From: a virus
Virus record (IMG/VR): IMGVR_UViG_3300049434_000028
Coordinates: 38,798-102,797 of that record
Length of the DNA stretch: 64,000 nucleotides
Strand: one strand, 5' to 3'
The notes below the pieces were generated by a model. The model saw nothing but the letters and a program-made list of their open reading frames with translations, made no database searches and had not been told where the DNA came from. The position numbers and the translations under genes are program-made. Below, one piece after another: positions 1 through 64,000 of this stretch; positions within the stretch are counted from its first letter, which is position 1, and the number at the start of each line of letters is the position of its first letter.

Positions 1-2071
1 GCGCCCAACCGATCGCAGCGGTCCCGTACTTGGACGGCACGCCCAACGCCATGCGTACGTCCATGAGGCACTTGTTGTGCCAGTTGGACGCGCCACTGCG
101 GGATTGCCGCTGCATCCACGAGAGCGCGGCTGCACCTCGACCCGTAGCCGACCCACTGTTCGAGCCCGTCAGCTTCCCCAGGGCACTGACGACCGCACTC
201 CCGGAATTCCCTACGGCACCGACCTTTCCTACCTTCGACCCGGACCCCCCGCCCGGCGCCGCCATGTCGCCTACGCCGCCAAGAATGTCCTGCAGAGCGC
301 TGTTTCCAGGGTCGCCAGGCGTGTTCGGTGTAGCGACCCGGTCCAAGCCCGCGGTTACCGCGTCGATCTCCTCCACCGATCCCGTGCCACCGCCACCACC
401 GGGACCGCCGTGCTCACCACCGAAGAATCCAAGAGCGCCGCCTACCAAGGCGCCGACGCCGCCGCCGATCGCGGTACCGATCCCAGGAGCGATCATCGTG
501 CCGATCATTGCCCCCGTACCGCCCATCTGGGCAGCACCAGTGACTACTCCACCGACCTTGTTCCTCGTCGCACTGCTGCCATCACCTGAGATCAGGCCGC
601 CAGCAAGCGAACCGCCGAGGGCCGCCGCCGCGCCGATGCCAACGCCCTTCACCCGCGGAGACATCCCTATACGTGGGCGCGGCCCACCACCAGGTCCCCC
701 GCCCGCGCCTCCTGCTCGGCCACCCATGATCCGGTTCATCGCGTACATGCCCGCGATACCGCCACCAAAGTTGCTCGCAGCACTCACTGCGCCCATGAGC
801 GGTCCGGCCGCAGCCGCACCTGTGCCCATCACGCCGCCGAGGATCCCGCCCCCCGCGCCGAGCGCGGTGTTGAGGTTCCGGAACGCCGAGGCGGCTGCGT
901 CGACCTGCCGTCGGAGCTGAGGGAGCGCGCTGTCGGCCAGCTCCTGCTCAACCCCTGCCTTTGCCTGCGCCTTGCGCCGATCGGCGTCGAATACCGTGTC
1001 TCCGATCTGGCTCGCGCCCCCGCCTGTCTTGGACAGGGTGCTCGTCATCTTGCTCGAACTCGCACCACCCATCTTGCTGGCGGTCTCCCCGTAGCTGTAG
1101 ATGAACTCCTGCGTGGATGCGTCGAGCCCGAGACTGCTCATCGTTGCGCGCATGTTGGAGCCCTCAGCGCGGCCCTCGTTCAACGCCTGAGCCGACGGCA
1201 TCTTCCCGCCGTAGATCTTCTTCAGGAGCTGCTCGGCGATCTGCTCAGGAGTCTGCTTCACCCCCCCACTGCCGATCGTCTTGATGCCCATTGGCATCAG
1301 GTTGTAGTAGGCCTGCGGTGAGTAGAACCCGGTAGCCGCCGCTGCGCCCTGCTCATAGCTGCCGAGCAGGTTGCCAGCTCGTCCAGCGGATGCCTGCAGT
1401 TGCTGCGAAGCGCCGCTCATGCTAAGTCCCTGGCGCTCCCGAATGGTCTGCAGGCCAGCGAACGCGTCGGCCGAGCTGGTGTAGCCGGTCAGCCCACCCT
1501 GGCCAGGACCGCCGAACCAGGAGTGACGCGCCTGGCCCATGACCTGGTTGACGTTCCCCGAGCTGCCCCACGCGGTGAGCTGCGAGAGACGCTCGGCGTT
1601 GACCCAGTTGTCGCGCTTGCTGTTGCCGTACGCAGCCAGCCCGCCGGTAACCGCCCCCGCCACCGCCCACTTCTGCCCCGTGCTCAACGAGAACCGAGAG
1701 TTGCCGCCGTTTGGAAGCGGCCCGCCGTCGTTGTCGCCGCCCGAGCCGCCTTGACCGCCACCGGTCATACCCGAACGACGTGCAGGTGCGGTGGCTGGCC
1801 GCGTGGAGAACGTCGAGTCCCCGCCATTCGCGCTGCCCCCGCCACCCGACCGACGGCCGCCGCCCATGCCCCCGCCGAGCGCGTCGAGCTTCGTGCCGTC
1901 GATCTTCTTCAGCTCAGCGTTGAACTCTTTGACGTTCTTAACGAGCCGTTCCCATTGCTTGTTGAGGTTGTCCAGCGACTTCGTGTCGACCTTGAACCCA
2001 GCCGTCACCGTGCCAGCGCGGCCACCGCTGCTGCCCGCGCCGCGCCCTAGACCTGGCTGGTTCTCGGCCAC
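1..2071 (-). CDS. Tape measure protein (3' end outside window), with a CHAP/NlpC-like Cys peptidase segment at the window edge
   Basis: GTG at 2071 after GAGGGAG; apparently open to the window edge (both ends read in frame); Gly/Ala-rich; follows the tail chaperones; edge reads WHNKCLMDVRMALGVPSKYGTAAIGW. Confidence 0.75.
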   Translation of the reverse strand, partial: MAENQPGLGRGAGSSGGRAGTVTAGFKVDTKSLDNLNKQWERLVKNVKEFNAELKKIDGTKLDALGGGMGGGRRSGGGGSANGGDSTFSTRPATAPARRSGMTGGGQGGSGGDNDGGPLPNGGNSRFSLSTGQKWAVAGAVTGGLAAYGNSKRDNWVNAERLSQLTAWGSSGNVNQVMGQARHSWFGGPGQGGLTGYTSSADAFAGLQTIRERQGLSMSGASQQLQASAGRAGNLLGSYEQGAAAATGFYSPQAYYNLMPMGIKTIGSGGVKQTPEQIAEQLLKKIYGGKMPSAQALNEGRAEGSNMRATMSSLGLDASTQEFIYSYGETASKMGGASSSKMTSTLSKTGGGASQIGDTVFDADRRKAQAKAGVEQELADSALPQLRRQVDAAASAFRNLNTALGAGGGILGGVMGTGAAAAGPLMGAVSAASNFGGGIAGMYAMNRIMGGRAGGAGGGPGGGPRPRIGMSPRVKGVGIGAAAALGGSLAGGLISGDGSSATRNKVGGVVTGAAQMGGTGAMIGTMIAPGIGTAIGGGVGALVGGALGFFGGEHGGPGGGGGTGSVEEIDAVTAGLDRVATPNTPGDPGNSALQDILGGVGDMAAPGGGSGSKVGKVGAVGNSGSAVVSALGKLTGSNSGSATGRGAAALSWMQRQSRSGASNWHNKCLMDVRMALGVPSKYGTAAIGWA

Positions 2072-2238
2072 TACGACTCCCTCTTCGTCATCCCTAGACG
2101 CTTAGCCACTACCTCGGTCCAGTACCGACGCTCCCGCACCGTCATCTTCCGAAGCTCCGTCAGATTCCATCCGCTGAAGTACTGCCCGATGTGTCCGTAG
2201 TCGATGAAGACCTGCTGGTAACTGCTAGAAACCGCGAA
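2071..2238 (-). CDS. Tail assembly chaperone C-terminal extension (probable frameshift product)
   Basis: +1 frame reads YQQVFIDYGHIGQYFSGWNLTELRKMTVRERRYW; no start codon before the conserved part; its stop overlaps the tape-measure start. Confidence 0.65.
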   Translation of the reverse strand, partial: FAVSSSYQQVFIDYGHIGQYFSGWNLTELRKMTVRERRYWTEVVAKRLGMTKRES

Positions 2239-3133
2239 ACATGGTCGCCACGTCGATGACGAGCGGGAACTCGCGGTCGCACTCTGGGCACGCCTGCTTC
2301 ACCTCATCCCACAGCGGTCCGGGCTGAGAGTCGGTCAGGAACTGCAGGAGTGCCTGCCGGTCGGCGGTACCCATCGACCGGATCGCCGCCATCGGCACAG
2401 GGTCGCCGTCGATGGTGAGGATGCAGCGCTTCAGCAGCATGGTGTTGATCTCTGCTGCAGTGCGCTGCGAGTTCTCCGCGGTGTACACCGATCGCTGAGT
2501 GCCACCGTTGATCAAGTTGATCTCGACACTGCCGCCCTTGCGCAGCGGGACGAAGTAGGTGTGCCGCGCCGCGTCCAACGTGATGACGTCCCGGCCGTCC
2601 CGCAGCTTGACCACGAGCCCGTCGAGCTGGCGGACCTTGACGTCCTTGGTGAAGCTGTAGTCGACCTGGAACTCGTGCTTGCAGTCCAGCCTAGGGCAGG
2701 TCAGGTCGAGCCGCATGACGTCGCCGTAGGTGGCGATCCGAATCCCCTGCAACAGCATGTCCCGGTCACCGATGAGCAGATCGTCGAGCATCTCCTGCGT
2801 GCACGGATGATCCCCGATCCGCTCGACGCACCGCACCAGCAGGGTGTTGATGAACTTGGTGAAGTCCCGCGTGACCGCGGGCCGCGACAGCTCCTCCTCA
2901 TCCTCCCCGCACAGCTCGCGCACGCGGGCCTCCTTGATGACCCCCCCTTCGCTCAGGTACCCACCCGGCAACGTGACGGTGCCGTCGGGTGGGGCACTGA
3001 TGAGGATCGGCTTGTCGTCCTCGTCCTCTCCTACGCCCATCGCCAGATTCCCGAGCATGTTCGCCATCTCGGGGTTGGTGCCAGGGTCGATCTCTATGCC
3101 GGTTACTAGCCCCTCAAGCTGATCCGCCGTCAC
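2225..3133 (-). CDS. Tail assembly chaperone / T4 gp26-like hub assembly chaperone
   Basis: VRELxGxDEE, LLIGDRD..L..IR..TYG, CxxxxC and CxxC motifs; between tube and tape measure. Confidence 0.75.
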   Translation of the reverse strand: MTADQLEGLVTGIEIDPGTNPEMANMLGNLAMGVGEDEDDKPILISAPPDGTVTLPGGYLSEGGVIKEARVRELCGEDEEELSRPAVTRDFTKFINTLLVRCVERIGDHPCTQEMLDDLLIGDRDMLLQGIRIATYGDVMRLDLTCPRLDCKHEFQVDYSFTKDVKVRQLDGLVVKLRDGRDVITLDAARHTYFVPLRKGGSVEINLINGGTQRSVYTAENSQRTAAEINTMLLKRCILTIDGDPVPMAAIRSMGTADRQALLQFLTDSQPGPLWDEVKQACPECDREFPLVIDVATMFRGF

Positions 3134-3160
3134 TTCTGCTCCTAGTGCTCGTGTCGAGTG

Positions 3161-3739
3161 TTACTTGATCGTCGGTGCGTCTGAGGTGTACGGGTCGGCC
3201 GCGTAGCTCGGCTTCCATCCCTCGTGCTGGATGACCATCTGTTCCATGAGGATGCCGTTGCCACCGGCATCGAGGTCGCTAAAGCTGATGCTGCCCGGCC
3301 AGGCGTTGTAGACCTTGAACCGCAGCTTCACCGGCACCTTGTTGTTCAGGGTGTACGGGTGGGCGAGCACCGAGATGTCGATGTTCGACCGGAAGTCCTT
3401 GCCCTTCTTGGGCGCGTACGAGCCACCGCCCTGGATGACCGAGAAGATCTCGCGCACCCACTCGTACGCATGCGGGGTGTTCACCATGACGCCGCGGGAC
3501 AGCGTGATCGGCGTGAACTCCGACTGCCCCGGCATCTTCTGGGGCGTCAGGTTGTAGCCACCCTGGCGATACGCGATGACCTGCGTCTCGACGTTCAGTC
3601 CGGCACAATTCATGAAGCCCAGCTCAATGAGCTTCCTGTTGCCACCGGCAGTGACGTGGTTGATGTTGACTATGAAGCGGAAGTTGCGCAGCGGATCGGT
3701 CGCGATCGAAGACCGCGAGTCCTTGACTGTCTCTGGCAT
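3161..3739 (-). CDS. Tail tube protein (T4 gp19-like)
   Basis: DPLRNFRF, GF..CAGL, YRQGG, KMPGQSEFTPITLSRG, YNAWP; start MPETV overlaps the sheath stop. Confidence 0.9.
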   Translation of the reverse strand: MPETVKDSRSSIATDPLRNFRFIVNINHVTAGGNRKLIELGFMNCAGLNVETQVIAYRQGGYNLTPQKMPGQSEFTPITLSRGVMVNTPHAYEWVREIFSVIQGGGSYAPKKGKDFRSNIDISVLAHPYTLNNKVPVKLRFKVYNAWPGSISFSDLDAGGNGILMEQMVIQHEGWKPSYAADPYTSDAPTIK

Positions 3740-5286
3740 TAGACCTCCTCGTTGACGGTGGAGCCGGACTCGAACTGACCGATCTTCAAGACGATGAACT
3801 CGGCGGGAGTCTCCAGAGCCACGCCGACCTCGATGTGCACCTCGCCGTTGTTCACAGCGTTCTGCGCGTTGGTGTCCTCGTCGCACTTGACGTAGAACGC
3901 CTCCTCCGCAGTAGTTCCACGAAGAGCGCCGTCCTGCCACAGCTCCAGCAGAACGCGCGAGCAGACATCCTCCAACGAAGCCCAAAGCTGCTCGTCGTTG
4001 GACTCGAACGCTGCGAATCGCGTGGCGTTGGTGAGCGCCATGCGCAGCGCGATCAGCGTGCGCCGAACGCTGACGTACTTGTCGATCTGATTGAGCTTTA
4101 GCGTGCGCGCACCAAAGATGCAGAGCCCGTTGCCGGGGACCGACTTGATGACGTTGACCTTGCCCATGTTGAGGGAGTCCATCTCAGACTCCAACGCCCG
4201 GTACTCTAGGGCCACGACGCCGTTGAGGCGGTTGTTGATCCCCGCCGGAGCCTTGTGCGTCCCGCGCTGGGTATCCGTGGCGACGTACTGCCCGACGACC
4301 GCGCCGCCAGGCGGGATGAGTCGCGTGCTGCCCGGCACCGTGTTGCTCGGGTCGCTGATCGCGAGCTGCGGGTAGTACACCGCTGCGTAGCTGCTGCTTG
4401 TGTACGCCGCCGCGGTGGTGATGAGCTGTGCAGGAGTCTGTGCAACGGCGCAGTCGACGACCAGGAAGCAGGTCCCGCGCGTCTCGCAGAAGGTGATCAT
4501 TGCGTTGACCGTGGCCGTGTCGACAACGCCGGGGATATTGATCGTGAGGAAGTCGTCCACGAGCGCCAGCGTGGCCGCCGCGTTGTACAGCTCGCTACCG
4601 GCTCCGACGGTCGGGGCCGCACCATCCGCACCGGAGGTGAGCACCTCACCGCCAGCCGGGGACACCGCGGGGACGATCGTGCCCGCAACGTAGGTGGCGG
4701 AACTCAGGTTGGTCAGCCTGATGTACACGCTACCGGTGGTGGGGGAGTTCAACAGCGCGGGCGCATACCGCCCATCGGTCGGGTCCATCGACAGGTCGGT
4801 CCAACGCTCAACGATGAACTGGTCGCCGGAGCCACCCAGACGCACCGTCAGATTGAACCGGCCGGGGAGGCTCGACCCCACGTCGGAGATCTCGGTGTAG
4901 ATCACGTTGCCCCAGGCACCAGGGTTCAGCGCATCGACCCGCAACAGCGGCGCCGGGGTGCCCGCACGGTCGTTGTAGGTGCGCGTCGCCACGACCGCAC
5001 CGGCACCGACTGCACGCACGATGTAGGCGGCTTGCCCGCCGTTGTTGTAGTACTGGAACACCGCGTGCGCCAGTGCCTGGTTGGCTCCGGCGAACCCGCC
5101 GTAGAGCTTCACGAACTGGCCCCACGAATTGATCAGCGTCGGCAGGCCGAGGATCGTGCCCGGCTGCACCGGTCCGCGGGTGGATACACCGACGAACGCG
5201 GCGACGGTGATCGCAGGGAAGGAATCGGGCGTGGTCTGGAGGAGGGACTCCTCCACATACACGCCTGGGCGCTTGTATGTCGCCAT
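3739..5286 (-). CDS. Tail sheath protein
   Basis: RPGVYVEE N-terminus, HKAPAG, FGARTL, YVSVRR, AFYVKCD, PAEFIV. Confidence 0.95.
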   Translation of the reverse strand: MATYKRPGVYVEESLLQTTPDSFPAITVAAFVGVSTRGPVQPGTILGLPTLINSWGQFVKLYGGFAGANQALAHAVFQYYNNGGQAAYIVRAVGAGAVVATRTYNDRAGTPAPLLRVDALNPGAWGNVIYTEISDVGSSLPGRFNLTVRLGGSGDQFIVERWTDLSMDPTDGRYAPALLNSPTTGSVYIRLTNLSSATYVAGTIVPAVSPAGGEVLTSGADGAAPTVGAGSELYNAAATLALVDDFLTINIPGVVDTATVNAMITFCETRGTCFLVVDCAVAQTPAQLITTAAAYTSSSYAAVYYPQLAISDPSNTVPGSTRLIPPGGAVVGQYVATDTQRGTHKAPAGINNRLNGVVALEYRALESEMDSLNMGKVNVIKSVPGNGLCIFGARTLKLNQIDKYVSVRRTLIALRMALTNATRFAAFESNDEQLWASLEDVCSRVLLELWQDGALRGTTAEEAFYVKCDEDTNAQNAVNNGEVHIEVGVALETPAEFIVLKIGQFESGSTVNEEV

Positions 5287-5357
5287 CGGGTAGGTCTCCT
5301 AAATCGCGAGGATGAGAACGTGGAGACCGAGTAGTAATCCGAGTGATTGTCCGTCAG

Positions 5358-6047
5358 CTAGAACCCGTGCACCACCAAGGAGCCACTCCCTCGGAACTTC
5401 ACGACGTTCGGGAGTTCGAGCAGGAAATCGAAGATCTCGATCGCGATGTCCGAGGTCGCAATGAAGCGGGACAGCTCGGCCGGGAAGTACTCCGACGACA
5501 TCTGCACCGTCCACGCCTTGCGGAAGATGCGCTTGTTCGGGTCGCCGGGATCCGGCTGATCGGCCGACTGCGGACCGTTGATGAGATCGAGCCGACGGAC
5601 GGAGTGGTCATCGCCTACCTCGTTCGTGCCCACCATGGGGACCGCGCCGAAGCGTTCCACCAACCTGGTGGTCATCATCGACGCCATGATCTGGCGGTCG
5701 TGCTGGACGAAGCGAGCAAAGCTCGTGATCTGGTAGGTGAACAGCAGCGGGATCGGCCACTCGGTCACGGCTCGGTCGTGCAGCACCCGTGTCGGCGGCA
5801 TGTACTCCTCGCCAGCCCTGAAGCGGTAGCTGCCGCGGGTCTCCCGCTCGGGGTCGCGGGCGATGTTGAGCAGGTCGATCGTGATGTAGGGGTACTCCCG
5901 GCGCTGCGCCTCCTGCTCCGGCAGCCGGAAGTAGACCTTGACCTCGCGCCCGACTGCGCCGGAGCTGCCGTCGCGCACCGTCATTCCCTGCAGGTACGAC
6001 TTCAGCGCCGCGTCCTCACGAAGGATCAGGCCGTCGTTGGCGCTCAC
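5358..6047 (-). CDS. Tail terminator / tail-completion protein
   Basis: EDAALK..YPYITIDL..YQITSFAR..HDR; immediately upstream of the sheath. Confidence 0.55.
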   Translation of the reverse strand: MSANDGLILREDAALKSYLQGMTVRDGSSGAVGREVKVYFRLPEQEAQRREYPYITIDLLNIARDPERETRGSYRFRAGEEYMPPTRVLHDRAVTEWPIPLLFTYQITSFARFVQHDRQIMASMMTTRLVERFGAVPMVGTNEVGDDHSVRRLDLINGPQSADQPDPGDPNKRIFRKAWTVQMSSEYFPAELSRFIATSDIAIEIFDFLLELPNVVKFRGSGSLVVHGF

Positions 6048-6412
6048 AATGCCCCCCAGATACGACGCGCGAGCGCGGCGCTGAACTCCTCGTTGTAGTG
6101 CTTCTGGTTGCGGGCCAGGGTGGCGCGCATCCAGCCCTTGGGAGCGCCTACCAGGGTGCCCCACTCCAGGTCGTACGCCTCGCGAGCGCTGAGCCCGGTG
6201 AGCACACCGACCACTGCCTCGCCGCGATCCAGGTACAGCCCGATGTCCGAGCGCGTCTCGTCGCTCATCCCCGCGGCCTTGGCCGCCGCGTCCAGGTCGG
6301 CCAGCAGCGATCCGTGCGCGGCCTCGCCTGCGGCGTCCCAGATGAGCTTGCCGAGATCCACCTTGCGCTTCGCGAACGCCTGCAGCTCCGGCGAGCTGAT
6401 GGAGAACCCCAT
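6044..6412 (-). CDS. Neck/tail-completion protein (HK97 gp10-like)
   Basis: AYDLEWGT motif; AAGGAGG RBS; position. Confidence 0.45.
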   Translation of the reverse strand: MGFSISSPELQAFAKRKVDLGKLIWDAAGEAAHGSLLADLDAAAKAAGMSDETRSDIGLYLDRGEAVVGVLTGLSAREAYDLEWGTLVGAPKGWMRATLARNQKHYNEEFSAALARRIWGAL

Positions 6413-6590
6413 GGCTCGGCAGACCTCCTTGCAAGCGTGCGGCGAAGTGGTGCGGCGTGACATCGACCCGGCGTGTGCGATCGACGTCAAAGCCACGCTA
6501 GCCCGTGCGCACAGCTCCGCGCGAGAGAGGTTCTACGCGAGCTTGTATGTACGCGGGGGCCCGGCTACCCCCAAGTCCGGAGGTAAAATC

Positions 6591-6998
6591 TCAGGCGCGC
6601 TTGCGCGGGTACGCGCGGACGACGGGCTCGCCCTTACGCCAGGCAGCTTCCTTATGCAAGCCAGGCTGCTGACTCGCGAGCTTGCCAACGGCGGCCCTGG
6701 CGTCGGGGGACATGTCGTCACGGTGATGCAGGAAGGGCATGCCGGTCTCCTTGTGCACGCCCTCGTAGAGCGCGGCGGCCACACCCTGACGCCGATGCTC
6801 GGGATCCACGGCAACGTACTCCACGCCGACGTGACCTTTCTGCTCGGGAGTCATGAACCTCTGGCTGCGGTCGAACCGCATCGTGCCGATAACGTCACCG
6901 GTCTCCGGGTGCCGAGCCGTGGCCAGCTCACCGCCCCAGGGGTGCGGGCCCTCCATCGCGACCTGCCACTGCCTACCAAGGTTGTCGGAAGCGCTCAC
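6591..6998 (-). CDS. GNAT-family acetyltransferase with N-terminal DNLGRQW tag
   Basis: VEYVAVDPEHRRQGVAAALY = GNAT motif A. Confidence 0.8.
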   Translation of the reverse strand: MSASDNLGRQWQVAMEGPHPWGGELATARHPETGDVIGTMRFDRSQRFMTPEQKGHVGVEYVAVDPEHRRQGVAAALYEGVHKETGMPFLHHRDDMSPDARAAVGKLASQQPGLHKEAAWRKGEPVVRAYPRKRA

Positions 6999-7306
6999 TT
7001 CCAGCCGAGCTTCCCGGTGAGGAACTCCATGCCGTGCTTCTTGGCCGCCGTCATCGTCTTGAACGGCGGGGGCGTGTACCGGATCTCCTTCGCGGTACCG
7101 TCCGGGCCCTGGTACCTGCCGATCATGTGGAACTCTCCTGGACCCTTACGCGCGACGGACACCTCGTGCGACTTGGGATCCCAGCCATTCGGACCCAGCC
7201 GCCGGTCGGCCCACTCCGGGCTGTCCTTGCCCCACATCGGCTCTTCCTGACGCCAATCGGTGATCTTCGGCTGGAACTGCTCGCCCAGGTGCTCGTCCGC
7301 GCTCAC
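6995..7306 (-). CDS. Hypothetical protein with N-terminal DEHLGEQF tag
   Basis: GTGA overlaps with neighbours on both sides. Confidence 0.6.
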   Translation of the reverse strand: MSADEHLGEQFQPKITDWRQEEPMWGKDSPEWADRRLGPNGWDPKSHEVSVARKGPGEFHMIGRYQGPDGTAKEIRYTPPPFKTMTAAKKHGMEFLTGKLGWK

Positions 7307-7437
7307 GGCGTGCTCGGGCTCTCAATCGCCCGCACGGGCGTCTTGGCCAGGCTGCGCTGGTACAGGACCATGCTGCGGTTGGCCTTGTACACGTCCGGGC
7401 CGAACTGCTGAGGCTGGAGGTTGTCCGCTGCTGCCAT
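7303..7437 (-). CDS. 44-aa peptide MAAADNLQPQQF..., leaderless (not in ORF track)
   Basis: Manual translation; TACGCT 7 nt upstream of the ATG; stop overlaps the next start. Confidence 0.6.
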   Translation of the reverse strand: MAAADNLQPQQFGPDVYKANRSMVLYQRSLAKTPVRAIESPSTP

Positions 7438-7526
7438 GCCGCTCAGCGTAACGGCGCGAAGGCCTGCGGTGGGAGAGTCCCGGCGTTACCCTGCAGGCAC
7501 CGGACCACTACGACACGGAGCACCCC

Positions 7527-7781
7527 ATGAGCCACTACTGCGATGGCAGCTGCACGCACGAGAGCGAGCGCTTCTATAGAGACGCCAACCGCGGGCTGAA
7601 CAGCATCGGCATGCTGCTATGGATCGCCTTCGGACTGTTCTGCTTATGGACGGCATGCGTCACAGGGTCGATGCTCATCGCGCCCGAGCCGGGCGTCAAC
7701 CCGATCAGCTCGCTCATCATCACGCTGTTCTTCGCGTGCATGACCTGGGGCTCATTCCGTGTGGTACTCCGCAGGCGCTGA
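7527..7781 (+). CDS. Small two-TM membrane protein on the opposite strand
   Basis: Two hydrophobic segments; own TACCCT -10 (7487-7492) and GGAG RBS. Confidence 0.6.
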   Translation: MSHYCDGSCTHESERFYRDANRGLNSIGMLLWIAFGLFCLWTACVTGSMLIAPEPGVNPISSLIITLFFACMTWGSFRVVLRRR

Positions 7782-7913
7782 GTCCTCTACTCGCGCCTTC
7801 CCATTCGGCTGCCACGTTGCTGGCGGCTCGTTTCCATTCGCCTCGTTAGGGGCGGTGTCCGGCTCCGGGTGCACGATTGCCAAATCCTCTTCAGTGATCC
7901 TGACCTCGTCCAT
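7752..7913 (-). CDS. Small hypothetical protein (MDEVRITEEDL)
   Basis: AAGGAG RBS just after the tailspike stop. Confidence 0.4.
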   Translation of the reverse strand: MDEVRITEEDLAIVHPEPDTAPNEANGNEPPATWQPNGKARVEDSAPAEYHTE

Positions 7914-7924
7914 CAATACGCTCC

Positions 7925-10285
7925 TTAGACAGCCTCTACGAGAATCTGACGAGCCGTCAATGTACCAATAGTGGTGGTCGCGGTCAGGTCGATGTAGAAC
8001 AACGCCGTGGTGGGAATCGAGCCGACCACCTCGGCTGCCGGTGCCTTGGAGTAGATGACCGCGGAGGTACCAGCCGTAGCCACTGCCTGACTCGTGACCT
8101 GCCCATGCGCCACCAACGTCGAGCTGGCACCCAACGCCACTACCTGCACGACGGCGTCCACGTAATAGATCTGGTTGGCCACCGCTGCTGCTGAGACGTT
8201 GGAGGCCCACAGCAGCGTCGTGTCACCGCCTACGGTTCCCGCGGTACCCGCACGGATGCCCACGATGACGGTGCCGGTAGACGACGCCTGCAGCTCTGCC
8301 TTGATCAGGAACGTCTGGCCCACCACCACCGAGTTGGCCGGGATCCGAACAACGGCCATGATCGTCTCGGACGTACCCGAGGTGACCGCACCACGCCCTG
8401 CGATGACCGCCGAGCCCGTGGACCCGAGTAGCTGCAGAATCCCGGTGCCGGACATGAGCCCCGAGTTCTGGCTGATCCGCTTGCTCACCCCCACCACAGC
8501 CGCGGAAGCGTCAGCCAGCGGGGCCACGCTCGCGCCGTCCATCTGGTTATCCCCGACGGAGAGCGCACCAAGGCCAGAGGTGCCTGCCTGGATGTCGACG
8601 TGCGTCGCGTTGGTGACCGTCAGGTTGCTGTTCGGACCGAAGATGCAACCATTGATGCGCACCTTGGTCTGATTGCTGGCCGAAGGAATGATCCGAACGC
8701 CAGCGCCACCAACCCCGTTGAACCCGGTGACTCGGCAGGCCTGGATGTTCACGTCCTGCGCGCCGTTGACCAGGATGCCCGCACCGGTCCCGGTTCCTGC
8801 CGCGTTGTAGATGTCGCAATCGACCAGGGAGATACCCGCAGGAAGCGCGGTAGCTGTACCCACCCCCCCTGCGCCAGTGCCGTTGATCTCTACCGAGTGG
8901 TTGGCGCCCGTAGCAGCGATGCCGCACTGCGTGAACTTGATCCGGTTGGAGGTGAACCCTCCCGTGATCTTGATGACCGAACCCTGAGGCTGGTCGAAGA
9001 AGCAGTTGGTGAAATAGCACGCCTGTGCGCCGAGCGCGGAAGCCGCGTTGAACCAGACGACGTTAGTGCCCTGAATCCAGTCGCAGTTGGTGACCTGTAC
9101 CGCACCACTTGCCTGGATCTCACAGCATGCGCTGGTCGTTGCCGCGCCTGCGTTGATGGTCGCGTTGTGGATCATTACATTGATGGTCGCGCCGTTGATG
9201 AAGATCCCGCGGCCACCATTGGGGACGCTGCTGATGTCGAGGTCAGACCACACGCTGAGGTTCGCGCTCTGGTTGCCGGTGGCGTTGATGGCCTGGAACA
9301 TCCCGGAGAACGCGCACCGGTAGACGTTCATCCCTACGTTGTTGCCGACCGGGATGTTGATCGCGGCTCCGGCGGTCTTGGTGACCGACGTCTGGAAGCC
9401 GATGTCTGTCCACATGTCGTACCAGCCCGCGACGCTCTTGGTGAACGTGTGCTGGGTGGCGTTGGTCGTCTTGATGATCGAGGCGTAGCGGTTGACGCCC
9501 TTGAAGGTGTAGCGCCGGTCGACGTTGATGTCGATGGCGGCAGAGATCCGGTAGGTACCCGCAGGGATGAACAGCACCGCGCCCGCAGGCATCGTCGAGA
9601 TCGCATTGGCGAACTGCGTGTCGTTCAGGGTGCTGTCGTTCCCAACGCCCCCGAAATCAGCTACGAAGTCGTAGTGCAGGTTGTCTATCAGGCGCTTGTC
9701 CAGAGCGGACATCAAGCCCTGCAGGCTCTGCGTGGACGCAGGCAACATCGCGGCTACCTGAGTAGGCGTCAGATCAGCAACCGTTGCCGCGCCGCCAGTG
9801 TTGTTGCCCCGCAGCGTGTTCGCTGCCGCGTTCACCTGCATCGCCAACGTGACGTACCCGCCAGGGATGTCCTGCCAGACGGTGTTGTAGTTCGTCGAGT
9901 CAATCTTGCGAAGGAACTGCCCAGCCGTACCGCCAGCCACTACCCCTGCGCCTGCGGAGCCGGGTGCACCAGCGGTACCCTGCGCGCCCTGCAGGCTCAC
10001 CAACGCGGACCAGGTACTCACACCGGTCTTGACCTGGTAGCCCTTGTTCGTCGAGTCGAAGTAGACGTCTCCGATCACGCCGAGGGAGTTCGACGGCGCG
10101 CCTGCGCCATTGAAGATCGTGTTCTGCTGCCAGGGCAGGGAATTCCAGGCCGTGACGCCGTCGCCGACCTTGAAGCGCAGAGACGTGGTGGCGAAACCCA
10201 TCTCGGCCGCGAGCAGCACCGGGTTGTCCGACGTCCAGTTGGCGTCGGTGGCGTTACGCATCTGGAACTGAACCAGGACGGCCAT
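7925..10285 (-). CDS. Tailspike/fibre with Mtd-N-like N-terminus and pectate-lyase-type beta-helix (putative depolymerase)
   Basis: WTSDNPVL..EMG..KVGDGVTAWNSLPW; DFGGVGND..VLFIPAGTYRI; beta-helix-like repeats. Confidence 0.8.
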   Translation of the reverse strand: MAVLVQFQMRNATDANWTSDNPVLLAAEMGFATTSLRFKVGDGVTAWNSLPWQQNTIFNGAGAPSNSLGVIGDVYFDSTNKGYQVKTGVSTWSALVSLQGAQGTAGAPGSAGAGVVAGGTAGQFLRKIDSTNYNTVWQDIPGGYVTLAMQVNAAANTLRGNNTGGAATVADLTPTQVAAMLPASTQSLQGLMSALDKRLIDNLHYDFVADFGGVGNDSTLNDTQFANAISTMPAGAVLFIPAGTYRISAAIDINVDRRYTFKGVNRYASIIKTTNATQHTFTKSVAGWYDMWTDIGFQTSVTKTAGAAINIPVGNNVGMNVYRCAFSGMFQAINATGNQSANLSVWSDLDISSVPNGGRGIFINGATINVMIHNATINAGAATTSACCEIQASGAVQVTNCDWIQGTNVVWFNAASALGAQACYFTNCFFDQPQGSVIKITGGFTSNRIKFTQCGIAATGANHSVEINGTGAGGVGTATALPAGISLVDCDIYNAAGTGTGAGILVNGAQDVNIQACRVTGFNGVGGAGVRIIPSASNQTKVRINGCIFGPNSNLTVTNATHVDIQAGTSGLGALSVGDNQMDGASVAPLADASAAVVGVSKRISQNSGLMSGTGILQLLGSTGSAVIAGRGAVTSGTSETIMAVVRIPANSVVVGQTFLIKAELQASSTGTVIVGIRAGTAGTVGGDTTLLWASNVSAAAVANQIYYVDAVVQVVALGASSTLVAHGQVTSQAVATAGTSAVIYSKAPAAEVVGSIPTTALFYIDLTATTTIGTLTARQILVEAV

Positions 10286-10519
10286 CTAGCTGGATCCTCC
10301 GCAGTTGATGCGCGGGGTGTTGTTCGTGTAGACGGTGTTCGAGGTACCGCCGGTCCAAATCTGGGTCGTAGCCGTGCTGGCCACGATGGGGACGACCTGA
10401 CCGTCGGACTGGCGCACCTTCATCACCCCGCCCTCGGCGTACAAGTACGCACCGTCAGATGGGTTGGCTGTAGGGGCAACCATGTTCCTGAACCAATGCC
10501 AGGTGGCGATCGGTTTCAT
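10286..10519 (-). CDS. Small fibre-associated protein
   Basis: APTANPSDGAYLYAEGG; translationally coupled. Confidence 0.55.
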   Translation of the reverse strand: MKPIATWHWFRNMVAPTANPSDGAYLYAEGGVMKVRQSDGQVVPIVASTATTQIWTGGTSNTVYTNNTPRINCGGSS

Positions 10520-12099
10520 CAGCCACCAGCCACGGAGATCTGGATCGCCGCCGCGCTGTAGGCAATGTCCGAGGTGACCCCGATCGTGTTGGCGTCGATG
10601 GTGCGCACGCCGATGTCCGTCTTGGTGCCATCCGCCACGACCTTAAAGGACTCGATCGTGTTCGTGGTGTTGAGGTTGTGCACGACGTTCAGCTCTACGC
10701 CAGCGGAAAGCGCGCCAAGCGCCGCGGTGTAGAAGCCGGGCGTGCCGAGGTTGGTACGGGCGGCGGCGGCCGTGGTAGCACCTGTACCGCCGTACAGAAC
10801 GCCTACCGCTGTGGCATTCCAGGTCCCGACGGTGACCGTACCCAGCGTGGTGAGAGAGGTCTGACCGACGTAGTTGGACGCGATGTCGATCACGCCAGCG
10901 GTGACCGTTACCCGGTTGGTAGTGCCGGTGTAGGTCTGACCCTGCCCCCACTGGGTGATCGAGAGGCTGGTGGTGTCCAGGGTGATCGGGTCGGGAGTCG
11001 CGACCTTCCACTGCGTCCCGGCCAGCGTGCCTTCGGTGATCAACCAGAACGCGCCGGAGGTGAGCGTCTCGTTGGGCGGCCGGTTCCACGCGCCAGAGTG
11101 GATGATCCACGGCCCGTTCTGCGATCCAGTGGTCTGGCCGAGCAGGATCACTCGGTCGCCGTCGGTGCGTGCGCTGCCGTCCACGGTGAGGCCGGTCAAC
11201 GACGCACGGTTGGCCGTCTCCCCGAATCGCACCGAGGGCTTGTTGTCGATGCCCGCCTGGGCGGTCTGAATGTCCACCAACCGCGCCGCGGAGTTCGGCC
11301 CGAGCGGCGCGCCGAGGTTGGTCAGCTCCTGGCTGTTCATGGTCACCGCGGCGGTGGGTGCCGCGATCTGGTCTAGCCGCGTTGTGCCAGCGAGCGCGTT
11401 GGCCGCCCCAAAACCAAGCTGGCGCAGGGATTCGACACCGGCAGCCTGACTGAGCAGGGAGGCCGCGATGTTGGCCAGGGTGATGGTGCCTGCGGCAATC
11501 TTGACCCCCGCGCCCGCAGTACCGCCGGTCACGCTCGCGTCGGTGGGGATACGCGTGTCGCTCAGACGGCTGTCGTTGCCCGCGGCGGCCTGTGCCGCGC
11601 CCGTGCCCAACGTGCGCAGCGACGCGGTGCCCGCGGCGCCGTCCTTGTTCGCAGCGGCAATCTGAACGTCGGTGATCGTGGCGTTGACGATGTTCGCAGC
11701 GGTGATGGTGTTCGCCGCGATCTTGACACCGGCCCCGGCCGTGCCGCCGGTTACCGAGCCGTCGGTCGGTACGCGGGTATCGGTGAACCGTGCATCGTTT
11801 CCCAGCGGCACCGTGATGGAGGTCTGCCCGGTAGGAATCTGCGCGATCGGGATGTGGGTAGTGCCGTCAAGAGTTGCGACGCCCGAAGCCACACCGAGCT
11901 GAGAAGCCAGCACGGTGCCCGTCTGAGACAGGAGCACCCAGGCGCCGTTCTCGCGGGTGTACGACCTCAGGGCAACGGTATCGTAGTACTGCTGCCCGTT
12001 GACCGGCGATGTGGGCGCGCTGGACTTGTTCTCAACGACCATCCCAATCTGCGGGATCTTCTGGAAGTCGTACTGGACCGAGATCTTCTTTGCTGCCAC
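10519..12099 (-). CDS. Tail/head fibre protein with an internal duplication
   Basis: GDRVILLGQT..QNG motif; two GND.R..DTR.PTD.SVTGGTAGAGVKIAA repeats; C-terminal VHNLNT. Confidence 0.7.
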   Translation of the reverse strand: MAAKKISVQYDFQKIPQIGMVVENKSSAPTSPVNGQQYYDTVALRSYTRENGAWVLLSQTGTVLASQLGVASGVATLDGTTHIPIAQIPTGQTSITVPLGNDARFTDTRVPTDGSVTGGTAGAGVKIAANTITAANIVNATITDVQIAAANKDGAAGTASLRTLGTGAAQAAAGNDSRLSDTRIPTDASVTGGTAGAGVKIAAGTITLANIAASLLSQAAGVESLRQLGFGAANALAGTTRLDQIAAPTAAVTMNSQELTNLGAPLGPNSAARLVDIQTAQAGIDNKPSVRFGETANRASLTGLTVDGSARTDGDRVILLGQTTGSQNGPWIIHSGAWNRPPNETLTSGAFWLITEGTLAGTQWKVATPDPITLDTTSLSITQWGQGQTYTGTTNRVTVTAGVIDIASNYVGQTSLTTLGTVTVGTWNATAVGVLYGGTGATTAAAARTNLGTPGFYTAALGALSAGVELNVVHNLNTTNTIESFKVVADGTKTDIGVRTIDANTIGVTSDIAYSAAAIQISVAGG

Positions 12100-12113
12100 G
12101 ACGTGCGCCTTCC

Positions 12114-12569
12114 TTAGTAGAGAATCTCCAGCACGCCGGACTCGGCGTAGTACCAATCAGCTCGGACGGTGTTCGCATCGACGTGAACGACGAGCCCCTC
12201 CTTCTCGGTGATGCCGTCGGACTCGTACAGGTTCACCTCCAGCGGTCGGGCGCCCAGGTTGTGCGTCGCGACCCACGAGGTGGCGGCCGACGCGAAATTG
12301 AAGGCCATGCTCTGCAGCGTTCCGCCTGGCGCGCCAGGAGCCCCCGGAGTGCCAGGTGTGCCGGGCGATCCAGGTGCACCTGGTGGGCCAGGAGGACCGA
12401 TCAGACCGTGACCGGAATGTACGACGACACGCTCTCCGGGAGTGGAGACCACCTCCCGCGCTACCTCGTTGACCGCTACCTGCGAGGACACCAACGGCGT
12501 CGTGATGATCTCGCGCCGGACGACATTGGTCGTCACGTCCTCATTGGTGTCACGCCGTTGCACACCCAT
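12114..12569 (-). CDS. Collagen-repeat fibre-associated protein
   Basis: GPPGPPGAPGSPGTPG..; W.ATHNLG..P. Confidence 0.65.
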   Translation of the reverse strand: MGVQRRDTNEDVTTNVVRREIITTPLVSSQVAVNEVAREVVSTPGERVVVHSGHGLIGPPGPPGAPGSPGTPGTPGAPGAPGGTLQSMAFNFASAATSWVATHNLGARPLEVNLYESDGITEKEGLVVHVDANTVRADWYYAESGVLEILY

Positions 12570-13477
12570 CAGGGGACCTGCGGATCCACGCAGGCGAGAC
12601 CCTTGACCAGCCGCACAACGTCGGTGGGATCGACGAGGTTGGTCAGCTTTAAGTCCCAGACCAGGTCCGTCCCGAAGTAAGGCTGGAATACGGGGGTGAG
12701 CGTCGCAGGAATGCGTACGTCAATGTCCCTACTGACCGCGAGCGTGATGCTCGGGTCGTTCGGCGGTACGCCGTTAGAAGTGATCGTCATGATCGCCGGA
12801 TCAACGTAGTTGACCCCGATGCGCATCACCGCGTAGTAGACGCCGAGCAGCGGGACGTTGACGCCGTTGGCGTCAGTCCAGGACAGCGGCAGATCGAACG
12901 TCGCACCCGGCTGGATAACGATGTTCATCTGCGCGGTCACTGTAGATTCCTCACTGCTGGCGCTGTAGCGGGAGAAGTCAGGATCGTTGACCATCTCGTC
13001 CGGCCGGAGCATGACGCCGAGCACGCGCATCATCGTGTCGTGTCCGGAGGGCTCGAACTGGCCGGTGACGCTGATGTCGCGGATGCCCCAGACGATGTTG
13101 TCGTAGACGAAGCGGTCGCGAACGTGCAGCTCATTGTTGTGCGACATCTCGGGGAGCAGTCCTGCGCGCCTCGCCTGTTCATAACTCATTCGCACGTCAA
13201 TGGTGTCGAGCACGTACTGCCCGTCATCGGTGGTCGACTTTTGGCCCTCGCGCCGATTGGCCGATAGCACCGGAATTGGAACCGGGCCGCGCCAACGTCG
13301 ACCGGTACCCGCAAGATCCTGCCCCTCGCCATAGACGTCGTCGAAGGTGGAGTTGACCGGGTCGAAGAAGTACCACTCGATGTACGTGCCGAACGCCCGC
13401 TGATGCTGCTCGATGTCGCGGTCGATGCGCCGAGAGTCGTACTTGGGCGAGAAGAACCGCGAGCGGATCTGCGCCAT
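12569..13477 (-). CDS. Head closure/neck protein with C-terminal Ig-like domain
   Basis: DDVYGEG..W..P..RDRFVYDN; C-terminal IQPGATFD..WDL..L.KG. Confidence 0.55.
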   Translation of the reverse strand: MAQIRSRFFSPKYDSRRIDRDIEQHQRAFGTYIEWYFFDPVNSTFDDVYGEGQDLAGTGRRWRGPVPIPVLSANRREGQKSTTDDGQYVLDTIDVRMSYEQARRAGLLPEMSHNNELHVRDRFVYDNIVWGIRDISVTGQFEPSGHDTMMRVLGVMLRPDEMVNDPDFSRYSASSEESTVTAQMNIVIQPGATFDLPLSWTDANGVNVPLLGVYYAVMRIGVNYVDPAIMTITSNGVPPNDPSITLAVSRDIDVRIPATLTPVFQPYFGTDLVWDLKLTNLVDPTDVVRLVKGLACVDPQVP

Positions 13478-13741
13478 CTACGCCTCCTCCCAGCGCCCGT
13501 TGCGAATCCAGCCATGATGCTGATGAGTGCCGGTGATGAGCTGGATCGAAGGGTGCAGGGTCAGCGGGTCCTCCTGCAGAACGTCCCACTCCTCCTCGCC
13601 CACGCCGTGGCCTTTGAAGAAGATCGAGCCCCGACAACCGTCGGAGAACCGCAAGATGATCCCAGCGAGATCGTTCTCCCCGCCGTTGACGAACCGCTTG
13701 TAGAGAGTGCTGTCGCCGAGGTCGGTCCAGTCGTCGCTCAC
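13478..13741 (-). CDS. DUF6527-like protein
   Basis: PLTLHPSI..HHGWIRNGRW. Confidence 0.55.
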   Translation of the reverse strand: MSDDWTDLGDSTLYKRFVNGGENDLAGIILRFSDGCRGSIFFKGHGVGEEEWDVLQEDPLTLHPSIQLITGTHQHHGWIRNGRWEEA

Positions 13742-14893
13742 CTATACCCCCGGCGGGTACTGCTGACCGACGTACACACGCTGCGCGCTGCCGGTACCGG
13801 TGATCCCGGAGTCGACCGGCGGGTACACACGAATGGGAGCTGACTGGTCGTCATACTCCCGATCGGTGTAGATGGGGACGTAGCGTCCGGTCGTCCGGGA
13901 GACGCGCCGCAGCGTGAACATCTCAATCCGCGAGAGCCCGACGTTGAGCTGCTGGGAGAGCGTGTTGTAGCGCTCCTGCTGCGCCTTGATCATTTCCATG
14001 ATCGCGCGGTAACGCTCCTGCCGCGGGAGATTGGTGCCCTCCGCGGTCGTGACGTCGATGTCGTAGCTGGCGTCGGCCGCGAGCGCCCACAGCGCCTCGA
14101 TGGCGGCCAGCAACGCGACGGGGTGCTCCTCCACCAGCGGAAGGTTGGTGAACTCCTGCACGGCTGTCGTGTACGTCATCCGGCCGGTCAGCGGATCACG
14201 GTAGATCGTACGGTCCGTAGTGCCGTGCGCGTGCTTCCAGAAGGCCGACTCGATGAACCGGTCCAACTCCTCGTCCAGGAAGAACTGCGCGTACTGGCCG
14301 CGCACGAACAGCTTGCTGCCCAAAGCGACCGGCACGATGGTCGTGATGATGCCGGTGCGCGTCTCCAGGGTGTAGTCGGCATCAGGTACGAGCGGGACCG
14401 CGGTGGTCTCCCCGTCAATCTGCACGAGCACCTGCAACGTGCCCGGCAGGACGGACTCGGCCGGAAGATCGAAGCGTGTCGCCATGCCGTCGCCAGGCTG
14501 CGCGATCGAAAAGCCCTGGATGTAGTCGGCGATCTCGATCCGCAGCCGGTCGCGGATCCGCGTGATCGTGGTGCCCTGCGGGTTCAGGTCGGGCAGCGGG
14601 GGCGCAGGAATCGGAGCCAGCAGAACGTTGACGAGCCCTGCCTGGTTGACGCTGTGCTCGCCGTCAGATGTGCTCAGCAGCACGTAGTAGAAGCCGCTCG
14701 GCGTGGTGCGCGGGACTGTGACGTGGATGCTCACGCCGCTGTCGATGGTGAAGTCCTGAGTGAACACGTACTCGCTCGTGTCGTTGTCCACCAGCCCTAC
14801 CATGGCCACCCGGCCGAAGCCCGTGCCCACAACGATGATCTGGTTCCCGACCGCGACCGGTGAGGTGACAGCGGTGATGACGGGGGCTGTCAT
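13742..14893 (-). CDS. Head-to-tail adaptor with N-terminal IPT/TIG-like domain
   Basis: PVITAVT..I.V.GTGF; RLRIEI.D; FFLDEEL..F; IPR.ERY-type motif. Confidence 0.6.
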   Translation of the reverse strand: MTAPVITAVTSPVAVGNQIIVVGTGFGRVAMVGLVDNDTSEYVFTQDFTIDSGVSIHVTVPRTTPSGFYYVLLSTSDGEHSVNQAGLVNVLLAPIPAPPLPDLNPQGTTITRIRDRLRIEIADYIQGFSIAQPGDGMATRFDLPAESVLPGTLQVLVQIDGETTAVPLVPDADYTLETRTGIITTIVPVALGSKLFVRGQYAQFFLDEELDRFIESAFWKHAHGTTDRTIYRDPLTGRMTYTTAVQEFTNLPLVEEHPVALLAAIEALWALAADASYDIDVTTAEGTNLPRQERYRAIMEMIKAQQERYNTLSQQLNVGLSRIEMFTLRRVSRTTGRYVPIYTDREYDDQSAPIRVYPPVDSGITGTGSAQRVYVGQQYPPGV

Positions 14894-14907
14894 CTCTCCC
14901 CTTTCGC

Positions 14908-15054
14908 TCAGTCCTGCGTGACGTAGGAGACCTGCTCCGCGGTGTAGATCAGATCAGGGTCGGGTCGGAAGGCCACGGGGACCTTCCCTACGGTGCCCAG
15001 CGTGCCAGAGCCGGTGAGCATGGTTGTCGAGACGTACTCCTGCGGACCGCTCAC
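14908..15054 (-). CDS. 48-aa protein carrying one LTGSGTL repeat unit (not in ORF track)
   Basis: GTGA-coupled; MSGPQEYVSTTMLTGSGTLGTVGKVP..LIYTAEQ. Confidence 0.5.
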   Translation of the reverse strand: MSGPQEYVSTTMLTGSGTLGTVGKVPVAFRPDPDLIYTAEQVSYVTQD

Positions 15055-17795
15055 CGGGGCCCTCCTCTGTCCTTCAGCACCGGTACCGGCGAGGCCTCGA
15101 CCGCGTACACCAACGGCGGCGGGTCGGCCACGATACCGATCGACGCCTCCTGCGCGTAGATGGTCGGTGCATCGAAGCCACGGAAGCTGATCCCTGCTCG
15201 CCCGGCCAGAGAGAGTGCGCCAGCGCCGGACAGAGAGAGCGGGCTGCCCTCGTTGATCGCCACAACGACGGCCAGCGCGCCTGCACCGCTCAGCGGCACG
15301 TCCTGCCGAGCCCCCGACACGACGCCTTCGAGGAGCGCGCCCAAACCGGTAAGCGCCACGGCCGCCGACGTCTGGACGGTCGTGGCGATGCCCAGCACTC
15401 CCAGACTGGATAGCTGGGCGCTCCCCGTCGTCGTCAGCGTCGTGGTGAGGGTGAGCGCGCCTGCACCGCTCAGCACTGCAGCAGCAACCGCGGTAGCCGA
15501 CACCTGCGCAACGACGAGCTGGCCAGCGCCAGAGAGCCCCAGGGGCTGAGTTATCGCCAGGGTGCCCGTGTCGACCAGCGTGCCAGAGCCGTTCAACGGA
15601 ACCGCGCTGGACGCCGTTGGAGCGCTGCCCGCGGTGACCAACGTTCCAGACCCGGCCAGCACGAAGGAGACGGACACGGCCGGGGTGCCCGCGCCCGCCA
15701 ACGTGCCGCTACCGGACAGCGGGACGGCGCGCGACGTCGTGATGGACGTAGGCACCGGGACGAGTTGGCCAGAGCCACTCAGAACACCTGGTTGCGAGTA
15801 CGCGGGCACCCCGAGCAGAGAGAGCACTCCTGCGCCCGTCAGCGGAACGGCGCGTGACGCGGTCATCCCGGTCCCAGCCGGAACGAGTGAGCCCGCCCCG
15901 CTCAACGACGCGGCGGCCGAGGCCGACGGCGCGCTGCCAACCGTGCCGAGCGTTCCCGATCCGGTGAGCGAGAGGGCGCGCGGGAAATCCGGCGTGCCGG
16001 TCGTGGTCAGCGTTCCCGATCCACTCAGGGTGTCGCTACCCGTGTACGACGGCAGGATGAGGAACGAGAGCGCTCCCGTGCCGGATAGCGCCAGCGGAAC
16101 CGTGAACGCCGGGGATCCCGTTGTGACCAGGCTTCCCGAGCCGGTCAGTGTGGCCGAGCCCGAGGTCGAGACCAAGGCCGCCAGCGTCAATGCGCCAGAT
16201 CCGGCGAGCGCCGTTGCGCCGCTGGCCGTGAGCGCCGTGGTGAACGTCAACGAGCCGGATCCGCTGAGCGCCCTGGCGCCGGACGCCGTCGTCAACGATG
16301 CGACCGGAGTCAGCGCACCGCTGCCGGAGAGCGACGCGCTTCCCGACACCGTGACCAGGCTGGCCGAGCCCGTCAACGACCCGGAGCCCGAAAGCACGCC
16401 CGGCCCGGTGAAGGCGATGGTGCTCGCCAAGGACAGCGTTCCCGAGCCCGTCAACGCAGCCGTGGCCGATGCCGTCGGCGCGCTCCCTACGGGCGAGAGC
16501 ACACCGGAGCCAGACAACGCCATGGAGACCGGGAACGCGGGAGTCGCGGCCGTCAGGGTCAGCGTGCCCGACCCGGTCAGCGGCGCGTTGTCCAACGGGC
16601 CAGGGAAGTTGATCCCGCCGACAACCGTTATGCCTGTATTCGAGGATGAGGTAATAACAGCGAGATCGACGCGGTTGAGCGGAATCGCAATCGTGATCGC
16701 ACCGGAATGCCGAGTGGTCCAACTAGAGGCGTCCGAAGAGGTCTCTAGGAAGATCGTCCCAGATGATTCCCGGAACCGCAGGTACCTGTGCGTAGTGGCG
16801 CTGTAAGTGAAGGTGGTGCCGGAGGTTATCGTCCCGTCAATCTTGATCGTAGTGAACACAGTGCCATTGGTGATCTGGAAATTCACGTCATGGGCAGTGG
16901 TGTTGAACGAAGTAGACGTGTTCACCGGAAAATAGAGGTTCCACCACACGGTGTTGCTCGTAGCAACGGGAATCGTCAGCGTATCCAGGTAGGCCGAACT
17001 GCCCACCAAGTTAACGCAGAAGGACGGCAGCGAATGCACACTGTTGAATGCACTGTTCACCGGGAATGTCGCGGTGCCGTTCCCGATAGTGACCGAGGTG
17101 TTGGCAGAGTACATCTGATTGCTAGGCAGACTCTGCCCTGTAGTGAATGTGCCGGACCCGTTGAACCCCTCAATGAAGGTGGAGGCCGTGATCCCGGTGG
17201 TGTAGAACAAGGTGTCGAAGCCCTTGAACTCCACCCACCCAGGCTCTGTGGTGACGTTGACGCTGCCGTCAGTAAGATCCGTTGACCCGGTATTACCGTA
17301 GTTAATGGTCGCGTTGCCGGACGTTCCCGCCGAGACCTTGTACCCGATCTCCACAACAATGCAGTCACCCGCCGTCACGGCGAGGCTGGACAGCGTCTTA
17401 CCGACTTCCCCGCGGCCGGTGGCCGTCGTCGTCCACGACGTAGCGCCATCCGTGTTGGTCAGCAGAGTTCCGCGCAGCGTGTCGGTGGTCCCCTGCGTCA
17501 CGAAGATGTGGACGTGGGTGACCATCGTGACGCCAGCAGGCGCCAGAACGCCGAAAGCCCACGACACCGTAGCGGTCGCAGGAATAGTCCCGGACGTACC
17601 CAAAGGCAGGGATACCCCGCGATACAGCAGGGTCTTATCGGTCGACGATACGACCGCGCGAGTCTTGGTCGCGGCGGCGTTGGTCTTTACGCCCAACCGG
17701 CCGGTGACGAAGGAGGTGGCATCGGTCCAGTCGCCCCGCACGGTGGTCGGGGTGAAAGAGGAGGCGGCGTTGGAGATATAGACCCTGACGGTCAT
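15051..17795 (-). CDS. Large virion appendage protein with ~23 L-x-G-x-G-x-L repeats and a lectin-like central domain
   Basis: Repeat spacing about 19-22 aa; HRYLRFRESSGTIFLETSSD beta-sandwich-like segment. Confidence 0.7.
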   Translation of the reverse strand: MTVRVYISNAASSFTPTTVRGDWTDATSFVTGRLGVKTNAAATKTRAVVSSTDKTLLYRGVSLPLGTSGTIPATATVSWAFGVLAPAGVTMVTHVHIFVTQGTTDTLRGTLLTNTDGATSWTTTATGRGEVGKTLSSLAVTAGDCIVVEIGYKVSAGTSGNATINYGNTGSTDLTDGSVNVTTEPGWVEFKGFDTLFYTTGITASTFIEGFNGSGTFTTGQSLPSNQMYSANTSVTIGNGTATFPVNSAFNSVHSLPSFCVNLVGSSAYLDTLTIPVATSNTVWWNLYFPVNTSTSFNTTAHDVNFQITNGTVFTTIKIDGTITSGTTFTYSATTHRYLRFRESSGTIFLETSSDASSWTTRHSGAITIAIPLNRVDLAVITSSSNTGITVVGGINFPGPLDNAPLTGSGTLTLTAATPAFPVSMALSGSGVLSPVGSAPTASATAALTGSGTLSLASTIAFTGPGVLSGSGSLTGSASLVTVSGSASLSGSGALTPVASLTTASGARALSGSGSLTFTTALTASGATALAGSGALTLAALVSTSGSATLTGSGSLVTTGSPAFTVPLALSGTGALSFLILPSYTGSDTLSGSGTLTTTGTPDFPRALSLTGSGTLGTVGSAPSASAAASLSGAGSLVPAGTGMTASRAVPLTGAGVLSLLGVPAYSQPGVLSGSGQLVPVPTSITTSRAVPLSGSGTLAGAGTPAVSVSFVLAGSGTLVTAGSAPTASSAVPLNGSGTLVDTGTLAITQPLGLSGAGQLVVAQVSATAVAAAVLSGAGALTLTTTLTTTGSAQLSSLGVLGIATTVQTSAAVALTGLGALLEGVVSGARQDVPLSGAGALAVVVAINEGSPLSLSGAGALSLAGRAGISFRGFDAPTIYAQEASIGIVADPPPLVYAVEASPVPVLKDRGGPR
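15200..16590 (-). repeat. Degenerate coding tandem repeat (~60 bp period)
   Basis: Encodes recurring L[STAN]G[SAT]G[TSAVQ]L. Confidence 0.75.
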
Positions 17796-17850
17796 TACTC
17801 CACCCCCTCCCTACCTGACACCCCTCCTTCGTGCTCAGGAAGGAGCGCGA

Positions 17851-18195
17851 CTAGCTCTGGGTGTAGGTGAAGGTGACCGTGTAGGTGCCCTGGCTGGCGA
17901 ACGCCTGCGAGGTCACGGATGCACCGTCGTAGTACGTGCCCGCCGTGACCGCAGAGTGCACGCCTGCACCAACGAGGGTGGTACCGGTCGGGATGTCAAA
18001 GACCGCGGTGGCCGAAGTGACACCGGCCGAGCTGGCCGACCAGGACAGGCTCTTACGCGCATACGCCGGGGAACCACCGGAAGGCTCGGTACCTGCCGAC
18101 GCGCCGGGGGCGGTGGTGTAGACCGCCCCGTAGAGGGCCGAGCCCTTGTACGCGTCGGACAGGATGTTCTTCATCGCGTTGGTCTGGATTGCCAT
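17851..18195 (-). CDS. Small virion protein (head-spike/fibre base-like)
   Basis: GTEPSGGSPAYARKSLSW..FDIP.G..G.HSA.TAG. Confidence 0.6.
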   Translation of the reverse strand: MAIQTNAMKNILSDAYKGSALYGAVYTTAPGASAGTEPSGGSPAYARKSLSWSASSAGVTSATAVFDIPTGTTLVGAGVHSAVTAGTYYDGASVTSQAFASQGTYTVTFTYTQS

Positions 18196-18198
18196 GGG

Positions 18199-18471
18199 TC
18201 ACGCCTCCGTAGCGGGGTAGAAAGTCCCGGCGTCCGCGACTGCGAGGCCTTCTGGGACGTAGGTGGCTCCGTCGTACCCGCCGGGTCCAGCGTCGTACTC
18301 TTCCGACACCTCGACGAACTGCCAACGCTCCCGAGCGTCCGCAACGTAGGCCTCGATGTACCGGTCTCGCACGTAATCCGTGGCGGTCATCTCCGCGGTC
18401 CCACCGGGAACCGCGACAATGCTCCTGCATGTCACGCGCCGCTTGTCGATGCGCGGGTCTACCTCAGTCAT
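18199..18471 (-). CDS. Hypothetical protein
   Basis: RBS; co-oriented in the head operon. Confidence 0.55.
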   Translation of the reverse strand: MTEVDPRIDKRRVTCRSIVAVPGGTAEMTATDYVRDRYIEAYVADARERWQFVEVSEEYDAGPGGYDGATYVPEGLAVADAGTFYPATEA

Positions 18472-18489
18472 CCACGTACCTCTCTGCTC

Positions 18490-19308
18490 CTATGCCGGTG
18501 AGTAGCCCTCGACGCGCAGGATCACGCTATCTGGTGTAGGGGCCGCAACGTATGCGAGAGCGGCCTTGGCGAGCAGGGTCAGCGATCCGTACCCGAAGAA
18601 AAGAGGTGCGAGCTGACCGGCATTCGCCACCAACACGCCCTCGCCGGATAGAGCGACCGACGTGAAATTCGGCGCCCCCGACAACTTCAACACGCCGGTT
18701 CCGTTGAGCACGGCCACCGCGGGCCGCCCGACCACCAGCGAGCCGTAGCCCGCGAAGGTCGCATTGTTAGGTCCGCTCTCCGGGTTCGGCGCGGGCGGAT
18801 CGGCCGAGGCCACCGCTGCACCGTCGAACGTGCCGCTGCGTCGAAGCCAGATCGGCTTCGCCTGGTTCGGACCGATGGTGCCGAGCTGGATGCCCAGCGC
18901 CTTCGATGGTGCAAGCGAGAACGGCGATGCCAACGACGGAGCCGTGCCCTTATCAGGCACCTTTACCGCCTGCTCCTCGGCCGCGTTGATGCTGCTCGCC
19001 GGGTTGTCGTCCGGTGCGATGTCGATCGTCTGGCCGCCCGGCTTCTGGAACGTCAACCAGGCGACCGCATTGCTGAGCGGGTAGCGCGGATGCCGGTTGA
19101 CCACGAACACGCACTGGTAGTCCACCGCGTTCTGCGAGAACTCGACCGGCGTGGCGCTGGGGAACACCGCACCGATGACGCCGCCGTGGACGACCGACCG
19201 AGACACCCAACCGCCCAGACTCAGACCGGCCGCGCCATCGGCGGAATCGCCTGACGTAGCGTCAGGAACAGAGAGCCGGTACTCGATCTGGCTCGGGGCG
19301 ATGGCCAT
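18490..19308 (-). CDS. Virion protein with G-x-G-x-L repeats
   Basis: YQCVFVVN.H..IGPNQAKPIWLRR..DSVILRVEG. Confidence 0.6.
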   Translation of the reverse strand: MAIAPSQIEYRLSVPDATSGDSADGAAGLSLGGWVSRSVVHGGVIGAVFPSATPVEFSQNAVDYQCVFVVNRHPRYPLSNAVAWLTFQKPGGQTIDIAPDDNPASSINAAEEQAVKVPDKGTAPSLASPFSLAPSKALGIQLGTIGPNQAKPIWLRRSGTFDGAAVASADPPAPNPESGPNNATFAGYGSLVVGRPAVAVLNGTGVLKLSGAPNFTSVALSGEGVLVANAGQLAPLFFGYGSLTLLAKAALAYVAAPTPDSVILRVEGYSPA

Positions 19309-19319
19309 CTACTCCTGCT

Positions 19320-19829
19320 TCACCAGGTCAGGCCGCGCTCGTCCAGCCAGGACGCCACCCACCGCGGGACGCGGTAGCGGCGGCCTTCCAGGAACGTGAA
19401 CGTGTTGCCGTACCCGAGGGTGATGTCCTCCAGGTCGGTGTTGATGCGCACGACGACCTTCTCATTGAGGTATTCGACCGTCTGTGCGTGAACGACGCCG
19501 TTGGCCTGAGCCTGGGCCTGCGGGTCGGGAAGCTCCTCGATCTGCATCGTGGCGGTGCTGGATCCGATGAGACGCGGGGCGTCATCATCGTCGTCGTCCT
19601 CGTCCATGCGCGTCACCGCGCCGGAGTTAGCGTTGATGACCTCGCGGGTCTCCAGGTCGATGATGTCCTCGTCGACCGAACGTGCAGCGGCCTGCGTCAA
19701 CAAGCTGATCTCACCCTCACGGGCCTTGATCTCCTCCGAGTGCTCGCGCGCGAGTTCTTCCCGCTTGCGACCGGTGACGTCGCCAGGGCGCGCCTGACGA
19801 CCAGGACGGGTACGCGGCTGTGCTGTCAT
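19320..19829 (-). CDS. Capsid-associated hypothetical protein
   Basis: Directly after the MCP; C-terminal FLEGRRYRVPRWVA.WL.ERG. Confidence 0.6.
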   Translation of the reverse strand: MTAQPRTRPGRQARPGDVTGRKREELAREHSEEIKAREGEISLLTQAAARSVDEDIIDLETREVINANSGAVTRMDEDDDDDDAPRLIGSSTATMQIEELPDPQAQAQANGVVHAQTVEYLNEKVVVRINTDLEDITLGYGNTFTFLEGRRYRVPRWVASWLDERGLTW

Positions 19830-19930
19830 GAATGACTCCCTGAGTAGGTGTCCGATGCACCGCGGAGCCCATGCCTGGAATCAGCAGGAACGGACCCCGC
19901 GGCGGGATCACGGGTGAAACTGACGAACGG

Positions 19931-20917
19931 TCAGTTGGTCTCGCAGATCACGACGGAGTTGTCCGTAATCAGGCCAAATCCCCATATTGCATACCAGGCT
20001 AGGGCGTGCTCCCTGCCAAAATCGAGGATACCGCCATCTCTCAATTCGACAGGAAGCGAGATCGCGTGACCGAACGCATTGTCGCCCATGAAGATCGCCT
20101 GGTAGACATCGGACGCCGAGCCGCCAGCACCAACCAGCTTCTTGACCTGAGTGGTCTCGATGAAGACGACGTCCGCGATCCGGCCGATCTCGCCGAGCAT
20201 GAAGTTGCCGGGGGCCGCGTACTTCGTGACCTCGATGAACTCGGGGTCGTCACGCAGCTTGCGCGACTGGTGCGGGTGCACGAACGCGACGTAGGTCTCG
20301 CCGAGACGCGGGACATTCTTGGTCGCGAGGGTCTCCACGGCGTCCTTGATGGACGAGACGCGGAGCACGTACGCACCGGTCATCGCTGCACGGTTGGCAG
20401 CAACGGTGCCGTCGTCGTACGGCGAAGTCGGGGTGATCGCGCCGGTCGGGGGGAGGTAACCGAAGATGACCGACGTCGCCGTCAGGATCGTGTCGCGGGC
20501 CGAGCCGTCCAGGTACAGGGCCATGTTGCGGCCGAGCAGCCGGGAGGCCGACGCCATGACGTCGTCGAACGAAGCGTTGAGCAGCAGCTCGGAGACCGCG
20601 ATTGCATAGCCCTGCTCCGCGACGGTGATCTGATACTGCGACGCCGACAGCGCGTTGGTCTGCATGCGCACACCCTCAACGAGCTGCGAGGCAGCGCCGA
20701 GGTTGTTGTACCGCATGAAGTTGACCGTGAGACCGGGCTGCACGCCCAGCTCGGTCTTCTTGACCGCGAACTGCTCGAATCGCAGGATCGGCATGCTCTG
20801 GAACAAGATCTCCTTGCTCCAGATGCTCTGGATTGCCGCAGAGAGCTGCGCGTTCGCACCGGCATACGCGGTCGGACTCGCACTCAGGAACGGCGTACCG
20901 GTGATGGCTGATGCCAC
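19931..20917 (-). CDS. Major capsid protein (N4-gp56 family)
   Basis: WSKEILFQ..LRFEQFA, L.EGV, VHPHQ..LRDDPEF, GEIG, DFGRE. Confidence 0.92.
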   Translation of the reverse strand: MASAITGTPFLSASPTAYAGANAQLSAAIQSIWSKEILFQSMPILRFEQFAVKKTELGVQPGLTVNFMRYNNLGAASQLVEGVRMQTNALSASQYQITVAEQGYAIAVSELLLNASFDDVMASASRLLGRNMALYLDGSARDTILTATSVIFGYLPPTGAITPTSPYDDGTVAANRAAMTGAYVLRVSSIKDAVETLATKNVPRLGETYVAFVHPHQSRKLRDDPEFIEVTKYAAPGNFMLGEIGRIADVVFIETTQVKKLVGAGGSASDVYQAIFMGDNAFGHAISLPVELRDGGILDFGREHALAWYAIWGFGLITDNSVVICETN

Positions 20918-20989
20918 GCGGGGTCTACCTCCTTGGAAGGGGAGCCACTCGGTACCGAGTAACTCCAGGCTTGCTGGATCGGACGGTGG

Positions 20990-21847
20990 TTACCGCCCAC
21001 GTACTTGCTGACTTGCCGCTTCCAGCAGCCTGCCCCGGTTCTTCATGTACGTCGCCATGTCCATGTTGCTGATCTGCTCAGCAGTAAACGTTTCCTGTCC
21101 CGACTGGTTCTCCATTGGCCCAACTGGTGGTGCTGTCACCCCGGTGCCGCGAGCCTGCTGGCGTGCCTGCTGGTACGCACTCGCCTGCTCCTGCTGCGCC
21201 TGGGTGACCTGGCTGAGGATATTGCCCGTCGTCTCGATTGCGCGAGAGACGTTGGCGTCGATCTCTTCTATCGAGTTACCCGCTACCCAGGAATGCAGCT
21301 CCGGCATGATGTTGTCGCTCTCCTCCGCGAGCCGCCGTGCACGGTGCTCATTGAGGAGCTGGAACTGCCGCTCGCGTTCCAGCAGGGCGTCGCGCTGCGC
21401 AATCTGCGACTGCAGGTCCGACATCTGCGCGCTCCAGGCCTGCTGCGTCTCCTCCAGCTTCTGCTCGAAGCTGAGGTTCTTGACGCGCTCGGCCTCGGCC
21501 GCTGCCTCGGCATCCTTGCGCGCCTTCTCCTCCGCGGCCAGCCGGGCCTGGGTGTCGGCCTCGATCTTCTTGAGCCGCTCCTCCTGCTCCGTGATCTTGC
21601 CGTAGAGCTTGTCCTTCTCCTGCTTGCGCGCGGCCTCGATGTCGGCAGCCGTGAAGGTCTGGACGCCGCCGTTCTGCTGCGTCGGCGGGGGCTCGACCGG
21701 CACCGGTACCGGGAGCGGCGGGACTGTGATCGTGTTGCCCGCGGGCTCATTGCCGCCGCTGGCCCCGGCGATCGGGAAGATCGGCGTGCCGTTCTTGCGG
21801 TACCCGAGCACCTCGCGGGGGCCATGGGTAAGGATTCTGGGTCGCAT
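20990..21847 (-). CDS. Scaffolding protein
   Basis: FT.ADIE.ARKQEKDKLY coiled coil; C-terminal MDMATY.KNR; directly upstream of the MCP. Confidence 0.8.
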   Translation of the reverse strand: MRPRILTHGPREVLGYRKNGTPIFPIAGASGGNEPAGNTITVPPLPVPVPVEPPPTQQNGGVQTFTAADIEAARKQEKDKLYGKITEQEERLKKIEADTQARLAAEEKARKDAEAAAEAERVKNLSFEQKLEETQQAWSAQMSDLQSQIAQRDALLERERQFQLLNEHRARRLAEESDNIMPELHSWVAGNSIEEIDANVSRAIETTGNILSQVTQAQQEQASAYQQARQQARGTGVTAPPVGPMENQSGQETFTAEQISNMDMATYMKNRGRLLEAASQQVRGR

Positions 21848-21934
21848 GTATCCGTCCTTCGCGTGTCCGTAGGCCCTGACGGGCCGAGCAGTGGCATGCA
21901 CGCTAGCTGGACGGCACGCAAGGGTGTGCGAGGG

Positions 21935-22648
21935 TTACTCGCCTGCCACGCGCCGGGTAGAGCGGCCAGTGATGGAGGTCTTCAACGCCGCTCGCCACTC
22001 GGGGTACTTCTCGCCGAACGTGGACTTCTCCCCCGCGGCGGTCCTGGTGATGACGTAGCCGCCTTTGGACATCCGGAACGGTTTCGAGCAGCGCTGCATG
22101 TAGTCCAGCATCGCGCCCTGATGCGCCTGCGGATCCCCCCAGGCCGGAGTGACGAAATTGCTGACCGTTACCGGCGTCGCTGCCGCAGTCCCATGGGTAA
22201 CGTTGATGACGTAGGAGTCGGACTCCACCGGGTCGCACACCTCAGCGGCGTAGAGCACGCCCGAGCCGTTGTCCCACCACCCATTGCACCGCGGGTCGAC
22301 GAACCATTCGAGCACCTCGTGCGAGAGCACGCTGGCCACCGAGAGGGTGTTGGTCAAGGCGTTGCCCCCGTTGTCCAGCACCGGCCCAGCGAAGACCCGG
22401 CCGTACTGCGTGCCGTCAGGATCCTCGGTGTGCCAGCCGAGCGCGCCTTCCTGGTCGCTGTCGTCGAACACGCCGAGCACCACCGCACTCGGCGGGATGT
22501 GCGCGGTATCGGGGTAGTAAATGACCGGGATCGGGAGCAGGCCCCACAACGGCGCGGCATGCAGGCGAAGCTGAGTCGCGCACGCACGAGTCATCGTTGC
22601 GACGTCGTTGTTGCTGACCCGAGTGGACTTGTTGACGATAGCCAACAC
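21935..22648 (-). CDS. Putative zincin-like protein (SHExxE..DP, EvcDP)
   Basis: GALGWH, VLSHEVLEWFVDP, EVCDPVE, VSNFV.P.W. Confidence 0.55.
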   Translation of the reverse strand: MLAIVNKSTRVSNNDVATMTRACATQLRLHAAPLWGLLPIPVIYYPDTAHIPPSAVVLGVFDDSDQEGALGWHTEDPDGTQYGRVFAGPVLDNGGNALTNTLSVASVLSHEVLEWFVDPRCNGWWDNGSGVLYAAEVCDPVESDSYVINVTHGTAAATPVTVSNFVTPAWGDPQAHQGAMLDYMQRCSKPFRMSKGGYVITRTAAGEKSTFGEKYPEWRAALKTSITGRSTRRVAGE

Positions 22649-22656
22649 GGCGAATC

Positions 22657-24369
22657 CTAATCGTTGTCGTCGTTAGCAGGGTTGCGCCGCTGCGAGAGCT
22701 TTGTGCCATAGGCGCGCGTGTTGAGCTGATTGACCATCTCGCCCACCTCAGGCGGGAGCGCAACCGGCTGGGTGACCGCCGGAGCCCCACCGCCTGCACC
22801 CCCGCCCGCGGTGCTGACACCAGCGCCGCCCGCACTGGTGACATCCGGCTGCGGCCCGTCCGGGCTGGGAAGCATGCCCGTCTCCGACAACACCGCTGCC
22901 GAGATCTGACTCTTCAACATATCGAGCGCGCCCTGGTCAATCGCGTCCTCGACCAACTCCAAGAAGATCTCCCGGCTCTTGTTATCGGGGAACTCCTCGC
23001 CCAGCTCGCGCAGCGCGCCGCGCTTGGACTCCAGACCGAGCGCCATCTTCATCTGCACCTCGTTGAGCTTGATGAGGATGTCGACGGGCAGCGGCGGCGG
23101 CCAGTGGCATTCGGTCTGGTAGGTGACCGGGTCGTCCGGGTCCAGTACCGGGAGCTGACCATCCTTCAGTTCGTCGCTCTCGCTGGGATCCCACTGGAAC
23201 GTGAGCGGTTCCTTGACGGCCAGCGTGCGCAGGATCAGCTCGTTGACGCGTCGGATGCCCTGCCCGTAGTTCGTCGTCTTCTGCCGGTAGCGCTGCATCA
23301 TCGGCGTGTACTGGATCGCCAGCGCGACGCCGGAGGTGTTGCTGATCGGCTGCACGTCGCCGAGCGCACCCTCGGGAACACCGGTCAACTCGTGCATGCT
23401 CTTCTTCAGCATCGCGAGGTAGTCCATGGGGCCGCCGAGGTTCGCGCCCAGCTCCAGGTTGAATACCTGCGCGTCCTTCGGCAGTCCGCCCCAAACCTTC
23501 TTGGGGCCCTTCTCCAACTGCGACGCCTTCGCTCCGGTGATCACCGTCACGGGCGCAGCGTGGTAGTTGATGATGTCCGAGACGTCGGTGGCCTTCTCGT
23601 TGTACTCGCGGTTCAGCGAGATGATGCCGCCGATGTCCGAGAGCCCCCACGGCGAGCCGGAGACCTTGGTGTTGGGGATGTGCACGACGGGGATGACGCC
23701 CAGCGGGTTCGGGCGCGCATCGAGCAGCTCGTCGTTGATGTACTCCTCGATCTGAGTGTCCGTCAGGATCTCGGTATAGGTGAAAACCTGACGCGTACCG
23801 TCCGCCGTCGTGCCCCAGAACTTGTACTTGAGCTTGAAGCGCAGGAGTCGGTTGCGGTCATGCGGATGGAACTCGGGGAAGGCATGCGCGCCGTTGATCG
23901 GAAGGACACGCACGCGACCGGCGTGGAACCCACCGGCCGGGTCCACCCACGGCTCCTCGTACGCGACCTTGATGAAGCAGTCGCCGGAGACACCACCGAG
24001 CTGGCCCAGCTCCAGCAGCAGCGACTCCTTGTCGTTGTCGACCTCCCACACGCGCGAGAGCAACGACGGCACGATCGCCGACGTCGCGAGCGGCGTGCGG
24101 AAGTAGACCCCGCGGCCGAAGCAGAAGTTGTTGATGAACGACGCGAAAGCCTCGACGTAGTTGAACGTGAGCTGGGGCTCGCCCATCTCCCGCCGATGAC
24201 TCCAGTGATGACCGAGGAACCAGGCCCAGTTCTGCGCGTACCGGTTGAGCCGCGGGCCGTGTACCTCGAACTCCTCATCGGCCAGCTCTACCAGGCCGAG
24301 CGGAGAGATCGAGACCGTGAGGTCACCGGAGGACGCACGGAAGGACGGCGAGACGAAGTCGACGCTCAC
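22657..24369 (-). CDS. Portal protein
   Basis: IPVVHIPN..G.SDI..I..LN.EYN; SNTSGVAL; size and position. Confidence 0.9.
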   Translation of the reverse strand: MSVDFVSPSFRASSGDLTVSISPLGLVELADEEFEVHGPRLNRYAQNWAWFLGHHWSHRREMGEPQLTFNYVEAFASFINNFCFGRGVYFRTPLATSAIVPSLLSRVWEVDNDKESLLLELGQLGGVSGDCFIKVAYEEPWVDPAGGFHAGRVRVLPINGAHAFPEFHPHDRNRLLRFKLKYKFWGTTADGTRQVFTYTEILTDTQIEEYINDELLDARPNPLGVIPVVHIPNTKVSGSPWGLSDIGGIISLNREYNEKATDVSDIINYHAAPVTVITGAKASQLEKGPKKVWGGLPKDAQVFNLELGANLGGPMDYLAMLKKSMHELTGVPEGALGDVQPISNTSGVALAIQYTPMMQRYRQKTTNYGQGIRRVNELILRTLAVKEPLTFQWDPSESDELKDGQLPVLDPDDPVTYQTECHWPPPLPVDILIKLNEVQMKMALGLESKRGALRELGEEFPDNKSREIFLELVEDAIDQGALDMLKSQISAAVLSETGMLPSPDGPQPDVTSAGGAGVSTAGGGAGGGAPAVTQPVALPPEVGEMVNQLNTRAYGTKLSQRRNPANDDND

Positions 24370-24372
24370 GAG

Positions 24373-24762
24373 CTAGCTCCACTGCCCCTGAACGCCGCCG
24401 CGCTTGCCGAACTGCAGCCGGTGGAACACGTCAGGGTCGTGCGTGCCGTCGGCCTTGATCGGGTGCAGGTCCATGTAGGCGGTGTTGTCCACGCTCGGGG
24501 TGTGAAACGACTCCTCGCCCCCGCGGGTGAGCACACCGTCGTGGGCGACCTGCAGCTTGATCGCGGTCTGACGGAAGTTGTACCCGCTGTCCCGACGCTG
24601 CACGAACGCCTCCCGCGCGGCCTTGCGGCTGGGGAAGTGCTCCAGGTCGTCGTGCGACGGCTCGGCGTAGCTGCTCCCGCCGTGCCAGCGCGCGGCGTAG
24701 CCCTTGGTCACCTTTGCCTCGGCAGGCGTCGGAGCGCGGCGGTCATTGAACAACTGCGGCAT
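24373..24762 (-). CDS. Hypothetical protein (N-terminal FNDRR)
   Basis: RBS; W.GGSSY motif. Confidence 0.55.
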   Translation of the reverse strand: MPQLFNDRRAPTPAEAKVTKGYAARWHGGSSYAEPSHDDLEHFPSRKAAREAFVQRRDSGYNFRQTAIKLQVAHDGVLTRGGEESFHTPSVDNTAYMDLHPIKADGTHDPDVFHRLQFGKRGGVQGQWS

Positions 24763-24764
24763 GG

Positions 24765-24977
24765 TCAGCCCCTTCCGTACATCTTCAGCGTGCGCGGGGT
24801 GAGCTTGGCAAGTTCCTCGCGCGGCCGGTCGTAGTTGGCCTTGCCGCAGTCCATGCAGTACGGCTCTCCACCGTCCCGCGAGATGTGCGTGGCGGGCTTG
24901 GCGCAGTAGTCGCAGGTCATCTCCTGCGGGCCAGCGGGAGCGGCAGTACGCGAGACGCGGCGATCGTTGAACTCCAT
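24765..24977 (-). CDS. Small Zn-finger protein (N-terminal FNDRR)
   Basis: CDYC..YCMDC. Confidence 0.55.
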   Translation of the reverse strand: MEFNDRRVSRTAAPAGPQEMTCDYCAKPATHISRDGGEPYCMDCGKANYDRPREELAKLTPRTLKMYGRG

Positions 24978-24984
24978 ACGAGAG

Positions 24985-25356
24985 CTACCTCTTCGCCTTC
25001 TGGATCTTGCCCCTGGCCGAGGCCTTGAGCTGCTTGATGTCGATCGCGGTGACGTTCAACGACCGGCCGACGTCGGCAGTCCCCCAGTGCATGGAGTGGT
25101 AGCCCGCCTGGCCGTACTTGACGCCGAGCGCGTGCTGGTACTGCGCCAGCGCCATGCCGGTGTCCGGTGCGGGGAGCGAGCTGCCGGTCTTGGAGTCCCA
25201 GATGTGCGGCGTCCGGTCCGGGCCGACGACGTGCCACTTGTTCGGGCCACCGCCCGGCGCCCAGAGCTGGCCCTGCGTGCCGTCATGCAGCGGCACCATG
25301 TCTCCGGCCTTGGGCGCCGCGCGACCCTGGCCCTCGGAGAACGCCTGGTTGCGCAT
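24985..25356 (-). CDS. Hypothetical protein
   Basis: Coupled ORF. Confidence 0.55.
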   Translation of the reverse strand: MRNQAFSEGQGRAAPKAGDMVPLHDGTQGQLWAPGGGPNKWHVVGPDRTPHIWDSKTGSSLPAPDTGMALAQYQHALGVKYGQAGYHSMHWGTADVGRSLNVTAIDIKQLKASARGKIQKAKR

Positions 25357-25754
25357 CAGTCGACGACGAGCGCGGGGTTCACCCGGCTGTACCGGCCGCC
25401 GGAGCGGTCCGCCATGACGTACTCGATCTGGTTGCCCTCGCCCGCGCCGGACGCGTAGTCCGAGAGGTACTGCGGGCTCTCGACCCAGGCCGCCGAACCG
25501 ACGTGGGCGCGCTCGGCCATCGTCTCATTGGCGTGCTTGTACTGGGTGTCGGGGTTAACGCTGCTCGTCGTCCCCGGTGCCGGGCTCGTGGCCTCCATCA
25601 TCCCGCGCTGGAAGTCGTTGGGGACGTCCGTGTCGGTCGCGATGCCCTCCTCGAACCGCAGCGGGCCGCGCAGGCCGGGCTGGCCGAGGGCCATCTTGCG
25701 CTCGTACGTGTAGGGAGCGACCTCCGGGAATCCGGGGTTCGGTGCGATGCCCAT
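25356..25754 (-). CDS. Probable virion protein
   Basis: GPLRFEEGIATDTDVPNDF..ERAHVGSAAW; AGGAG RBS. Confidence 0.6.
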   Translation of the reverse strand: MGIAPNPGFPEVAPYTYERKMALGQPGLRGPLRFEEGIATDTDVPNDFQRGMMEATSPAPGTTSSVNPDTQYKHANETMAERAHVGSAAWVESPQYLSDYASGAGEGNQIEYVMADRSGGRYSRVNPALVVD

Positions 25755-25838
25755 GGTTCTTCTCCTGCCGTCGATGCATGCCGGTACCTACCGGCGAGCA
25801 TAGAGCGCTGCAGGAATCAAGCCGTCGAGAGCGACGGG

Positions 25839-26060
25839 CTACTCGACCGGCGTGAACCCCTTCAGGGACACCGTTCCGTGCTGGTCCTGGCTGTAGTGCA
25901 ACTCGACCATGCCGTCCGGCCAATCCGGCCCGGTGACGGACACTACGTAGACGTGCCGCCCGTTGCCGACTGGTGCGCGGGTGATCTCGCCCAGCTCCGT
26001 GCCCTCAGGCAGGTCCAGCAGGTGCGCGAAGACATCCGGGTCCATCTTGAACTTGGCCAT
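25839..26060 (-). CDS. Hypothetical protein
   Basis: Protein-like ORF preceded by the CTCGGACCA leader motif. Confidence 0.55.
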   Translation of the reverse strand: MAKFKMDPDVFAHLLDLPEGTELGEITRAPVGNGRHVYVVSVTGPDWPDGMVELHYSQDQHGTVSLKGFTPVE

Positions 26061-26095
26061 GCGTGATACCCCAAAATCGTGGTCCGAGGGCTCTA

Positions 26096-26854
26096 TTAGA
26101 GCATCTTCGCGCCGGGGAACTGGCTGGAATGGAACTCCCGCGCCTGCGCCAGCGCACCGGAGTGGAACGCGGCGGTACGGCGACCAACGAGAGGCGTGAT
26201 CGGCTGCGCCAGGTGTGCGGGTAGCAAAGCCACCTTCTGCGCCTGGAAGTTGCCCCCGCCGCCCGCGCTGATGAACGCGCTGTTCTGCCCGCGGGTCTCG
26301 GTGGCCATGGCACGGCGCGCGGTCGGGGAGTACATGCTGCTGTGCATCTGGAACGCCGCCTCCTCGCCGTGGCGGTCGAACCCGCGGCCGGTGCCGCCGT
26401 GGCCGAAGGCGTCGTGCACGGCGCGGAACTGGTCGTTCTGCAGGTTGGAGAAGTACGGGTGGCTGCCGCTGGCGGCCGTGGAGTAGACCTCCAGGTGCTT
26501 GTTCTCGTGCAGGTCGCGCATCATGTCGGCCGGGCCCTTGTAGGGGTCCTTCGTGCTGACATCCACCTGCACGCCGAGCCCACCGCGCCGGACCGGCTTG
26601 GTGAGGTGGTCGAACTGCTTCTCGGTCTCGTGCGCCATCGCCTTGAAGTGGGGGACTGCCCGCTCGTCGAAGTCCGGCAGCGCCCCGTACGCCTGCGCAG
26701 CGGCCTTAGTGACGTCCGGGTGCGCGACGACGGAGCGGAAGGTGCTCACGTCCGGCCGAGCCAACCCCTGGCGCGCGGCGTAGTCGCGAGCGCCCATGGC
26801 GATGTGCGGGTTGACCTGCCCGGCCCCGCCGAAGAAATGTGCGGTGCGGCTCAC
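26096..26854 (-). CDS. HDxxGH putative metal-binding domain of the type seen in phage polyvalent proteins
   Basis: NDQFRAVHDAFGH..F.RHGEEAA..H..MYS..AR.AMATETRGQNS. Confidence 0.6.
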   Translation of the reverse strand: MSRTAHFFGGAGQVNPHIAMGARDYAARQGLARPDVSTFRSVVAHPDVTKAAAQAYGALPDFDERAVPHFKAMAHETEKQFDHLTKPVRRGGLGVQVDVSTKDPYKGPADMMRDLHENKHLEVYSTAASGSHPYFSNLQNDQFRAVHDAFGHGGTGRGFDRHGEEAAFQMHSSMYSPTARRAMATETRGQNSAFISAGGGGNFQAQKVALLPAHLAQPITPLVGRRTAAFHSGALAQAREFHSSQFPGAKML

Positions 26855-27765
26855 TGAACGACTCCTGACGGGAAGTGGTTGAAGCGCGGACTCGTAGAGG
26901 CCGATCTCTGCAGCCCACGCTGAGCCAGGAATCTCTCCCCGCCACGCTCCTTGCGCCGCTGCGCCTCCTCGTGACCAGGGACCTGCCGCTCCAGGTGATC
27001 GGGTGCGTCGTTGGCGTAACTCCAGTGGTGCTCGCCATTCCCGCTCGCGAAGCGCGCCAGCAGCTCCGTCTGCTGCCCCTGCGCCGGGGTAGACCGCCGG
27101 TCCCGCCAGTTCGAGTGCTCTGGTGCTCCTGCTGCGCGCATCGTCCTGAACGTCCGACGGAAGTCGTTGCTGGCTGCGGGCGACTCCTCCTTCCCGGCCC
27201 ACCCTTCCGGCCCACGGTCGATCTGCACCGGCTTGACGCGCCGATCACGGAAGTGAGTCTCCGCGTAATTCTCGGCAAAGCCCTCTTCAGCCCCTCGCGT
27301 GGTCGGCGTGTTGTAGGCCGAGTGCTCGCTCTGGTCGATACGTGCGCTGACGTGGTGCCCGATCTCATGGATCGTCGTCGTGCTCGCAGCCCTGCCAGGC
27401 GCGATGCGCATCAACCCGAGCGCCCGACCCTGCTTCTGGTAGTCGCCCGAACGGCCATCGCCCACTGCGGTAACGGCCGAGTCGTGGTAGTTGGCGTAGA
27501 GCCCATCGAGATGCGATGCAGGAACGGTGCTCCGCGCGATCGTCTCCACTCCCCTGCGCGCTTCCTCACTGATAGCCCCACGGCCGGATGGCCATCCGCT
27601 CGTCGGGCCGGTGACCTCGTCACGTCGCTGCGGGGAGTACCCCCGAGGCCAGGGCTTCCCGGTGGCCGGAGTCGGGTTGCCTCCCTGGAACAACGTCCCC
27701 TGACTGTTCGCAGACGCTTTCATGTTCGTGTGCATGCGAAACTGAGCACCCGTCAGCGCAACCAT
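26851..27765 (-). CDS. HExxH metallopeptidase, paralog C
   Basis: TTTIHEIGHHVS..EEGFAENYAE. Confidence 0.7.
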   Translation of the reverse strand: MVALTGAQFRMHTNMKASANSQGTLFQGGNPTPATGKPWPRGYSPQRRDEVTGPTSGWPSGRGAISEEARRGVETIARSTVPASHLDGLYANYHDSAVTAVGDGRSGDYQKQGRALGLMRIAPGRAASTTTIHEIGHHVSARIDQSEHSAYNTPTTRGAEEGFAENYAETHFRDRRVKPVQIDRGPEGWAGKEESPAASNDFRRTFRTMRAAGAPEHSNWRDRRSTPAQGQQTELLARFASGNGEHHWSYANDAPDHLERQVPGHEEAQRRKERGGERFLAQRGLQRSASTSPRFNHFPSGVVQ

Positions 27766-28736
27766 CAGCCGAATCCCTGCTCGTGCTCTTCGTGATAAAG
27801 CGAGCGCCACTCCCGACGCTTGGGGGTGTTCCCATCCTCGTGCCACTCGGTGGTGTCCTGAGCGAGCATCGGAATCTGGCCGCGCATCCCGGTGGGGTGC
27901 AGATCCTGCTGGTCGATCTTCGCCAGCGAAGCCTTGTGCGCGAGCGATGACGGCGAGTGTTCGGCCTGGTGCCCGTAGAACCCGCGGTGGAACGCACGCC
28001 GAGGGTCGTCATCCGAGAAGGTGTAAGGCTTCTCAGGCCCCGGCATCCCGTAGTGCCCGTGCCACTTCTCAGGCGAGGTGGAGAAGTTCGTCAGAGGACG
28101 CCCGCGGTGATCCCGGTAGTGAGTCTCGGCGTAGGACTCGGCGAACGACTCCTCCTGCCCAGACGCCTCAAGGTCGTCGTGATCGCGCAACGTCTTTGAA
28201 TGCGGCGTACCGAGCAGATTGCTTACGTGGTGCCCTACCTCATGAATCGTCGTGGTGCCATCAGCGTGACTGGCGCGTACGGTGATCGAAGGGCTCCACG
28301 CACCGCTGCCGGACTTGTAGTGCCCGGCCGTGTTCTTGCTGATCTGGTTGTCCTGAATCTGGAAGTAGTAGCTCGCACCACGTATGTGGTCGGTAGGAAC
28401 AGTGCTGCGCGCGAGATTGGCCACTGCCTTAGAGGTACCCTCGCGGCCGGTGCGCTCCTCCTCCGGGTACGTCTTGAAATCACGAGCAGCAGCAACCTGC
28501 GCGCTGGGCTTGCCCTTGTTCCCGCCCAGATAGGAACGGACCGTAACGCCGGAAGTCTTGTCACCCGAATCCATGGCGTCGACAACCGCATCACGGCGCT
28601 CCGGGCTGTACCCGCGCGGCCACGGCTGCCCGGCTCCGGCGCGAGGATGCCCGCCCTGGAACAGCGTGCCCTGGGAGTTGGGGGCGGCCTTGATGTTCGT
28701 CTGCATCCGCCACTGCTTGCCAACCAGATCAGCCAT
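27765..28736 (-). CDS. HExxH metallopeptidase, paralog B
   Basis: TTTIHEVGHHVS..EESFAESYAE. Confidence 0.7.
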   Translation of the reverse strand: MADLVGKQWRMQTNIKAAPNSQGTLFQGGHPRAGAGQPWPRGYSPERRDAVVDAMDSGDKTSGVTVRSYLGGNKGKPSAQVAAARDFKTYPEEERTGREGTSKAVANLARSTVPTDHIRGASYYFQIQDNQISKNTAGHYKSGSGAWSPSITVRASHADGTTTIHEVGHHVSNLLGTPHSKTLRDHDDLEASGQEESFAESYAETHYRDHRGRPLTNFSTSPEKWHGHYGMPGPEKPYTFSDDDPRRAFHRGFYGHQAEHSPSSLAHKASLAKIDQQDLHPTGMRGQIPMLAQDTTEWHEDGNTPKRREWRSLYHEEHEQGFG

Positions 28737-29541
28737 CGCCAAGCCTCCGCGCCAGACCGCCCTGCGCGACTGCCTTGGTCGACTTGCGCCCACGCAGCTC
28801 CAGCCCTACGTCGAACAGCGCGGGCTGCGCGCCCCGAGCGGCGTACGACGCGGAGGCCTTGGCCTGGCGTTCGGCGCTCGGCGAACCCACACGCTCCTTC
28901 TCGAAGTTCTTCGCGAACGTCTTGCTGGCGGCGTCGCCCATGTTGTTGGACCAGCGCAGCGGGTTGGTGGAGAAGTCGGGGCTCGGCCGCCCGCGGCGAT
29001 CCCGCCAGTTGCGCTCGGCGAAGTTCTCAGCGAAGCCCTCATCCGCGCCCTTGCGCGCCACGGTGTTGTACTCCGAGGAGGCGCGGCCGGTGATCCGGCT
29101 GACGTGGTGGCCGATCTCGTGGATGGGGGTCGTGGTGCCCTCCTGGCCAGGTGCGACCGTGACGCGCGAGAACGGGTGCTCCGTCCAGGTGGCCTGGTCC
29201 ATCCGGCGGCCGTGCTGGTACATGCCGCCGATCTGCAGCCCCGCGGCCATCCCGCGCTTGCGGCCCATGCCGGTGTCGGCGGGCTTGAACTCCAGGTCCG
29301 TCAGCCGGTTCGCCGGAGCCGTGCTGCGAGCGACGTTCTCGATGATCGCGCGCGTCTGCGGAGAGTCGCGCATTGCTGCACGCGTGCTCGGGTGAATCGA
29401 GTTGAGCACGTCGCGCTGGCGCTCGGGCGTGTACCCGCGCGGGTAACGCTGCGCGTTGTTGCCCTGGAAGAGCGTCCCCTGGCTGTTCGGGGCCGCCTTC
29501 ATGTTGGTCTGCATGCGGAACTGCTGCCCGTTCAGCGTCAT
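28729..29541 (-). CDS. HExxH metallopeptidase, paralog A
   Basis: TTPIHEIGHHVS..DEGFAENFAE. Confidence 0.7.
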   Translation of the reverse strand: MTLNGQQFRMQTNMKAAPNSQGTLFQGNNAQRYPRGYTPERQRDVLNSIHPSTRAAMRDSPQTRAIIENVARSTAPANRLTDLEFKPADTGMGRKRGMAAGLQIGGMYQHGRRMDQATWTEHPFSRVTVAPGQEGTTTPIHEIGHHVSRITGRASSEYNTVARKGADEGFAENFAERNWRDRRGRPSPDFSTNPLRWSNNMGDAASKTFAKNFEKERVGSPSAERQAKASASYAARGAQPALFDVGLELRGRKSTKAVAQGGLARRLGDG

Positions 29542-31112
29542 CGCGCGCTCCGCTGGTAGAACGGCGAGTGGGTCTGCTCCACCTCGGCCATGGTCCAGTC
29601 TTTCGTGAGGTAACAGCCGATCGCGAGAGAGTCCGGGTAGTCGTCGTGGGCCTCGGCCTCCTCTGGCGCGGCGGCCAGCAGGAACTTCCCCTGGTACTTC
29701 TTCTCCAAGTCCTTCATCTGGCCCTCGAACCGGCGCCAGGTGCGCAGACGGCGGGTCTTGGCGTGCCCCGGCCAGGACACCATCCCGCGACCGATCAGCT
29801 CCGAAAGGTGCTTCCAGCGCGCCGACTGCTCGGAGCTGGACGAGCCCATCGCCACTACCTCCAGCTCGGGCATGAGGCGCGCCAGGCGGTCCGCCACGAC
29901 GTCACCGATGCCCTGCGCGTCGATGCCGAGCTTCACACCGCTGTACGCGCGGCAGAAGTCGACGATCTTGCCGTACTGCTCCTCCCACTGGTCTCCGTGG
30001 ATCTCCAGCCAGTTCAGGACGCGGTGGTCGTAGTAGCCGAACTCATCCGGCCGCGACCAATCCACCCAGATCGCGGTGAGCACCGTGGAGTCCAGCTTGC
30101 GCGCGACGTCGAGACCGAACACGATCGGCGTGCCGTGGTAGCTCTTGACTATCTCCATCGACTTATCTGACAGTTCGTCAATTCGTTCCTCTGTCGTGAA
30201 CATGCCTCGATCGAGCAGCCACTTCAGGCAGTACGACATCTGGAACTCGTCGCTGTCCGCGCCGATGCGCGCCATCTCCTTGCGCACGAACTTCTCGTAG
30301 TTGGCGTTGTACTTGGCGCAGATCTTCCAGTCGTTCTGGAAATGACACTGCCTCGCGCCCCTGCGCGTCTGGCGTCGCTGGTTGTGCCGGATCGCCTTGT
30401 AGAAGTCCCCCTTGTGGATGTCGGGGGTGCCGGTCTTGACGATCGTGGCGTTGTAGTACGCGCCCATGGGGTGGATGCTCTTGCGAACCGTGCGCTCGTC
30501 GGCCTTCTGCGCCTCGTCGATGACGATCAGGTGGTAACTCTTCGACTCGATCGACGCCTTGGGGTTGGCGGTCTGCATACGTGCGAACGAGCCGGACTTC
30601 TTCAGCTTGATGAGCTTGCCGCCGCCCTGCACCGCGTCGTCGATCTCAGGGTCGGCCAGCATCTCCAGAGCACGATCGCTGGTCAGCCGGTTCACAATGC
30701 GCCCGTATAGCGTCTCGGCCTGGCTCTCGACGGGTGCGAACGTCCCAACCCAGAACCCGTCCACGAACTTGCCCAGCCAGATCGGGAAGATGCGCGCCAG
30801 CTTCGGCAGCAGGATCATCAGGGCCGCGACTACGTTCGCGATCGTCTCAGTCTTGCCGCTCTGGCGCGAGAACAGCGCCGTCAGCTCCTCGCCGTCGTTG
30901 ATGACGACGCTCTCGATGCACCGGTAGGCGAACTCGCGCTGGTACGGGTGCAAGGCGTGCCCGGCCAGCTCGTCCACGAAGATCAGAATCTTGGTGACGA
31001 GCTGATGGACGAAGTCCGAGTCCTCCTCGGACAGCTCTACGACGTCCTCGTCAAGAGGCACCCCCTCGTCGTCCAGAAGAGGTGCCTCGACGTCATCGAG
31101 CAGAGTGGTCAT
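29538..31112 (-). CDS. terL: Terminase large subunit
   Basis: LHPYQ, SRQSGKT (Walker A), LIVIDEAQ (Walker B), TGTP, GLDVAR..DST, HDDYPDS. Confidence 0.95.
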   Translation of the reverse strand: MTTLLDDVEAPLLDDEGVPLDEDVVELSEEDSDFVHQLVTKILIFVDELAGHALHPYQREFAYRCIESVVINDGEELTALFSRQSGKTETIANVVAALMILLPKLARIFPIWLGKFVDGFWVGTFAPVESQAETLYGRIVNRLTSDRALEMLADPEIDDAVQGGGKLIKLKKSGSFARMQTANPKASIESKSYHLIVIDEAQKADERTVRKSIHPMGAYYNATIVKTGTPDIHKGDFYKAIRHNQRRQTRRGARQCHFQNDWKICAKYNANYEKFVRKEMARIGADSDEFQMSYCLKWLLDRGMFTTEERIDELSDKSMEIVKSYHGTPIVFGLDVARKLDSTVLTAIWVDWSRPDEFGYYDHRVLNWLEIHGDQWEEQYGKIVDFCRAYSGVKLGIDAQGIGDVVADRLARLMPELEVVAMGSSSSEQSARWKHLSELIGRGMVSWPGHAKTRRLRTWRRFEGQMKDLEKKYQGKFLLAAAPEEAEAHDDYPDSLAIGCYLTKDWTMAEVEQTHSPFYQRSAR

Positions 31113-31468
31113 GCGTGCTGCTTCACGCCGATCGTCGACAGGGCGGTACCGACGACCCCATCCACTACATCGTTGACGACAGCGCCGCCCGCGGGGGTGA
31201 GCACGCCCGCAGCACCGGCCGTAGTGGTGTCGATCGCCGCTGCAACGCCTACAGCGGCGTCAGACGCCGCCGCGGTGACGGCCTTGACCACATGACTCAT
31301 CGGCGCGACCCCGTTGCGTACAGGGAACGCCAGAAGAGCCGCGATGAGCCCCCCGATCGCGCTTGTCACGCCCTTAGGGATGCCGACAAGCGTGAAGATC
31401 GCGAGAACAGCGGTGACGACAGCCATCGAAGCGACCGGCTCGGCCTTCAGCAGCTTCAGGACGTTCAT
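31109..31468 (-). CDS. Holin
   Basis: EPV..two TM helices..VRNGVAP; follows the endolysin. Confidence 0.65.
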   Translation of the reverse strand: MNVLKLLKAEPVASMAVVTAVLAIFTLVGIPKGVTSAIGGLIAALLAFPVRNGVAPMSHVVKAVTAAASDAAVGVAAAIDTTTAGAAGVLTPAGGAVVNDVVDGVVGTALSTIGVKQHA

Positions 31469-32082
31469 GCGGCTGCCCTCTGCTTCACATAGCCCCCCAG
31501 GTCGAAGATCGTGGCGCGAATGTCCTGCGGAAACCAGCTCGTATCCGAGCCCTTGCCGTGCTTGCCGGATAGCCCGAACGCGCGGCTGTAGTAGTCAACG
31601 ATCTGACTAGACGTCACCAACGAGCCCTGCGTGCTAAATCCGCCGTCTACGTACTTGCCGACCTTGATTCCGGCCTGCTTGAAGTCGTCTGCGACCGGCC
31701 CTCCGTAGTTCGGAGGAAGAGTAAATCCGTGGATGTGGTTGCTGAACAGCGGCGCATGCCGATACCAGCACGCAAAGCCGCTCTTCCGGAAGTAGCGCTG
31801 CTGATCCCATGCCGAAACGCCGTGGATCCACAGGTCCCAGACGTCGTCGTAATCGTGAGTACCGACACTGGCCGCGCATGACGTGCTGAACGGCGTCTGG
31901 AAGACCGTGATGCCCACGCCGAACTGCTTAGTGGCGCGGTAATCCAGCCGATTCATGTGGCACAGCGTGCGAAAGCCCGCCTTGACCTTCCTACCGTCAA
32001 TAACGAGCGAACAGATCTGATTCGGCTTCGGGGGGTTCTTCCAGTCGATCTTTGCCCCCGAAGCCAGTCTGACCTCGGTCAT
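31465..32082 (-). CDS. Endolysin, M15/LAS-type Zn peptidase
   Basis: SVGTHD..D.W and W.R..NHIH ligands. Confidence 0.7.
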   Translation of the reverse strand: MTEVRLASGAKIDWKNPPKPNQICSLVIDGRKVKAGFRTLCHMNRLDYRATKQFGVGITVFQTPFSTSCAASVGTHDYDDVWDLWIHGVSAWDQQRYFRKSGFACWYRHAPLFSNHIHGFTLPPNYGGPVADDFKQAGIKVGKYVDGGFSTQGSLVTSSQIVDYYSRAFGLSGKHGKGSDTSWFPQDIRATIFDLGGYVKQRAAA

Positions 32083-32459
32083 GAGGCGGGCTCGACAATC
32101 GTGTTGTCGTCCTCGTTGTCGTCGATCTCTTCCGGGTCATCGTCGCCGGGGAGATCGTCATCGTCGTCGTCCAAGTCGTCGCCGTCCACGTCGGCGTCAC
32201 CCTCGGGAAGGGGCTCGGGGTCGCCAGGAGCGCCCAGTTCCGGTGCTGCTACCTGGCCGGGGGCCTCGGCGTCGCCAGCATCGGCATCAACCGGGTCGAC
32301 AGCGTCCGCATTAGCGTCGGCATCGGTGTCAACGGTGTCGTCAGGAGGGGTCTCCATACCGGTATCGACGGTCGGGACCTCCTCCGGGGTCACTGCCTGA
32401 ATGCCCGCGTCGGGCTCGCCCTGCTCCTGGATCGTCTGCTCCGGGTTCTGCTCGGTCAT
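32079..32459 (-). CDS. Highly acidic low-complexity protein
   Basis: Asp/Glu/Pro-rich; ATGA-coupled to the endolysin. Confidence 0.55.
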   Translation of the reverse strand: MTEQNPEQTIQEQGEPDAGIQAVTPEEVPTVDTGMETPPDDTVDTDADANADAVDPVDADAGDAEAPGQVAAPELGAPGDPEPLPEGDADVDGDDLDDDDDDLPGDDDPEEIDDNEDDNTIVEPAS

Positions 32460-32529
32460 GCTTGCTCTCCCTCTGGTCGTATGTGCCGGGCACCACGGTG
32501 CCAGTAGTCCGGCCAAAGTCGCCAGAGAG

Positions 32530-33072
32530 CTACTTGACCTGGCCCCGCACGACCTGCGAGCAGTCCCTAGGCAGGAAGGTGACGTCTACCTTGGCCTGGA
32601 GCGACTTGGTGAACTGCGTCAATGCGGGATCCGGCTTGCCATCCTTGGTCGGCAACTGCTTGATCAAAACGATCATCGTGCTCCACAGGGCGGCCTGGTC
32701 CTCGCGAGAGCGGTTACCCGCCTCGCAATTCGCCGTCTGGTACTGCTGGATCACGGAAGCCTTGGCGTTGGCGTGATTGGCGCGCGTGGTGTTGGCGAAC
32801 ACCCCCACGATCGTCAACGCCAACACAATGATGATCCCTACCAACGCCTTAACGACCTTAGTCAGCTTCTTGTTGGTCGCATCAGCGCCCATAGCGATGC
32901 CGCGAGTCTCATTGGCGAACACGTCGGCCTGATGAATCTTCTCACTGAGACCCTCTACCGACTTCTGCAGACCCGCGGCGGCGGCCAAGAGCACTTCCCG
33001 CTGATCAGTACTGGCTGTTCCATGCTTACTCTTCCCCTCGGCGGCGGTGTCGGACTTCTGCGGGTCAGACAT
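32530..33072 (-). CDS. Single-TM membrane protein (lysis accessory-like)
   Basis: TM followed by C..GN..R..C ectodomain. Confidence 0.6.
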   Translation of the reverse strand: MSDPQKSDTAAEGKSKHGTASTDQREVLLAAAAGLQKSVEGLSEKIHQADVFANETRGIAMGADATNKKLTKVVKALVGIIIVLALTIVGVFANTTRANHANAKASVIQQYQTANCEAGNRSREDQAALWSTMIVLIKQLPTKDGKPDPALTQFTKSLQAKVDVTFLPRDCSQVVRGQVK

Positions 33073-33125
33073 CTTCCGCCCCCTGTCGAAGTGCTTCTGC
33101 AATCATGGTATTGACTCGGTTAAGC

Positions 33126-33356
33126 TCATCCACGATCGTCTTGGCCTCGGAGACCAGCTCCTCCACGCTCATGTCGGAGGGACTCGACCTCTGCGAGTGC
33201 AGCGGCGGCAAAGCCATCGTCATCACCCGCTTCTACGTCGAGAGCGGTCACTTTTTGGACCACCGTCTCGATCACTTCCTGCAACCGCTGGCCAAGAGAC
33301 TGCGCCTGAGCGAGCAGATCCTTAATCTCCTCGTCCGAATAGCGTTTGGCGTTCAT
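33126..33356 (-). CDS. Small helical hypothetical protein
   Basis: Coupled ORF. Confidence 0.5.
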   Translation of the reverse strand: MNAKRYSDEEIKDLLAQAQSLGQRLQEVIETVVQKVTALDVEAGDDDGFAAAALAEVESLRHERGGAGLRGQDDRG

Positions 33357-33700
33357 CGCTGATCAGGTCCCATCTTGTCGACCATTCTCTGCAACACCGG
33401 GAGCAACGCCTCGGTAGTGGTCAAGAACTTGGTAAGAGTAGGGAGAAGCTCCTTCTGGAAGGTGGAGGCCATCTCGTCGCGCTGGCCGGTGGCCTTGTCC
33501 CGCTCCACCAACGCGCGGTCTCGCTCGGCCTTGAGGTTGTCCACCGAAGGCTTGACCCAGAACAAGCCGGTGATCAGGCCCAGGATGATCAACCCCATGA
33601 CGCCGTAGTTGATCCAGCCGATGGGGTCGCCGGAAGTGGCGCCGGACGGAACATCCGAGGCGGTCCATGGCACCACCTGACCCCCCTCGAACCACGGCAA
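33353..33700 (-). CDS. TM plus coiled-coil protein (holin-like)
   Basis: YGVMGLIILGLITGLFW followed by a coiled coil. Confidence 0.55.
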   Translation of the reverse strand: MPWFEGGQVVPWTASDVPSGATSGDPIGWINYGVMGLIILGLITGLFWVKPSVDNLKAERDRALVERDKATGQRDEMASTFQKELLPTLTKFLTTTEALLPVLQRMVDKMGPDQR

Positions 33701-33746
33701 AGTGAACCAACGGCCTCACATTAACGACCGCGGGCACTCCGCGTAA

Positions 33747-33998
33747 CTAGAGGCAGACCTCCCCGCAGCCGTAGTACCCGCGGCGGGTCATGCTCCACGC
33801 CTCGAACCAATCCCGGACCTCTGCACGGTTGTACACATGCAGCCCGTGCAGTTTCGCGAGCGGCTCCGGGAAGCCGGAGGAGTCACGACGCTCCACCCAG
33901 CGAGCAACGGTCGTCCGCGAGACCTTCAGGTCTTCCGCGATCTCCCAGACCCCGACGATGTCGGCGACCTGCACCCAACCAGGTATGTGCGTCCGCAT
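33747..33998 (-). CDS. HTH DNA-binding protein (AlpA/MerR-like)
   Basis: VGVWEIAEDLKVSRTTVARW..FPEP. Confidence 0.75.
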   Translation of the reverse strand: MRTHIPGWVQVADIVGVWEIAEDLKVSRTTVARWVERRDSSGFPEPLAKLHGLHVYNRAEVRDWFEAWSMTRRGYYGCGEVCL

Positions 33999-34161
33999 CT
34001 AGAAACCACCTACAGGCATGGGAGGAGATCCTGCCCTCATACGGGCAAAATCTGGGAGAGACTTGGTCCGAGTGGTTCTGCAGTTCTAATTGACACCGAG
34101 GTCCGAGGGCCTGAGACTAGCGGTATCGGGACCCTACATCGGACCAACGGAGGCTTCAAGC

Positions 34162-34386
34162 ATGAGCGACTTACACCGCACACTCCTGCAACAGATCCAG
34201 GTGAGCGAGGATCTGGAGATCCACATCTCCCTCGTGTCCAGCCCCGGCAGCCCGGTGTTCATCGAGATCCGCAACTACATCCCGAGCCTGGACTACTACG
34301 GCCGCGGGATGATCCTGCCGCCCGGCACGCCCAAGCTGATCGCCGCCGCGCTCAACTCGGCCGTACGTCAGCAGTTCGCGTCATGA
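34162..34386 (+). CDS. PC4/YdbC-like ssDNA-binding protein
   Basis: IHISL..FIEIRNY..GRG..LP; GGAGG RBS. Confidence 0.55.
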   Translation: MSDLHRTLLQQIQVSEDLEIHISLVSSPGSPVFIEIRNYIPSLDYYGRGMILPPGTPKLIAAALNSAVRQQFAS

Positions 34387-34619
34387 AAGACGTGCGGTGC
34401 TCCGGCTGCCGCAAGCGGATCGGGGTCGGTAACGGCTCATCCACGACCGGGAAGATCTGGTGCACGGATTTCGGCTGCACCGACCTGCCCCCGGCCATGT
34501 CGCACCAGGCGCGCGACGACTACATCCGGCTCGTGCACGCGGGCGGGGGCACGGTCGCCGAGCTAGCGGCCAGCTTCGGCCTCAGCAACGCGCGTGTGCA
34601 CCAGATCCTCGCCGCCTAG
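34383..34619 (+). CDS. Zn-ribbon plus HTH protein
   Basis: CSGC..CTDFGC; TVAELAASFGLSNARVHQIL. Confidence 0.65.
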   Translation: MKDVRCSGCRKRIGVGNGSSTTGKIWCTDFGCTDLPPAMSHQARDDYIRLVHAGGGTVAELAASFGLSNARVHQILAA

Positions 34620-34894
34620 ACCGTGCGCTGGCTCAGTTCGCTGATGGCCTGAGCCAGCGCCGCTGCTTCGCGCTCTGCGTCGCCGAGCAGCGCCGCCATA
34701 CCCTCGCGCTGGCTGTCCAGCACGAGCTTTCCGATCTTCGACAGCGAGTTGTCGATCATCGTCACGAGCATGTCCGTCGACATCCCCTGCAGTCTGGCCA
34801 ACGCCTTGCCGTTGAGCGGCCCTCGCTCCGACGCAACACGCTGCGGGATGTCCTTGCGCGCCCAGCCCTGCTTCACGAGGCCTCCTGCGGCCAA
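34616..34894 (-). CDS. Hypothetical protein
   Basis: Helical ORF. Confidence 0.5.
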   Translation of the reverse strand: MAAGGLVKQGWARKDIPQRVASERGPLNGKALARLQGMSTDMLVTMIDNSLSKIGKLVLDSQREGMAALLGDAEREAAALAQAISELSQRTV

Positions 34895-35244
34895 TGGATG
34901 ATCGTCACTCCGTCAGGCAGCTCCGGCTGTGCCGGTGCGCGCCAATCACGCAGCTCCTCGGCCTCGGCCTTCATGTCGCGCGTGACCATCTCCAGCTCCT
35001 CACGCAGGCGGTCCACCTGGTCCTCCGCGCCCTCCCGTGACCACAGACCGACCAGGAGCGCCCAACGGGTGGGCCAGAGCCGGAACGAGCGCCCACGGCC
35101 CGTCCTGAAGGGCGCTTCGACCTCGTAGGCCAGAGCCGATTCCGTGATGAGGGGCATTCTGACGGTGCGTTCGTTTCTAGGGACACGCGGATAGCGCTGC
35201 ACGTACCAGTACAGCCGCCCCCAGTCGTGCGTCTCGACGGCCAT
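34873..35244 (-). CDS. Hypothetical protein
   Basis: EVEAPFRTG motif; RBS. Confidence 0.55.
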   Translation of the reverse strand: MAVETHDWGRLYWYVQRYPRVPRNERTVRMPLITESALAYEVEAPFRTGRGRSFRLWPTRWALLVGLWSREGAEDQVDRLREELEMVTRDMKAEAEELRDWRAPAQPELPDGVTIIHWPQEAS

Positions 35245-35271
35245 AGAGCACTCCTAGTCCGTATCGGGGCC

Positions 35272-35889
35272 TTAGCTTCCTGCTACCCGCTCGTAGCGGA
35301 ACTCGCCCTTGATGTTCCGGTCGATGAACCTACCTGGGCTGCGCACCTGCTTGATGCGGTACCAGATCGAGCCAGGAACCGAGAAGTAGTCGTACGTTCC
35401 GCCATCCCTGTAGACGATCCTCAACACGCGCGTCTGGCGGTTGTAGGTCATCTCGCGCGTGCGCGGGCGAGGCGGGTTAATCGAGCGCGTCGGCGAGTAG
35501 TACTCCGTCGCCGTCGGGAGCTGCGCGGTCTGTTCCGTGTCGTCCTCGTCATCGCCCCAGAGCCCGAGCTGCACCATCTCCGGCTCGGAGATCCGCTCGA
35601 TGACGCCCTCGGCGAAGGCGTCCCCCGGAGATCCCTGACCGAAGTCGTCCTGGGTCGCCGGAGTCGAGTTCGTGTCAGTGAAGACGTCCTGCGCCAGCGG
35701 CGCGCGGCCGACGCGAGAACGGTCCGAGCGCGCCTGCTGAGCGGCATTGCGCCGTAGCTGCTCCTCGTACTGCTTCGCGAGCTTGTTGGCCAGGCGCTGG
35801 CCCTGCGTTGCGCCGCGGGATACCGAGCGGCTGGACTTGACCGACGGCGTCAGCGGCTTGCGCGGCCTACGCGGCTTGTTGACCGGCAA
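35272..35889 (-). CDS. KTSC-domain protein
   Basis: Y....LRIVYRDG.TY.Y..VP..W..SPGRFI..NIKG.F.Y. Confidence 0.8.
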   Translation of the reverse strand: MPVNKPRRPRKPLTPSVKSSRSVSRGATQGQRLANKLAKQYEEQLRRNAAQQARSDRSRVGRAPLAQDVFTDTNSTPATQDDFGQGSPGDAFAEGVIERISEPEMVQLGLWGDDEDDTEQTAQLPTATEYYSPTRSINPPRPRTREMTYNRQTRVLRIVYRDGGTYDYFSVPGSIWYRIKQVRSPGRFIDRNIKGEFRYERVAGS

Positions 35890-35916
35890 CGAGTGCTCCT
35901 TGAGCTACGCGTAGAA

Positions 35917-35960
35917 GGCCCGGACCCCAGCAGCATCGAGGCGAAGCTGGGATCCGGGCC
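35917..35960 (-). terminator. GC-rich hairpin, probable terminator
   Basis: GGCCCGGA.CCCAGC / GCTGGGATCCGGGCC inverted repeat. Confidence 0.55.
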
Positions 35961-35988
35961 GTCACGCACCTGGTCCGAGTCTGGTGAA

Positions 35989-36495
35989 TCAGGCGGTCTT
36001 GGCGGCCGTCGCCGTCTTGGCCGGGGTCTTCGTGTCGTCGGCCTTCACCGCGGGGGTGTCGCCGGAGAGACGACTCTCGTCCTCGGCGCGCCGAGCCTCG
36101 GCCTCCTTGGCCGCCGCCTCGGCGTCGGAAACGAGCCGCTCGCTGATCGCCTGGCGCTGGTCCAGAATGAGCATCTCCGACGGCTCCGGCCCCTGCGGGT
36201 CGTCCTCGTCCTCAGTGACGAGGTACTCCGGGATCGCGACAGGCTGCATACCCGCACGGATCGCGATCTGCGGGTCGGGGAGCTGGTTCGGGTGGAACTT
36301 CTGGCCGGGCACGTCCTGGGGGAGTTCGAGCGACCGCGAACTCTGCACGGTCCAGCCGGTGGACGGGTCGCCCGCGTCGATGGCCCGCTGCGCGGTCACG
36401 ACATCCGCGTAGTCGGAGTAGCTCGTAGGGGGAACCGCGACGCCTGCCGTAGCAGCCGCCTCAGCATCGGTCGTGGAGGTTGCCTTGGTCGCCAT
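35989..36495 (-). CDS. Hypothetical acidic/Ala-rich protein
   Basis: AGGAAGG RBS. Confidence 0.6.
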   Translation of the reverse strand: MATKATSTTDAEAAATAGVAVPPTSYSDYADVVTAQRAIDAGDPSTGWTVQSSRSLELPQDVPGQKFHPNQLPDPQIAIRAGMQPVAIPEYLVTEDEDDPQGPEPSEMLILDQRQAISERLVSDAEAAAKEAEARRAEDESRLSGDTPAVKADDTKTPAKTATAAKTA

Positions 36496-36536
36496 TGCGA
36501 TCTTCCTTCCTGGGGATACTGCGAGTCCTGGGCAGA

Positions 36537-36824
36537 TTAGCCCTGCTCGATCTCATTCGTGCTGACAGCGTGCTCGGTGACGTCTACTACCTCGATCTCC
36601 ACGCGCGCACCGGGCCCGAACGACAGGAACGTCAGCACGTCGTCCCACAGCTCCTTGAGGTCGGCGTAGTCCTTCTCGCGCATCTTCGTGCCGTTGTGCA
36701 GGAACGTGACGCGGTTCGTCGTCTCGATCTCGCCCTGCGCCATCTGGCGCCCCTCGGCGAAGCCCTCCTGGAACGAGTCGAGCATGCTCGGCGTAGTGAC
36801 CGTTGCTGCAGTGCGTGGGTCCAT
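36537..36824 (-). CDS. Hypothetical protein
   Basis: Protein-like ORF. Confidence 0.55.
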   Translation of the reverse strand: MDPRTAATVTTPSMLDSFQEGFAEGRQMAQGEIETTNRVTFLHNGTKMREKDYADLKELWDDVLTFLSFGPGARVEIEVVDVTEHAVSTNEIEQG

Positions 36825-36828
36825 GTGG

Positions 36829-37443
36829 TTATCCCGCTCTCACGTATGAACAGTTAAGCCGGAGACTGGCTCCGGTGTCGATTTCCGATCCGCTATGCGC
36901 ATCCAGGATGGTGACCTGGCCACCCGAGTTGATGGTGAAACAGCCGCTCGTGTACCTCGCGGTGTAGATCCCCCACGTAGCGAAGTTGGGGGCGCAGGCT
37001 ACCGGGAGAGTGATCACCAGCGTGTCACCGATATTGCCCGACGACCCCGCCGTGATCGTGCTTCCCGTGCGGTTGGTCATGAGTTCGACGAACACGAACT
37101 TACCCATGAAGATGCGGTAGCGGAACCACGTCGCGGACCAACCCGCGGCGTTGGCGAAGCCGCCGCCAACCCAACCGGTATCGGACGAGACCGTGGCGAG
37201 AGTCGGGCCGATGTTCAGCGCGTTCAACGCGGTGACCGACGCCTGCAACGAGCCCGTGGTGACGCCGATGGACGCCACGGCTGCGGACAACGCGCTGGCC
37301 GAGTTAGCCGCAGTGGCAGCATTGGTGGTAGTGATCGCGGCGGCCGTCGCCTCGGCCAAGGACTGGAGCTGGGCGGGACCGTTCGGTGCCTCGCTGGAGA
37401 GCGGGTACGGGAGGTTGTACGGCGCGCCGGTAGTGGCTGGCAT
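36829..37443 (-). CDS. Tail-fibre/receptor-binding-like small protein
   Basis: MP.TT..YNLPYP..P.GP.QLQ.LA N-terminus; SDTGW..YR..LP..I...G.V C-terminus. Confidence 0.6.
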   Translation of the reverse strand: MPATTGAPYNLPYPLSSEAPNGPAQLQSLAEATAAAITTTNAATAANSASALSAAVASIGVTTGSLQASVTALNALNIGPTLATVSSDTGWVGGGFANAAGWSATWFRYRIFMGKFVFVELMTNRTGSTITAGSSGNIGDTLVITLPVACAPNFATWGIYTARYTSGCFTINSGGQVTILDAHSGSEIDTGASLRLNCSYVRAG

Positions 37444-37460
37444 TCAGTTCCTCGCTTCAG

Positions 37461-37733
37461 TCATGACTCGTCGGCCCACAGCTTGTCGCCTAGAGCGGCC
37501 TCGACGGGGCAGAGATGCGCGCCCCAGTTCAACGAGTCGAGCTGCGCGGCGCAGAGCACGCAGACGAGCGCCACTACACAGCGCAGGTGCGCGTAGGGCT
37601 GCTGGACGGTCCAACCGGGCACCAACGACTCCTGCGTGACGTCGTTGGGCAGGTCGCGGTTGGACGGCAGATCGTTGGCGTACACGCCCTGCCGAGTCGC
37701 CAGCTCGTCCCAGGCGATAGGCGCGCGGCGCAC
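37461..37733 (-). CDS. Hypothetical Cys/His protein
   Basis: CVLC..HLC. Confidence 0.5.
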   Translation of the reverse strand: MRRAPIAWDELATRQGVYANDLPSNRDLPNDVTQESLVPGWTVQQPYAHLRCVVALVCVLCAAQLDSLNWGAHLCPVEAALGDKLWADES

Positions 37734-37996
37734 TAGCCCGCGTCGGCGGCGGGCTCGGGGGCCTTGGCCGGAGGAGCCTCGATGTTGTCCGGCTTGTGCG
37801 CGGCGCAGAACGAGACCTTGTTGGCCACCTTGCCATCGGTCGTCACGATCGCGGGCTCGCCGCAGTTGCTGCAGCGCTCGCCACTACCTTCCGGCTCGGG
37901 CGCGGGGGTGGTGGGCTCGGGCGCTGCATTGGTCCTGGCCGCCATGATCGGCTCCTCTCGTGGGGAGCCCAGTCTCCCGCACGGCTGGCTGCTCAT
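37733..37996 (-). CDS. Small Zn-finger protein
   Basis: CSNC..FCAAH; start uncertain. Confidence 0.5.
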   Translation of the reverse strand: MSSQPCGRLGSPREEPIMAARTNAAPEPTTPAPEPEGSGERCSNCGEPAIVTTDGKVANKVSFCAAHKPDNIEAPPAKAPEPAADAG

Positions 37997-38005
37997 GCGG
38001 GAGGG

Positions 38006-38227
38006 CTAGACCGGCGCGCGGGAGTCGATCCAGCTCTCCTGCTTGAAGACCACCGGATCGTCCGCGGTGGCCTCCTCCTCCAACCAGTTCTGCAGACAGA
38101 TCAGGTCGCAGAACCGGAGCATGGTCCAGGGCTCGTTCGGCGGGGAGAGCTGCACGCGCAGATGCGGAGCGCGCAGGATGCCGCCGGTCTGGCACGCGGC
38201 GCAGTCCTCCTGGTGATCGGCCGTCAC
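38006..38227 (-). CDS. Small Zn-finger protein
   Basis: CAAC..FCDLIC. Confidence 0.5.
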   Translation of the reverse strand: MTADHQEDCAACQTGGILRAPHLRVQLSPPNEPWTMLRFCDLICLQNWLEEEATADDPVVFKQESWIDSRAPV

Positions 38228-38442
38228 GCTGCCGAATGCAAGGCGCGAGAGCTGGTGATCGAGAACCCCTCGGCCGCGAGCTGCGCTGCACAGATGGGGC
38301 AGCTCTCGACGAAGTGGACGGCGTTCCCCAGCGTCTGAATCGCGTGCCCATGAAGGCACGAGCCCTGCACAACCTCAACGTCGTCCATGCCGTCCAGAAT
38401 AGCGCCCGCTGGGTAACTCGCAAATGGATTCGTGAGATTCAT
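38224..38442 (-). CDS. Small Cys/His protein, leaderless
   Basis: CLHGH..CPIC; TACCCT-N6-ATG. Confidence 0.5.
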   Translation of the reverse strand: MNLTNPFASYPAGAILDGMDDVEVVQGSCLHGHAIQTLGNAVHFVESCPICAAQLAAEGFSITSSRALHSAA

Positions 38443-38591
38443 TGCGCCAGGGTAGAAGTACGGCCCCGCCGGGTAGCTCAGAGTTGCATCGCGCATACAC
38501 GGACCAGGTGAAACACGCGGGCGCAACGAGCCGCAGGAACGAGGCCGTACAGGCCGAGTCTCCTCTCTGGTAAGCCTTCGGGTCAAGTTAC

Positions 38592-38843
38592 TCAGAGGGG
38601 GTCCTGGTGTGGCGAAGAATACTCGACAACCTCGATTACCACGCACTTCTTTCGTGCGTCCCAGCGCAGGACGTCGCCAGGGCAGGCGAGCTGCACGGGC
38701 TCGCCCGGCCGGTTGAACAGACAGCCGACGTCGGTGCCCTGCATGCCTGCGCCGACGCCGCGGTAACCGTACTTCCTCAGCCACGCCGTCGTGGCGCGAG
38801 GCGAACCGCCTAGGGAGATGCGGTGCCGATCCGCCTTGGCCAT
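38592..38843 (-). CDS. Hypothetical protein
   Basis: PGDVLRWD; coupled. Confidence 0.45.
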   Translation of the reverse strand: MAKADRHRISLGGSPRATTAWLRKYGYRGVGAGMQGTDVGCLFNRPGEPVQLACPGDVLRWDARKKCVVIEVVEYSSPHQDPL

Positions 38844-39112
38844 CAGTACCCCCGGACGGTGTAGGTCTGGATCGCATGCCACGGGATGAGTACCGACAGG
38901 CCGCCATGGTTGACCCGGACGGCGAACGGCACGTTCCGGCCGCCAAGGAACACCTCCTCCAGTTCGCCGTGCCGGTCACCCCCACCCACGAGGTCGACGA
39001 ACACGTACTCCCCCTTCTTCCCGAACACGCGTGCAATGTCCTCTTCCAACCGGCTAGAACCAGTTGGCGCGACGTTGACGACGAGACCCTCATCTGTCAT
39101 TGCTTGCTCCAT
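38843..39112 (-). CDS. Hypothetical (Sm/LSm-like beta fold) protein
   Basis: G.L..V....VLIPWHAI pattern. Confidence 0.45.
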   Translation of the reverse strand: MEQAMTDEGLVVNVAPTGSSRLEEDIARVFGKKGEYVFVDLVGGGDRHGELEEVFLGGRNVPFAVRVNHGGLSVLIPWHAIQTYTVRGY

Positions 39113-39136
39113 TCATCAGTCGTTACGCTGCAGGGC

Positions 39137-39490
39137 ATGACCTGGTTCGGGAACCCATGGCCGATGTCCGAGTACCGCGCACCCGTGTGCGAGGAGGACA
39201 GCGAGCATGTCGAGACGCCAGTAGGCCTGCCGTGCGTGGAGTGCGACGAGCCCATCGCCGAAGGCGAAGACGGGGTCATGGTCGGTGTCGTGCACCTAGG
39301 TCCGCGTAAGTCCCACCACACGTTCCTCGGCGCGATCCACAAGGAGTGCATGCTTCTCGCGAGCGTGGGCCCGCTGGCGCACCTTGACAAGAAGTGCTGC
39401 TGCTACGGCGGGGACGGCCACGACTCCGGAATGACGATGCGTCAGGAATCACTAGCGGTCTACCGCCGGATCCACGCCTGCCTATCCTGA
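39137..39490 (+). CDS. Cys/His-rich hypothetical protein, leaderless
   Basis: TPVG.PC..C.EPI..G..HKEC..H..C.C; TACGCT-N7-ATG. Confidence 0.6.
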   Translation: MTWFGNPWPMSEYRAPVCEEDSEHVETPVGLPCVECDEPIAEGEDGVMVGVVHLGPRKSHHTFLGAIHKECMLLASVGPLAHLDKKCCCYGGDGHDSGMTMRQESLAVYRRIHACLS

Positions 39491-39763
39491 CGTCTCCCGT
39501 CCTTCCATCCGCGCGATCTTGCGATCCAGGTACCACCGCGCCTTCTTCAAGTCCTGCAGCGGGGTTCCCTTCTTCTTGTATCGCGCGATGTACTTGACGC
39601 AGTTGCCCAAGTGAAAGCCGAGTTCCCAGGCCTCGATCACCTTGATCGGCTCGTAATGATCGCCCCGCGCGTAGTGCGGCGGATGGTTGACCATGTCCGG
39701 CCCCGAGTCATCCCCGCAGAGCCCAAGCTCGCCCACAGTCGTCTCTTTCTCGTACGCGTTCAC
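39482..39763 (-). CDS. DUF3310 (T7 gp1.7-like nucleotide kinase domain)
   Basis: DMVNHPPHY..GNCVKYIAR..KG..QDLKKARWYL. Confidence 0.85.
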   Translation of the reverse strand: MNAYEKETTVGELGLCGDDSGPDMVNHPPHYARGDHYEPIKVIEAWELGFHLGNCVKYIARYKKKGTPLQDLKKARWYLDRKIARMEGRETSG

Positions 39764-40062
39764 GGCGTCTCCCAGACGTCGAAGGTGATCAGGTCCAGCA
39801 TCGCCGCCATCCGCAACGGCGTGATCTCGGGCATGTAGGCGTCGTAGTACCCACGACACACCGCGGGCGAGCGGGCATACGGCGTGTAGTCCAGGGTCTT
39901 GTGACACTGCAGCGCGGTGTCCCTCTTCCGGTTGGTCTCAACAAGATCGGCTAGACGCCCGTTCTGAAGATGCATCAGATTGCCAGCCCGGAACACGCAA
40001 GTGCTACAGCGTTCTGCCACGACGTGGATCCGGCCACCGTAGTACGGCCCCTGCTTCCTCAC
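39760..40062 (-). CDS. Cys-rich hypothetical protein
   Basis: CSTCVFR.GN..CHKT..CRG. Confidence 0.6.
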   Translation of the reverse strand: MRKQGPYYGGRIHVVAERCSTCVFRAGNLMHLQNGRLADLVETNRKRDTALQCHKTLDYTPYARSPAVCRGYYDAYMPEITPLRMAAMLDLITFDVWETP

Positions 40063-40063
40063 G

Positions 40064-40297
40064 TCAAAGTTCCTCGTACCGCGAAACGTTGCCGCGAGCG
40101 GCGTCGTAGAACCCTTGCTGGTAGCCCTCGCGCTCCGCGCCCGCGACACGATCCAGCCGAGTAGCCATCGACTCTGGCGACCAGTACTCGTTCTCGTTCA
40201 GCGCGCACCGAACGTTGCCTGGCTCGTGCTGGCCGCCGTAACCACAGGTGCAGCCGCACGTACATGTCTCGCAGTGCGGTCCGTGTTCAGCCATCAC
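40064..40297 (-). CDS. Small Cys/His protein
   Basis: CTCGCTCGYGGQHEP..C. Confidence 0.5.
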   Translation of the reverse strand: MMAEHGPHCETCTCGCTCGYGGQHEPGNVRCALNENEYWSPESMATRLDRVAGAEREGYQQGFYDAARGNVSRYEEL

Positions 40298-40539
40298 TCC
40301 ACCCCGTATGGGTTATAGCCAATGGCGCCATCACGAAGCGCGGCGCGCTGGCCAGCCTGATAGGCCCGATATAGCTCGGTTCTCAACGCGGGAGTCGGCT
40401 CGCCGTTGAACGCCGCAACTATTCGTGCGGCCAGCTCGCGGCTGTCAACCATGCCCACGAGCACGTCGCCGTTGGATGGCTCCTCTGCGTGCTGGATGTA
40501 CAGCGTGCGCCCGACCTTTCGTCCCTGACGTAGCCTCAC
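40294..40539 (-). CDS. Hypothetical protein
   Basis: R.GRKVGRTLY..G.VDS.ELA.RIV. Confidence 0.6.
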   Translation of the reverse strand: MRLRQGRKVGRTLYIQHAEEPSNGDVLVGMVDSRELAARIVAAFNGEPTPALRTELYRAYQAGQRAALRDGAIGYNPYGVE

Positions 40540-40764
40540 TTAAGCACTCCCAGCCGGAGCACCGCACCACGTACAGATGTAGCTGTTCTCGTTCTGCTGG
40601 ACCATTACGAGTCTGCAGACATAACAAAACGGCCCCCCGTGAACGGGGTCGTTGCGGTGCTTTCCGCAGAGGGGTCGCTTACACAGACCCGTCTTCACAT
40701 CCGTCCGAGGATCGAACTCGTGCGTCGGCGCAGCGAGCGAGGTCACCGCTTGTGAGTCAGTCAC
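40540..40764 (-). CDS. HCCH-module protein
   Basis: THEF..C..CG..DPVH plus a CxxC pair. Confidence 0.55.
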   Translation of the reverse strand: MTDSQAVTSLAAPTHEFDPRTDVKTGLCKRPLCGKHRNDPVHGGPFCYVCRLVMVQQNENSYICTWCGAPAGSA

Positions 40765-41113
40765 CGCAGGGCGTCCCGAACGCGCTGCTGCAGCCGTCGA
40801 CCTTGCCGCAGTACGGGCACCCGCTCGGGGGCGGCGACGTTACGGGCGCGTGGATCGGGTACGGTGCGGCACCTTCGCACTCGGTGCAGATAGCCGACGC
40901 GCCGAGCGCTGCAGCGGGTGGGATGCGCTGGAGCGTGTCCACGCGGAACCCACCTTGCATATGAACGAGCTTGCCACCATGCCCCAACCAGCAACCCTCG
41001 TGGTCTGGGTCAGCGCACCAGCCAGCGCCTCCGGCTACCCCCGTATCGCAGGGCCCTTGATGGGAAACACCGCGGGAGCACCCCTGTCCATGATGGGTCA
41101 CAGTGAAGTTCAT
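40757..41113 (-). CDS. Cys/His-rich protein
   Basis: CTEC..YPIH; CPYC. Confidence 0.5.
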   Translation of the reverse strand: MNFTVTHHGQGCSRGVSHQGPCDTGVAGGAGWCADPDHEGCWLGHGGKLVHMQGGFRVDTLQRIPPAAALGASAICTECEGAAPYPIHAPVTSPPPSGCPYCGKVDGCSSAFGTPCGD

Positions 41114-41898
41114 GACGCACCGTCCTGCGTGTCGGCGGGCCGGTGGATCGGGTGATCGGCGGGTTTGCCGCACCGGACCATGGGCCGGATAAGCGCGCTG
41201 CAATATCCGTACGGATCATCGGCACGCCGGTCGAACTCGTGCGTCGGCGCAGCAGGCGCCGCGTGGATCGGGTCTTGCGGCATCTCGCCGCACGCTGCAC
41301 AGCGGGCGCCGATGATGGCCATGCCGGGGATCCCCGCCGCAACGAACTCGTGCGTTGGGGGCGTCCAGTCGGTCGTCCACGGCGGCGTCGGCGCAGCGGG
41401 CTCTACGGGTACGGCTTGTCCTGGGTCTCCCCGCAGATGCACGTCCGCCGCCACGTCAGGTACGTCTCGCACCCCCGGGCGTAGGTCACGATGTGCTCCC
41501 ACGGACCGCTCCAGTCGTTCCACTGATGCAGGTGCATCTGAGCCTCCGTCAGCAGCGGGCTCGGGCACGGCGGCGTCCAGGGCGGCGCGCACTCGGCGGA
41601 CGAACGCCACAAGCACGCGCCCCGGAAACTCGTTGTCCACGACGTCGCACAGCGCCCGGACGGCGGCCACCTGCGCCTCGGCCTTCTCGACCCGAAGAAC
41701 ACACGCGTCGAAGACCCGGTGCCCTATGTCGTCCACCTCGGCGGTCAGGCGCGCGGCCTCGGCCCGCGCCGCGTCGAGCAGTCGTAGTGCAGCCCGGAGG
41801 TAGGCGCGTTCCTCGGCCTTGCCTGCCCAGGCGTGATCGTTGTCGGCCTTCCATCGGAGATGCTCCTCATCCGTGTTCAAGCACGGCTGGTCCGTCAC
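41110..41898 (-). CDS. Coiled-coil protein with two C-terminal HCCH modules
   Basis: AEAQVAAVRALC; two THEF..CG.P..PIH units. Confidence 0.55.
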   Translation of the reverse strand: MTDQPCLNTDEEHLRWKADNDHAWAGKAEERAYLRAALRLLDAARAEAARLTAEVDDIGHRVFDACVLRVEKAEAQVAAVRALCDVVDNEFPGRVLVAFVRRVRAALDAAVPEPAADGGSDAPASVERLERSVGAHRDLRPGVRDVPDVAADVHLRGDPGQAVPVEPAAPTPPWTTDWTPPTHEFVAAGIPGMAIIGARCAACGEMPQDPIHAAPAAPTHEFDRRADDPYGYCSALIRPMVRCGKPADHPIHRPADTQDGAS

Positions 41899-42392
41899 TT
41901 CCCACCGCCCAGGGCCGCCCGGACTCGACCGGCCGCGTAGGGGCGAGCAATGTCCCCGGGCTGACTGCGCTCCCATTCATCGCAGAGTGCCAGCGCAGCG
42001 GCGATCCGCGCCTCGGCCGCCTCGGCCCGCTCGGCGTGGAACACGGCCGTGTCGTGGACCGCGTTGTTGTCGTCGCGCATCATGCCGATGAGGACGTCCT
42101 TCTCGGCGTTCTCCGTCATGAGGTTCGAGCAGTCGATCTCGCGCAGCCGCGCCTGCTCGGTCAGGCGCGCGACCTCGGCGATGCACGCTTCCCACTTCGG
42201 CACGCCGAGCGGGCCCGGCTGCCCAAGCGCGCGCCAGACGCTCTCCCAGCCGTTGAGTGCGGCCAGCGCTTCTGCCTTCCAACGCCGAGCTGCGTCCAGG
42301 GCGGCGCACAGGGCGAGGATCGTCCGGTCCTTATCCTGAACGGCGCTCCGTTCGAAGTTCCAGCGCACAGCGGCGGTGTCTATCTCATCCAT
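41895..42392 (-). CDS. Coiled-coil hypothetical protein
   Basis: WKAEA..L..W; AEAAEARIAAALALC. Confidence 0.6.
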   Translation of the reverse strand: MDEIDTAAVRWNFERSAVQDKDRTILALCAALDAARRWKAEALAALNGWESVWRALGQPGPLGVPKWEACIAEVARLTEQARLREIDCSNLMTENAEKDVLIGMMRDDNNAVHDTAVFHAERAEAAEARIAAALALCDEWERSQPGDIARPYAAGRVRAALGGGK

Positions 42393-42543
42393 CGGTGCTC
42401 ACCAGGATGTCCACCGGACACCAGCCCTTCCCACAGTTGTCGTCACAAGAACAAACAGCATCGGCTACATGCATGCTCATGCACCACGCGCACGTCTTGA
42501 TGGCCGGAGGCGGCGTCTCCAGTCGTTCGGGAGTGTGATTCAT
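42385..42543 (-). CDS. 52-aa Cys-rich peptide, leaderless (not in ORF track)
   Basis: MNHTP..CAWC..H..CSCDDNCG..WCP; CACGCT-N6-ATG. Confidence 0.45.
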   Translation of the reverse strand: MNHTPERLETPPPAIKTCAWCMSMHVADAVCSCDDNCGKGWCPVDILVSTDG

Positions 42544-42624
42544 GCCCTCAGCGTGTCACGCAGAAGTCGCAGAATCGCCCAAGGCAGCAGCCGCGTCCAT
42601 CGGCGGGTTCGGGCGGAAGCTCGG

Positions 42625-42858
42625 TCACGGATTCGCCTTGCGCGGTGCGCGCGAGCCCGCGGGCACGGTGGCCAAATGCGAGTACCAGGAATTGATCGTC
42701 TGAGTCAGCGTGGGAGCAGAATCGAACGCCTTCTCCCAGCCGCAGCTACAGACCAACAAAGTGCGGATGTCGTCATCAACGCGGCTAGGCATGACCAACG
42801 AGGTATGACCGTCCAGCCAGTCGACCTCTATCTCCGCATAGTACTTCTTGCCCGGCAC
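42625..42858 (-). CDS. Small Zn-binding protein
   Basis: GH..CSCGW..HL. Confidence 0.5.
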   Translation of the reverse strand: MPGKKYYAEIEVDWLDGHTSLVMPSRVDDDIRTLLVCSCGWEKAFDSAPTLTQTINSWYSHLATVPAGSRAPRKANP

Positions 42859-42859
42859 G

Positions 42860-43231
42860 TCAGACCTTCTTCCCGCCGTCGTACGCCACCGCGAATCCCT
42901 CGGTGACCATGCGCTGGTTGACGTCGCCGACGGAGTCGTTGAACAGCACCGCCAGCCAGCGGCCGTACTTGTCGCCAGGATCCTTGAAGGTGTGGATCGT
43001 CAACGGTTCGGGCACGGCGGCTGGGACGCCAGGATGGATTCCGAGCAGATCGCTGAGGTGAACGCGGGCGGTCTTGCCCTCGAAGGTGCTCAGCTCGGGA
43101 GCGTTGATTCCGTAGAGCCGCGCAGCGATCCGTACGGTGACGTGGAAGCCGAGGTCGACGTCCAAGGTCACGGTGTCGCCGTCATGTACCGAGACCAGCA
43201 CGGCCTTGTAGATGTAGCTCGGCTCGATCAT
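42860..43231 (-). CDS. Staphylococcal nuclease (SNase/thermonuclease)
   Basis: VHDGDT..DLGF..RLYGINAPE..DKYGRWLA..VN..MV.EG.A..Y.GG. Confidence 0.9.
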   Translation of the reverse strand: MIEPSYIYKAVLVSVHDGDTVTLDVDLGFHVTVRIAARLYGINAPELSTFEGKTARVHLSDLLGIHPGVPAAVPEPLTIHTFKDPGDKYGRWLAVLFNDSVGDVNQRMVTEGFAVAYDGGKKV

Positions 43232-43437
43232 GGCTGCACCACGAGCAGGAACTCACCCAGTGCGCGAGTGCAGGGAGGGCACAGGATCTGCCGCGTGCCG
43301 TCGTTCAGATCGGCCAGCGGCGGCTGCACTCGCGCTACAGCAGACCAGCCCTCCGGCTGATCCGTAGCCGGGGATACGACGAGCGTGTGGGTGTTGCAGC
43401 GGTCGCAGACGAAGACGCACTCTATCCAGCTACCCAT
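43228..43437 (-). CDS. Small Zn-ribbon protein
   Basis: CDRC..PEGW..LCPPC. Confidence 0.6.
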   Translation of the reverse strand: MGSWIECVFVCDRCNTHTLVVSPATDQPEGWSAVARVQPPLADLNDGTRQILCPPCTRALGEFLLVVQP

Positions 43438-43700
43438 GGTTTGCTCCGATGATCTGGTCCGTGTCGTGGTGCGAAGTATGCCGGACGGAGCGCACCAAAG
43501 GCCAGGGCGCTCTTCCGCAGGCGGTGTGAACACAGCCGGGCTGGCACCCTGGCGCGTGTCTCCTTGCCTGCGTCCCCGCTAGGCCCTCACGCGAATACAA
43601 CGCTGCGGGCTGTACAACCTGCGGCGAAGCTCAACGTCTATTGGGCCGGTGTGCATGCGGCCGTCCGTGCGGGCGAGGTTACACGGTTGAGCGGGTGTGT

Positions 43701-43925
43701 CTACCGGATCGTCGCGCACTCGACGACCTCGCGGGTCTGCGTCACCTGGACGATGCGGATCGGCGGCGGGAGAACGTGCGAGACCGTGACCGCCTGCTTC
43801 CACGAATCCTGCGACGCATTCTGGGTACGGAACCACAGCGTCCAGACGCCGTCGGTCTGGGCATGTACCTCGAAGAAGGTGCGCGTCCCGGCGTCCTGTA
43901 CGGCGCGCCCGATCACGGCATACAT
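43701..43925 (-). CDS. Hypothetical protein
   Basis: Most protein-like frame at this position. Confidence 0.35.
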   Translation of the reverse strand: MYAVIGRAVQDAGTRTFFEVHAQTDGVWTLWFRTQNASQDSWKQAVTVSHVLPPPIRIVQVTQTREVVECATIR

Positions 43926-44083
43926 CCGTACAGGCAGGGCGTGCAGAGTTCGGGACTGGACAGCACCATCGGATCCGCGTCATTGCTGCACGTCTCCTCG
44001 CCGGACGCCGGAAGGTGCAGCTCCGGCGGGCATGCACAGATGTAGGTAGGTGCGGAGCTGGAGGGCTGGGGCGAAGGCGTCAT
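43913..44083 (-). CDS. Small Cys-rich protein, leaderless
   Basis: TACGCT (44090-44095)-N6-ATG; CAC..H..C..CTPC. Confidence 0.45.
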   Translation of the reverse strand: MTPSPQPSSSAPTYICACPPELHLPASGEETCSNDADPMVLSSPELCTPCLYGCMP

Positions 44084-44099
44084 GGCCGAAGCGTACCGG

Positions 44100-45030
44100 A
44101 ACGAGAGGTACGGATCTGGCCGGAGCGGGGGCTGCATACATGCACTGGTTGCCATTACCGCGCCAATGGCCTTGACTGCACCTTGACATGACGCTCCCAT
44201 CCCCTGCAACAGCTTCCAGCTACATGCATGTACTTGATGCATCTATGCGCCCCACTGCCACTACATGCGCGTAGGAGGCTCCAGCAATCCGCCACTATGA
44301 CACTACATACGTGCACCCCCTCCAGCAATTTGGATGGCCGGGCGGCTCCACCCCCGCGCGCGTGAATAAGGATGGGGGGGTCGGAATGTGCATGCATGAA
44401 TGCACCATTGCATTCGTGGTTACGCGCCGATGCGTGTGTTTACGAAGCGTGCGCGCTAGCTGCAGGTAGCACCGATGCACGCTTGGTGGGTGCGCACGCA
44501 CGATAATGCCGGTTATCCACCACCGTACATACCGGACATCCTCGCATTGGTGCAGGCCAGGAGCCATGCACGTAGCGTAGCTGGAGCAGGGCGGCTGCAT
44601 GCACGTACGCAGCGTGAGCTAGCACGCACACGTAATAGGCGCGCACGCTAGTTCGTTTACGGTGCGTATTGGGCCGGGCATTGGTGCACGCATGGTGCTA
44701 ACTCATAAGCGAATGCGCGCACACGCATAGGTCACGACCGCGAATGCGTGCATGAATTGGTGCACCGCCGCCTGCGCATACTGCCCTGCATAGGTATGCG
44801 CATGTGTAGGGGTGCTGCCCGGCACAGGGACCATTGCTGCATGCTGCGTTACCCGCACACACGCAATGGCGCTACATGGAGTAGCTCAGTCCCTTGGGGC
44901 GTCCTATGCGCAGTCGCTCTATAGCTCTATGGCTTACAGCAGTACGAACGCCATCAGCGCCGAAATTTGCTCCAAAGCAAGCGTGCAGCAGGGCGTGTGC
45001 ACAGCGCCTGGAGCGCGGGTCGTCCTGGCA
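44100..45030. other. Long non-coding TGCA/alternating purine-pyrimidine-rich region at a transcriptional divergence (candidate pac/terminus/origin)
   Basis: About 24 TGCA in ~870 bp; ATTGGTGCA x3; CTCCAGCAAT x2; C5/G7 tracts; lower GC than flanks. Confidence 0.55.
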
Positions 45031-45044
45031 GTACTCTTCTGGGT

Positions 45045-45434
45045 ATGACCGATGAGAACGTCTCAGCGCCCAAAATCGACCCAACGCCGCGCGAGCAGGG
45101 TGACAAGCCGCGCGCACGCAACTGGAAGGACGTCAAGGCCGACGCCATCGAGCAGGGCTTGACCACCCAGGAACGCATCGACGCCGCCAAGGAGCGGATA
45201 CAGCACGCATTATGGCCAGGGCCGGTCACGAGCGTCTGGTACACGACGCACGAGTTCAAGCCCTGTACCGCACCGGATCTGCACGAGGGGGGCCATGGTC
45301 CTACCGGCCCGGAGTGCGTGGCGCTGGCAGGAGACGGCGGTCCATGGGGCTGTTGCCGTCCCCAGGATCACCCGGTGCACGGTGGCTACCCTGCGCCCAA
45401 AACCTGCACCGACGTACCGTGCGTCCATGACTGA
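45045..45434 (+). CDS. Protein with C-terminal HCCH module, leaderless
   Basis: TACTCT-N7-ATG; THEF..C..CC.PQDHPVH. Confidence 0.55.
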   Translation: MTDENVSAPKIDPTPREQGDKPRARNWKDVKADAIEQGLTTQERIDAAKERIQHALWPGPVTSVWYTTHEFKPCTAPDLHEGGHGPTGPECVALAGDGGPWGCCRPQDHPVHGGYPAPKTCTDVPCVHD

Positions 45435-45759
45435 TCGCCTGCCGCACGTATTCGTAGCCGCCGAACTCGACCCGACGCGCTGCATGCACCCCGTCGATGG
45501 GCCGCTGCCCTGCTGGTTGCCTGCATCCGATCGCATCCACATCGCCGCCCAGGGTGCGTGCGGGATGGTTCGCTCCGACGGCGCTCTGTGCGACAAGCCG
45601 CAGGGGCACACAGAGCTTTGTGGCTGCCCGCAATCCTGCGAGGCGTGCAAGGTCGTGGATTGGGTGCGCGCGTACCTCGGCATGCTGCTGTGTCCGTGGC
45701 AGGTAGGCATGCTGCACGACGTCGTCAAGCACACCTGTGATCACCCTAGGAAGGCCTAG
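45427..45759 (+). CDS. HCCH-module Cys/His protein
   Basis: PHVF..C..C.LPASDRIH; CG..LC.KP.GH. Confidence 0.55.
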   Translation: MTDRLPHVFVAAELDPTRCMHPVDGPLPCWLPASDRIHIAAQGACGMVRSDGALCDKPQGHTELCGCPQSCEACKVVDWVRAYLGMLLCPWQVGMLHDVVKHTCDHPRKA

Positions 45760-46072
45760 ATGGACGAGCTTCGTACGCGCACCGTGCACGTCAGCATCGG
45801 CAACACCGACGGCAAGCTCACCCAGGCACGGTGGTCGAACTTCCTCGCAGCCATGTACTCGACAGTGAACGCCGTACGCGGATCGCATGCACGGCGTCTG
45901 GTACTCCCTGCCGACATCGGCGTACACGAACGCCTGCTGGTCGTTCGACGTCGCCGAGGTGAACATCGACCTGCTGCGTGGTGCGCTCGCCATGCGTGCA
46001 CGCCAGTACGACCAGGACTCGATCGCTTGGCTGTCGGGCGAAACCGAGTTCATCGCGGGCGAGAAGCAATGA
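45760..46072 (+). pseudogene. Hypothetical gene split by a +1 frameshift near 45872
   Basis: TVHVSIGNTDGKLTQ..W in one frame continues as HG.W.S.P..NACW..YDQDSIAW..G.TEFI in the +1 frame. Confidence 0.55.
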
Positions 46073-46503
46073 CACCGCTGTGCGATTGCGAGCCAGGCCC
46101 TGGCATGCACGGGGACCGCAACCTGTGCCCCGTGCACGGTGTGTTCAGCACGTCAGCATCTCCTGAGCAGGACGCCATTGCGCGCATGCTGGCCAAGCAG
46201 TGGGCCGCGTACACCTGCGGGCCTACAGGCACCTGGACGCAACGTTGGATCCCCGGCGTCTGCAAGCACGAAGCTGTTCGTTGCACGCATGGTGATGAGA
46301 TCATCCACCGCGGATTCCGTCGCCGCGTCTGCTTTGCCTGCGGGCGTGCGTTACGCGGCCCGCTGCCGGTGCTGTGCTTCTTCACCGACGAGCCGCACAC
46401 CGAGACTGACGTTGTAGGGCGCATTCGTAAGCTGACCGACAAGGATTACGCACAGCAGCGTTCACAGCTCTTGAAGTGGGCGAATCGGCGCTTGGAGCGC
46501 TAG
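46069..46503 (+). CDS. Cys/His-rich hypothetical protein
   Basis: CDC..CPVHG; C.H..RC.HGDEI..C..CG. Confidence 0.55.
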   Translation: MTPLCDCEPGPGMHGDRNLCPVHGVFSTSASPEQDAIARMLAKQWAAYTCGPTGTWTQRWIPGVCKHEAVRCTHGDEIIHRGFRRRVCFACGRALRGPLPVLCFFTDEPHTETDVVGRIRKLTDKDYAQQRSQLLKWANRRLER

Positions 46504-46870
46504 GCGTAGTCCTCGTCACGCAGATACGGCCGCCAGTCGGCGTTCTTGGACCGGGTCGTCATGTGGTCGTACGGCCGCTCCGGGTCGGACAGCAGCTTGC
46601 GGTCGGTCTTCCATTCATCGGTGTCATCGTCGTCCAGCCAGCGCGCCGCCATCACGTTCCAGCCCAGAACGTCTCCAGCCATTGGTGCCCGCACGCCAGG
46701 CACTCCTTCGACGTCAGGTCCCAGCTCTCCATAGCCTGCCAGATCACACGCACGAATCGAGCTGGATGCGTGCACGTCATGTCAGGCATCCTTGTCTCGC
46801 TCCACAGCAATGGCTGCGATGCACCAGCAGACGCCCGCCCAACAGAGCACAACCAACACCATCATCAGCG

Positions 46871-47122
46871 TCACAGCTCAATCAACCCTTCGCCGACATG
46901 GCGCACCATCTCGGGAATCGCGTCAGCCGGGAGCAGCGTGTCGCCTATGGGCATGCCGTACTTGTTCAGGATCTGCACGAACGAGTCCCAGTACATCAAC
47001 GGCACGAGCCAGCCCGAGGACGTCGCGGTCCCGTCCGGCTGGATCTGCATGCAGCTCACCGCGAACGCGCTCACATCCTTGGACGACGGCAGGTCGCTCA
47101 TGGCATACCTTTCATCAAGCAC
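46871..47122 (-). CDS. Hypothetical protein
   Basis: Protein-like ORF. Confidence 0.45.
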   Translation of the reverse strand: MLDERYAMSDLPSSKDVSAFAVSCMQIQPDGTATSSGWLVPLMYWDSFVQILNKYGMPIGDTLLPADAIPEMVRHVGEGLIEL

Positions 47123-47203
47123 TCAGGGCAATGGGTGTCGGTGCTGTGCTCGGTGATCTCGTACGTGCACGCGCATCTGCAGCATCGTCGCAACGGTGCT
47201 TGA

Positions 47204-47434
47204 TCAGCCTGCTGCATCCTTGTCCTCCTCGGCCCGCTCCAACCACGCACGCACGGTACTGATGAGCAGCGCCTCGGGGTAGTGCGTCGGCATCAACGCT
47301 GCAGCATCCCAATCCACCAGGCGCACGCCGTCATCATCCGGCGGTGTCAGCTTGATACGGATGATCAGTACCGCGTCATCGTTGTAGCTGGCTGGAGCCT
47401 CGATCATCCGCCCGTACATCTCTGCACGGTTCAT
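47204..47434 (-). CDS. Hypothetical protein
   Basis: Coupled ORF. Confidence 0.5.
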   Translation of the reverse strand: MNRAEMYGRMIEAPASYNDDAVLIIRIKLTPPDDDGVRLVDWDAAALMPTHYPEALLISTVRAWLERAEEDKDAAG

Positions 47435-47700
47435 CGGCCGTGATTGGGATGGTCGCTCGGTGCGCCACAGATGCTGCAGTGCGGGGGGCCATCATGGCCC
47501 AGATCCGCGCACAGGCTGTATTCGTGCGTGTGGGTGTAGGTCTCGGTGAGGTGCTCGCCGTCCAGATCCCAGTAGCCGATGACGCGCCTGCAGAGCGCGC
47601 ACAGCAGCGGGCACCGACCGCTGTCCAGCTTGCGAATCCGCCCACCCTGGTGCATGCACGCATTCGCGCGTTGCACCGCTTGGTCCGAGTAAGAGTCCAT
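47431..47700 (-). CDS. HCCH-module protein, leaderless
   Basis: TACGCT-N7-ATG; THEY..CSICGAPSDHPNH. Confidence 0.55.
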   Translation of the reverse strand: MDSYSDQAVQRANACMHQGGRIRKLDSGRCPLLCALCRRVIGYWDLDGEHLTETYTHTHEYSLCADLGHDGPPHCSICGAPSDHPNHGR

Positions 47701-47718
47701 GGATGACAGCGTAGACCT

Positions 47719-48384
47719 CTAGCGCTTGATGGTCAGGATGACCGGCGCAGGTTGCGCGGTAGGCGGTGCGTCGAACGTGCACGCCCACGGATCGGTCGGT
47801 ACGGCAGGCGGTGTGCAGGTGCCCTGCGTCGGGGTAGATCCTTTCTCGCCCTGGGGTCCAGCCGGTCCCGCGTCTCCCTTGACACCACGGGGACCGGGAT
47901 CACCCGCTGGGCCCTGGGGACCAGCAGGGCCAGGATCGCCCTGCGTGCCCGGCTGCCCGTCCTTGCCATCCTTACCGTTCTGGCCGTCCTTGCCAGGCGG
48001 GCCCGGATCACCCTGCGGCCCAGGCACACCAGGAGCACCCTGTAGGCCGCGCTCGCCGCGTGCACCCGTTGCTCCCGGCGCACCGGGCAACGCGATGATG
48101 TGCGGAGCTGGGACCACCGGAGTGATGCCCTTGCTGGTGAGCTGCTTGCGCAACGCTGCGATGTCCTCGCTGTACTGAGTGCGCAGATCGTCGAACCCCT
48201 GCTGGTTGCGATCCGCCTTGGTGACCGCACGATTGACACCGAAGATGACGTAGACCACGACCAGCACCGCGAGCACGAACACAGCGATTGCGAAGAACAA
48301 GAACTTACGACCCATCACATGGTTGAGGGGAGCACGTTCGACGACCTCTACGGTCGGCTCTTCATCCAGCTCCAGCATGTTCAT
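47719..48384 (-). CDS. Membrane-anchored collagen-like protein
   Basis: TM, coiled coil, about 27 Gly-X-Y triplets, C-terminal TC..W.C. Confidence 0.8.
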
Positions 48385-48626
48385 CGCTGCCTGCGCTCCT
48401 GTCCGCCTACGGCCTTGCGCTCTTCCATGCGTGCGATCTTCGCTTCCAGTGCCTCTTCACGCCGGAGCATGGCCAGCTCGCGCGCGGCCCGCTCTGCATC
48501 CACCTGCTTACGGTAGTCCGCGTACTCCTTGGCAAGATCCCCGTTCTGCTTGAACACGTACCCGAACAGCGTGCCGAACAAGGCGATCAGCCCGCCCAAC
48601 ACGGAAGCGACAAGTCCTGGGTCCAC
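48381..48626 (-). CDS. TM plus coiled-coil protein (holin-like)
   Basis: GGAGGA RBS; N-terminal TM. Confidence 0.6.
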
Positions 48627-48746
48627 GCCGAGTCCTCCTCCCGGATTGCGCGGTCGATTCACGCTACGAGCGGGGCGGGTGGTCAGCCGCCGTGCTCGCA
48701 ATATAAGCCGGTATCAGGACGTGGCTGTTCGATAGCGGACAGCAAA

Positions 48747-48787
48747 CAGCCCTACCGCGGAAACGGGGGGAAAACGCGGTAGGGCTG
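48747..48787 (-). terminator. 13-bp stem hairpin, probable terminator
   Basis: CAGCCCTACCGCG / CGCGGTAGGGCTG; TTTG follows on the minus strand. Confidence 0.6.
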
Positions 48788-48888
48788 CTTGGGGGTGCCG
48801 TGGCTGACCGACATGACCACGGCCGACGTGTTCTGCTGCGCGCCCGGCGAAGGTTAGCGACAGGAAGTCGGTACGTCCGCTGATGATG

Positions 48889-49284
48889 CTAGGTCGGCTC
48901 ATCCACGGTGTCCAGCAACTCGCTCCATTCGCCCGAATGGTTGGCGCGGCAGGTGATGCAAGTCCTCAACACGCCGTCCTTGTGCCAGTTCACCTCGCGC
49001 ACGTCATCGAGCTGTCCACCGGCTCCACAGATCTCGCAGTCGTCCAACGTCGGCTCCTCGTATCCCGGAATCCTGCGCCCCAGCCCAGTGACCTGGGTGA
49101 CGTACAGGCTGGCCCGCTTGTGCTCCTTGAACAGCTCCTTGGCGTGCACGGTGGGCAGGCCCACGGGCTCGTAGCCCTTGGCGCGCACACGTCGCTCGTA
49201 CAGCCGGATCAGCGTCGCCTCCAGCGGATCCGCACCGCTGTGGATGATCGCGGCATCGACGGCGACCAGCTCGTCAGCCTCCAC
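48889..49284 (-). CDS. Zn-ribbon hypothetical protein
   Basis: CEIC..CITC. Confidence 0.5.
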   Translation of the reverse strand: MEADELVAVDAAIIHSGADPLEATLIRLYERRVRAKGYEPVGLPTVHAKELFKEHKRASLYVTQVTGLGRRIPGYEEPTLDDCEICGAGGQLDDVREVNWHKDGVLRTCITCRANHSGEWSELLDTVDEPT

Positions 49285-49588
49285 CGCTGCTCGCCTGCCA
49301 CGCCTTGAAGTCCGCGGTGGTCCAGGAGGGCTTCTCCTTGAGCGCAACGACTCTGGTCAGCTCGGCACGCCGCTCGGCGGCCTGCTGCTTGGTCCGGCTG
49401 CAGCCGACGCACATCTGCTCGCCCGCATCGTTGAGCACCGTCGGGTAGAGCGCGTGCACGCAGGCATCGCGCAGCCGCTCCATGGTCTCCCAGTGCGTGG
49501 GGTCGGTGCGGCTGGCCATCTCGGCCAGGATCATCTTGCCGGACATCTTCAGCGGGCTCTCGCTGTCACCCTCGTACACCGTCGTCAT
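49274..49588 (-). CDS. Hypothetical protein
   Basis: C.H..CVGC; AGGAG RBS. Confidence 0.5.
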   Translation of the reverse strand: MTTVYEGDSESPLKMSGKMILAEMASRTDPTHWETMERLRDACVHALYPTVLNDAGEQMCVGCSRTKQQAAERRAELTRVVALKEKPSWTTADFKAWQASSGGG

Positions 49589-49647
49589 GCTGTCTCCTGT
49601 TGCCCTACGCTGGCCCGAGTACTCGGACCAATCATTCAGGAGCACGC

Positions 49648-49878
49648 ATGGCCACGCCAGACCTCTTCGACGTCCCCGTACCAGCGGACGCGCCCACGCC
49701 CGCCTTCGACGCCATGCTGACCGAGCGAGGCGATCCACGAGGGCCTGGCCCGACGCACCTCTGCTCAGTGTGCAAGAAGGTCCAGCCGCTGCTCGGCGGG
49801 CACACCTGCAAGACCTCTGCGCGCCCCGCTAAGAGCCCCGCGGCGCGTAAGCCTACGATCGTGCATCCCAGCCCCTGA
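49648..49878 (+). CDS. Small Zn-finger protein
   Basis: HLCSVC..GHTC; TACGCT promoter, CTCGGACCA, AGGAG. Confidence 0.55.
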   Translation: MATPDLFDVPVPADAPTPAFDAMLTERGDPRGPGPTHLCSVCKKVQPLLGGHTCKTSARPAKSPAARKPTIVHPSP

Positions 49879-49884
49879 GGGGAG

Positions 49885-51357
49885 TTACTCGGCCTTGCCC
49901 TGGATGACACGGCCGAGCACGCGGTCGGTGTCCTGCGGGCCTAGCTGCGTGGCGATGGGATTGGCCAGGTCGGCCGCCTTCTCGCCGAACAGCCGGGACA
50001 ACACGCCGCTCTTGCCCTTGGCCTCCACCGACATGCGGAAGAACTCGCGATCGTCCTCCAGCTCGGCCTGCACCTGGAACGTCTTGAGCAGCCGATCGAA
50101 CTCCTGGCTGGTGTTCGGGTCGGCGTAGCCGCCGGACAGCTCCTCGCGAAAGCGCATGAACGCCAGCCGCTGGGCTTGCATCTCGACCATGCCGTTCATC
50201 AACGCCTTGCGCTGGCTGGCCGTGCGCACCTCGATCGGCAGGTCATAGGAGCAGCTCGTGTCCTCCTTGAACGCCGGGCACTCCGCACGCACGAAGCAGG
50301 TGTTGCAGACGCGCTGCGGGGTGCTGGAGACGACCGGCAGCGAGGTGCGCACCATCTGGTTGGAGCCGGAGTCGATGGCCTCCTCGTGCGTGAATCCGAA
50401 CACCGGCAGAGTGCGCATCTCTGCTGCGTCACGCATGCGCAGGGCAACTGGTTCTTTCCGTGCCCCTTCCGACAACTGGGCAACTGCTGCACCAGGACCC
50501 TCTAGCGCCTGGCCAACCTCCTGCGCACCACGACGGGTTACCCGCTCACCATTCATGCTCGCCTCGTACTGCAGCCAGCTCCAGACGCTCACACGCACGA
50601 CCTCGCGAGGATCGTCATCGTTGATCTTCGCCACATCGAAGCCAGCGCGCTCGAAGTCGTTGCGGTGGCGCATGCGCGCCTGGTCCTTCATCTTCATGGG
50701 GTAACGGACGAGCCGCGCGCCGTCCCAGATGATCGTCTCGCCGAAGCGCATAGGGCTCAGCCAGGACGTGCTGCTGGCCGAGCTGAAGCGAACGTGGCGG
50801 ATGGCGTCCGGCCGGGACATGGCCAGCCCGTGCAGCTTGACGCCGCTGTTCGCCAGCTTGTTCAGGTGCGGGGTGATGTTGAGCCCTGGCATGGCGATGT
50901 TGGCCTGCGCGATGCCGACGCGCTTGTAGCGCTCGGCCAGGGCCTCCAGCGCCGTCGCGCCCTGCTCGGGGTGCCACACCGGCAGGAACTGGTCCGGGTC
51001 GATGTGGTCCCACACGTCGCGGCGCATGGCCTCGATGTAGCCCTGTCCGAGCGCCAGGCAGTCGAACTCGCTGACGATGTCGATCTCGTGGATGTGCTCC
51101 TGGGCGAAGTCGGCGTACCCGCGGCCGTACTCCCGCCACTCGCCCTGGGTCAGCTTCCCCGCGTCTTTGTTTGCGGTGAACCCGCCGCTGTCCAGGAAGA
51201 CGCTAGAGAAGCCCCAGTCCATGCTGTAGGCCTTCTTCTTCGGCAGCCGCTTACGCACGGCGTAGTAGCTCAGCCCCACGTTCTCGACGCCCATGTCGCG
51301 CAGCAATGACCGCCACGCCGCTTGTTCGGCGCCGAGGTAGTAGAGGTGGAAGCTCAC
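49885..51357 (-). CDS. tRNA-guanine transglycosylase (TGT/DpdA)-like TIM barrel fused to a Cys4 and helical C-terminal domain
   Basis: FLDSGGF, EFD, FLPVWH, KLHGLA, SASSTSW..RFG; CNTC..CP..C. Confidence 0.7.
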   Translation of the reverse strand: MSFHLYYLGAEQAAWRSLLRDMGVENVGLSYYAVRKRLPKKKAYSMDWGFSSVFLDSGGFTANKDAGKLTQGEWREYGRGYADFAQEHIHEIDIVSEFDCLALGQGYIEAMRRDVWDHIDPDQFLPVWHPEQGATALEALAERYKRVGIAQANIAMPGLNITPHLNKLANSGVKLHGLAMSRPDAIRHVRFSSASSTSWLSPMRFGETIIWDGARLVRYPMKMKDQARMRHRNDFERAGFDVAKINDDDPREVVRVSVWSWLQYEASMNGERVTRRGAQEVGQALEGPGAAVAQLSEGARKEPVALRMRDAAEMRTLPVFGFTHEEAIDSGSNQMVRTSLPVVSSTPQRVCNTCFVRAECPAFKEDTSCSYDLPIEVRTASQRKALMNGMVEMQAQRLAFMRFREELSGGYADPNTSQEFDRLLKTFQVQAELEDDREFFRMSVEAKGKSGVLSRLFGEKAADLANPIATQLGPQDTDRVLGRVIQGKAE

Positions 51358-51395
51358 GTCGTGCCCCTTGTCCTGGCCCAATGGTGCAGCCCAGG

Positions 51396-51755
51396 CTAAC
51401 CGTGCATGGGGTCGGACGCTGGTAGGCCACAGCCGGATCGGAATCCGTCGGCCGCCGTGAACAGGTGCCCGCAGCCCCCCGCCCTGTGCCACCCTGCCTT
51501 GCTCGGTACGAACTCGTGCGTCGTCGGCCGCTGCTTCAGCTCGGCCAGTAGTACCTGCGCGAGCGCGGCCACGAGCATCTCCTGCATGCCATTGAAGTCG
51601 GTCGGATTCACCATCGTGGACACCACCTGCCGTGCGGTGTTGATCACCACGGACCGGTGCACGATCTGCCGTGCGGTGTTGATCGCGTGGTAGACCTCGG
51701 CGTTGGTCATGTACAGCAACGACGCCTTGGCCACCAGCTCGTCATCGGTGGTCAT
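51396..51755 (-). CDS. Protein with C-terminal HCCH module
   Basis: THEF..C..CGLPASDPMH. Confidence 0.55.
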   Translation of the reverse strand: MTTDDELVAKASLLYMTNAEVYHAINTARQIVHRSVVINTARQVVSTMVNPTDFNGMQEMLVAALAQVLLAELKQRPTTHEFVPSKAGWHRAGGCGHLFTAADGFRSGCGLPASDPMHG

Positions 51756-51758
51756 CGC

Positions 51759-51950
51759 TCAGACCTCCGTGCAGTACTGGCAGGTGAAGAAATTCTCGGT
51801 CGGGTGCTTGCCGCAGGCCATGTCCATCGTGGCTGACCCTGTGATGGCCGCGTGGAACTCCGGCTGGGCTACGTGCTGCCAGACCCGATCAAGCGCGTCC
51901 AGCACGATCGGCTCCCCGCACACCGCGCACATACCCTGTAGCTCAGTCAC
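51759..51950 (-). CDS. Small Zn-finger protein
   Basis: CAVCGEPI..W.H..H; C..H..CQYC. Confidence 0.55.
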   Translation of the reverse strand: MTELQGMCAVCGEPIVLDALDRVWQHVAQPEFHAAITGSATMDMACGKHPTENFFTCQYCTEV

Positions 51951-52080
51951 GGAGAACCCTCGCCTTTATCGTCCACTGCTCGGCGAGACGCATGACCTTG
52001 TCGGAGTCCACCTCGAACTCGTCGTCCACCAGCTCGCCGACCAGCGAGCGCATCTCTTCCAGGTTGGCATCGGGGTCCAT
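51943..52080 (-). CDS. 45-aa protein MDPDANLEEMR (not in ORF track)
   Basis: GGAGG RBS; manual translation. Confidence 0.5.
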   Translation of the reverse strand: MDPDANLEEMRSLVGELVDDEFEVDSDKVMRLAEQWTIKARVLRD

Positions 52081-52091
52081 CTGATCCTCCA

Positions 52092-52541
52092 TCAGGGTTT
52101 GGACTGCAGGACGTGCAGGCGTGCCAGTACATCTGCACCGTAGTCATGACCGGTGGTGAAGCGATCGCTGTCGCCCGCGGCGATGCCCTTGCGAGCACCA
52201 CCTGCTCCCGCGTTGTACGCAGAGAGCGCCGACTTGACGTTGCCACCGAACTCCGCGATCAGATCGTGCAGCAGCTTGCCTGCCATCTCGGCTTGCAGCT
52301 CGATTGGGAAGGGGTTGGGGATGTGGTGGCTGCGGTCGTCGAGCTGCCAAGTACCGCGGCCATGGCCACCGTCACCAGGGTGCTGCTCGTAGAACTCGGC
52401 CAGGTTAGTCTCACGGCTGCCGAGGGCGTACAGGATGCGCTTCGGCAGCCCGTACTTCGTCTCGATGACATGGGTGACGCCAGGGTGGCGCTGGCTGAAG
52501 GCGTGGGCCTGGTTCCATAGCTCGTGCTCGCTGATATTCAT
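52092..52541 (-). CDS. Lysozyme-superfamily muramidase, goose-type/GH23-like
   Basis: SRETN, GHGRGTWQLD.R, SAYNAG, TTGHDYGADVLAR. Confidence 0.8.
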   Translation of the reverse strand: MNISEHELWNQAHAFSQRHPGVTHVIETKYGLPKRILYALGSRETNLAEFYEQHPGDGGHGRGTWQLDDRSHHIPNPFPIELQAEMAGKLLHDLIAEFGGNVKSALSAYNAGAGGARKGIAAGDSDRFTTGHDYGADVLARLHVLQSKP

Positions 52542-52712
52542 CGTGGGCTCCTTTTGTTGGGTTCGCCCATCAGTCTTCCTCTAAAGCTAGGGAATCGCGT
52601 GCGTGACCGTCTGGACCGTAGGCGGCCCAGCACGTACGGCAGGCGAGGAGATCCATCCGCCCGCGGCGCTGAACGTCATCGGTACCCAGGCAGAGCGAGC
52701 AGGTGTCGCTCA

Positions 52713-52940
52713 TCAGATCCACACCTCCCCGTTGAACACGAGATCAGCGGTCAGCGTGATGGTGCGATCCTTCTCGCCCAACCGGACCCCGACATCGGTG
52801 CGCTCCAGGTTGTCGCCGTTCCTGCGCATGACTGTCACGTCTGCAACCTTGCGAGCCCACGGCCGCCGAGCAACGGTGATCTCGAAGCGACCGTCGACCG
52901 GCTTCCAGTCTTCCTCGGTGAACACGATGAGCGTCCTCAT
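52713..52940 (-). CDS. Hypothetical protein
   Basis: Coupled ORF. Confidence 0.5.
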   Translation of the reverse strand: MRTLIVFTEEDWKPVDGRFEITVARRPWARKVADVTVMRRNGDNLERTDVGVRLGEKDRTITLTADLVFNGEVWI

Positions 52941-53302
52941 CCCAGCATCTCCAGCAGTTCGATCTGCTTCTCGATCGCGAACCGCTCGATCGGGTTGTCG
53001 ATCCCGCCCAGCCGGTTGCGCAGAGCGTTGAGCTTCTGAGCCCTAGTCAGGTTGCTGCTGATGCCGAGCGCCTCGATGACCGCAGGCGATTCCTGCTGCG
53101 CGGGAACGGCACGCATGTGCGCCTCGGACTCGGCCAGGTCGGCCTCCAGCTCCTCGCTGCGCTGCTCGATGTAGCGCTGCCGCAGGAACTCGTTGACGAC
53201 CGCCGAAACGTTGGTGCCCTCGGCAGCAGTGCCCTCCATCGCCCTGTCCCACAGCTCGTCGCTGATGCGGATGTTCCGCTTGGTCGTACCCCTACTCGGC
53301 AT
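52937..53302 (-). CDS. Ribbon-helix-helix DNA-binding protein
   Basis: T.KRNIRISDELW..A..EG..VS.VV..FL. Confidence 0.75.
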   Translation of the reverse strand: MPSRGTTKRNIRISDELWDRAMEGTAAEGTNVSAVVNEFLRQRYIEQRSEELEADLAESEAHMRAVPAQQESPAVIEALGISSNLTRAQKLNALRNRLGGIDNPIERFAIEKQIELLEMLG

Positions 53303-53591
53303 TGCCGTCTCCTTCGATCTCGCTGACGATGCGGGTGATAGGACGCGGGGGCGAGGCGGTGGGATCCAAGTCCTCCCAGAGGCGCTTCTCCCAGATGGCG
53401 ATCTCCTCGCCGAGCATCCCGAGCACGCCGCTCATGTAGCGCGAGCGCCGTACGTCATGCCAGAGATCCCCCTCCTGCTGACGGATGTCCATCAGGATGT
53501 TGATCAGCCGCAGCGCGGCCTTGTCGATGCGCGCAGCTATGTCGTGCTCGGTGAGCGGCTCGTCCGTGGACAATCGCTTGCCGCTGGCCAT
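53292..53591 (-). CDS. Hypothetical protein
   Basis: Coupled ORF. Confidence 0.5.
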   Translation of the reverse strand: MASGKRLSTDEPLTEHDIAARIDKAALRLINILMDIRQQEGDLWHDVRRSRYMSGVLGMLGEEIAIWEKRLWEDLDPTASPPRPITRIVSEIEGDGNAE

Positions 53592-53794
53592 CAGTTGTTC
53601 TTCGCCATACGTCGGCGTAGCTCGGCCTCGTCGTCCTCGGTGTGGTCCTCGTCGCACATCAACGCGTGCACGAAGGTGGCCGCGGAGCTAGCCCACGAAG
53701 GCTCCTCGCCCAGCTCCTCGAACGCCTCGTAGATGGCCTGCGCAGTAGCCGCACGCGAGTGCTCGTCCGCGAACAGCACGGCCTTGACGAACAT
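53591..53794 (-). CDS. Hypothetical protein
   Basis: Coupled ORF. Confidence 0.45.
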   Translation of the reverse strand: MFVKAVLFADEHSRAATAQAIYEAFEELGEEPSWASSAATFVHALMCDEDHTEDDEAELRRRMAKNN

Positions 53795-53937
53795 CTACCC
53801 TACCCACCGCGGATCCTTGGCGGCAATGACGCCCACGCACAACGCGACCTCGTCCATGATGTCCTCGTCCTGCGTGTGCAGCATCTCGGTTACCAGATCC
53901 TGCAGGTGCCGCTCGATCTGCTCCCAGGTCAGTCGGA

Positions 53938-54159
53938 TCACGATGTCTCCTCGTTGTAGGCCGGGTGGATGTCGAGCACGTCCCGGTCCTCCTTGTAGCC
54001 GTCGAAGTACGACGAGCCGCTCTTGGTGATGCCCTTGGTCGCCGGGTGCCTGCAGTAGGTCTCAGCCTGACTGAGCGTCAGACCACGCTTGATGACCCGC
54101 AGATTCTCGGGGTCGTCGTCCTCGAAGGTGAAGCGCACGATCTTGTACATGTTGTTCAT
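53938..54159 (-). CDS. Hypothetical protein
   Basis: YKIVRF..IKRGLTL.QA..C..P.T..FDGY. Confidence 0.6.
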   Translation of the reverse strand: MNNMYKIVRFTFEDDDPENLRVIKRGLTLSQAETYCRHPATKGITKSGSSYFDGYKEDRDVLDIHPAYNEETS

Positions 54160-54617
54160 GACGTCGCCTTGGCGTGCTCGATGGCCGCAAGGACGAGCGT
54201 GAGCACGTCGCCAGGGGTCAGGCGCTGGGAGGTGTGGTAGCGCGCCTCAGGGTTCTCACGCACCTTCTTCAGCAGCTCGTCCGACACGTCCTTGGGGAGC
54301 AGTGCGGCCAGCGCCGCCAGGTTCGCCTCGTGCTCGGCCTCCTGGGCCTCCTGGATCGCGTGCTGCTCGGCGCGCTGAGCCGCGTAGACAGCCTGCTCGG
54401 CCTCGTACTCGGCCCAGGTGCTCTTGATCCCTCGAACGTCCACAACCGACGTGCGGGTGCTGCCGTAATCCACGAAGGTCACCGTCACGCCCTTGGCGTT
54501 GGTGAAGCTGGCGCGAGAGACCAGCTCCTTGTCCACGAGCAGCACCTTCGAGGCGGTCCCGTACTTGCTCGTGTTGAAGGCGTAGTGCTCGCCTACGCGC
54601 AGGTCTGCGGTCCTCAT
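54156..54617 (-). CDS. Hypothetical early protein
   Basis: MRTADLRVGEHYA; RBS. Confidence 0.6.
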   Translation of the reverse strand: MRTADLRVGEHYAFNTSKYGTASKVLLVDKELVSRASFTNAKGVTVTFVDYGSTRTSVVDVRGIKSTWAEYEAEQAVYAAQRAEQHAIQEAQEAEHEANLAALAALLPKDVSDELLKKVRENPEARYHTSQRLTPGDVLTLVLAAIEHAKATS

Positions 54618-54642
54618 CGTGATCTCTCTTCCTGGTCCGTGT

Positions 54643-54668
54643 GCGCCCCGGCCGGATGACCGGGGCGC
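54643..54668 (-). terminator. Intergenic hairpin
   Basis: GCGCCCCGG / CCGGGGCGC. Confidence 0.5.
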
Positions 54669-54682
54669 GTAGCTGGTGGGGT

Positions 54683-55444
54683 TCAGGCGGCCTTGACGAC
54701 GCGGGTCAGCTCGGTCTGCGGGACGCCCTGGTACTCGTCGTGCTTCTTGACGGTGGCCTTGATCGCGACCGTCTGGCCCTTCTCGACCTCGCGGCCGAAC
54801 GCGCCCGAGTTCCAGGTCTTGAGGACGTGGCCCTCGGGAGTGCGCATGGTGACCAGGTAGCGCATGCCGTAGTCGCCGTCGTAGGACTTGACGCTGACGA
54901 TCTCGACCGTGGTGGCGACCTTGGTGCCGACGGCGGCGAAGTGGCCGACCTCGGTGGCCACGATGCGAGCGGCAGCGGCGGCCACGGCGCGGTCGGCGTT
55001 CTCGGCCACGATGCGGGCAGCGACCTCCATCTGGCGCGGGCTCAGCGGGCGGTTCGCCATCTGGGCCGCGAACTCGACCAGCAGGCCACGGGTCGCCGCG
55101 CGGATCCCGGCGATGACGGTGGCGTCCTGCTCGGACGTCCAGGCGGTCAGCTCGTCGGCGGCCTTGGCGGCCAGCACCGCCTTCTTGCGGGCCTCGGCCG
55201 CGACACGCTTGTCCTTGCGGGCGGCCTTGGCGACCATCTCGTCGTAGGTGATCCAGACGCCCTGCGCGCCACCGCAGAGGAAGCAGGTCGGACGGCCGCT
55301 GGAGAGGACGACGCCGAAGGTGACCTGGCCACGGCCGTTGCAGCGGCTGCACGGGTCGAGCACCTGCAGGAGACCACCGACGACGCGGGTGCGGTAGACG
55401 ACGTTCGCGATGGTGACGGTGGCGGGGGCCTGGGTGGCGTTCAT
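54683..55444 (-). CDS. Zn-finger plus OB-fold protein
   Basis: CSRC.G.G..CFLCGG; LSP.Q; C-terminal IKATVKKH.EY.G..QT.LTR. Confidence 0.7.
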   Translation of the reverse strand: MNATQAPATVTIANVVYRTRVVGGLLQVLDPCSRCNGRGQVTFGVVLSSGRPTCFLCGGAQGVWITYDEMVAKAARKDKRVAAEARKKAVLAAKAADELTAWTSEQDATVIAGIRAATRGLLVEFAAQMANRPLSPRQMEVAARIVAENADRAVAAAAARIVATEVGHFAAVGTKVATTVEIVSVKSYDGDYGMRYLVTMRTPEGHVLKTWNSGAFGREVEKGQTVAIKATVKKHDEYQGVPQTELTRVVKAA

Positions 55445-55466
55445 GGTCAGCTCCGAAGATGTAGCG

Positions 55467-55510
55467 GGTCCGTGTTGTAGGTACACCTTAGCACGGGTGG
55501 GGGGACACCC
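55467..55510 (-). promoter_or_regulatory. Repeated promoter element, copy 1
   Basis: GGGTGTCCCCCCACCC-G-TGCTAAGGT-GTACCTACAACACGGACC. Confidence 0.75.
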
Positions 55511-55518
55511 ACAGACAT

Positions 55519-56523
55519 TCAGCGATGCAGTCCGTAGACGATCCCTCCAGCCTTCAGCGGTAGGTCTGGATCGCCCTTGATGAACGGATGCACCCAGATC
55601 CGCTTGCGCAGGGTCTTGCCCGGTCCGTATACCTGCCAGCGCCAGTGCCCGCGCACGATGAACCGGCACGTCCAGTTCACGGTGCTGTGGCCGTCCTCGC
55701 GCTCCGGGTACACCAAGGTGCGCAGCTTGACCACGGTGACGCTGGACTTCAATGACAGCCGTTCGGCGCGCTTGGCCGCGTGCCGCGGGAGCCGGTGCGC
55801 GTTGACCACCGTCACCTTCTGGTTCAGCAACAGCCAGAACGCGTGCACGAGGCGCAGGACGTTGGTGGCCTGCGGATCCACGATCCCCGCCTCCAGCAGC
55901 CGTGCACGCTGCTCCTCGTCCTCCGAGGGCACCATCGGCGGGCCCATGCGCTGGTCCTCGAACAGCGGGTGCAGTGACATGAACGACCAGCGGCCCAACT
56001 TCTCGTGGGCCCAGACCGCGTCCCCCTCCGGGAACGTGGACGTGACCTGGTCGGGCTCGTTGGAATCGTTGAACAACCAGACGGCGGTGGTGGATTCGGT
56101 CTTGCCGGTCAAGGCGTTCGTCATCACCTGCGCCGGGTTCCAGACCATCCAGTGGATCAACTCGGTCCGGCCGCGCACCTCCTTGATCGGCAACCCGCCC
56201 TCGAAGTAGGCGAAGCCCGCCTGCGTAGGCGCGAGCGTGCGATCGAACCGATCCGTCTCCTCTAACTGCGAGGCCGCGTACTGGACGAGCTTCGCCATGT
56301 CACGGGTGACGTGGTACGGGTACGCGACACGCAGCCCCGGCACCAGCAGCTTCATCACGGCATCCGGGTGGAGCTTGTCCTCCTCCTCGTTATAGATCTG
56401 CATGCTCACCACGCTCGCGATGAACTGGGTGAGGATGCTGCCCGGCTGCTGGAGCCGGTGTAGCAGGTCCGCCTGCGCGTCCACCACATCCTCCGGCCGC
56501 ACGAGCATCACGGCCGGTTCCAA
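55519..56523 (-). CDS. Hypothetical protein with VRGHWR..WV.P..KG motif
   Basis: C-terminal motif recurrent in phage proteins. Confidence 0.65.
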   Translation of the reverse strand: MEPAVMLVRPEDVVDAQADLLHRLQQPGSILTQFIASVVSMQIYNEEEDKLHPDAVMKLLVPGLRVAYPYHVTRDMAKLVQYAASQLEETDRFDRTLAPTQAGFAYFEGGLPIKEVRGRTELIHWMVWNPAQVMTNALTGKTESTTAVWLFNDSNEPDQVTSTFPEGDAVWAHEKLGRWSFMSLHPLFEDQRMGPPMVPSEDEEQRARLLEAGIVDPQATNVLRLVHAFWLLLNQKVTVVNAHRLPRHAAKRAERLSLKSSVTVVKLRTLVYPEREDGHSTVNWTCRFIVRGHWRWQVYGPGKTLRKRIWVHPFIKGDPDLPLKAGGIVYGLHR

Positions 56524-57398
56524 GACTCGATCGACGGGCCCATGGTCTTGGCGGCCTTCTTGGTGGCCTTGGCCTGGATGACCGCGGTGACCTCCTCGAC
56601 GGTCTGGCCGCGCTTATGCGCCAACGCTGCGAACAGGGTGTCGAGGTACGCCTGGTTGATCTCGTAGTCGAAGGCGAGGAAGTTGTGGATCTCGTTGACA
56701 GCCTCGATCTCGGCGGTGCGCTCGGTGGCAATGACGCCCCACTTACCCCGCAAGGGCGAGCCATCGGGGTTGGTGATTGCCTTGGCGGCCTTAGCTGCTG
56801 CCTTCTCGGCCTTAACCGCTGCGACCTGCTGCGCGGATGCGCGCTCGGCCTGCTCCTCGATAGTCCAGAGCTGGCACGGCTTCGGGTTGACGGGTGCGCT
56901 CGGGTAACAGCGGGTGCAAGCACGCTCGCCAGCCTGCGCGACGATCTCGGCCTCGTTCATGCCGGACACCTGCGACAGCCAACCGAAGCGGGTGGTCGGG
57001 AAGCAGGTGCTGCACGCGGTGCTCTGGTGGACGTGGCCATTCGGGACCGCCCAGGCGCGGGTCCAGCCGCCGCGACGGTTGAACTCGACCTTGATCTTGG
57101 TGCGCTCGGCGCGGTTGACGAGCACCTGCTTGCGCAGCGCGTGCAGCGCCTGGTAGGCCTCGCGGGTGTTGGTGCTGGCGTCGGGCGCCACGGCCTCGTG
57201 CTCGGCGTCGTGCGAGCTGATCAGGTAGACGTACTCCGCGCGGCCGTCGCGGTTGAGCACGCGCACCTGGCGGTGGCCGAGCGCGGCGCGCAGATCGCTC
57301 CACGCGCTCTGGATGTCGTAGGTGAGCTTGGCGTCCTGACGCTCCAGCTCGGCGAGGCGGGTGTCGATCTCGCTCGGGGTGGCGGTGGTGAGGTCCAT
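56508..57398 (-). CDS. Hypothetical early protein with Cys/His motifs
   Basis: TP.EID..LA; GGW.RA..V..GHVH..CSTC..CTRCYPSAP. Confidence 0.7.
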   Translation of the reverse strand: MDLTTATPSEIDTRLAELERQDAKLTYDIQSAWSDLRAALGHRQVRVLNRDGRAEYVYLISSHDAEHEAVAPDASTNTREAYQALHALRKQVLVNRAERTKIKVEFNRRGGWTRAWAVPNGHVHQSTACSTCFPTTRFGWLSQVSGMNEAEIVAQAGERACTRCYPSAPVNPKPCQLWTIEEQAERASAQQVAAVKAEKAAAKAAKAITNPDGSPLRGKWGVIATERTAEIEAVNEIHNFLAFDYEINQAYLDTLFAALAHKRGQTVEEVTAVIQAKATKKAAKTMGPSIESWNRP

Positions 57399-57420
57399 CG
57401 TGTGCTCCAGGGTGTCGCGG

Positions 57421-57461
57421 GGTCCGTGTAGGTACACCATAGCACGGGTGGGGGGACACCC
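57421..57461 (-). promoter_or_regulatory. Repeated promoter element, copy 2
   Basis: GGGTGTCCCCCCACCC-G-TGCTATGGT-GTACCTACACGGACC. Confidence 0.75.
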
Positions 57462-57466
57462 GCGTG

Positions 57467-57664
57467 CTATTCCGCCAGCTCGATCAGCTCGTCCGGTCCA
57501 GCCAGCCCGACCAGCGTGTTGCCGTCCTCGTCGAAGAGGTCCCGGTACTCGACGCCGTTGATGATCTCGACCGCGATACGCGCAATGGGGATCTCGTCGC
57601 CCCACTGGCCGATGTCGAGGTAGATCATACCGACGTGCACGTCCTTGGCAGGCACGAGCTTCAT
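57467..57664 (-). CDS. Hypothetical protein
   Basis: MKLVPAKDVHVGM. Confidence 0.5.
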   Translation of the reverse strand: MKLVPAKDVHVGMIYLDIGQWGDEIPIARIAVEIINGVEYRDLFDEDGNTLVGLAGPDELIELAE

Positions 57665-57666
57665 GC

Positions 57667-57831
57667 TCAGACCGCCTTGACCGACGAGAGCGGAACCATG
57701 ATGGAGACCTTGCGGCCGAGCCGCGGGTTCCAGACCGTGACCATGGCCTGGTCGCCCTGCACGGTGTTGAAGGTGCCGACCCGGCTGTAAGCGAGGTTGC
57801 CCGTCTGAATGACCTTGTCGCCGCGCTTCAT
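57667..57831 (-). CDS. Small SH3/KOW-like protein
   Basis: MKRGDKV..G....V.W....VP...V. Confidence 0.5.
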   Translation of the reverse strand: MKRGDKVIQTGNLAYSRVGTFNTVQGDQAMVTVWNPRLGRKVSIMVPLSSVKAV

Positions 57832-58016
57832 GACGCGTACTCGACGACGCCGAGCGTCTCCACGGCGTCGGAGTTGCAGTGCTCGCAGAAGTCGGACGCG
57901 CTGCCCGCGACACCCTCGACACGAGTGCCGTCGGCGCTCATGACCGCGTTGTGCAGCTCGGTGTCGTAAGTGTGCATGCAGTCCGCGCAGACGATGCGGA
58001 GGAAGAAACGACGCAT
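57828..58016 (-). CDS. Zn-ribbon protein
   Basis: CADC..CEHC.S. Confidence 0.55.
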   Translation of the reverse strand: MRRFFLRIVCADCMHTYDTELHNAVMSADGTRVEGVAGSASDFCEHCNSDAVETLGVVEYAS

Positions 58017-58042
58017 GAGAGGGGCTCCTGGTCCGGTGTGGT

Positions 58043-58081
58043 GATCCGTGTAGGTACACCGTACCAGGGTGTCCCCCCACC
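58043..58081 (-). promoter_or_regulatory. Repeated promoter element, copy 3 (core inverted)
   Basis: GGTGGGGGGACACCC-TGGTACGGT-GTACCTACACGGATC. Confidence 0.7.
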
Positions 58082-58096
58082 ACGCAGGAGAACCGC

Positions 58097-58357
58097 CTAA
58101 GCCGTGAAGCTCTCCTCGTCCAGCAGGATGCCGGTACGCGCAGCGTGCACCTGGCGGGACGCCCACGCCGGGCTGGCGCCGACGGCGACCAGGATGTCGT
58201 GCACCGTGGCGTCCCAGTCGTCCAGCTCCAGCCACGCACGACGGCCGCCCACGATGACGGCGGCGGCGTCCGGCGCGTTGCGGCACCGCTCGGCCAGGAC
58301 GTCGTCCGGCGGCGGGTCCAGACCTGCCAGCAGGGTGGGGGTGACCCAGACGCTCAT
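58097..58357 (-). CDS. Hypothetical protein
   Basis: AGGA RBS; protein-like. Confidence 0.5.
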   Translation of the reverse strand: MSVWVTPTLLAGLDPPPDDVLAERCRNAPDAAAVIVGGRRAWLELDDWDATVHDILVAVGASPAWASRQVHAARTGILLDEESFTA

Positions 58358-58358
58358 G

Positions 58359-58871
58359 TCACAGATTCCTAAGCCGAGGAGTCGCCCTGGTGAGCGACGC
58401 TGGTCCGGTGCCACGTTCAGGGCCGTAGCCGCCCTCGATCAGCCGTGCGTGCAGTTCCTTGCCCTGCAGCAACGCTGCAGCCGCGCGGTGGTGCCCTGAC
58501 AGGATGATGTCCTGAGAGGCCGCGCCGTCCAATCCTGCCCGACGGTAGACGACAGGGTGGGCGTTTCCGGCCATGTGCTGGTCCGCGCTCGTCCGGCCGT
58601 GCAGCTCGTACTCGTCGCCCAGGTAGTGCTGAACGTGCTGGCGCAGGATGCTCGGCTGGGTGGCGTGCAGGCCGCGGGGGTCCACCGGGCGCAGCGCCAA
58701 CTCGTTGGGGGGCTTGCTCAGCTCGCCGTGCACGAGCCCGCGGTCGTAGTCCTCACGGTCCTTGCGGCGGCCCATCTGCGGCCACGGCACCATCGTCGTC
58801 GGCGCGCCGTCCGGGAACATGCGGTCGATGTGCTCCTTGCCCGCACCGTAGAACTGCTCGGCCCTGCTCAT
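58359..58871 (-). CDS. ParB/Srx-like N-terminal-domain protein
   Basis: L.ATQ..P.V....ILSGHHRAAAA.L.G. Confidence 0.7.
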   Translation of the reverse strand: MSRAEQFYGAGKEHIDRMFPDGAPTTMVPWPQMGRRKDREDYDRGLVHGELSKPPNELALRPVDPRGLHATQPSILRQHVQHYLGDEYELHGRTSADQHMAGNAHPVVYRRAGLDGAASQDIILSGHHRAAAALLQGKELHARLIEGGYGPERGTGPASLTRATPRLRNL

Positions 58872-59107
58872 ACCGTCATCCCTCCGCTGCCGACACCTGC
58901 ATCGCCGCCGTCCGCACCAGGCTGGGGCTGATCGCCGGAGCCAGGATCGCCCTGGCTGAAGCCGCTGACCCACTGCTGGCCGTTGAGCATGTCCTGGGCG
59001 GTGACGTCGAGGTTGTACGGCGACCACCAGCCGCCGAAGCTGGCGCGGCGGTGGTCGTGACGATGATGCCCGTCATCGGGCAGCACGTTCCCCACTCCAG
59101 TGCTCAT
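58868..59107 (-). CDS. Small protein with internal LNGQQW, leaderless
   Basis: TACGCT-N6-ATG; ATGA-coupled to the ParB-like gene. Confidence 0.5.
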   Translation of the reverse strand: MSTGVGNVLPDDGHHRHDHRRASFGGWWSPYNLDVTAQDMLNGQQWVSGFSQGDPGSGDQPQPGADGGDAGVGSGGMTV

Positions 59108-59122
59108 GCGGCCAGCGTAAGG

Positions 59123-59350
59123 CTAAGAGCGCGGAACGGACTCGATACCGTGGAGCACGCACGCGCCCGGCACCGTGCAGAGCACGAGGTTGACCGGGCT
59201 GTTGGTGAAGGTAGGGCTGAACCAGCCGTCGTTGCTGTCCTGGTCCGGCGGGGGGTTGTTGGCCACGGCCGCCGCAGCGGCGCCGGGGGTGAGCAGGATC
59301 ATCGCGATGACCATCGTGGCCAGCTTCATTCCGGTCTCCTCATGCTTCAT
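59123..59350 (-). CDS. Small secreted protein
   Basis: Signal-peptide-like N-terminus ending AAAA; two Cys. Confidence 0.5.
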   Translation of the reverse strand: MKHEETGMKLATMVIAMILLTPGAAAAAVANNPPPDQDSNDGWFSPTFTNSPVNLVLCTVPGACVLHGIESVPRS

Positions 59351-59846
59351 GTAGGTCCGCCGTCGTTGGAGTCACGACCTGCCCACGCAGGAGCCGCTGA
59401 CTCTCCATCTCGGCCTCGATCGTCACCCATTCACGGATCTCACGTCGGGCCCCTGGCCTGAATTCTGGCCTAGCGAACGCCGGGGACGCGAACAGCAGGC
59501 CGGTCACGCCGAGCCGCATCACCTCCGCGATCACCGCGGGGCTGGAATCCACGACCAGGTCGATCGGGTAGCCCATGCTGCGCAGCTCGGTGAGCTGGTG
59601 CCCGCGCTGCTCGGCGAGGGTGGCAGAGCCGGGCGGCGGACCCATCACCGAGACGTGGTCGCGCACCTCGTTGCGCATCAGCCAGTGCTCGATCAGAACG
59701 GTGTCCACGAGCTGCGTGACCAGCACGATCTTGTGAACCTTCCGCAGGGCGCCGTACAGCCGCATGCCCTCGACGATTGGAGCGCCGAGTGCGGTGTCAT
59801 TGCGCGCCAGCACGCCCTCGATCGCGATCAGTGCGTAGCCCGCCAT
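59340..59846 (-). CDS. HAD-fold (PseT-like) protein with degenerate motif I
   Basis: LIAIEGVL (cf. hhDxDGxL), PI.EG..LY, IVLVT, LVVDSSP. Confidence 0.6.
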   Translation of the reverse strand: MAGYALIAIEGVLARNDTALGAPIVEGMRLYGALRKVHKIVLVTQLVDTVLIEHWLMRNEVRDHVSVMGPPPGSATLAEQRGHQLTELRSMGYPIDLVVDSSPAVIAEVMRLGVTGLLFASPAFARPEFRPGARREIREWVTIEAEMESQRLLRGQVVTPTTADLHEA

Positions 59847-60082
59847 CAGTACTCCCCCGATCCTGGGTAACGGTGGCGCTTCGCGCTCACCTGCACGCGC
59901 ATCTCACCATGGTGGTCGGCCGGGTGCGCCGGAATGACCGGCCGCTGCTCCCGCTTGCCCTCGGCGTGGATCCAGACCTTGGCCGTGGACGTAACCTTGC
60001 GCCCGCACACCGGGCAGGTCGTCAACGAGCTTTCCATCGAGACGCTCTGCGAAGCTCTGCAAAGCTGACGTGCCGCAACCAT
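59846..60082 (-). CDS. Small Zn-finger protein
   Basis: CPVCG..W.H..H. Confidence 0.45.
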   Translation of the reverse strand: MVAARQLCRASQSVSMESSLTTCPVCGRKVTSTAKVWIHAEGKREQRPVIPAHPADHHGEMRVQVSAKRHRYPGSGEY

Positions 60083-61095
60083 CAGGCCTCGCGCGCCACG
60101 ACACGCGTTGCGAGCATCAGCGCGTGCTGCGGATCCAGCAGGCCATTGGCGTAGCACTGGCCCACCGAATCTGAGTGCACGTCATTGTCTATCTGGGCCA
60201 GCGTATGCAGCACCGCGCCGGAGCCGAGCAGCTTGTGCCGCTGCCAGGCCCAGTTGGTGAAGTCCGCGTACCCGTTACCGCCCTCGGAGAACGCGAGCTT
60301 GCGACGGCTGTGGATCTGGGCGAACAGATTGCTGGCGCTACCGATCACCTCGTGCAACGCGGTCAGCGCATTGAGCTGGGACGGCACGTCGTTGTTGGCC
60401 ATCAGCCGGGTGCGCAGCTCGTTGTACCGGCTGCCCAGCTCGCGCGCTCGGCCCACCTCGTAGTCGACCTGGTCCAGCCAGCTCTGCGGCACGTCCAGGT
60501 TTGGGGTCTCGCCCAACTGCGGCGGCCGGACCGTCCACTCGTTCGTGGTCACGTTGTAGGCCGCGTACGGGTTGATCGAGCGGATGTCGGTGGCCTCGGG
60601 GTTGACGTAGAACGTCACCTCGAACGGCGCACCACCCATGGGCAGGACGGCGTTGGCCGTCAGCGGCCACAGCTCGCGGTGGAACTCCTCGTTCATGAAT
60701 CCGGCCATCTCGGCGTCCGAGGTGCCAGCCCACTGCGGGTTGCTCTTGAAGAACACCGGCCAGTCCACGCCGATCAGCACGTCCAGGTCGCCCGGCTGGT
60801 CGCCGACGCCCCGGCCGCCGGACCACTGGTAGGTGATGCCCGAGCCCGCTATCCACACTGTGGACCACCACTGTGGATGCTGGTAGATCCGGTCCCAGTA
60901 GGTGTAAAGCTTGGCCAGCACCCAACGGCGCACCTCGGGCATCAGGACGTCGGAGCCGGGCGCGAACAGCCGCGGGTCCAGGTCCCGTGTCGGCGAGCTG
61001 AAGTAGCCGGACGAGCCCGTCATCCGATCCGGCAGGGCGACCGCCGCCGCCCGTTGGGCGAGGATGTCGTTGTACGGCGTGCCCAACCGGCTCAC
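60082..61095 (-). CDS. Pol-beta-superfamily nucleotidyltransferase
   Basis: hAGS..YQW..GDLDVLhG..EVTFYVN. Confidence 0.75.
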   Translation of the reverse strand: MSRLGTPYNDILAQRAAAVALPDRMTGSSGYFSSPTRDLDPRLFAPGSDVLMPEVRRWVLAKLYTYWDRIYQHPQWWSTVWIAGSGITYQWSGGRGVGDQPGDLDVLIGVDWPVFFKSNPQWAGTSDAEMAGFMNEEFHRELWPLTANAVLPMGGAPFEVTFYVNPEATDIRSINPYAAYNVTTNEWTVRPPQLGETPNLDVPQSWLDQVDYEVGRARELGSRYNELRTRLMANNDVPSQLNALTALHEVIGSASNLFAQIHSRRKLAFSEGGNGYADFTNWAWQRHKLLGSGAVLHTLAQIDNDVHSDSVGQCYANGLLDPQHALMLATRVVAREA

Positions 61096-61103
61096 GGTGT
61101 CTC

Positions 61104-61562
61104 CTAGCGTCGCGGTACGAGGCCCATCTGCCCTTGGATCTTCTGTGCCATTGCAGCCTGCTGCGCCGCAGCCGCCTGCTGTGCGAGACCCGTCATGACG
61201 CGGTGGGTGGTCTCCTGCCCCGCGATGTCCTTCTGGATGTGCGCGGCGGCCGAGAACATGTCCGAGAACGTGGCCGGACGAGCCAGCGAGAGGTTCTCCA
61301 GCACGCCCAGCTCGCTGGAAGCCTGCACGTTGCCCTCGTGGTCCAGGACGACGATGAACGCCGTCAGGACCGCGGTGTAGTTCGGCACGACGGGGGTGCT
61401 GTCGTCGGCGGCGGCCTGTGCCTGCAGCAACGCCAGCTTCTCCTCCGTGCTCATCTCCTGCGCCGCCTGGAACTCCTGCTCCGCTGCAGTCCTGGCCTGT
61501 GCACGCTTGTCGGTCACCTTGGGCGCTCCGTAGTTCGGATCGCCCTGCTCTTTCATCTCCAT
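61104..61562 (-). CDS. Hypothetical protein
   Basis: TAF.VV.D..G..R.AT..D. Confidence 0.6.
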   Translation of the reverse strand: MEMKEQGDPNYGAPKVTDKRAQARTAAEQEFQAAQEMSTEEKLALLQAQAAADDSTPVVPNYTAVLTAFIVVLDHEGNVQASSELGVLENLSLARPATFSDMFSAAAHIQKDIAGQETTHRVMTGLAQQAAAAQQAAMAQKIQGQMGLVPRR

Positions 61563-61573
61563 GTGATGTCCCG

Positions 61574-62098
61574 TCAGAATTGGTGGTTGGCATTCGCGTT
61601 GAGCTTGGCCTGATCGACGGCCTGTTGCACCGGACAGAAGCTGCACAGGTAGATCTTGGGCCCGCCGCCCGTGAAATCCTGCCCGGTCTCCCGGCTGAGC
61701 TGCCGCCGAGCGGACGCAGCCGGATTGCCAAGCCGCTTGCTGCTGTCCTGGTAGTCGATGCAGGGGACGGAGCGTCGGTGGGCCGCGAAGCACTTCGCCG
61801 CGTCCTCCTGCATCGTGCTCTTGGTGTGGTAGTACTCCGGCACGAATCCCTTGGTGTCCGCCCACATCTGACGGTGAATCTGCATCCGAATCGTGCGGTC
61901 CTCCCAGTGCGCCTTCTCGACCCGCATCAAGGTGCGGGTATGCGGCTGCTGGGTCTGGCCGCCGTGCTTCTCGTCCGCGTACTGCAGGATGACGTCGTCC
62001 TCCGGCAGGCCGGTAAAGTCCGGCAGCTCCTCGACGGACTTGCAATCCCAGCATTGGAGCAGGCGCAGGCAGGGGCCGGTCTTGACCGTGGTGTCCAT
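61574..62098 (-). CDS. Zn-binding hypothetical protein
   Basis: RLL.CWDC..EELPD; EDA.KC..H..C.DY; YLC.FCPV. Confidence 0.65.
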   Translation of the reverse strand: MDTTVKTGPCLRLLQCWDCKSVEELPDFTGLPEDDVILQYADEKHGGQTQQPHTRTLMRVEKAHWEDRTIRMQIHRQMWADTKGFVPEYYHTKSTMQEDAAKCFAAHRRSVPCIDYQDSSKRLGNPAASARRQLSRETGQDFTGGGPKIYLCSFCPVQQAVDQAKLNANANHQF

Positions 62099-62122
62099 GT
62101 AGTGGTCCTGGTTCGTGTCGGG

Positions 62123-62362
62123 TTACGGAAGGTGCGCGAGCGGCGTGGTGACAAAGTCCGGGGTGATGTGCACGGTGCCGTCGGGCAGCACCTTCGTGCG
62201 CGCCTCGTGGATGCCGTAGTAGGTGTCGTTCAACGCCGCTCGGTCGGCGTAGGTGGCCGGGTCGATCGAACCACCGCGGTCCATGACGACCTTCTTGTAT
62301 TTTCCATCTGAGGCACCCTCAGCCCACTCGCTGTTCAGACTTCTCGACTGGTTCTGCGCCAT
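62123..62362 (-). CDS. Small protein, probably virion-associated
   Basis: SRSLN..EGA.DGKY; AGGAG RBS lying inside the HNH gene. Confidence 0.55.
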   Translation of the reverse strand: MAQNQSRSLNSEWAEGASDGKYKKVVMDRGGSIDPATYADRAALNDTYYGIHEARTKVLPDGTVHITPDFVTTPLAHLP

Positions 62363-62816
62363 CGTGCCTCAGCTCCTTCTTCTTCCGAGCGCGGTACTCG
62401 CGCTGCCCCTGCGTTGCGCACGTCCGACACACCCACGTCCCGTTCGGACGCTGATAGCCGTGCATGGCCCATGCATGCCCTCGTTGACAGGTGTCGCCTA
62501 CGGCACGCCTTAGATTCTCTCCCGGCGTCACCACTTCCAGGTGAGAGAGCCAGTTCACGCAGTCCCGCCGAACGCACCCATTCTTGCGGACGTGGTCGAC
62601 CCACATTCCCTCGGGCACCGGCTCGCCAGTGGCGTACTCGATCGCAACGACGTGCGCCGATAGGATCACGCCCTGCGCCTTGCCGAAGACACCGTAGCCA
62701 GAGCGCTTGTTCACCGCACCCAACCAGGGCCAGCACTCGTCGTCCCCTCGGCGGTCCACCTTCTCCACGAAGCGTTCGCGCCAATCGCGGCGCTGCGTCC
62801 CGCCCCACTTCGCCAT
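62319..62816 (-). CDS. HNH homing-type endonuclease
   Basis: CWPW.G..GYG..AH..VDH..C..CVN..HLE.VT..EN; C..GH..CRTC. Confidence 0.85.
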   Translation of the reverse strand: MAKWGGTQRRDWRERFVEKVDRRGDDECWPWLGAVNKRSGYGVFGKAQGVILSAHVVAIEYATGEPVPEGMWVDHVRKNGCVRRDCVNWLSHLEVVTPGENLRRAVGDTCQRGHAWAMHGYQRPNGTWVCRTCATQGQREYRARKKKELRHDGAEPVEKSEQRVG

Positions 62817-62849
62817 AGGGGCATTCTTACGGACCGATCAGACGCCTGT

Positions 62850-63101
62850 CTACATCCAGGACGTGGCGGGACGCGAGGTGCCGGAGTAGCCGGGCTCCGC
62901 GTAACCACTCACACGCCCGCGGGCGTCCGGGTAGAGCCGGTTGGTGCCGAGCACGTCCATGATGGTCGGCACCATCGACGGGTTGCCGAGCCGCGGTGGG
63001 AACAGCACCGCCTGGCGCACGGGTGGGAACGGGTAGTCAGGCAGCGGGAGCGGCGGGAACCCCGTCGCGCCACCGCGCTTGTAGACGCTGTCGGATTCCA
63101 T
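62850..63101 (-). CDS. Pro-rich small protein
   Basis: Coupled to the upstream gene. Confidence 0.5.
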   Translation of the reverse strand: MESDSVYKRGGATGFPPLPLPDYPFPPVRQAVLFPPRLGNPSMVPTIMDVLGTNRLYPDARGRVSGYAEPGYSGTSRPATSWM

Positions 63102-64000
63102 CAGGCTCCGGCCCGACGTCGGATAGGCGCGCCCTTACCGAGCGGCAGACTGAACTGGGTGGCATTGAGATTGGTGTTGGTCCGCTTGCTCTCCTTGGCG
63201 GATGCCGCCAGTGCCTGGCTGTGCTCAGGATCCTTCCCCGCCTCAATGCGCCCCTGCGTCCACGCAACCTCCTGGACGGCCACGGCGGGGATCTTGTACC
63301 CAAGGTCGTGCTGGCCGGACACTCTCTTCGCCGCGCGAATGGTCGCCTCGTTGTTGTAGGCGTGCTGCAGGGCGACCACACCGACGCGCGAATCCGGGTG
63401 GATCCGATTGCCACGCCCGCCCGTGGTCTCCACCGAGGCCAGCGGACCTACCGTCTTGGCGACGTTGGCACGATCGACGGTGGTCAGCGGCTGGCCGGTG
63501 GTGAAGGCCTGCTGCCAGGTGTCCTCGGTGGTGGGGCCCTTGGACGCGAGCAGCCCACTCTCGCTGTGCCGCATTCCGACCAGGTCAAGGACGCCCTGAC
63601 CCTCATGCTGTAGGCCCCTGGCCACGTCGGCGTGGTGGCCGACGCGGGTCATGTACTCGGTGTGCTCGGCGCTGCCAGGAACGGCGCGCAGGATGTTGCC
63701 GCGGTAGGAGTGCACCTTTGGGCTGTCGTACGGACTGATGGCGGTAGCAGTGGGCTGCGTGCCGCGAAGCACGTTGATCGCCTTGGAGATGTTCTCCTTG
63801 GGCCCGCCCTTGGTGATCCCCAGGAAGTCGATCCCGCTGTGCACAACGTGCGGCGAGATGTTGGTGGTCGAAAGGTGCGCCAGATGCTCGGGAGCCAAGT
63901 CGGCGACCTTGACCTTCTTATCGTTACCGACCTGATGGGCAGGCACCGCAATACCGGACGCCTTGGATACCGCCCTCGCGACAGCCGGGCTCATCGTGAC
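63101..64000 (-). CDS. 5'-truncated protein with KVxSYxxNI..D.W..QxxAW domain (DUF7178/HhH-like)
   Basis: PKVHSYRGNI, TEDTW, AVQEVAW; frame open to the window edge; C-terminal NLNATQFSLPL. Confidence 0.55.
   Translation of the reverse strand, partial: VTMSPAVARAVSKASGIAVPAHQVGNDKKVKVADLAPEHLAHLSTTNISPHVVHSGIDFLGITKGGPKENISKAINVLRGTQPTATAISPYDSPKVHSYRGNILRAVPGSAEHTEYMTRVGHHADVARGLQHEGQGVLDLVGMRHSESGLLASKGPTTEDTWQQAFTTGQPLTTVDRANVAKTVGPLASVETTGGRGNRIHPDSRVGVVALQHAYNNEATIRAAKRVSGQHDLGYKIPAVAVQEVAWTQGRIEAGKDPEHSQALAASAKESKRTNTNLNATQFSLPLGKGAPIRRRAGA

What the first reader, a model, noticed from the sequence alone, without database searches (positions are those of the whole stretch)
6591..7437. 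Shared L-x(2,3)-Q-[FW] tag on unrelated proteins: candidate capsid-cargo addressing system
Seen: three coupled genes inserted between the fibre and neck genes begin MAAADNLQPQQF (44 aa, little beyond the tag), MSADEHLGEQF and MSASDNLGRQW (GNAT), and are unrelated after the tag. The same motif opens the three peptidases next to terL (MTLNGQQF, MADLVGKQW, MVALTGAQF). It also occurs in 58868..59107 (MLNGQQW) and near the C-terminus of 63101..64000 (NLNATQF). That gives 8 proteins in about 6 unrelated families. Known: T4 internal proteins use a ~10-aa N-terminal capsid-targeting sequence. Inference: this is a portable tag that loads diverse effectors (acetyltransferase, proteases, DNA-binding domain) into the head for co-injection with the DNA.
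Basis: partly seen in the sequence, partly recalled or inferred. Interest (0 to 1): 0.85.

Follow-up and report, generated by a model that had tools for sequence, protein, structure and literature searches.

The report
Shared N-terminal leader on phage effectors
A soil actinobacterial phage and its uncultured relatives put the same roughly 11-residue peptide at the very start of dozens of unrelated enzyme-like proteins, which looks like a sorting label (perhaps for loading them into the virus particle) that has not been described before.

Summary
Six window genes start with L-x(2,3)-Q-[FW]. They fall into 4 families: a 44-aa ORF, a 103-aa ORFan, a GNAT, and three paralogous HExxH zincin peptidases. 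The other two cited sites (58868.., 63101..) are internal and at background frequency.

In IMG/VR and metagenome relatives with the same major capsid protein (72-81% identity), I found 68 distinct proteins in about 25 sequence clusters. All open with M-S-H-[RE]-A-L-[NS]-[GP]-[EQ]-Q-F. Arrays reach 11 consecutive tagged genes.

- In six-frame scans, 47 of 48 strict matches directly follow a start codon (background 4.6%).
- Codons vary synonymously, so selection acts on the peptide.
- Bodies include zincin peptidases, GNATs, two kinds of ADP-ribosyltransferase, ParB-like domains and zinc ribbons. This matches the repertoire of injected "polyvalent" phage effectors.
- Two complete close relatives lack the leader altogether.
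- Cultured mycobacteriophage orthologues of one cargo lack exactly the leader.

Function is inferred, not shown. I favour virion loading with or without cleavage after Q-F (about 0.45). The rivals are a processing leader and a docking or degron peptide. No cultured leader-bearing phage or virion proteome was found. I found no published description.

The parts
7303..7437 (-). 44-aa ORF consisting of the leader (codons 7402-7437, MAAADNLQPQQF) plus a 32-aa tail
   Evidence: Near-identical leaders head different proteins in G006 (MAASDHLSPRQF) and L039 (MAASDSLSPQQF).
6995..7306 (-). 103-aa ORFan with the leader (7274-7306, MSADEHLGEQF). Its GTG start overlaps the upstream stop codon (GTGA).
   Evidence: There is no real homologue among 1.84 billion representatives and no Pfam or PHROG hit.
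6591..6998 (-). 135-aa GNAT acetyltransferase with the leader (6966-6998, MSASDNLGRQW). GTGA-coupled to the upstream gene.
   Evidence: PF00583 at 30.6 bits against a cut-off of 20.7. It is a divergent member (29-37% identity) of a GNAT family in which all 7 aligned members from different phages keep the leader.
28729..29541 (-). HExxH zincin peptidase paralog A (270 aa). Leader at 29518-29541 (MTLNGQQF), followed by a disordered tail that carries SQGTLF.
   Evidence: AF2 gives pLDDT 85, with residues 1-30 lacking secondary structure and at pLDDT 56-60. The best structural matches are thermolysin-type zincins, Z 7.9.
27765..28736 (-). HExxH zincin peptidase paralog B (323 aa). Leader at 28710-28736 (MADLVGKQW).
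26851..27765 (-). HExxH zincin peptidase paralog C (304 aa). Leader at 27739-27765 (MVALTGAQF).
58868..59095 (-). 75-aa ORF with an internal MLNGQQW at residues 36-42. Not counted as a tag.
   Evidence: GC3 is 0.89 in frame upstream of the internal ATG. Internal motif frequency equals that of leader-free relatives.
63101..63994 (-). 297-aa ORF with NLNATQF at residues 275-281, near the C-terminus. Not counted as a tag.

Best explanation
The motif is a portable leader peptide that sits strictly at the N-terminus. Its lineage consensus is M-S-H-[RE]-A-L-[NS]-[GP]-[EQ]-Q-F. The window's variants are M-[SA]-A-x-[DE]-[NH]-L-x(2,3)-Q-[FW] and the short form M-x(1,2)-L-x-G-x-Q-[FW]. It has been attached by domain shuffling to many unrelated, mostly host-directed enzymes of one lineage of roughly 100-kb actinobacterial myoviruses.

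SHOWN
- It is selected at the peptide level.
- It occurs only directly after the start codon.
- It persists on orthologues that have diverged to about 30% identity.
- It is absent as a class from some close relatives.
- It is missing from orthologous cargo in unrelated cultured phages.

INFERRED
- It gives these proteins a common fate. The most likely fate is recruitment into the assembling virion (head interior or portal/tail channel), so that peptidases, acetyltransferases, ADP-ribosyltransferases and ParB-like proteins enter the next host with the DNA.
- The two hydrophobic anchors (L, F), separated by a G/P turn, would dock in a conserved virion component.
- The sharp end of conservation at Q-F may mark a cleavage point.
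For: SPECIFICITY
- 47 of 48 six-frame matches to the strict core directly follow ATG, GTG or TTG; the 48th follows two codons downstream. Background is 4.6%.
- N-terminal enrichment is 8.8-fold over internal positions across 9 genomes. Complete relatives G002 and G003 have none.
- An unsupervised comparison of N-termini recovers the tag as the top signal in G000 and G008 and finds nothing comparable in G002 or G003.

PEPTIDE, NOT DNA
- Wobble positions vary freely.

PORTABILITY
- 68 proteins fall in 25 blastp clusters.
- Arrays reach 7-8 tagged genes in L135 and L137 and 11 in L147.
- Murphy gp127 starts MS-DYRG. Its tagged orthologues start MSHEALGEQF-EDYRG.

CARGO TYPE
- Zincin: invariant H141, E142, H145 and E168; fold matches.
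- GNAT.
- ADP-ribosyltransferase: PF03496 at 3.9e-9; an Arr-like hit at 1e-4.
- ParB C-terminal domain: phrog_2579 at 5e-31.
- This is the domain set that PMC5512222 assigns to capsid-packaged, injected polyvalent proteins.

CONTEXT
- All six window genes lie inside late structural operons, between terL and portal and between fibre and neck.
- Other relatives also carry tagged genes in the fibre-neck slot (L002, L005, L008, L132, L136).
- The peptidase N-terminal 30 residues are modelled without secondary structure.
- Many tags are followed by Pro-rich linkers.
Against: - No virion proteomics exists. The cultured relatives BRock and GiJojo lack the tag in the half of the genome I examined.
- The largest arrays lie next to a dpdA-like gene (phrog_887), away from the structural genes, so late expression is not general.
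- No structural gene co-varies with tag presence. The window's MCP and portal are closer to those of leader-free relatives.
- No prohead protease was recognised, and the residue after F is not conserved. Cleavage is therefore speculative.
- In the GNAT, the tag abuts the fold with no linker. A low-confidence model (pLDDT 65) makes it a helix.
- A second short motif, QG[KRT]LF, resembles a sliding-clamp-binding peptide. It could point to a cytoplasmic docking role instead.
Confidence: 0.45

Rival explanations
1. Processing or activation leader. The peptide is a pro-sequence recognised by a protease and removed after Q-F. The best candidate protease is the co-occurring HExxH zincin family. The leader would control when the effectors become active, as bacteriocin double-glycine leaders do, or as the Prp-cleaved leaders of phage 80alpha capsid proteins do. 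Packaging is not implied.
For: - The HExxH family is the only window gene family present in every clearly tag-bearing genome (G006-G010) and absent from G001-G003.
- In L005, L008, L010 and L011 the peptidase gene sits between portal and scaffold, the usual slot of a prohead protease.
- Conservation stops exactly at Q-F.
- The position is strictly N-terminal.
Against: - G001 has three tag-like small genes but no HExxH homologue, even in a six-frame search.
- No P1' preference exists.
- Untagged family members keep the aromatic residue as M-S-W, which argues against it being discarded.
- No Prp homologue is present in the phage.
- The paper's list of phyla with long L27 does not include actinobacteria (PMC9405229).
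Confidence: 0.2
2. Cytoplasmic docking or degron peptide. The leader binds one hub protein inside the infected cell, such as a replisome or sliding-clamp component, RNA polymerase, a Clp-type unfoldase or a phage chaperone/immunity protein. This would concentrate, silence or time-limit the effectors.
For: - The big arrays lie with DNA-modification and replication-type genes (dpdA-like gene, ParB-like genes, a WhiB-like ORF in L137 read by eye) rather than with virion genes.
- The cargo family of Murphy gp127 sits in a block of small hypothetical genes next to replication and recombination genes, away from structural genes, in cultured mycobacteriophages.
- Many tagged proteins also carry QG[KRT]LF. 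This fits the Q-x-x-L-F clamp-binding pattern and often lies at the extreme C-terminus.
Against: - A generic docking motif need not sit at residue 1, yet 48 of 48 strict matches do.
- All six window copies are embedded in late structural operons.
- No candidate hub gene co-varies with the tag.
Confidence: 0.25
3. No function of its own. The similarity is chance, a remnant of serial duplication, or a nucleic-acid signal (translation initiation region, recombination handle) that happens to be translated.
For: - The motif is short.
- The looser form is also over-represented internally (25 observed against 7.9 expected).
- CAG-TTC is nearly constant.
Against: - The start-codon association cannot be chance (47 of 48 against 4.6%).
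- Distinct folds behind the tag (zincin, GNAT, ART, ParB-like, zinc ribbon) exclude common descent of the bodies.
- Wobble positions of Ser, His, Ala and Leu vary.
- The tag is retained where the body has fallen to about 30% identity.
Confidence: 0.03

Closest known systems
T4 capsid targeting sequence (CTS) of internal proteins IPI-III (the ADP-ribosyltransferase Alt is likewise packaged and injected)
   Same: A peptide of about 10 residues at the extreme N-terminus is shared by unrelated proteins, including an ADP-ribosyltransferase. These proteins are made for the next infection, and the genes lie among late genes (background: PMC3012670, PMC9958956, PMC5512222).
   Different: - No sequence relationship.
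- No gp21-type prohead protease or L/I-x-E site was recognised here.
- The host is an actinobacterium and the capsid lineage is different.
- The scale is far larger (up to 11 tagged genes in one array, about 25 cargo clusters).
- Packaging is untested.
N-terminal signal peptides of extracellular contractile injection system payloads (PVC, Afp18 NtSP)
   Same: An N-terminal leader on diverse toxins or effectors loads them into a contractile, phage-tail-like particle. The leader can be transferred to foreign cargo (PMC11495950; 10.1101/2023.11.13.566157).
   Different: This one is 8-12 residues with a sharp consensus.
- eCIS loading uses a dedicated AAA ATPase (Pvc15). I did not look for one here.
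- This is a DNA-containing phage whose tube holds a tape-measure protein.
Prp-cleaved N-terminal leader shared by ribosomal protein L27 and the capsid and scaffold proteins of Staphylococcus phage 80alpha
   Same: A short N-terminal motif is shared by unrelated phage proteins. It has Leu, Gln and Phe just before the boundary: MLxx(D/N)LQ(F/L)F'A(S/H)KK (PMC9405229).
   Different: - The register and following residues differ: no F-F, and no A-[SH]-K-K.
- The phage has no Prp.
- The paper's list of phyla with long L27 and Prp does not include actinobacteria.
- The tagged proteins here are accessory enzymes, not capsid or scaffold.
Polyvalent proteins and MuF-fused polymorphic toxins of phages (Iyer et al. 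2017)
   Same: The same domain repertoire (zincin MPTase, ADP-ribosyltransferase, ParB-like nuclease, acetyltransferase) is encoded near portal and terminase genes and is predicted to be packaged and injected.
   Different: There the domains are fused into one giant polypeptide or to a MuF or portal domain. Here each domain is a separate small gene that carries the same leader, like a polyvalent protein broken into separately addressed pieces.
Encapsulin cargo-loading peptides; T6SS N-terminal effector markers (MIX, RIX). Cited from my own knowledge, not checked here.
   Same: A short terminal peptide, or a marker shared by unrelated cargo, directs it to an HK97-fold shell or to a contractile injection machine.
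   Different: Different sequences. Encapsulin peptides are usually C-terminal. These are cellular systems rather than a virion.

Membership tests
T4-type capsid targeting sequence | A short peptide at the extreme N-terminus shared by otherwise unrelated proteins of one phage | tested here: met
   6 proteins in 4 families in the window; 68 proteins in 25 clusters in the lineage; 47 of 48 strict matches directly after a start codon.
T4-type capsid targeting sequence | The tagged proteins are present inside the capsid and the tag is sufficient to package foreign proteins | not testable with these tools
   No cultured tag-bearing phage was found. No proteome data are available.
T4-type capsid targeting sequence | The tag is removed by the prohead protease at a consensus site | tested here: inconclusive
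   No prohead-protease family hit in the head module. Conservation ends at Q-F, but the next residue is not conserved.
Prp/L27-type N-terminal leader | Motif MLxx(D/N)LQ(F/L)F followed by A(S/H)KK | tested here: not met
   The logo shows L-[NS]-[GP]-[EQ]-Q-F with no conserved residue after F. Motif taken from PMC9405229.
Prp/L27-type N-terminal leader | Prp cysteine protease (PF04327) available in the phage or host | tested here: not met
   No PF04327 match in the complete phage genome, while the control genomes gave matches. Host side: the Terracoccus locus indicates Actinomycetota, a phylum not in the paper's list of those with long L27. The host genome itself was not searched.
eCIS payload N-terminal signal peptide | A polar leader of 20-50 aa without a consensus, loaded by a Pvc15-type AAA ATPase | tested here: not met
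   The leader here is 8-12 aa with a strong consensus (comparison text). The presence of a Pvc15-like ATPase was not tested.
GNAT acetyltransferase (window 6591-6998) | Pfam GNAT profile above the gathering score, and an acetyl-CoA motif A (R/Q-x-x-G-x-A/G) | tested here: met
   PF00583 at 30.6 bits against a cut-off of 20.7. RRQGVAAA is conserved across the family alignment. The structural model is only pLDDT 65.
Zincin (gluzincin) metallopeptidase (window 26851-29541) | HExxH helix plus a downstream Glu as third zinc ligand | tested here: met
   H141, E142, H145 and E168 are invariant in 104 sequences.
Zincin (gluzincin) metallopeptidase (window 26851-29541) | Zincin fold | tested here: inconclusive
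   AF2 gives pLDDT 85. Nearly all of the top 30 VIA-align 2 matches are zincin peptidases: thermolysin at Z 7.9 with 155 residues aligned at 4.4 A, then LasB, M1 aminopeptidases, PPEP and lethal factor. However, Z is below 8, Foldseek found nothing at E <= 0.001, and there is no Pfam hit.
Phage polyvalent-protein effector set (Iyer 2017) | MPTase, ART and ParB-type domains encoded by a phage beside virion genes | tested here: met
   Domains. Context between terL and portal and between fibre and neck.
Phage polyvalent-protein effector set (Iyer 2017) | Several such domains fused in one polypeptide | tested here: not met
   Each tagged protein (43-333 aa) carries a single domain.

The most novel reading that the evidence does not exclude
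This lineage of actinobacterial myoviruses uses a sequence-defined protein-sorting code that depends on the start position. An 11-residue leader pre-loads a modular, rapidly shuffled set of up to 11 single-domain effectors into the virion for co-injection. The effectors include ADP-ribosyltransferases, acetyltransferases, zincin peptidases and ParB-like proteins. Outside T4, I know of no other phage packaging signal defined by a sequence consensus. It would also be a ready-made handle for loading foreign proteins into actinophage particles.
Probability: 0.4. Interest if true: 0.9.

Novelty: new variant of a known kind. Interest (0 to 1): 0.8.

Why it matters
How phages choose which non-structural proteins travel inside the particle is known at sequence level for essentially one model, the T4 CTS. 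For eCIS payloads it is known only in a looser form.

This case offers a sharply defined consensus with natural presence/absence controls. Close relatives lack it, and cultured-phage orthologues lack exactly these residues. It carries about 25 cargo families. That makes the question directly testable with tag-reporter fusions and procapsid co-expression.

It also flags dozens of small unannotated phage genes as a single functional class of candidate host-takeover or anti-defence effectors. And it shows that automated start-codon calls can hide such signals: the database GNAT starts at Met15.

If the leader turns out to be a processing, degradation or docking signal instead, it would still be a new common regulatory handle on a phage effector arsenal.

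Tried and rejected
- Chance: rejected.
- DNA or RNA motif: rejected, because wobble positions vary.
- Prp-type leader: rejected. The motif register differs and the phage has no Prp.
- MCP segment PILRFEQF-AVKK as a further tag or cleavage site: set aside. It lies at residues 43-54 of an MCP that is 74-78% identical along its whole length, including the 44 residues before it. PHROG 1357 aligns from residue 20. It is therefore just conserved MCP sequence.
- HExxH peptidase as an obligatory partner: weakened by G001, which has tags but no HExxH.
- A tag-specific receptor gene sought by presence/absence across 9 genomes: none found apart from HExxH.
- Homologues of the 135-aa protein and of the 103-aa protein (only low-complexity, repeat-type chance hits; the protein atlas gave no lead).
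- Cultured relatives: megablast and tblastn with the window region, a peptidase, the GNAT and the roughly 75-aa tagged family found nothing. GiJojo's first 50 kb has no tag and no HExxH gene in the head module.
- Single-protein locus scans failed. Alignment-based scans worked.
- Foldseek against the PDB gave no match at E <= 0.001.
- The GNAT model was too weak to place the tag.
- My simple gene caller failed on the 69% GC Terracoccus locus; I read that locus from ORF lists instead.
The closest Logan contigs (60-69% identical peptidases, P0002-P0008) could therefore not be examined.
Full report
WHAT THE WINDOW IS

The window is bases 38,798-102,797 of a complete 102,797-bp IMG/VR virus record with direct terminal repeats. 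It has 65% G+C. The gene order is that of a myovirus, all on the minus strand: terL (29538-31112), portal (22657-24369), scaffold, MCP (19931-20917), fibres, sheath (3739-5286), tube and tape measure. The only bacterial genome that held a relative of the peptidase family is Terracoccus sp., an actinobacterium. Because G+C is high, I called genes with a codon-usage model of my own.

CHECKING THE OBSERVATION

So do the three genes beside terL.
- The 135-aa protein is a GNAT: PF00583 at 30.6 bits against a cut-off of 20.7.
- The three terL-proximal proteins are paralogs (34-39% identity) with an invariant HExxH plus a downstream Glu.
- An AlphaFold model built on 104 homologues has pLDDT 85. Its best structural matches are nearly all zincin peptidases: thermolysin at Z 7.9, then LasB, M1 aminopeptidases, PPEP and lethal factor. 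Foldseek alone found nothing significant. "Peptidase" is therefore reasonable.
- The window has six N-terminal tags in four families, not eight in six.
- The motif in 58868-59095 is internal, and the upstream part is in-frame coding with GC3 0.89. The one in 63101-63994 is near the C-terminus.
- A narrower core of the motif occurs internally 10 times per 29,316 residues here. Two leader-free relatives show 8 per about 29,000. I treat both sites as background.
- Within-protein shuffles give 0.31 N-terminal hits, against 6 observed.
- The leader codons differ synonymously between copies.

THE SAME LEADER IN RELATIVES

- The peptidase family has 109 homologues in metagenomes. An alignment-based scan of IMG/VR returned 11 loci at 27-34% identity.
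- Many unrelated ORFs in these loci open with the same peptide, for example MSHEALNPEQF, MSHRALGMQF, MSQNALNPEQF, MSATALNPRQF and MSHAALSRQQF.
- The MCP is extraordinarily conserved (72-81% identity, against about 30-60% for most other genes). It retrieved at least 587 related stretches.
- A degenerate DNA pattern for the leader found further contigs. Some hold arrays of 4-8 consecutive tagged genes (L129, L134, L135, L137). L147 has 11.
- After removing duplicates and obvious false positives, I hold 68 tagged proteins of 43-333 aa in 25 blastp clusters. The logo is M-S-H-[RE]-A-L-[NS]-[GP]-[EQ]-Q-F, and nothing is conserved after F.

IS IT REALLY AN N-TERMINAL SIGNAL?

- A test independent of gene calls settles this. 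Across about 1 Mb translated in six frames, the strict core occurs 48 times. In 47 cases it directly follows ATG, GTG or TTG; in the 48th it follows two codons downstream. Start-type codons make up 4.6% of all codons.
- Wobble positions of Ser, His, Ala and Leu vary freely, so selection is on the peptide.
- In the tagged GNAT family, all seven members from different phages keep the leader although the bodies are only 29-37% identical.
- An unsupervised search for similar N-termini among non-homologous proteins returns the leader as the top signal in G000 and G008. It finds nothing comparable in G002 or G003.

NATURAL CONTROLS

- Complete relatives G002 and G003 (MCP 78-80% identical) have no tagged protein and no HExxH homologue, even in six frames.
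- G001 has three tag-like small genes but no HExxH.
- The cultured Streptomyces phages BRock and GiJojo (MCP 73%) show neither a tag nor an HExxH gene in the half of the genome that carries the structural genes.
- One cargo family, about 150 aa and matching phrog_2579 "ParB C-terminal domain" at 5e-31, has orthologues in 180 cultured Mycobacterium, Gordonia and other phage records. Murphy gp127 begins MS-DYRG, where the tagged proteins begin MSHEALGEQF-EDYRG. The leader is therefore a lineage-specific add-on to independent domains.

WHAT IS BEHIND THE LEADER

- Zincin peptidases (several per genome).
- GNATs (window; L107:7256-7702 at PF00583 1.8e-7; L007).
- An exotoxin-type ADP-ribosyltransferase (PF03496 at 3.9e-9).
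- Arr-like ADP-ribosyltransferases (PF12120 at 1e-4, below the cut-off).
- ParB-like N- and C-terminal pieces.
- Zinc-ribbon proteins, a conserved family of about 75 aa, and 43-52-aa proteins, some with acidic tails.

This is the domain repertoire that Iyer et al. assign to phage polyvalent proteins, which they predict to be packaged and injected (PMC5512222). Here, however, each domain is a separate gene.

The first 30 residues of the peptidase are modelled without secondary structure and at low confidence. Many leaders are followed by Pro-rich stretches.

MECHANISM

What is shown: a portable, peptide-level signal that sits at the start of the protein.

What is inferred: its purpose. I favour recruitment into the virion (0.45), for these reasons:
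- The cargo is of the injected-effector type.
- All six window genes sit inside late structural operons (terL to portal; fibre to neck).
- The fibre-neck slot also holds tagged genes in L002, L005, L008, L132 and L136.
- There are precedents for N-terminal packaging leaders: the T4 CTS, and eCIS payloads.

Points against:
- The largest arrays lie beside a dpdA-like gene (phrog_887), outside the structural module.
- No structural gene co-varies with the tag. The window's capsid genes are closer to those of leader-free relatives.
- There are no proteomic data.

A processing leader cut by the co-occurring zincins is the second reading (0.2). HExxH is the only family that tracks the tag, and in four loci it sits in the prohead-protease slot. 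G001, the lack of any P1' preference and the retained M-S-W in untagged members argue against it.

A cytoplasmic docking or degron peptide is the third reading (0.25).

A Prp-type leader is excluded as a membership.

A SECOND SHORT MOTIF

QG[KRT][LF]F occurs in the disordered N-tail of every HExxH protein examined. It also occurs within 45 residues after the leader in 16 of 68 tagged proteins, against a background of 0.8% of 45-aa windows. It forms the last five residues of tagged ParB-like and ART proteins, and of untagged 413-514-aa proteins, including in leader-free relatives. It could equally be a virion-docking or cleavage motif. I could not resolve this.

NOVELTY

Full-text searches for capsid-targeting, ejection-protein and injected anti-defence signals found T4, P1, SPN3US and eCIS work. 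They found nothing that describes this leader. I class it as a new variant of a known kind: N-terminal addressing leaders on phage or CIS cargo. It has an unusually sharp consensus, large gene arrays and clean natural controls.

The closest relatives in Logan assemblies could therefore not be inspected.

Noticed in passing
window 29467-29481, 28659-28673, 27688-27702, 28813-28827; L107, L115, L122, L100, L132, L045, L051: A second short motif, QG[KRT][LF]F. It lies in the disordered N-tail of every HExxH peptidase examined. It occurs within 45 aa after the leader in 16 of 68 tagged proteins (background 0.8%). It forms the last five residues of tagged ParB-like and ART proteins and of untagged 413-514-aa proteins, also in leader-free G002 and G003. 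It resembles a clamp-binding peptide, but it could be a docking or cleavage site.
   Followed up: partly
window 19931-20917 against L012-L091: The MCP is 70-81% identical across at least 587 IMG/VR stretches. Portal (56-64%), terL (53-60%), sheath (37-46%) and most other genes (about 30-40%) are far more diverged. This is an unusually constrained capsid protein.
   Followed up: partly
L135, L137, L129, L134, L147; window 49885-51381 and 59340-59846: In relatives, arrays of 4-11 tagged genes sit directly upstream of a dpdA-like gene (phrog_887, queuine tRNA-ribosyltransferase-like) and downstream of a conserved roughly 170-aa gene. The window has both flanking genes but almost no array there. 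Its tagged genes sit in the structural operons instead.
   Followed up: partly
window 20990-21901; G002 93963-94829; G003 80412-81272, 72973, 88188: The scaffold protein probably starts at an upstream ATG (MRPRILTHGPRE..., preceded by GAAGGA). In G003 the scaffold N-terminus MSLHTQG shares an LHT-x-G motif with two other proteins (MANDLHTEG, METNALHTSG). This may be another shared N-terminal motif, or chance.
   Followed up: partly
   Followed up: partly
window 6591-6998: The public protein database holds this GNAT as a 121-aa product starting at Met15. The automated start call removes the leader, so such tags are easy to miss in annotations. In Murphy, the tblastn match to the tagged orthologue begins 45 nt upstream of the annotated start of gp127, but the reading frame there contains stops.
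   Followed up: yes
L144 8731-10762 (Terracoccus sp. 273MFTsu3.1, NZ_KB911820.1): A bacterial chromosome carries three adjacent genes: a 282-aa protein starting MLNSAQF with an ALDAHHR (ParB-like) motif read by eye, a nuclease-like small gene, and an untagged-form HExxH peptidase (MTEQWNLQTN). This is probably a prophage remnant and gives a host phylum.
   Followed up: partly
window 7438-7781: A lone plus-strand 84-aa ORF with hydrophobic stretches (7527-7781) lies between the fibre gene and the tagged trio. The trio's first gene has no obvious Shine-Dalgarno sequence.
   Followed up: no
window 26096-26854: The phrog_3170 protein (252 aa) between the peptidases and the portal has 48-49% identical homologues only in relatives G001-G003 (which lack the HExxH peptidases), not in G006-G010. 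This is the opposite phyletic pattern to the HExxH peptidases.
   Followed up: no

Follow-up and report, generated by a model that had tools for sequence, protein, structure and literature searches.

Three neighbouring peptidases with one N-terminal block

Why should three diverged peptidases of an actinobacterial phage begin with the same short block of residues? The window (the whole stretch of DNA that was analysed, 64,000 nucleotides) contains three such genes next to that of the terminase large subunit. An earlier note had pointed out the pentamer QGTLF in all three and likened it to the motifs by which proteins bind the bacterial sliding clamp, DnaN. Translation of the minus strand confirmed the pentamer in each of them, in the following arrangement:

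29538-31112, minus strand: terminase large subunit (TerL; phrog_2, E 7e-25), directly upstream of the triplet
28729-29541, minus strand: paralog C (P0003), 270 aa; gluzincin-like peptidase, predicted to consist of a globular body (residues 31-235) between flexible N- and C-tails
29467-29481, minus strand: N-tail QGTLF of paralog C (residues 21-25), candidate clamp-binding motif
29104-29121, minus strand: HEIGHH zinc-site motif of paralog C
27765-28736, minus strand: paralog B (P0002), 323 aa; HEVGHH
28659-28673, minus strand: N-tail QGTLF of paralog B (residues 22-26)
28227-28244, minus strand: equivalent of the zinc site in paralog B
26851-27765, minus strand: paralog A (P0001), 304 aa; HEIGHH
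27688-27702, minus strand: N-tail QGTLF of paralog A (residues 22-26)
27352-27369, minus strand: equivalent of the zinc site in paralog A

The triplet, sited between TerL and the portal, is translationally coupled to TerL: the ATG of paralog C overlaps the TerL stop codon (ATGA), paralog B begins within the last 8 nt of paralog C, and the start of paralog A shares 1 nt with the stop of paralog B (TGATG). The three proteins are 40-42% identical in pairwise comparison and have in common the zinc-site motif HE[IV]GHH and an invariant N-terminal block, G.Q.RM.TN.KA..NSQGTLFQG. The Ser, Gly and Leu codons within this block vary between the paralogs, which indicates selection on the protein and rules out gene conversion as the source of the block. 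The three diverged bodies probably correspond to three specificities.

Fold and family of the peptidases

Neither the three paralogs nor the 111 members of their family matched Pfam or PHROG at threshold, and a sequence search of the PDB with the peptidases found no match. Foldseek gave no significant match in the PDB for the peptidase model and only weak zincin matches in BFVD; a search of the ESM Atlas yielded sub-threshold leads only. In structural comparison, 26 chains reached Z values of at least 5 against the AF2 model of paralog C, and all those listed are zincin peptidases, although the Z values are moderate. Thermolysin was matched with Z 7.7 (rmsd 4.5 Å over 163 aligned residues), followed by LasB (7.0), PPEP-3 (6.7) and anthrax lethal factor (6.3), whereas the SprT-type enzymes SPRTN (6mdx, Z 5.0) and Wss1 (Z 4.7) ranked under the thermolysin-type ones. 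The active-site helices of the model span residues 138-150 and 161-178. All 111 sequences have H141, E142 and H145 and, on the next helix, E168 and A171; we infer that E168 is a zinc ligand. A search for SprT-like domains (PF10263) among the 111 members gave a single match, with an E-value of 0.11. The bodies thus look like gluzincins of the thermolysin, PPEP or lethal-factor type rather than like SprT/SPRTN, and, judged from the models, the peptidases make up a family of gluzincin-type zinc enzymes, carried by phages and so far uncharacterised, with HExxH and a Glu further downstream. Of the analogy with SprT/SPRTN drawn in the earlier note, the concept of an HExxH protease on a clamp is retained, but a kinship is not, the bodies being gluzincin-like by fold and unmatched by the SprT-like domain.

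The N-terminal tail

The AF2 model of paralog C has a mean pLDDT of 85.4. Residues 1-30 have a pLDDT of about 60 and no secondary structure, and the body reaches 92-98 from residue 31 onwards; the motif therefore lies in a tail predicted to be flexible and is not buried in the fold. Its conservation in homologs is clear. The 111 family sequences are 24-69% identical to paralog C; all of them keep L24, and Q21, G22, T23 and F25 are each conserved in at least 90%, a level on par with that of the HExxH site. P[RK]GYTPER served as an anchor in 100 members, with identities down to 27%; in these the tag stands 8-15 residues ahead of the body and reads QGTLF in 98, QGSLF in one and QGTLL in one. More distant relatives have QGK[LF]F, and in one member (P0031) the tag is duplicated within the tail. 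A search with residues 1-40 for the same tag on other bodies found nothing among longer proteins and close orthologs only among those of similar length.

This conservation at all five positions, unlike that of the C-terminal motifs described below, and the near-invariance of G22, T23 and the flanks TN.K.KPGS and GG, are stricter than a classical clamp-binding motif requires, and could point to an additional or a different partner. Such strictness would also suit a block that acts in cis, either as a propeptide or substrate-mimic latency plug or as a cleavage site for the enzyme itself or for a prohead protease, its likeness to clamp-binding motifs being coincidental. Zincin peptidases of polyvalent proteins have been proposed to process themselves (PMC5512222), and a pLDDT of about 60 does not indicate a fully disordered tail. 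However, the tail lacks predicted secondary structure and confident packing, and the duplication in P0031 fits multivalent docking better than a single plug. The motif also forms the last five residues of some proteins, where it would be of no use as a cleavage site, and recurs on a family that is not a protease (see below). We therefore regard an action in cis as very improbable.

A second motif in the C-terminal tails

The earlier note had also recorded a second pentamer, QPALF, which translation of the minus strand confirmed and which belongs to the gene of paralog C (28729-29541). A weaker candidate is found in paralog A:

28813-28827, minus strand: C-tail QPALF of paralog C (residues 239-243), second candidate clamp-binding motif
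27058-27072, minus strand: C-tail QTELL of paralog A (residues 232-236), of the QxxLL type and weaker as a candidate

The last 30 residues or so of the paralog C model have a pLDDT of 52-54, and the block 231-240 averages 82. Orthologs of paralog C have QEALF, QTALF, QGGLF, QEPLF, QDTLF or QGQLF at this place, so that Q, L and F are kept and the middle varies, and two of them carry the hexamer-like QEQLPL and QLSLEL in place of the pentamer. QTELL is also found in P0019, P0021 and P0022; the comparable QLSLL is the experimentally shown clamp-binding core of Mtb PolI. Over all peptidase C-tails, the strict form Qxx[LM]F was counted 21 times over 10,268 residues, where shuffling predicts 1.0 (maximum 5 in 500 shuffles), and a looser form 36 times against 3.7, whereas the globular bodies contain no strict match in 17,182 residues; as the members are related, these counts are not phylogenetically independent. 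The motif is the very C-terminal end in five members, and is unrecognisable in about two thirds of them.

An unrelated family with the same motif

A hexamer, QFSLPL, had been noticed near the C-terminus of a protein at one end of the window, and it too was confirmed by translation:

63101-64000, minus strand: C-terminal part of a putatively DNA-glycosylase-like (HhH-GPD/Qng1-like) protein; the ORF crosses the end of the circularly assembled record
63140-63157, minus strand: QFSLPL, 12 residues from the C-terminus of this protein

Neither Foldseek (including the search of the PDB) nor Pfam returned anything for this protein. In the fold search, the top 19 VIA matches all belong to the HhH-GPD/Qng1 (DUF2419) superfamily, with Z values of 8.8 for Qng1 (237 aligned residues), 7.8 for the Tm1821 OGG and 6.8 for EndoIII and MagIII, values that are not decisive for helical proteins. 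With its putative DNA-glycosylase-like fold, the family would be a plausible client of the clamp. Its 148 representatives, clustered at no more than 50% identity, include 119 of full length, and the C-terminal motif recurs across them: Qxx[LM]F is the C-terminal end in 40 of the 119 and falls within the last 13 residues in 51, where shuffling expects 0.18 (maximum 3 in 500). The tails hold 8.7 motifs per 1000 residues and the bodies 0.06, a difference of about 145 times, and the last 18 residues or so of the model of one member (P0113) are flexible.

In these tails QGTLF (6), QGKLF (4) and QGSLF (4) alternate with the canonical clamp-binding pentamers QLSLF (3), QLGLF (2) and QLDLF. Glycine is the commonest residue at position 2 (21 of 62), and leucine accounts for 10 cases. 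To judge from these alignments, this group of actinobacterial phages prefers to spell the putative clamp-binding motif QG[TKS]LF. A literature search for "QGTLF" returned irrelevant matches only.

Might such short, low-information patterns be functionless chance occurrences? Over the predicted proteome of the phage, some 29,900 residues, QxxLF was seen five times against 2.3 expected, QxxLW three times against 1.3 and QxxLxL seven times against 6.1. These counts are near expectation, so that QPALF, QLGLW and QFSLPL, each taken alone, are not above chance. For QLGLW, which the earlier note had listed at 35557-35571 (minus strand) in the KTSC protein, chance still stands as the explanation. The sequence is there, and we take QLGLW(G) to resemble the mycobacterial ImuB motif, but it is missing from the homologs of the KTSC protein in GiJojo (gp58) and in contigs L008 and L011, and was dropped as a candidate because it is not conserved. 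Comparison of homologs supports QGTLF, QPALF and QFSLPL, however. A motif that is near-invariant across more than 100 homologs, absent from the peptidase bodies and about 145 times denser in the tails than in the bodies of an unrelated second family is hardly credible as an accident, and for these three motifs chance was ruled out.

Predicted docking on the host clamp

No domain of the DnaN, PCNA or gp45 type was found in the complete 102.8-kb genome. DnaN of S. coelicolor was used as a stand-in for the host clamp, the host being assigned only from the 73% identity of the capsid protein to those of Streptomyces phages, and its complex with residues 1-36 of paralog C was predicted. The model scored 0.76, whereas the best of three controls scored 0.03; in the calibration, 58 of 80 solved complexes attained the mark, as did 2 of 110 mismatched pairs, counts that are only rough here because a custom alignment was used. 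At least 86% of contacts were common to the runs, and the pLDDT of the partner was at least 62. Residues 14-26 of the tail contact DnaN residues 169-174, 245-250, 320-322, 346-348 and 368-376, which belong to domains II and III and the C-terminus, and the tag is placed in the canonical pocket. Since clamp-peptide complexes are abundant among solved structures, the model may pass from likeness alone, and any exposed QxxLF might dock in this way.

The recruitment of the peptidases to the host beta clamp, as the earlier note had proposed, is thus upheld as a prediction by the conservation of the motif, the flexibility of the tails, the recurrence of the motif at the other terminus and in the second family, and the model with DnaN. 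We put at about 0.7 the probability that the peptidases carry clamp-binding tails which dock on host DnaN and cut clamp-associated or DNA-bound protein; that the peptidases bind DnaN and are catalytically active, and what they cleave, are inferences. The QGTLF of the flexible N-tail would insert in the hydrophobic pocket between domains II and III, and many members, including paralog C, would offer a second, more degenerate motif on the flexible C-tail. As the DnaN ring has two pockets, an enzyme could engage one with each tail and be retained on clamps loaded on DNA, where the catalytically intact peptidase would cut its target. This target could be the clamp itself, a replisome, repair or defence protein of the host that rides on it, or protein left on phage DNA before packaging.

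Genomic context of the relatives

The location of the triplet would also be compatible with another partner. The motif might be an address tag for a phage-encoded protein, either a component of the head (portal, scaffold or capsid interior, the tag serving as a packaging signal for injected cargo) or an unrecognised hub. The triplet lies between TerL and the portal and is coupled to TerL, and a relative is found immediately before or after the portal in five contigs (L007, L009, L012, L014 and L015). The capsid protein is 73-77% identical across the phage group, and a head partner could therefore be conserved enough for an invariant tag; structural searches also gave weak matches to "minor capsid", MuF and polyvalent-protein models. 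However, tagged relatives occur outside head modules, beside lysis and TGT/DpdA-like genes (L005, L010), and one is encoded in a Terracoccus chromosome, where its surroundings are free of capsid genes. The motif class is found at either terminus, its degeneracy is like that of clamp-binding motifs, it alternates with QLSLF, QLDLF and QLGLF on the glycosylase-like family, and a clamp-like gene was not found in the phage. Altogether, a phage-encoded partner seems unlikely.

The peptidase family is lacking in the cultured relatives GiJojo, BRock, pSt2308, LuckySocke and Alone3, and searches of 50,697 phage records (tblastn, megablast) with the paralogs, their relative P0064, a neighbouring 123-aa protein and the 63101-64000 protein gave no match. 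Since the family is missing from close relatives and present in triplicate here, a role as an essential prohead protease was ruled out.

Comparison with known clamp-binding proteins and phage peptidases

[quoted passage not shown] QGTLF of the three paralogs, QPALF of paralog C and QFSLPL of the glycosylase-like protein conform to the pentamer Qxx[LM][FL] or the hexamer Qxx[LM]x[FL], but position 2 is not aliphatic in the N-tail motif (Gly) or in QPALF (Pro). A precedent is MuC, the late activator of phage Mu and a member of the Mor/MuC family: to bind host DnaN it needs both the QHDLF near its N-terminus and the QPDLF near its C-terminus, which have His and Pro at position 2 (PMC12867686). 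Paralog C has the same two-terminus layout with QGTLF and QPALF, although MuC is a small transcription factor with experimentally shown binding, whereas here the protein is a zinc peptidase, the host is actinobacterial and binding is predicted.

As in the known clients (Pol II, III, IV, V, Hda and Mtb PolI), the motif is a pentamer or hexamer on a flexible terminus, often at the extreme C-terminus, with Q, L and F kept around a variable middle in the C-tails of paralog C orthologs and in the glycosylase-like family, and with predicted docking between domains II and III. Unlike in those clients, position 2 is Gly, which departs from the aliphatic consensus and yet is the commonest residue in the glycosylase-like family. 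The known clients are DNA polymerases and regulators of repair or replication, with no peptidase among them, and our literature searches found no protease among bacterial clamp clients.

SPRTN and Wss1, SprT-like proteases that act on DNA-protein crosslinks, likewise combine an HExxH metalloprotease with a short linear motif for a replication clamp, the PIP box for PCNA, but the present peptidases have no SprT-like sequence match and a weaker fold similarity to them than to the thermolysin type, so that the analogy is one of function only. We know of no SPRTN-like clamp-coupled protease in bacteria. It is conceivable, though we would hold it only tentatively, that these gluzincins are a clamp-tethered family that cuts the clamp or the proteins riding on it, a bacterial-virus counterpart of PCNA-bound SPRTN. 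Such proteolysis might shut down the host replisome, disarm repair or defence factors associated with the clamp, or clear protein off the phage DNA in front of the terminase, whose gene they follow directly. The phage could afford it, as it encodes a Pol I-type polymerase, a helicase and a primase but no clamp.

The zincin-like metallopeptidase domains in polyvalent proteins of phages and plasmids have HExxH and a Glu on the next helix, are related to lethal factor and are often present in several copies in phages; a role as effectors or as processing enzymes upon entry has been proposed for them (Iyer et al. 2017, PMC5512222). The peptidases share with them HExxH and the downstream Glu, a phage-borne setting and several copies, but are stand-alone proteins and not domains of giant ones; clamps are not mentioned in that paper (PMC5512222).

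Clamp-addressed proteases, which appear not to have been described for bacteria or their viruses, are probably in use in this phage. If so, proteolysis would join the activities organised on the clamp ring, phages would have a further way to take over or clean up replicating DNA, and a bacterial-side analogue of SPRTN would become accessible to experiment. Polymerases, repair enzymes and a few regulators are known to use the bacterial sliding clamp as a toolbelt, and the pocket of DnaN is an antibiotic target in actinobacteria, which makes natural pocket ligands of such high conservation of practical interest. The spelling QG[TKS]LF may help to recognise further clients. The 123-aa protein at 24985-25356, for which no homologs were found, contains TQGQLW, one extra match to QG.[LFM][FW] against 0.5 expected.

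Comparative evidence supports well the suggestion of the earlier note that the phage peptidases may be recruited to the bacterial beta sliding clamp (DnaN) of the host through QxxLF-type motifs, and the proteins that bear QGTLF, QPALF and QFSLPL are good candidates for clamp docking. All six motifs were found where that note had placed them. For QLGLW of the KTSC protein, however, clamp docking is not supported, the motif not being conserved in its homologs.

Genomic setting of the peptidase genes

The virus record (IMG/VR) is complete at 102,797 bp, and bases 38798-102797 form the window. Its terminal repeat of only 127 bp is a circular assembly overlap, and its GC content is about 65%. The head-gene region is arranged as follows.

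29538-31112, minus: large terminase (TerL)
28729-29541, minus: HExxH peptidase gene, paralog C
27765-28736, minus: HExxH peptidase gene, paralog B
26851-27765, minus: HExxH peptidase gene, paralog A
after the triplet, minus: phrog_3170 protein, then several small genes before the portal
22657-24369, minus: portal
19931-20917, minus: major capsid protein

Overlaps of 4, 8 and 1 nt join the four genes from TerL through paralog A, and translational coupling between them is therefore probable. The Streptomyces myophages GiJojo, BRock, pSt2308, LuckySocke and Alone3 have capsid proteins 73% identical to that of this virus, which points to Streptomyces or a close actinobacterium as the probable host. 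In these cultured relatives the TerL-portal interval contains only small hypothetical genes and the peptidases were not found, so the triplet occupies a variable slot.

Several other genes were recognized in this region, all on the minus strand. A 132-aa protein (25356-25754) is the sole TerL-portal gene kept in all of the related phage loci (47-52% identity in contigs L007, L009, L014 and L015 and in GiJojo), its neighboring genes being variable. A 237-aa protein without a family (21935-22648), between the portal and the scaffold, sits in the slot of a QGKLF-tagged peptidase in L009, L012, L014 and L015. Just upstream of the portal, two small neighboring genes (24373-24762 and 24765-24977) encode products beginning MPQLFNDRR and MEFNDRR, with a common N-terminal FNDRR peptide; TPQLF occurs in the tails of the divergent peptidase relatives P0037 and P0078. 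The 123-aa product of 24985-25356, a gene within the TerL-portal insert for which phage records contained no homologs, has TQGQLWAPGG at residues 27-36, resembling SQGTLFQGG; the pattern of this type gave one extra match against 0.5 expected. Outside the window, the genome has genes for an exonuclease with a fused WhiB-like domain (genome positions 3597-5282; L019) and for a tyrosine-integrase-like protein (23797-24759; L020).

An undescribed peptidase family

Sequence searches against Pfam, PHROG and PDB gave nothing above threshold for the three paralogs or for any of the 111 family members. A search of 5.8 billion proteins yielded 109 homologs, every one from metagenomes or viromes, and of 185,579 species genomes only one, that of Terracoccus sp. 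273MFTsu3.1, had a homologous locus. Paralog C was modeled with AF2 from the 111-sequence alignment (mean pLDDT 85.4); its body (residues 31-235) reaches 92-98 and its C-terminal 30 residues about 53. Structural comparison places the body among the zincin peptidases, with Z 7.7 for thermolysin (rmsd 4.5 A, 163 aligned residues), 7.0 for LasB, 6.7 for PPEP-3 and 6.3 for anthrax lethal factor. Because H141, E142, H145, E168 and A171 are also invariant in the family, the paralogs are predicted to belong to a hitherto undescribed family of stand-alone gluzincin-type peptidases, similar in type to the zincin domains that phage polyvalent proteins carry (PMC5512222). The likeness to SPRTN drawn in the earlier note would be one of function, by analogy, rather than of family kinship; SPRTN and Wss1 score only 5.0 and 4.7 against 7.7 for thermolysin.

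Relatives of the peptidases lie directly before or after the portal in L007, L009, L012, L014 and L015, and this, together with the probable coupling of the triplet to TerL, keeps alive the alternative that the peptidases are head-related proteins or packaged cargo. Other relatives, tagged ones included, are found beside lysis and TGT/DpdA-like genes (L005, L010). The Terracoccus copy, tagged AQGTLF, adjoins an SNase-like ORF near a tRNA-like sequence, and its surroundings contain no capsid genes. In that stretch (L018; NZ_KB911820.1, 4731-6762), which may be a small integrated remnant, the tagged peptidase is directly downstream of the SNase-domain ORF and a 282-aa ORF without a family.

Motifs at both ends of the peptidases

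Within this single proteome the motif counts are unremarkable (QxxLF, 5 against 2.3 expected; QxxLW, 3 against 1.3; QxxLxL, 7 against 6.1). The three QGTLF copies represent one evolutionary event, and the additional motifs of the earlier note, judged on this genome alone, could be due to chance. The paralogs are mutually 40-42% identical and have in common an invariant N-terminal block ending NSQGTLFQG, in which the codons for Ser, Gly and Leu differ among the copies; the block has therefore been kept by selection on the protein.

The N-terminal motif persists in relatives down to 24-30% overall identity. In the 100 members that could be anchored by the conserved block following it, P[RK]GYTPER, it lies 8-15 residues upstream of the body and reads QGTLF in 98, QGSLF in one and QGTLL in one; L24 (paralog C numbering) is invariant, and Q21, G22, T23 and F25 are each at least 90% conserved. 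One member has the motif twice in its tail, and more distant IMG/VR relatives have QGKLF or QGKFF. Nor is the motif buried in the fold, for residues 1-30 of the paralog C model lack secondary structure (pLDDT about 60). Distant members in L008 (7284-8620), L010 (314-1600) and L011 (7527-8880 and 4948-5985) have neither the motif nor the PRGYTPER block, and carry long N-terminal extensions instead. Several phages have one tagged and one untagged copy, or two copies far apart.

A second motif occurs in the C-terminal tails. Orthologs of paralog C preserve its QPALF as a pattern (QEALF, QTALF, QGGLF, QEPLF, QDTLF and QGQLF); in two orthologs its place is taken by the hexamer-like QEQLPL and QLSLEL. 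The paralog A tail has QTELL, in common with three orthologs; QLSLL is the proven clamp-binding core of M. tuberculosis PolI. Across the family, strict Qxx[LM]F occurs 21 times in 10,268 C-tail residues, where 1.0 is expected and none of 500 shuffles gave more than 5, and the loose form 36 times against 3.7, counts that are inflated by shared ancestry. Spelling and position differ between subgroups, five proteins end with the motif, and the globular bodies contain none in 17,182 residues. Such a two-ended layout is the same as in MuC of phage Mu, which binds DnaN through N-terminal QHDLF and C-terminal QPDLF, both being needed (PMC12867686). A literature search found no peptidase client of a bacterial clamp, and the polyvalent-protein paper (PMC5512222) does not mention clamps.

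Predicted docking and choice of clamp

ESMFold2 gave residues 1-36 of paralog C with S. coelicolor DnaN a score of 0.76 (best of three controls, 0.03), with at least 86% contact agreement between runs and a partner pLDDT of at least 62. In the calibration of the tool, 58 of 80 solved complexes and two of 110 mismatched pairs came up to the mark, figures that apply only roughly here because the alignment was made in this analysis. The predicted contacts join partner residues 14-26 to DnaN 169-174, 245-250, 320-322, 346-348 and 368-376, with L24 against 169-174, 348, 368 and 370, and Q21 against 322 and 370-373. In the model this corresponds to the canonical site of domains II and III and the C-terminal end, as described for the M. 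tuberculosis clamp. Because many clamp-peptide complexes have already been solved, the pass would indicate likeness to known motifs rather than binding by this copy.

No DnaN, PCNA or gp45-type domain was found in six frames of the complete genome, which leaves the host ring as the only known partner. The phage encodes a family-A DNA polymerase, a DnaB-like helicase, a primase and a UvsX-like recombinase, all lacking the terminal motif; its own replication may be independent of the host ring.

The motif on an unrelated, glycosylase-like protein

The protein at 63101-64000, whose ORF runs past the end of the record (about 470 aa in total), has QFSLPL 12 residues from the C-terminus, and its L005 homolog ends in QGKLF. 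When 1.84 billion cluster representatives were searched exhaustively with HMMER, 148 relatives were recovered, 119 of them full-length. Qxx[LM]F forms the C-terminal end in 40 of the 119 and lies within the last 13 residues in 51; the expectation from 500 shuffles of the 60 C-terminal residues is 0.18, and none gave more than 3. Per 1000 residues, the tails contain 8.7 motifs and the bodies 0.06. QGTLF (6), QGKLF (4) and QGSLF (4) alternate with the textbook spellings QLSLF (3), QLGLF (2) and QLDLF, Gly being commonest at position 2 (21 against 10 for Leu), which argues that the phages of this group use QGTLF interchangeably with the classical spellings of the clamp-binding pentamer.

The family model (pLDDT 95.8, last 18 or so residues flexible) resembles HhH-GPD enzymes, to which its first 19 structural matches all belong: Qng1/DUF2419 (Z 8.8), the Tm1821 8-oxoG glycosylase (7.8), and EndoIII and MagIII (6.8), although for such helical folds Z is not decisive. 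An enzyme of this predicted, DNA-glycosylase-like kind would be a natural clamp client.

If the motif were instead a packaging tag or cleavage site, its occurrence at either end, its alternation with QLSLF and QLDLF on the glycosylase-like protein, and its frequent position as the last five residues would be left unexplained. Clamp docking, for its part, does not fully explain why G22, T23 and the flanks are so strictly kept in the N-tail, a constraint for which the predicted interface over residues 14-26 may partly account.

A TGT/DpdA-like protein is encoded at 49885-51492, the fold of the 63101 protein is similar to that of HhH-GPD/Qng1 (queuine salvage), and peptidase relatives adjoin a TGT-like gene in L005, L008, L010 and L011; these observations hint that enzymes tethered to the clamp may be connected with 7-deazaguanine modification of DNA. 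The next gene downstream of the glycosylase-like gene (62850-63101, minus; 83 aa) has QAVLF at residues 30-34, within a proline-rich N-terminal region.
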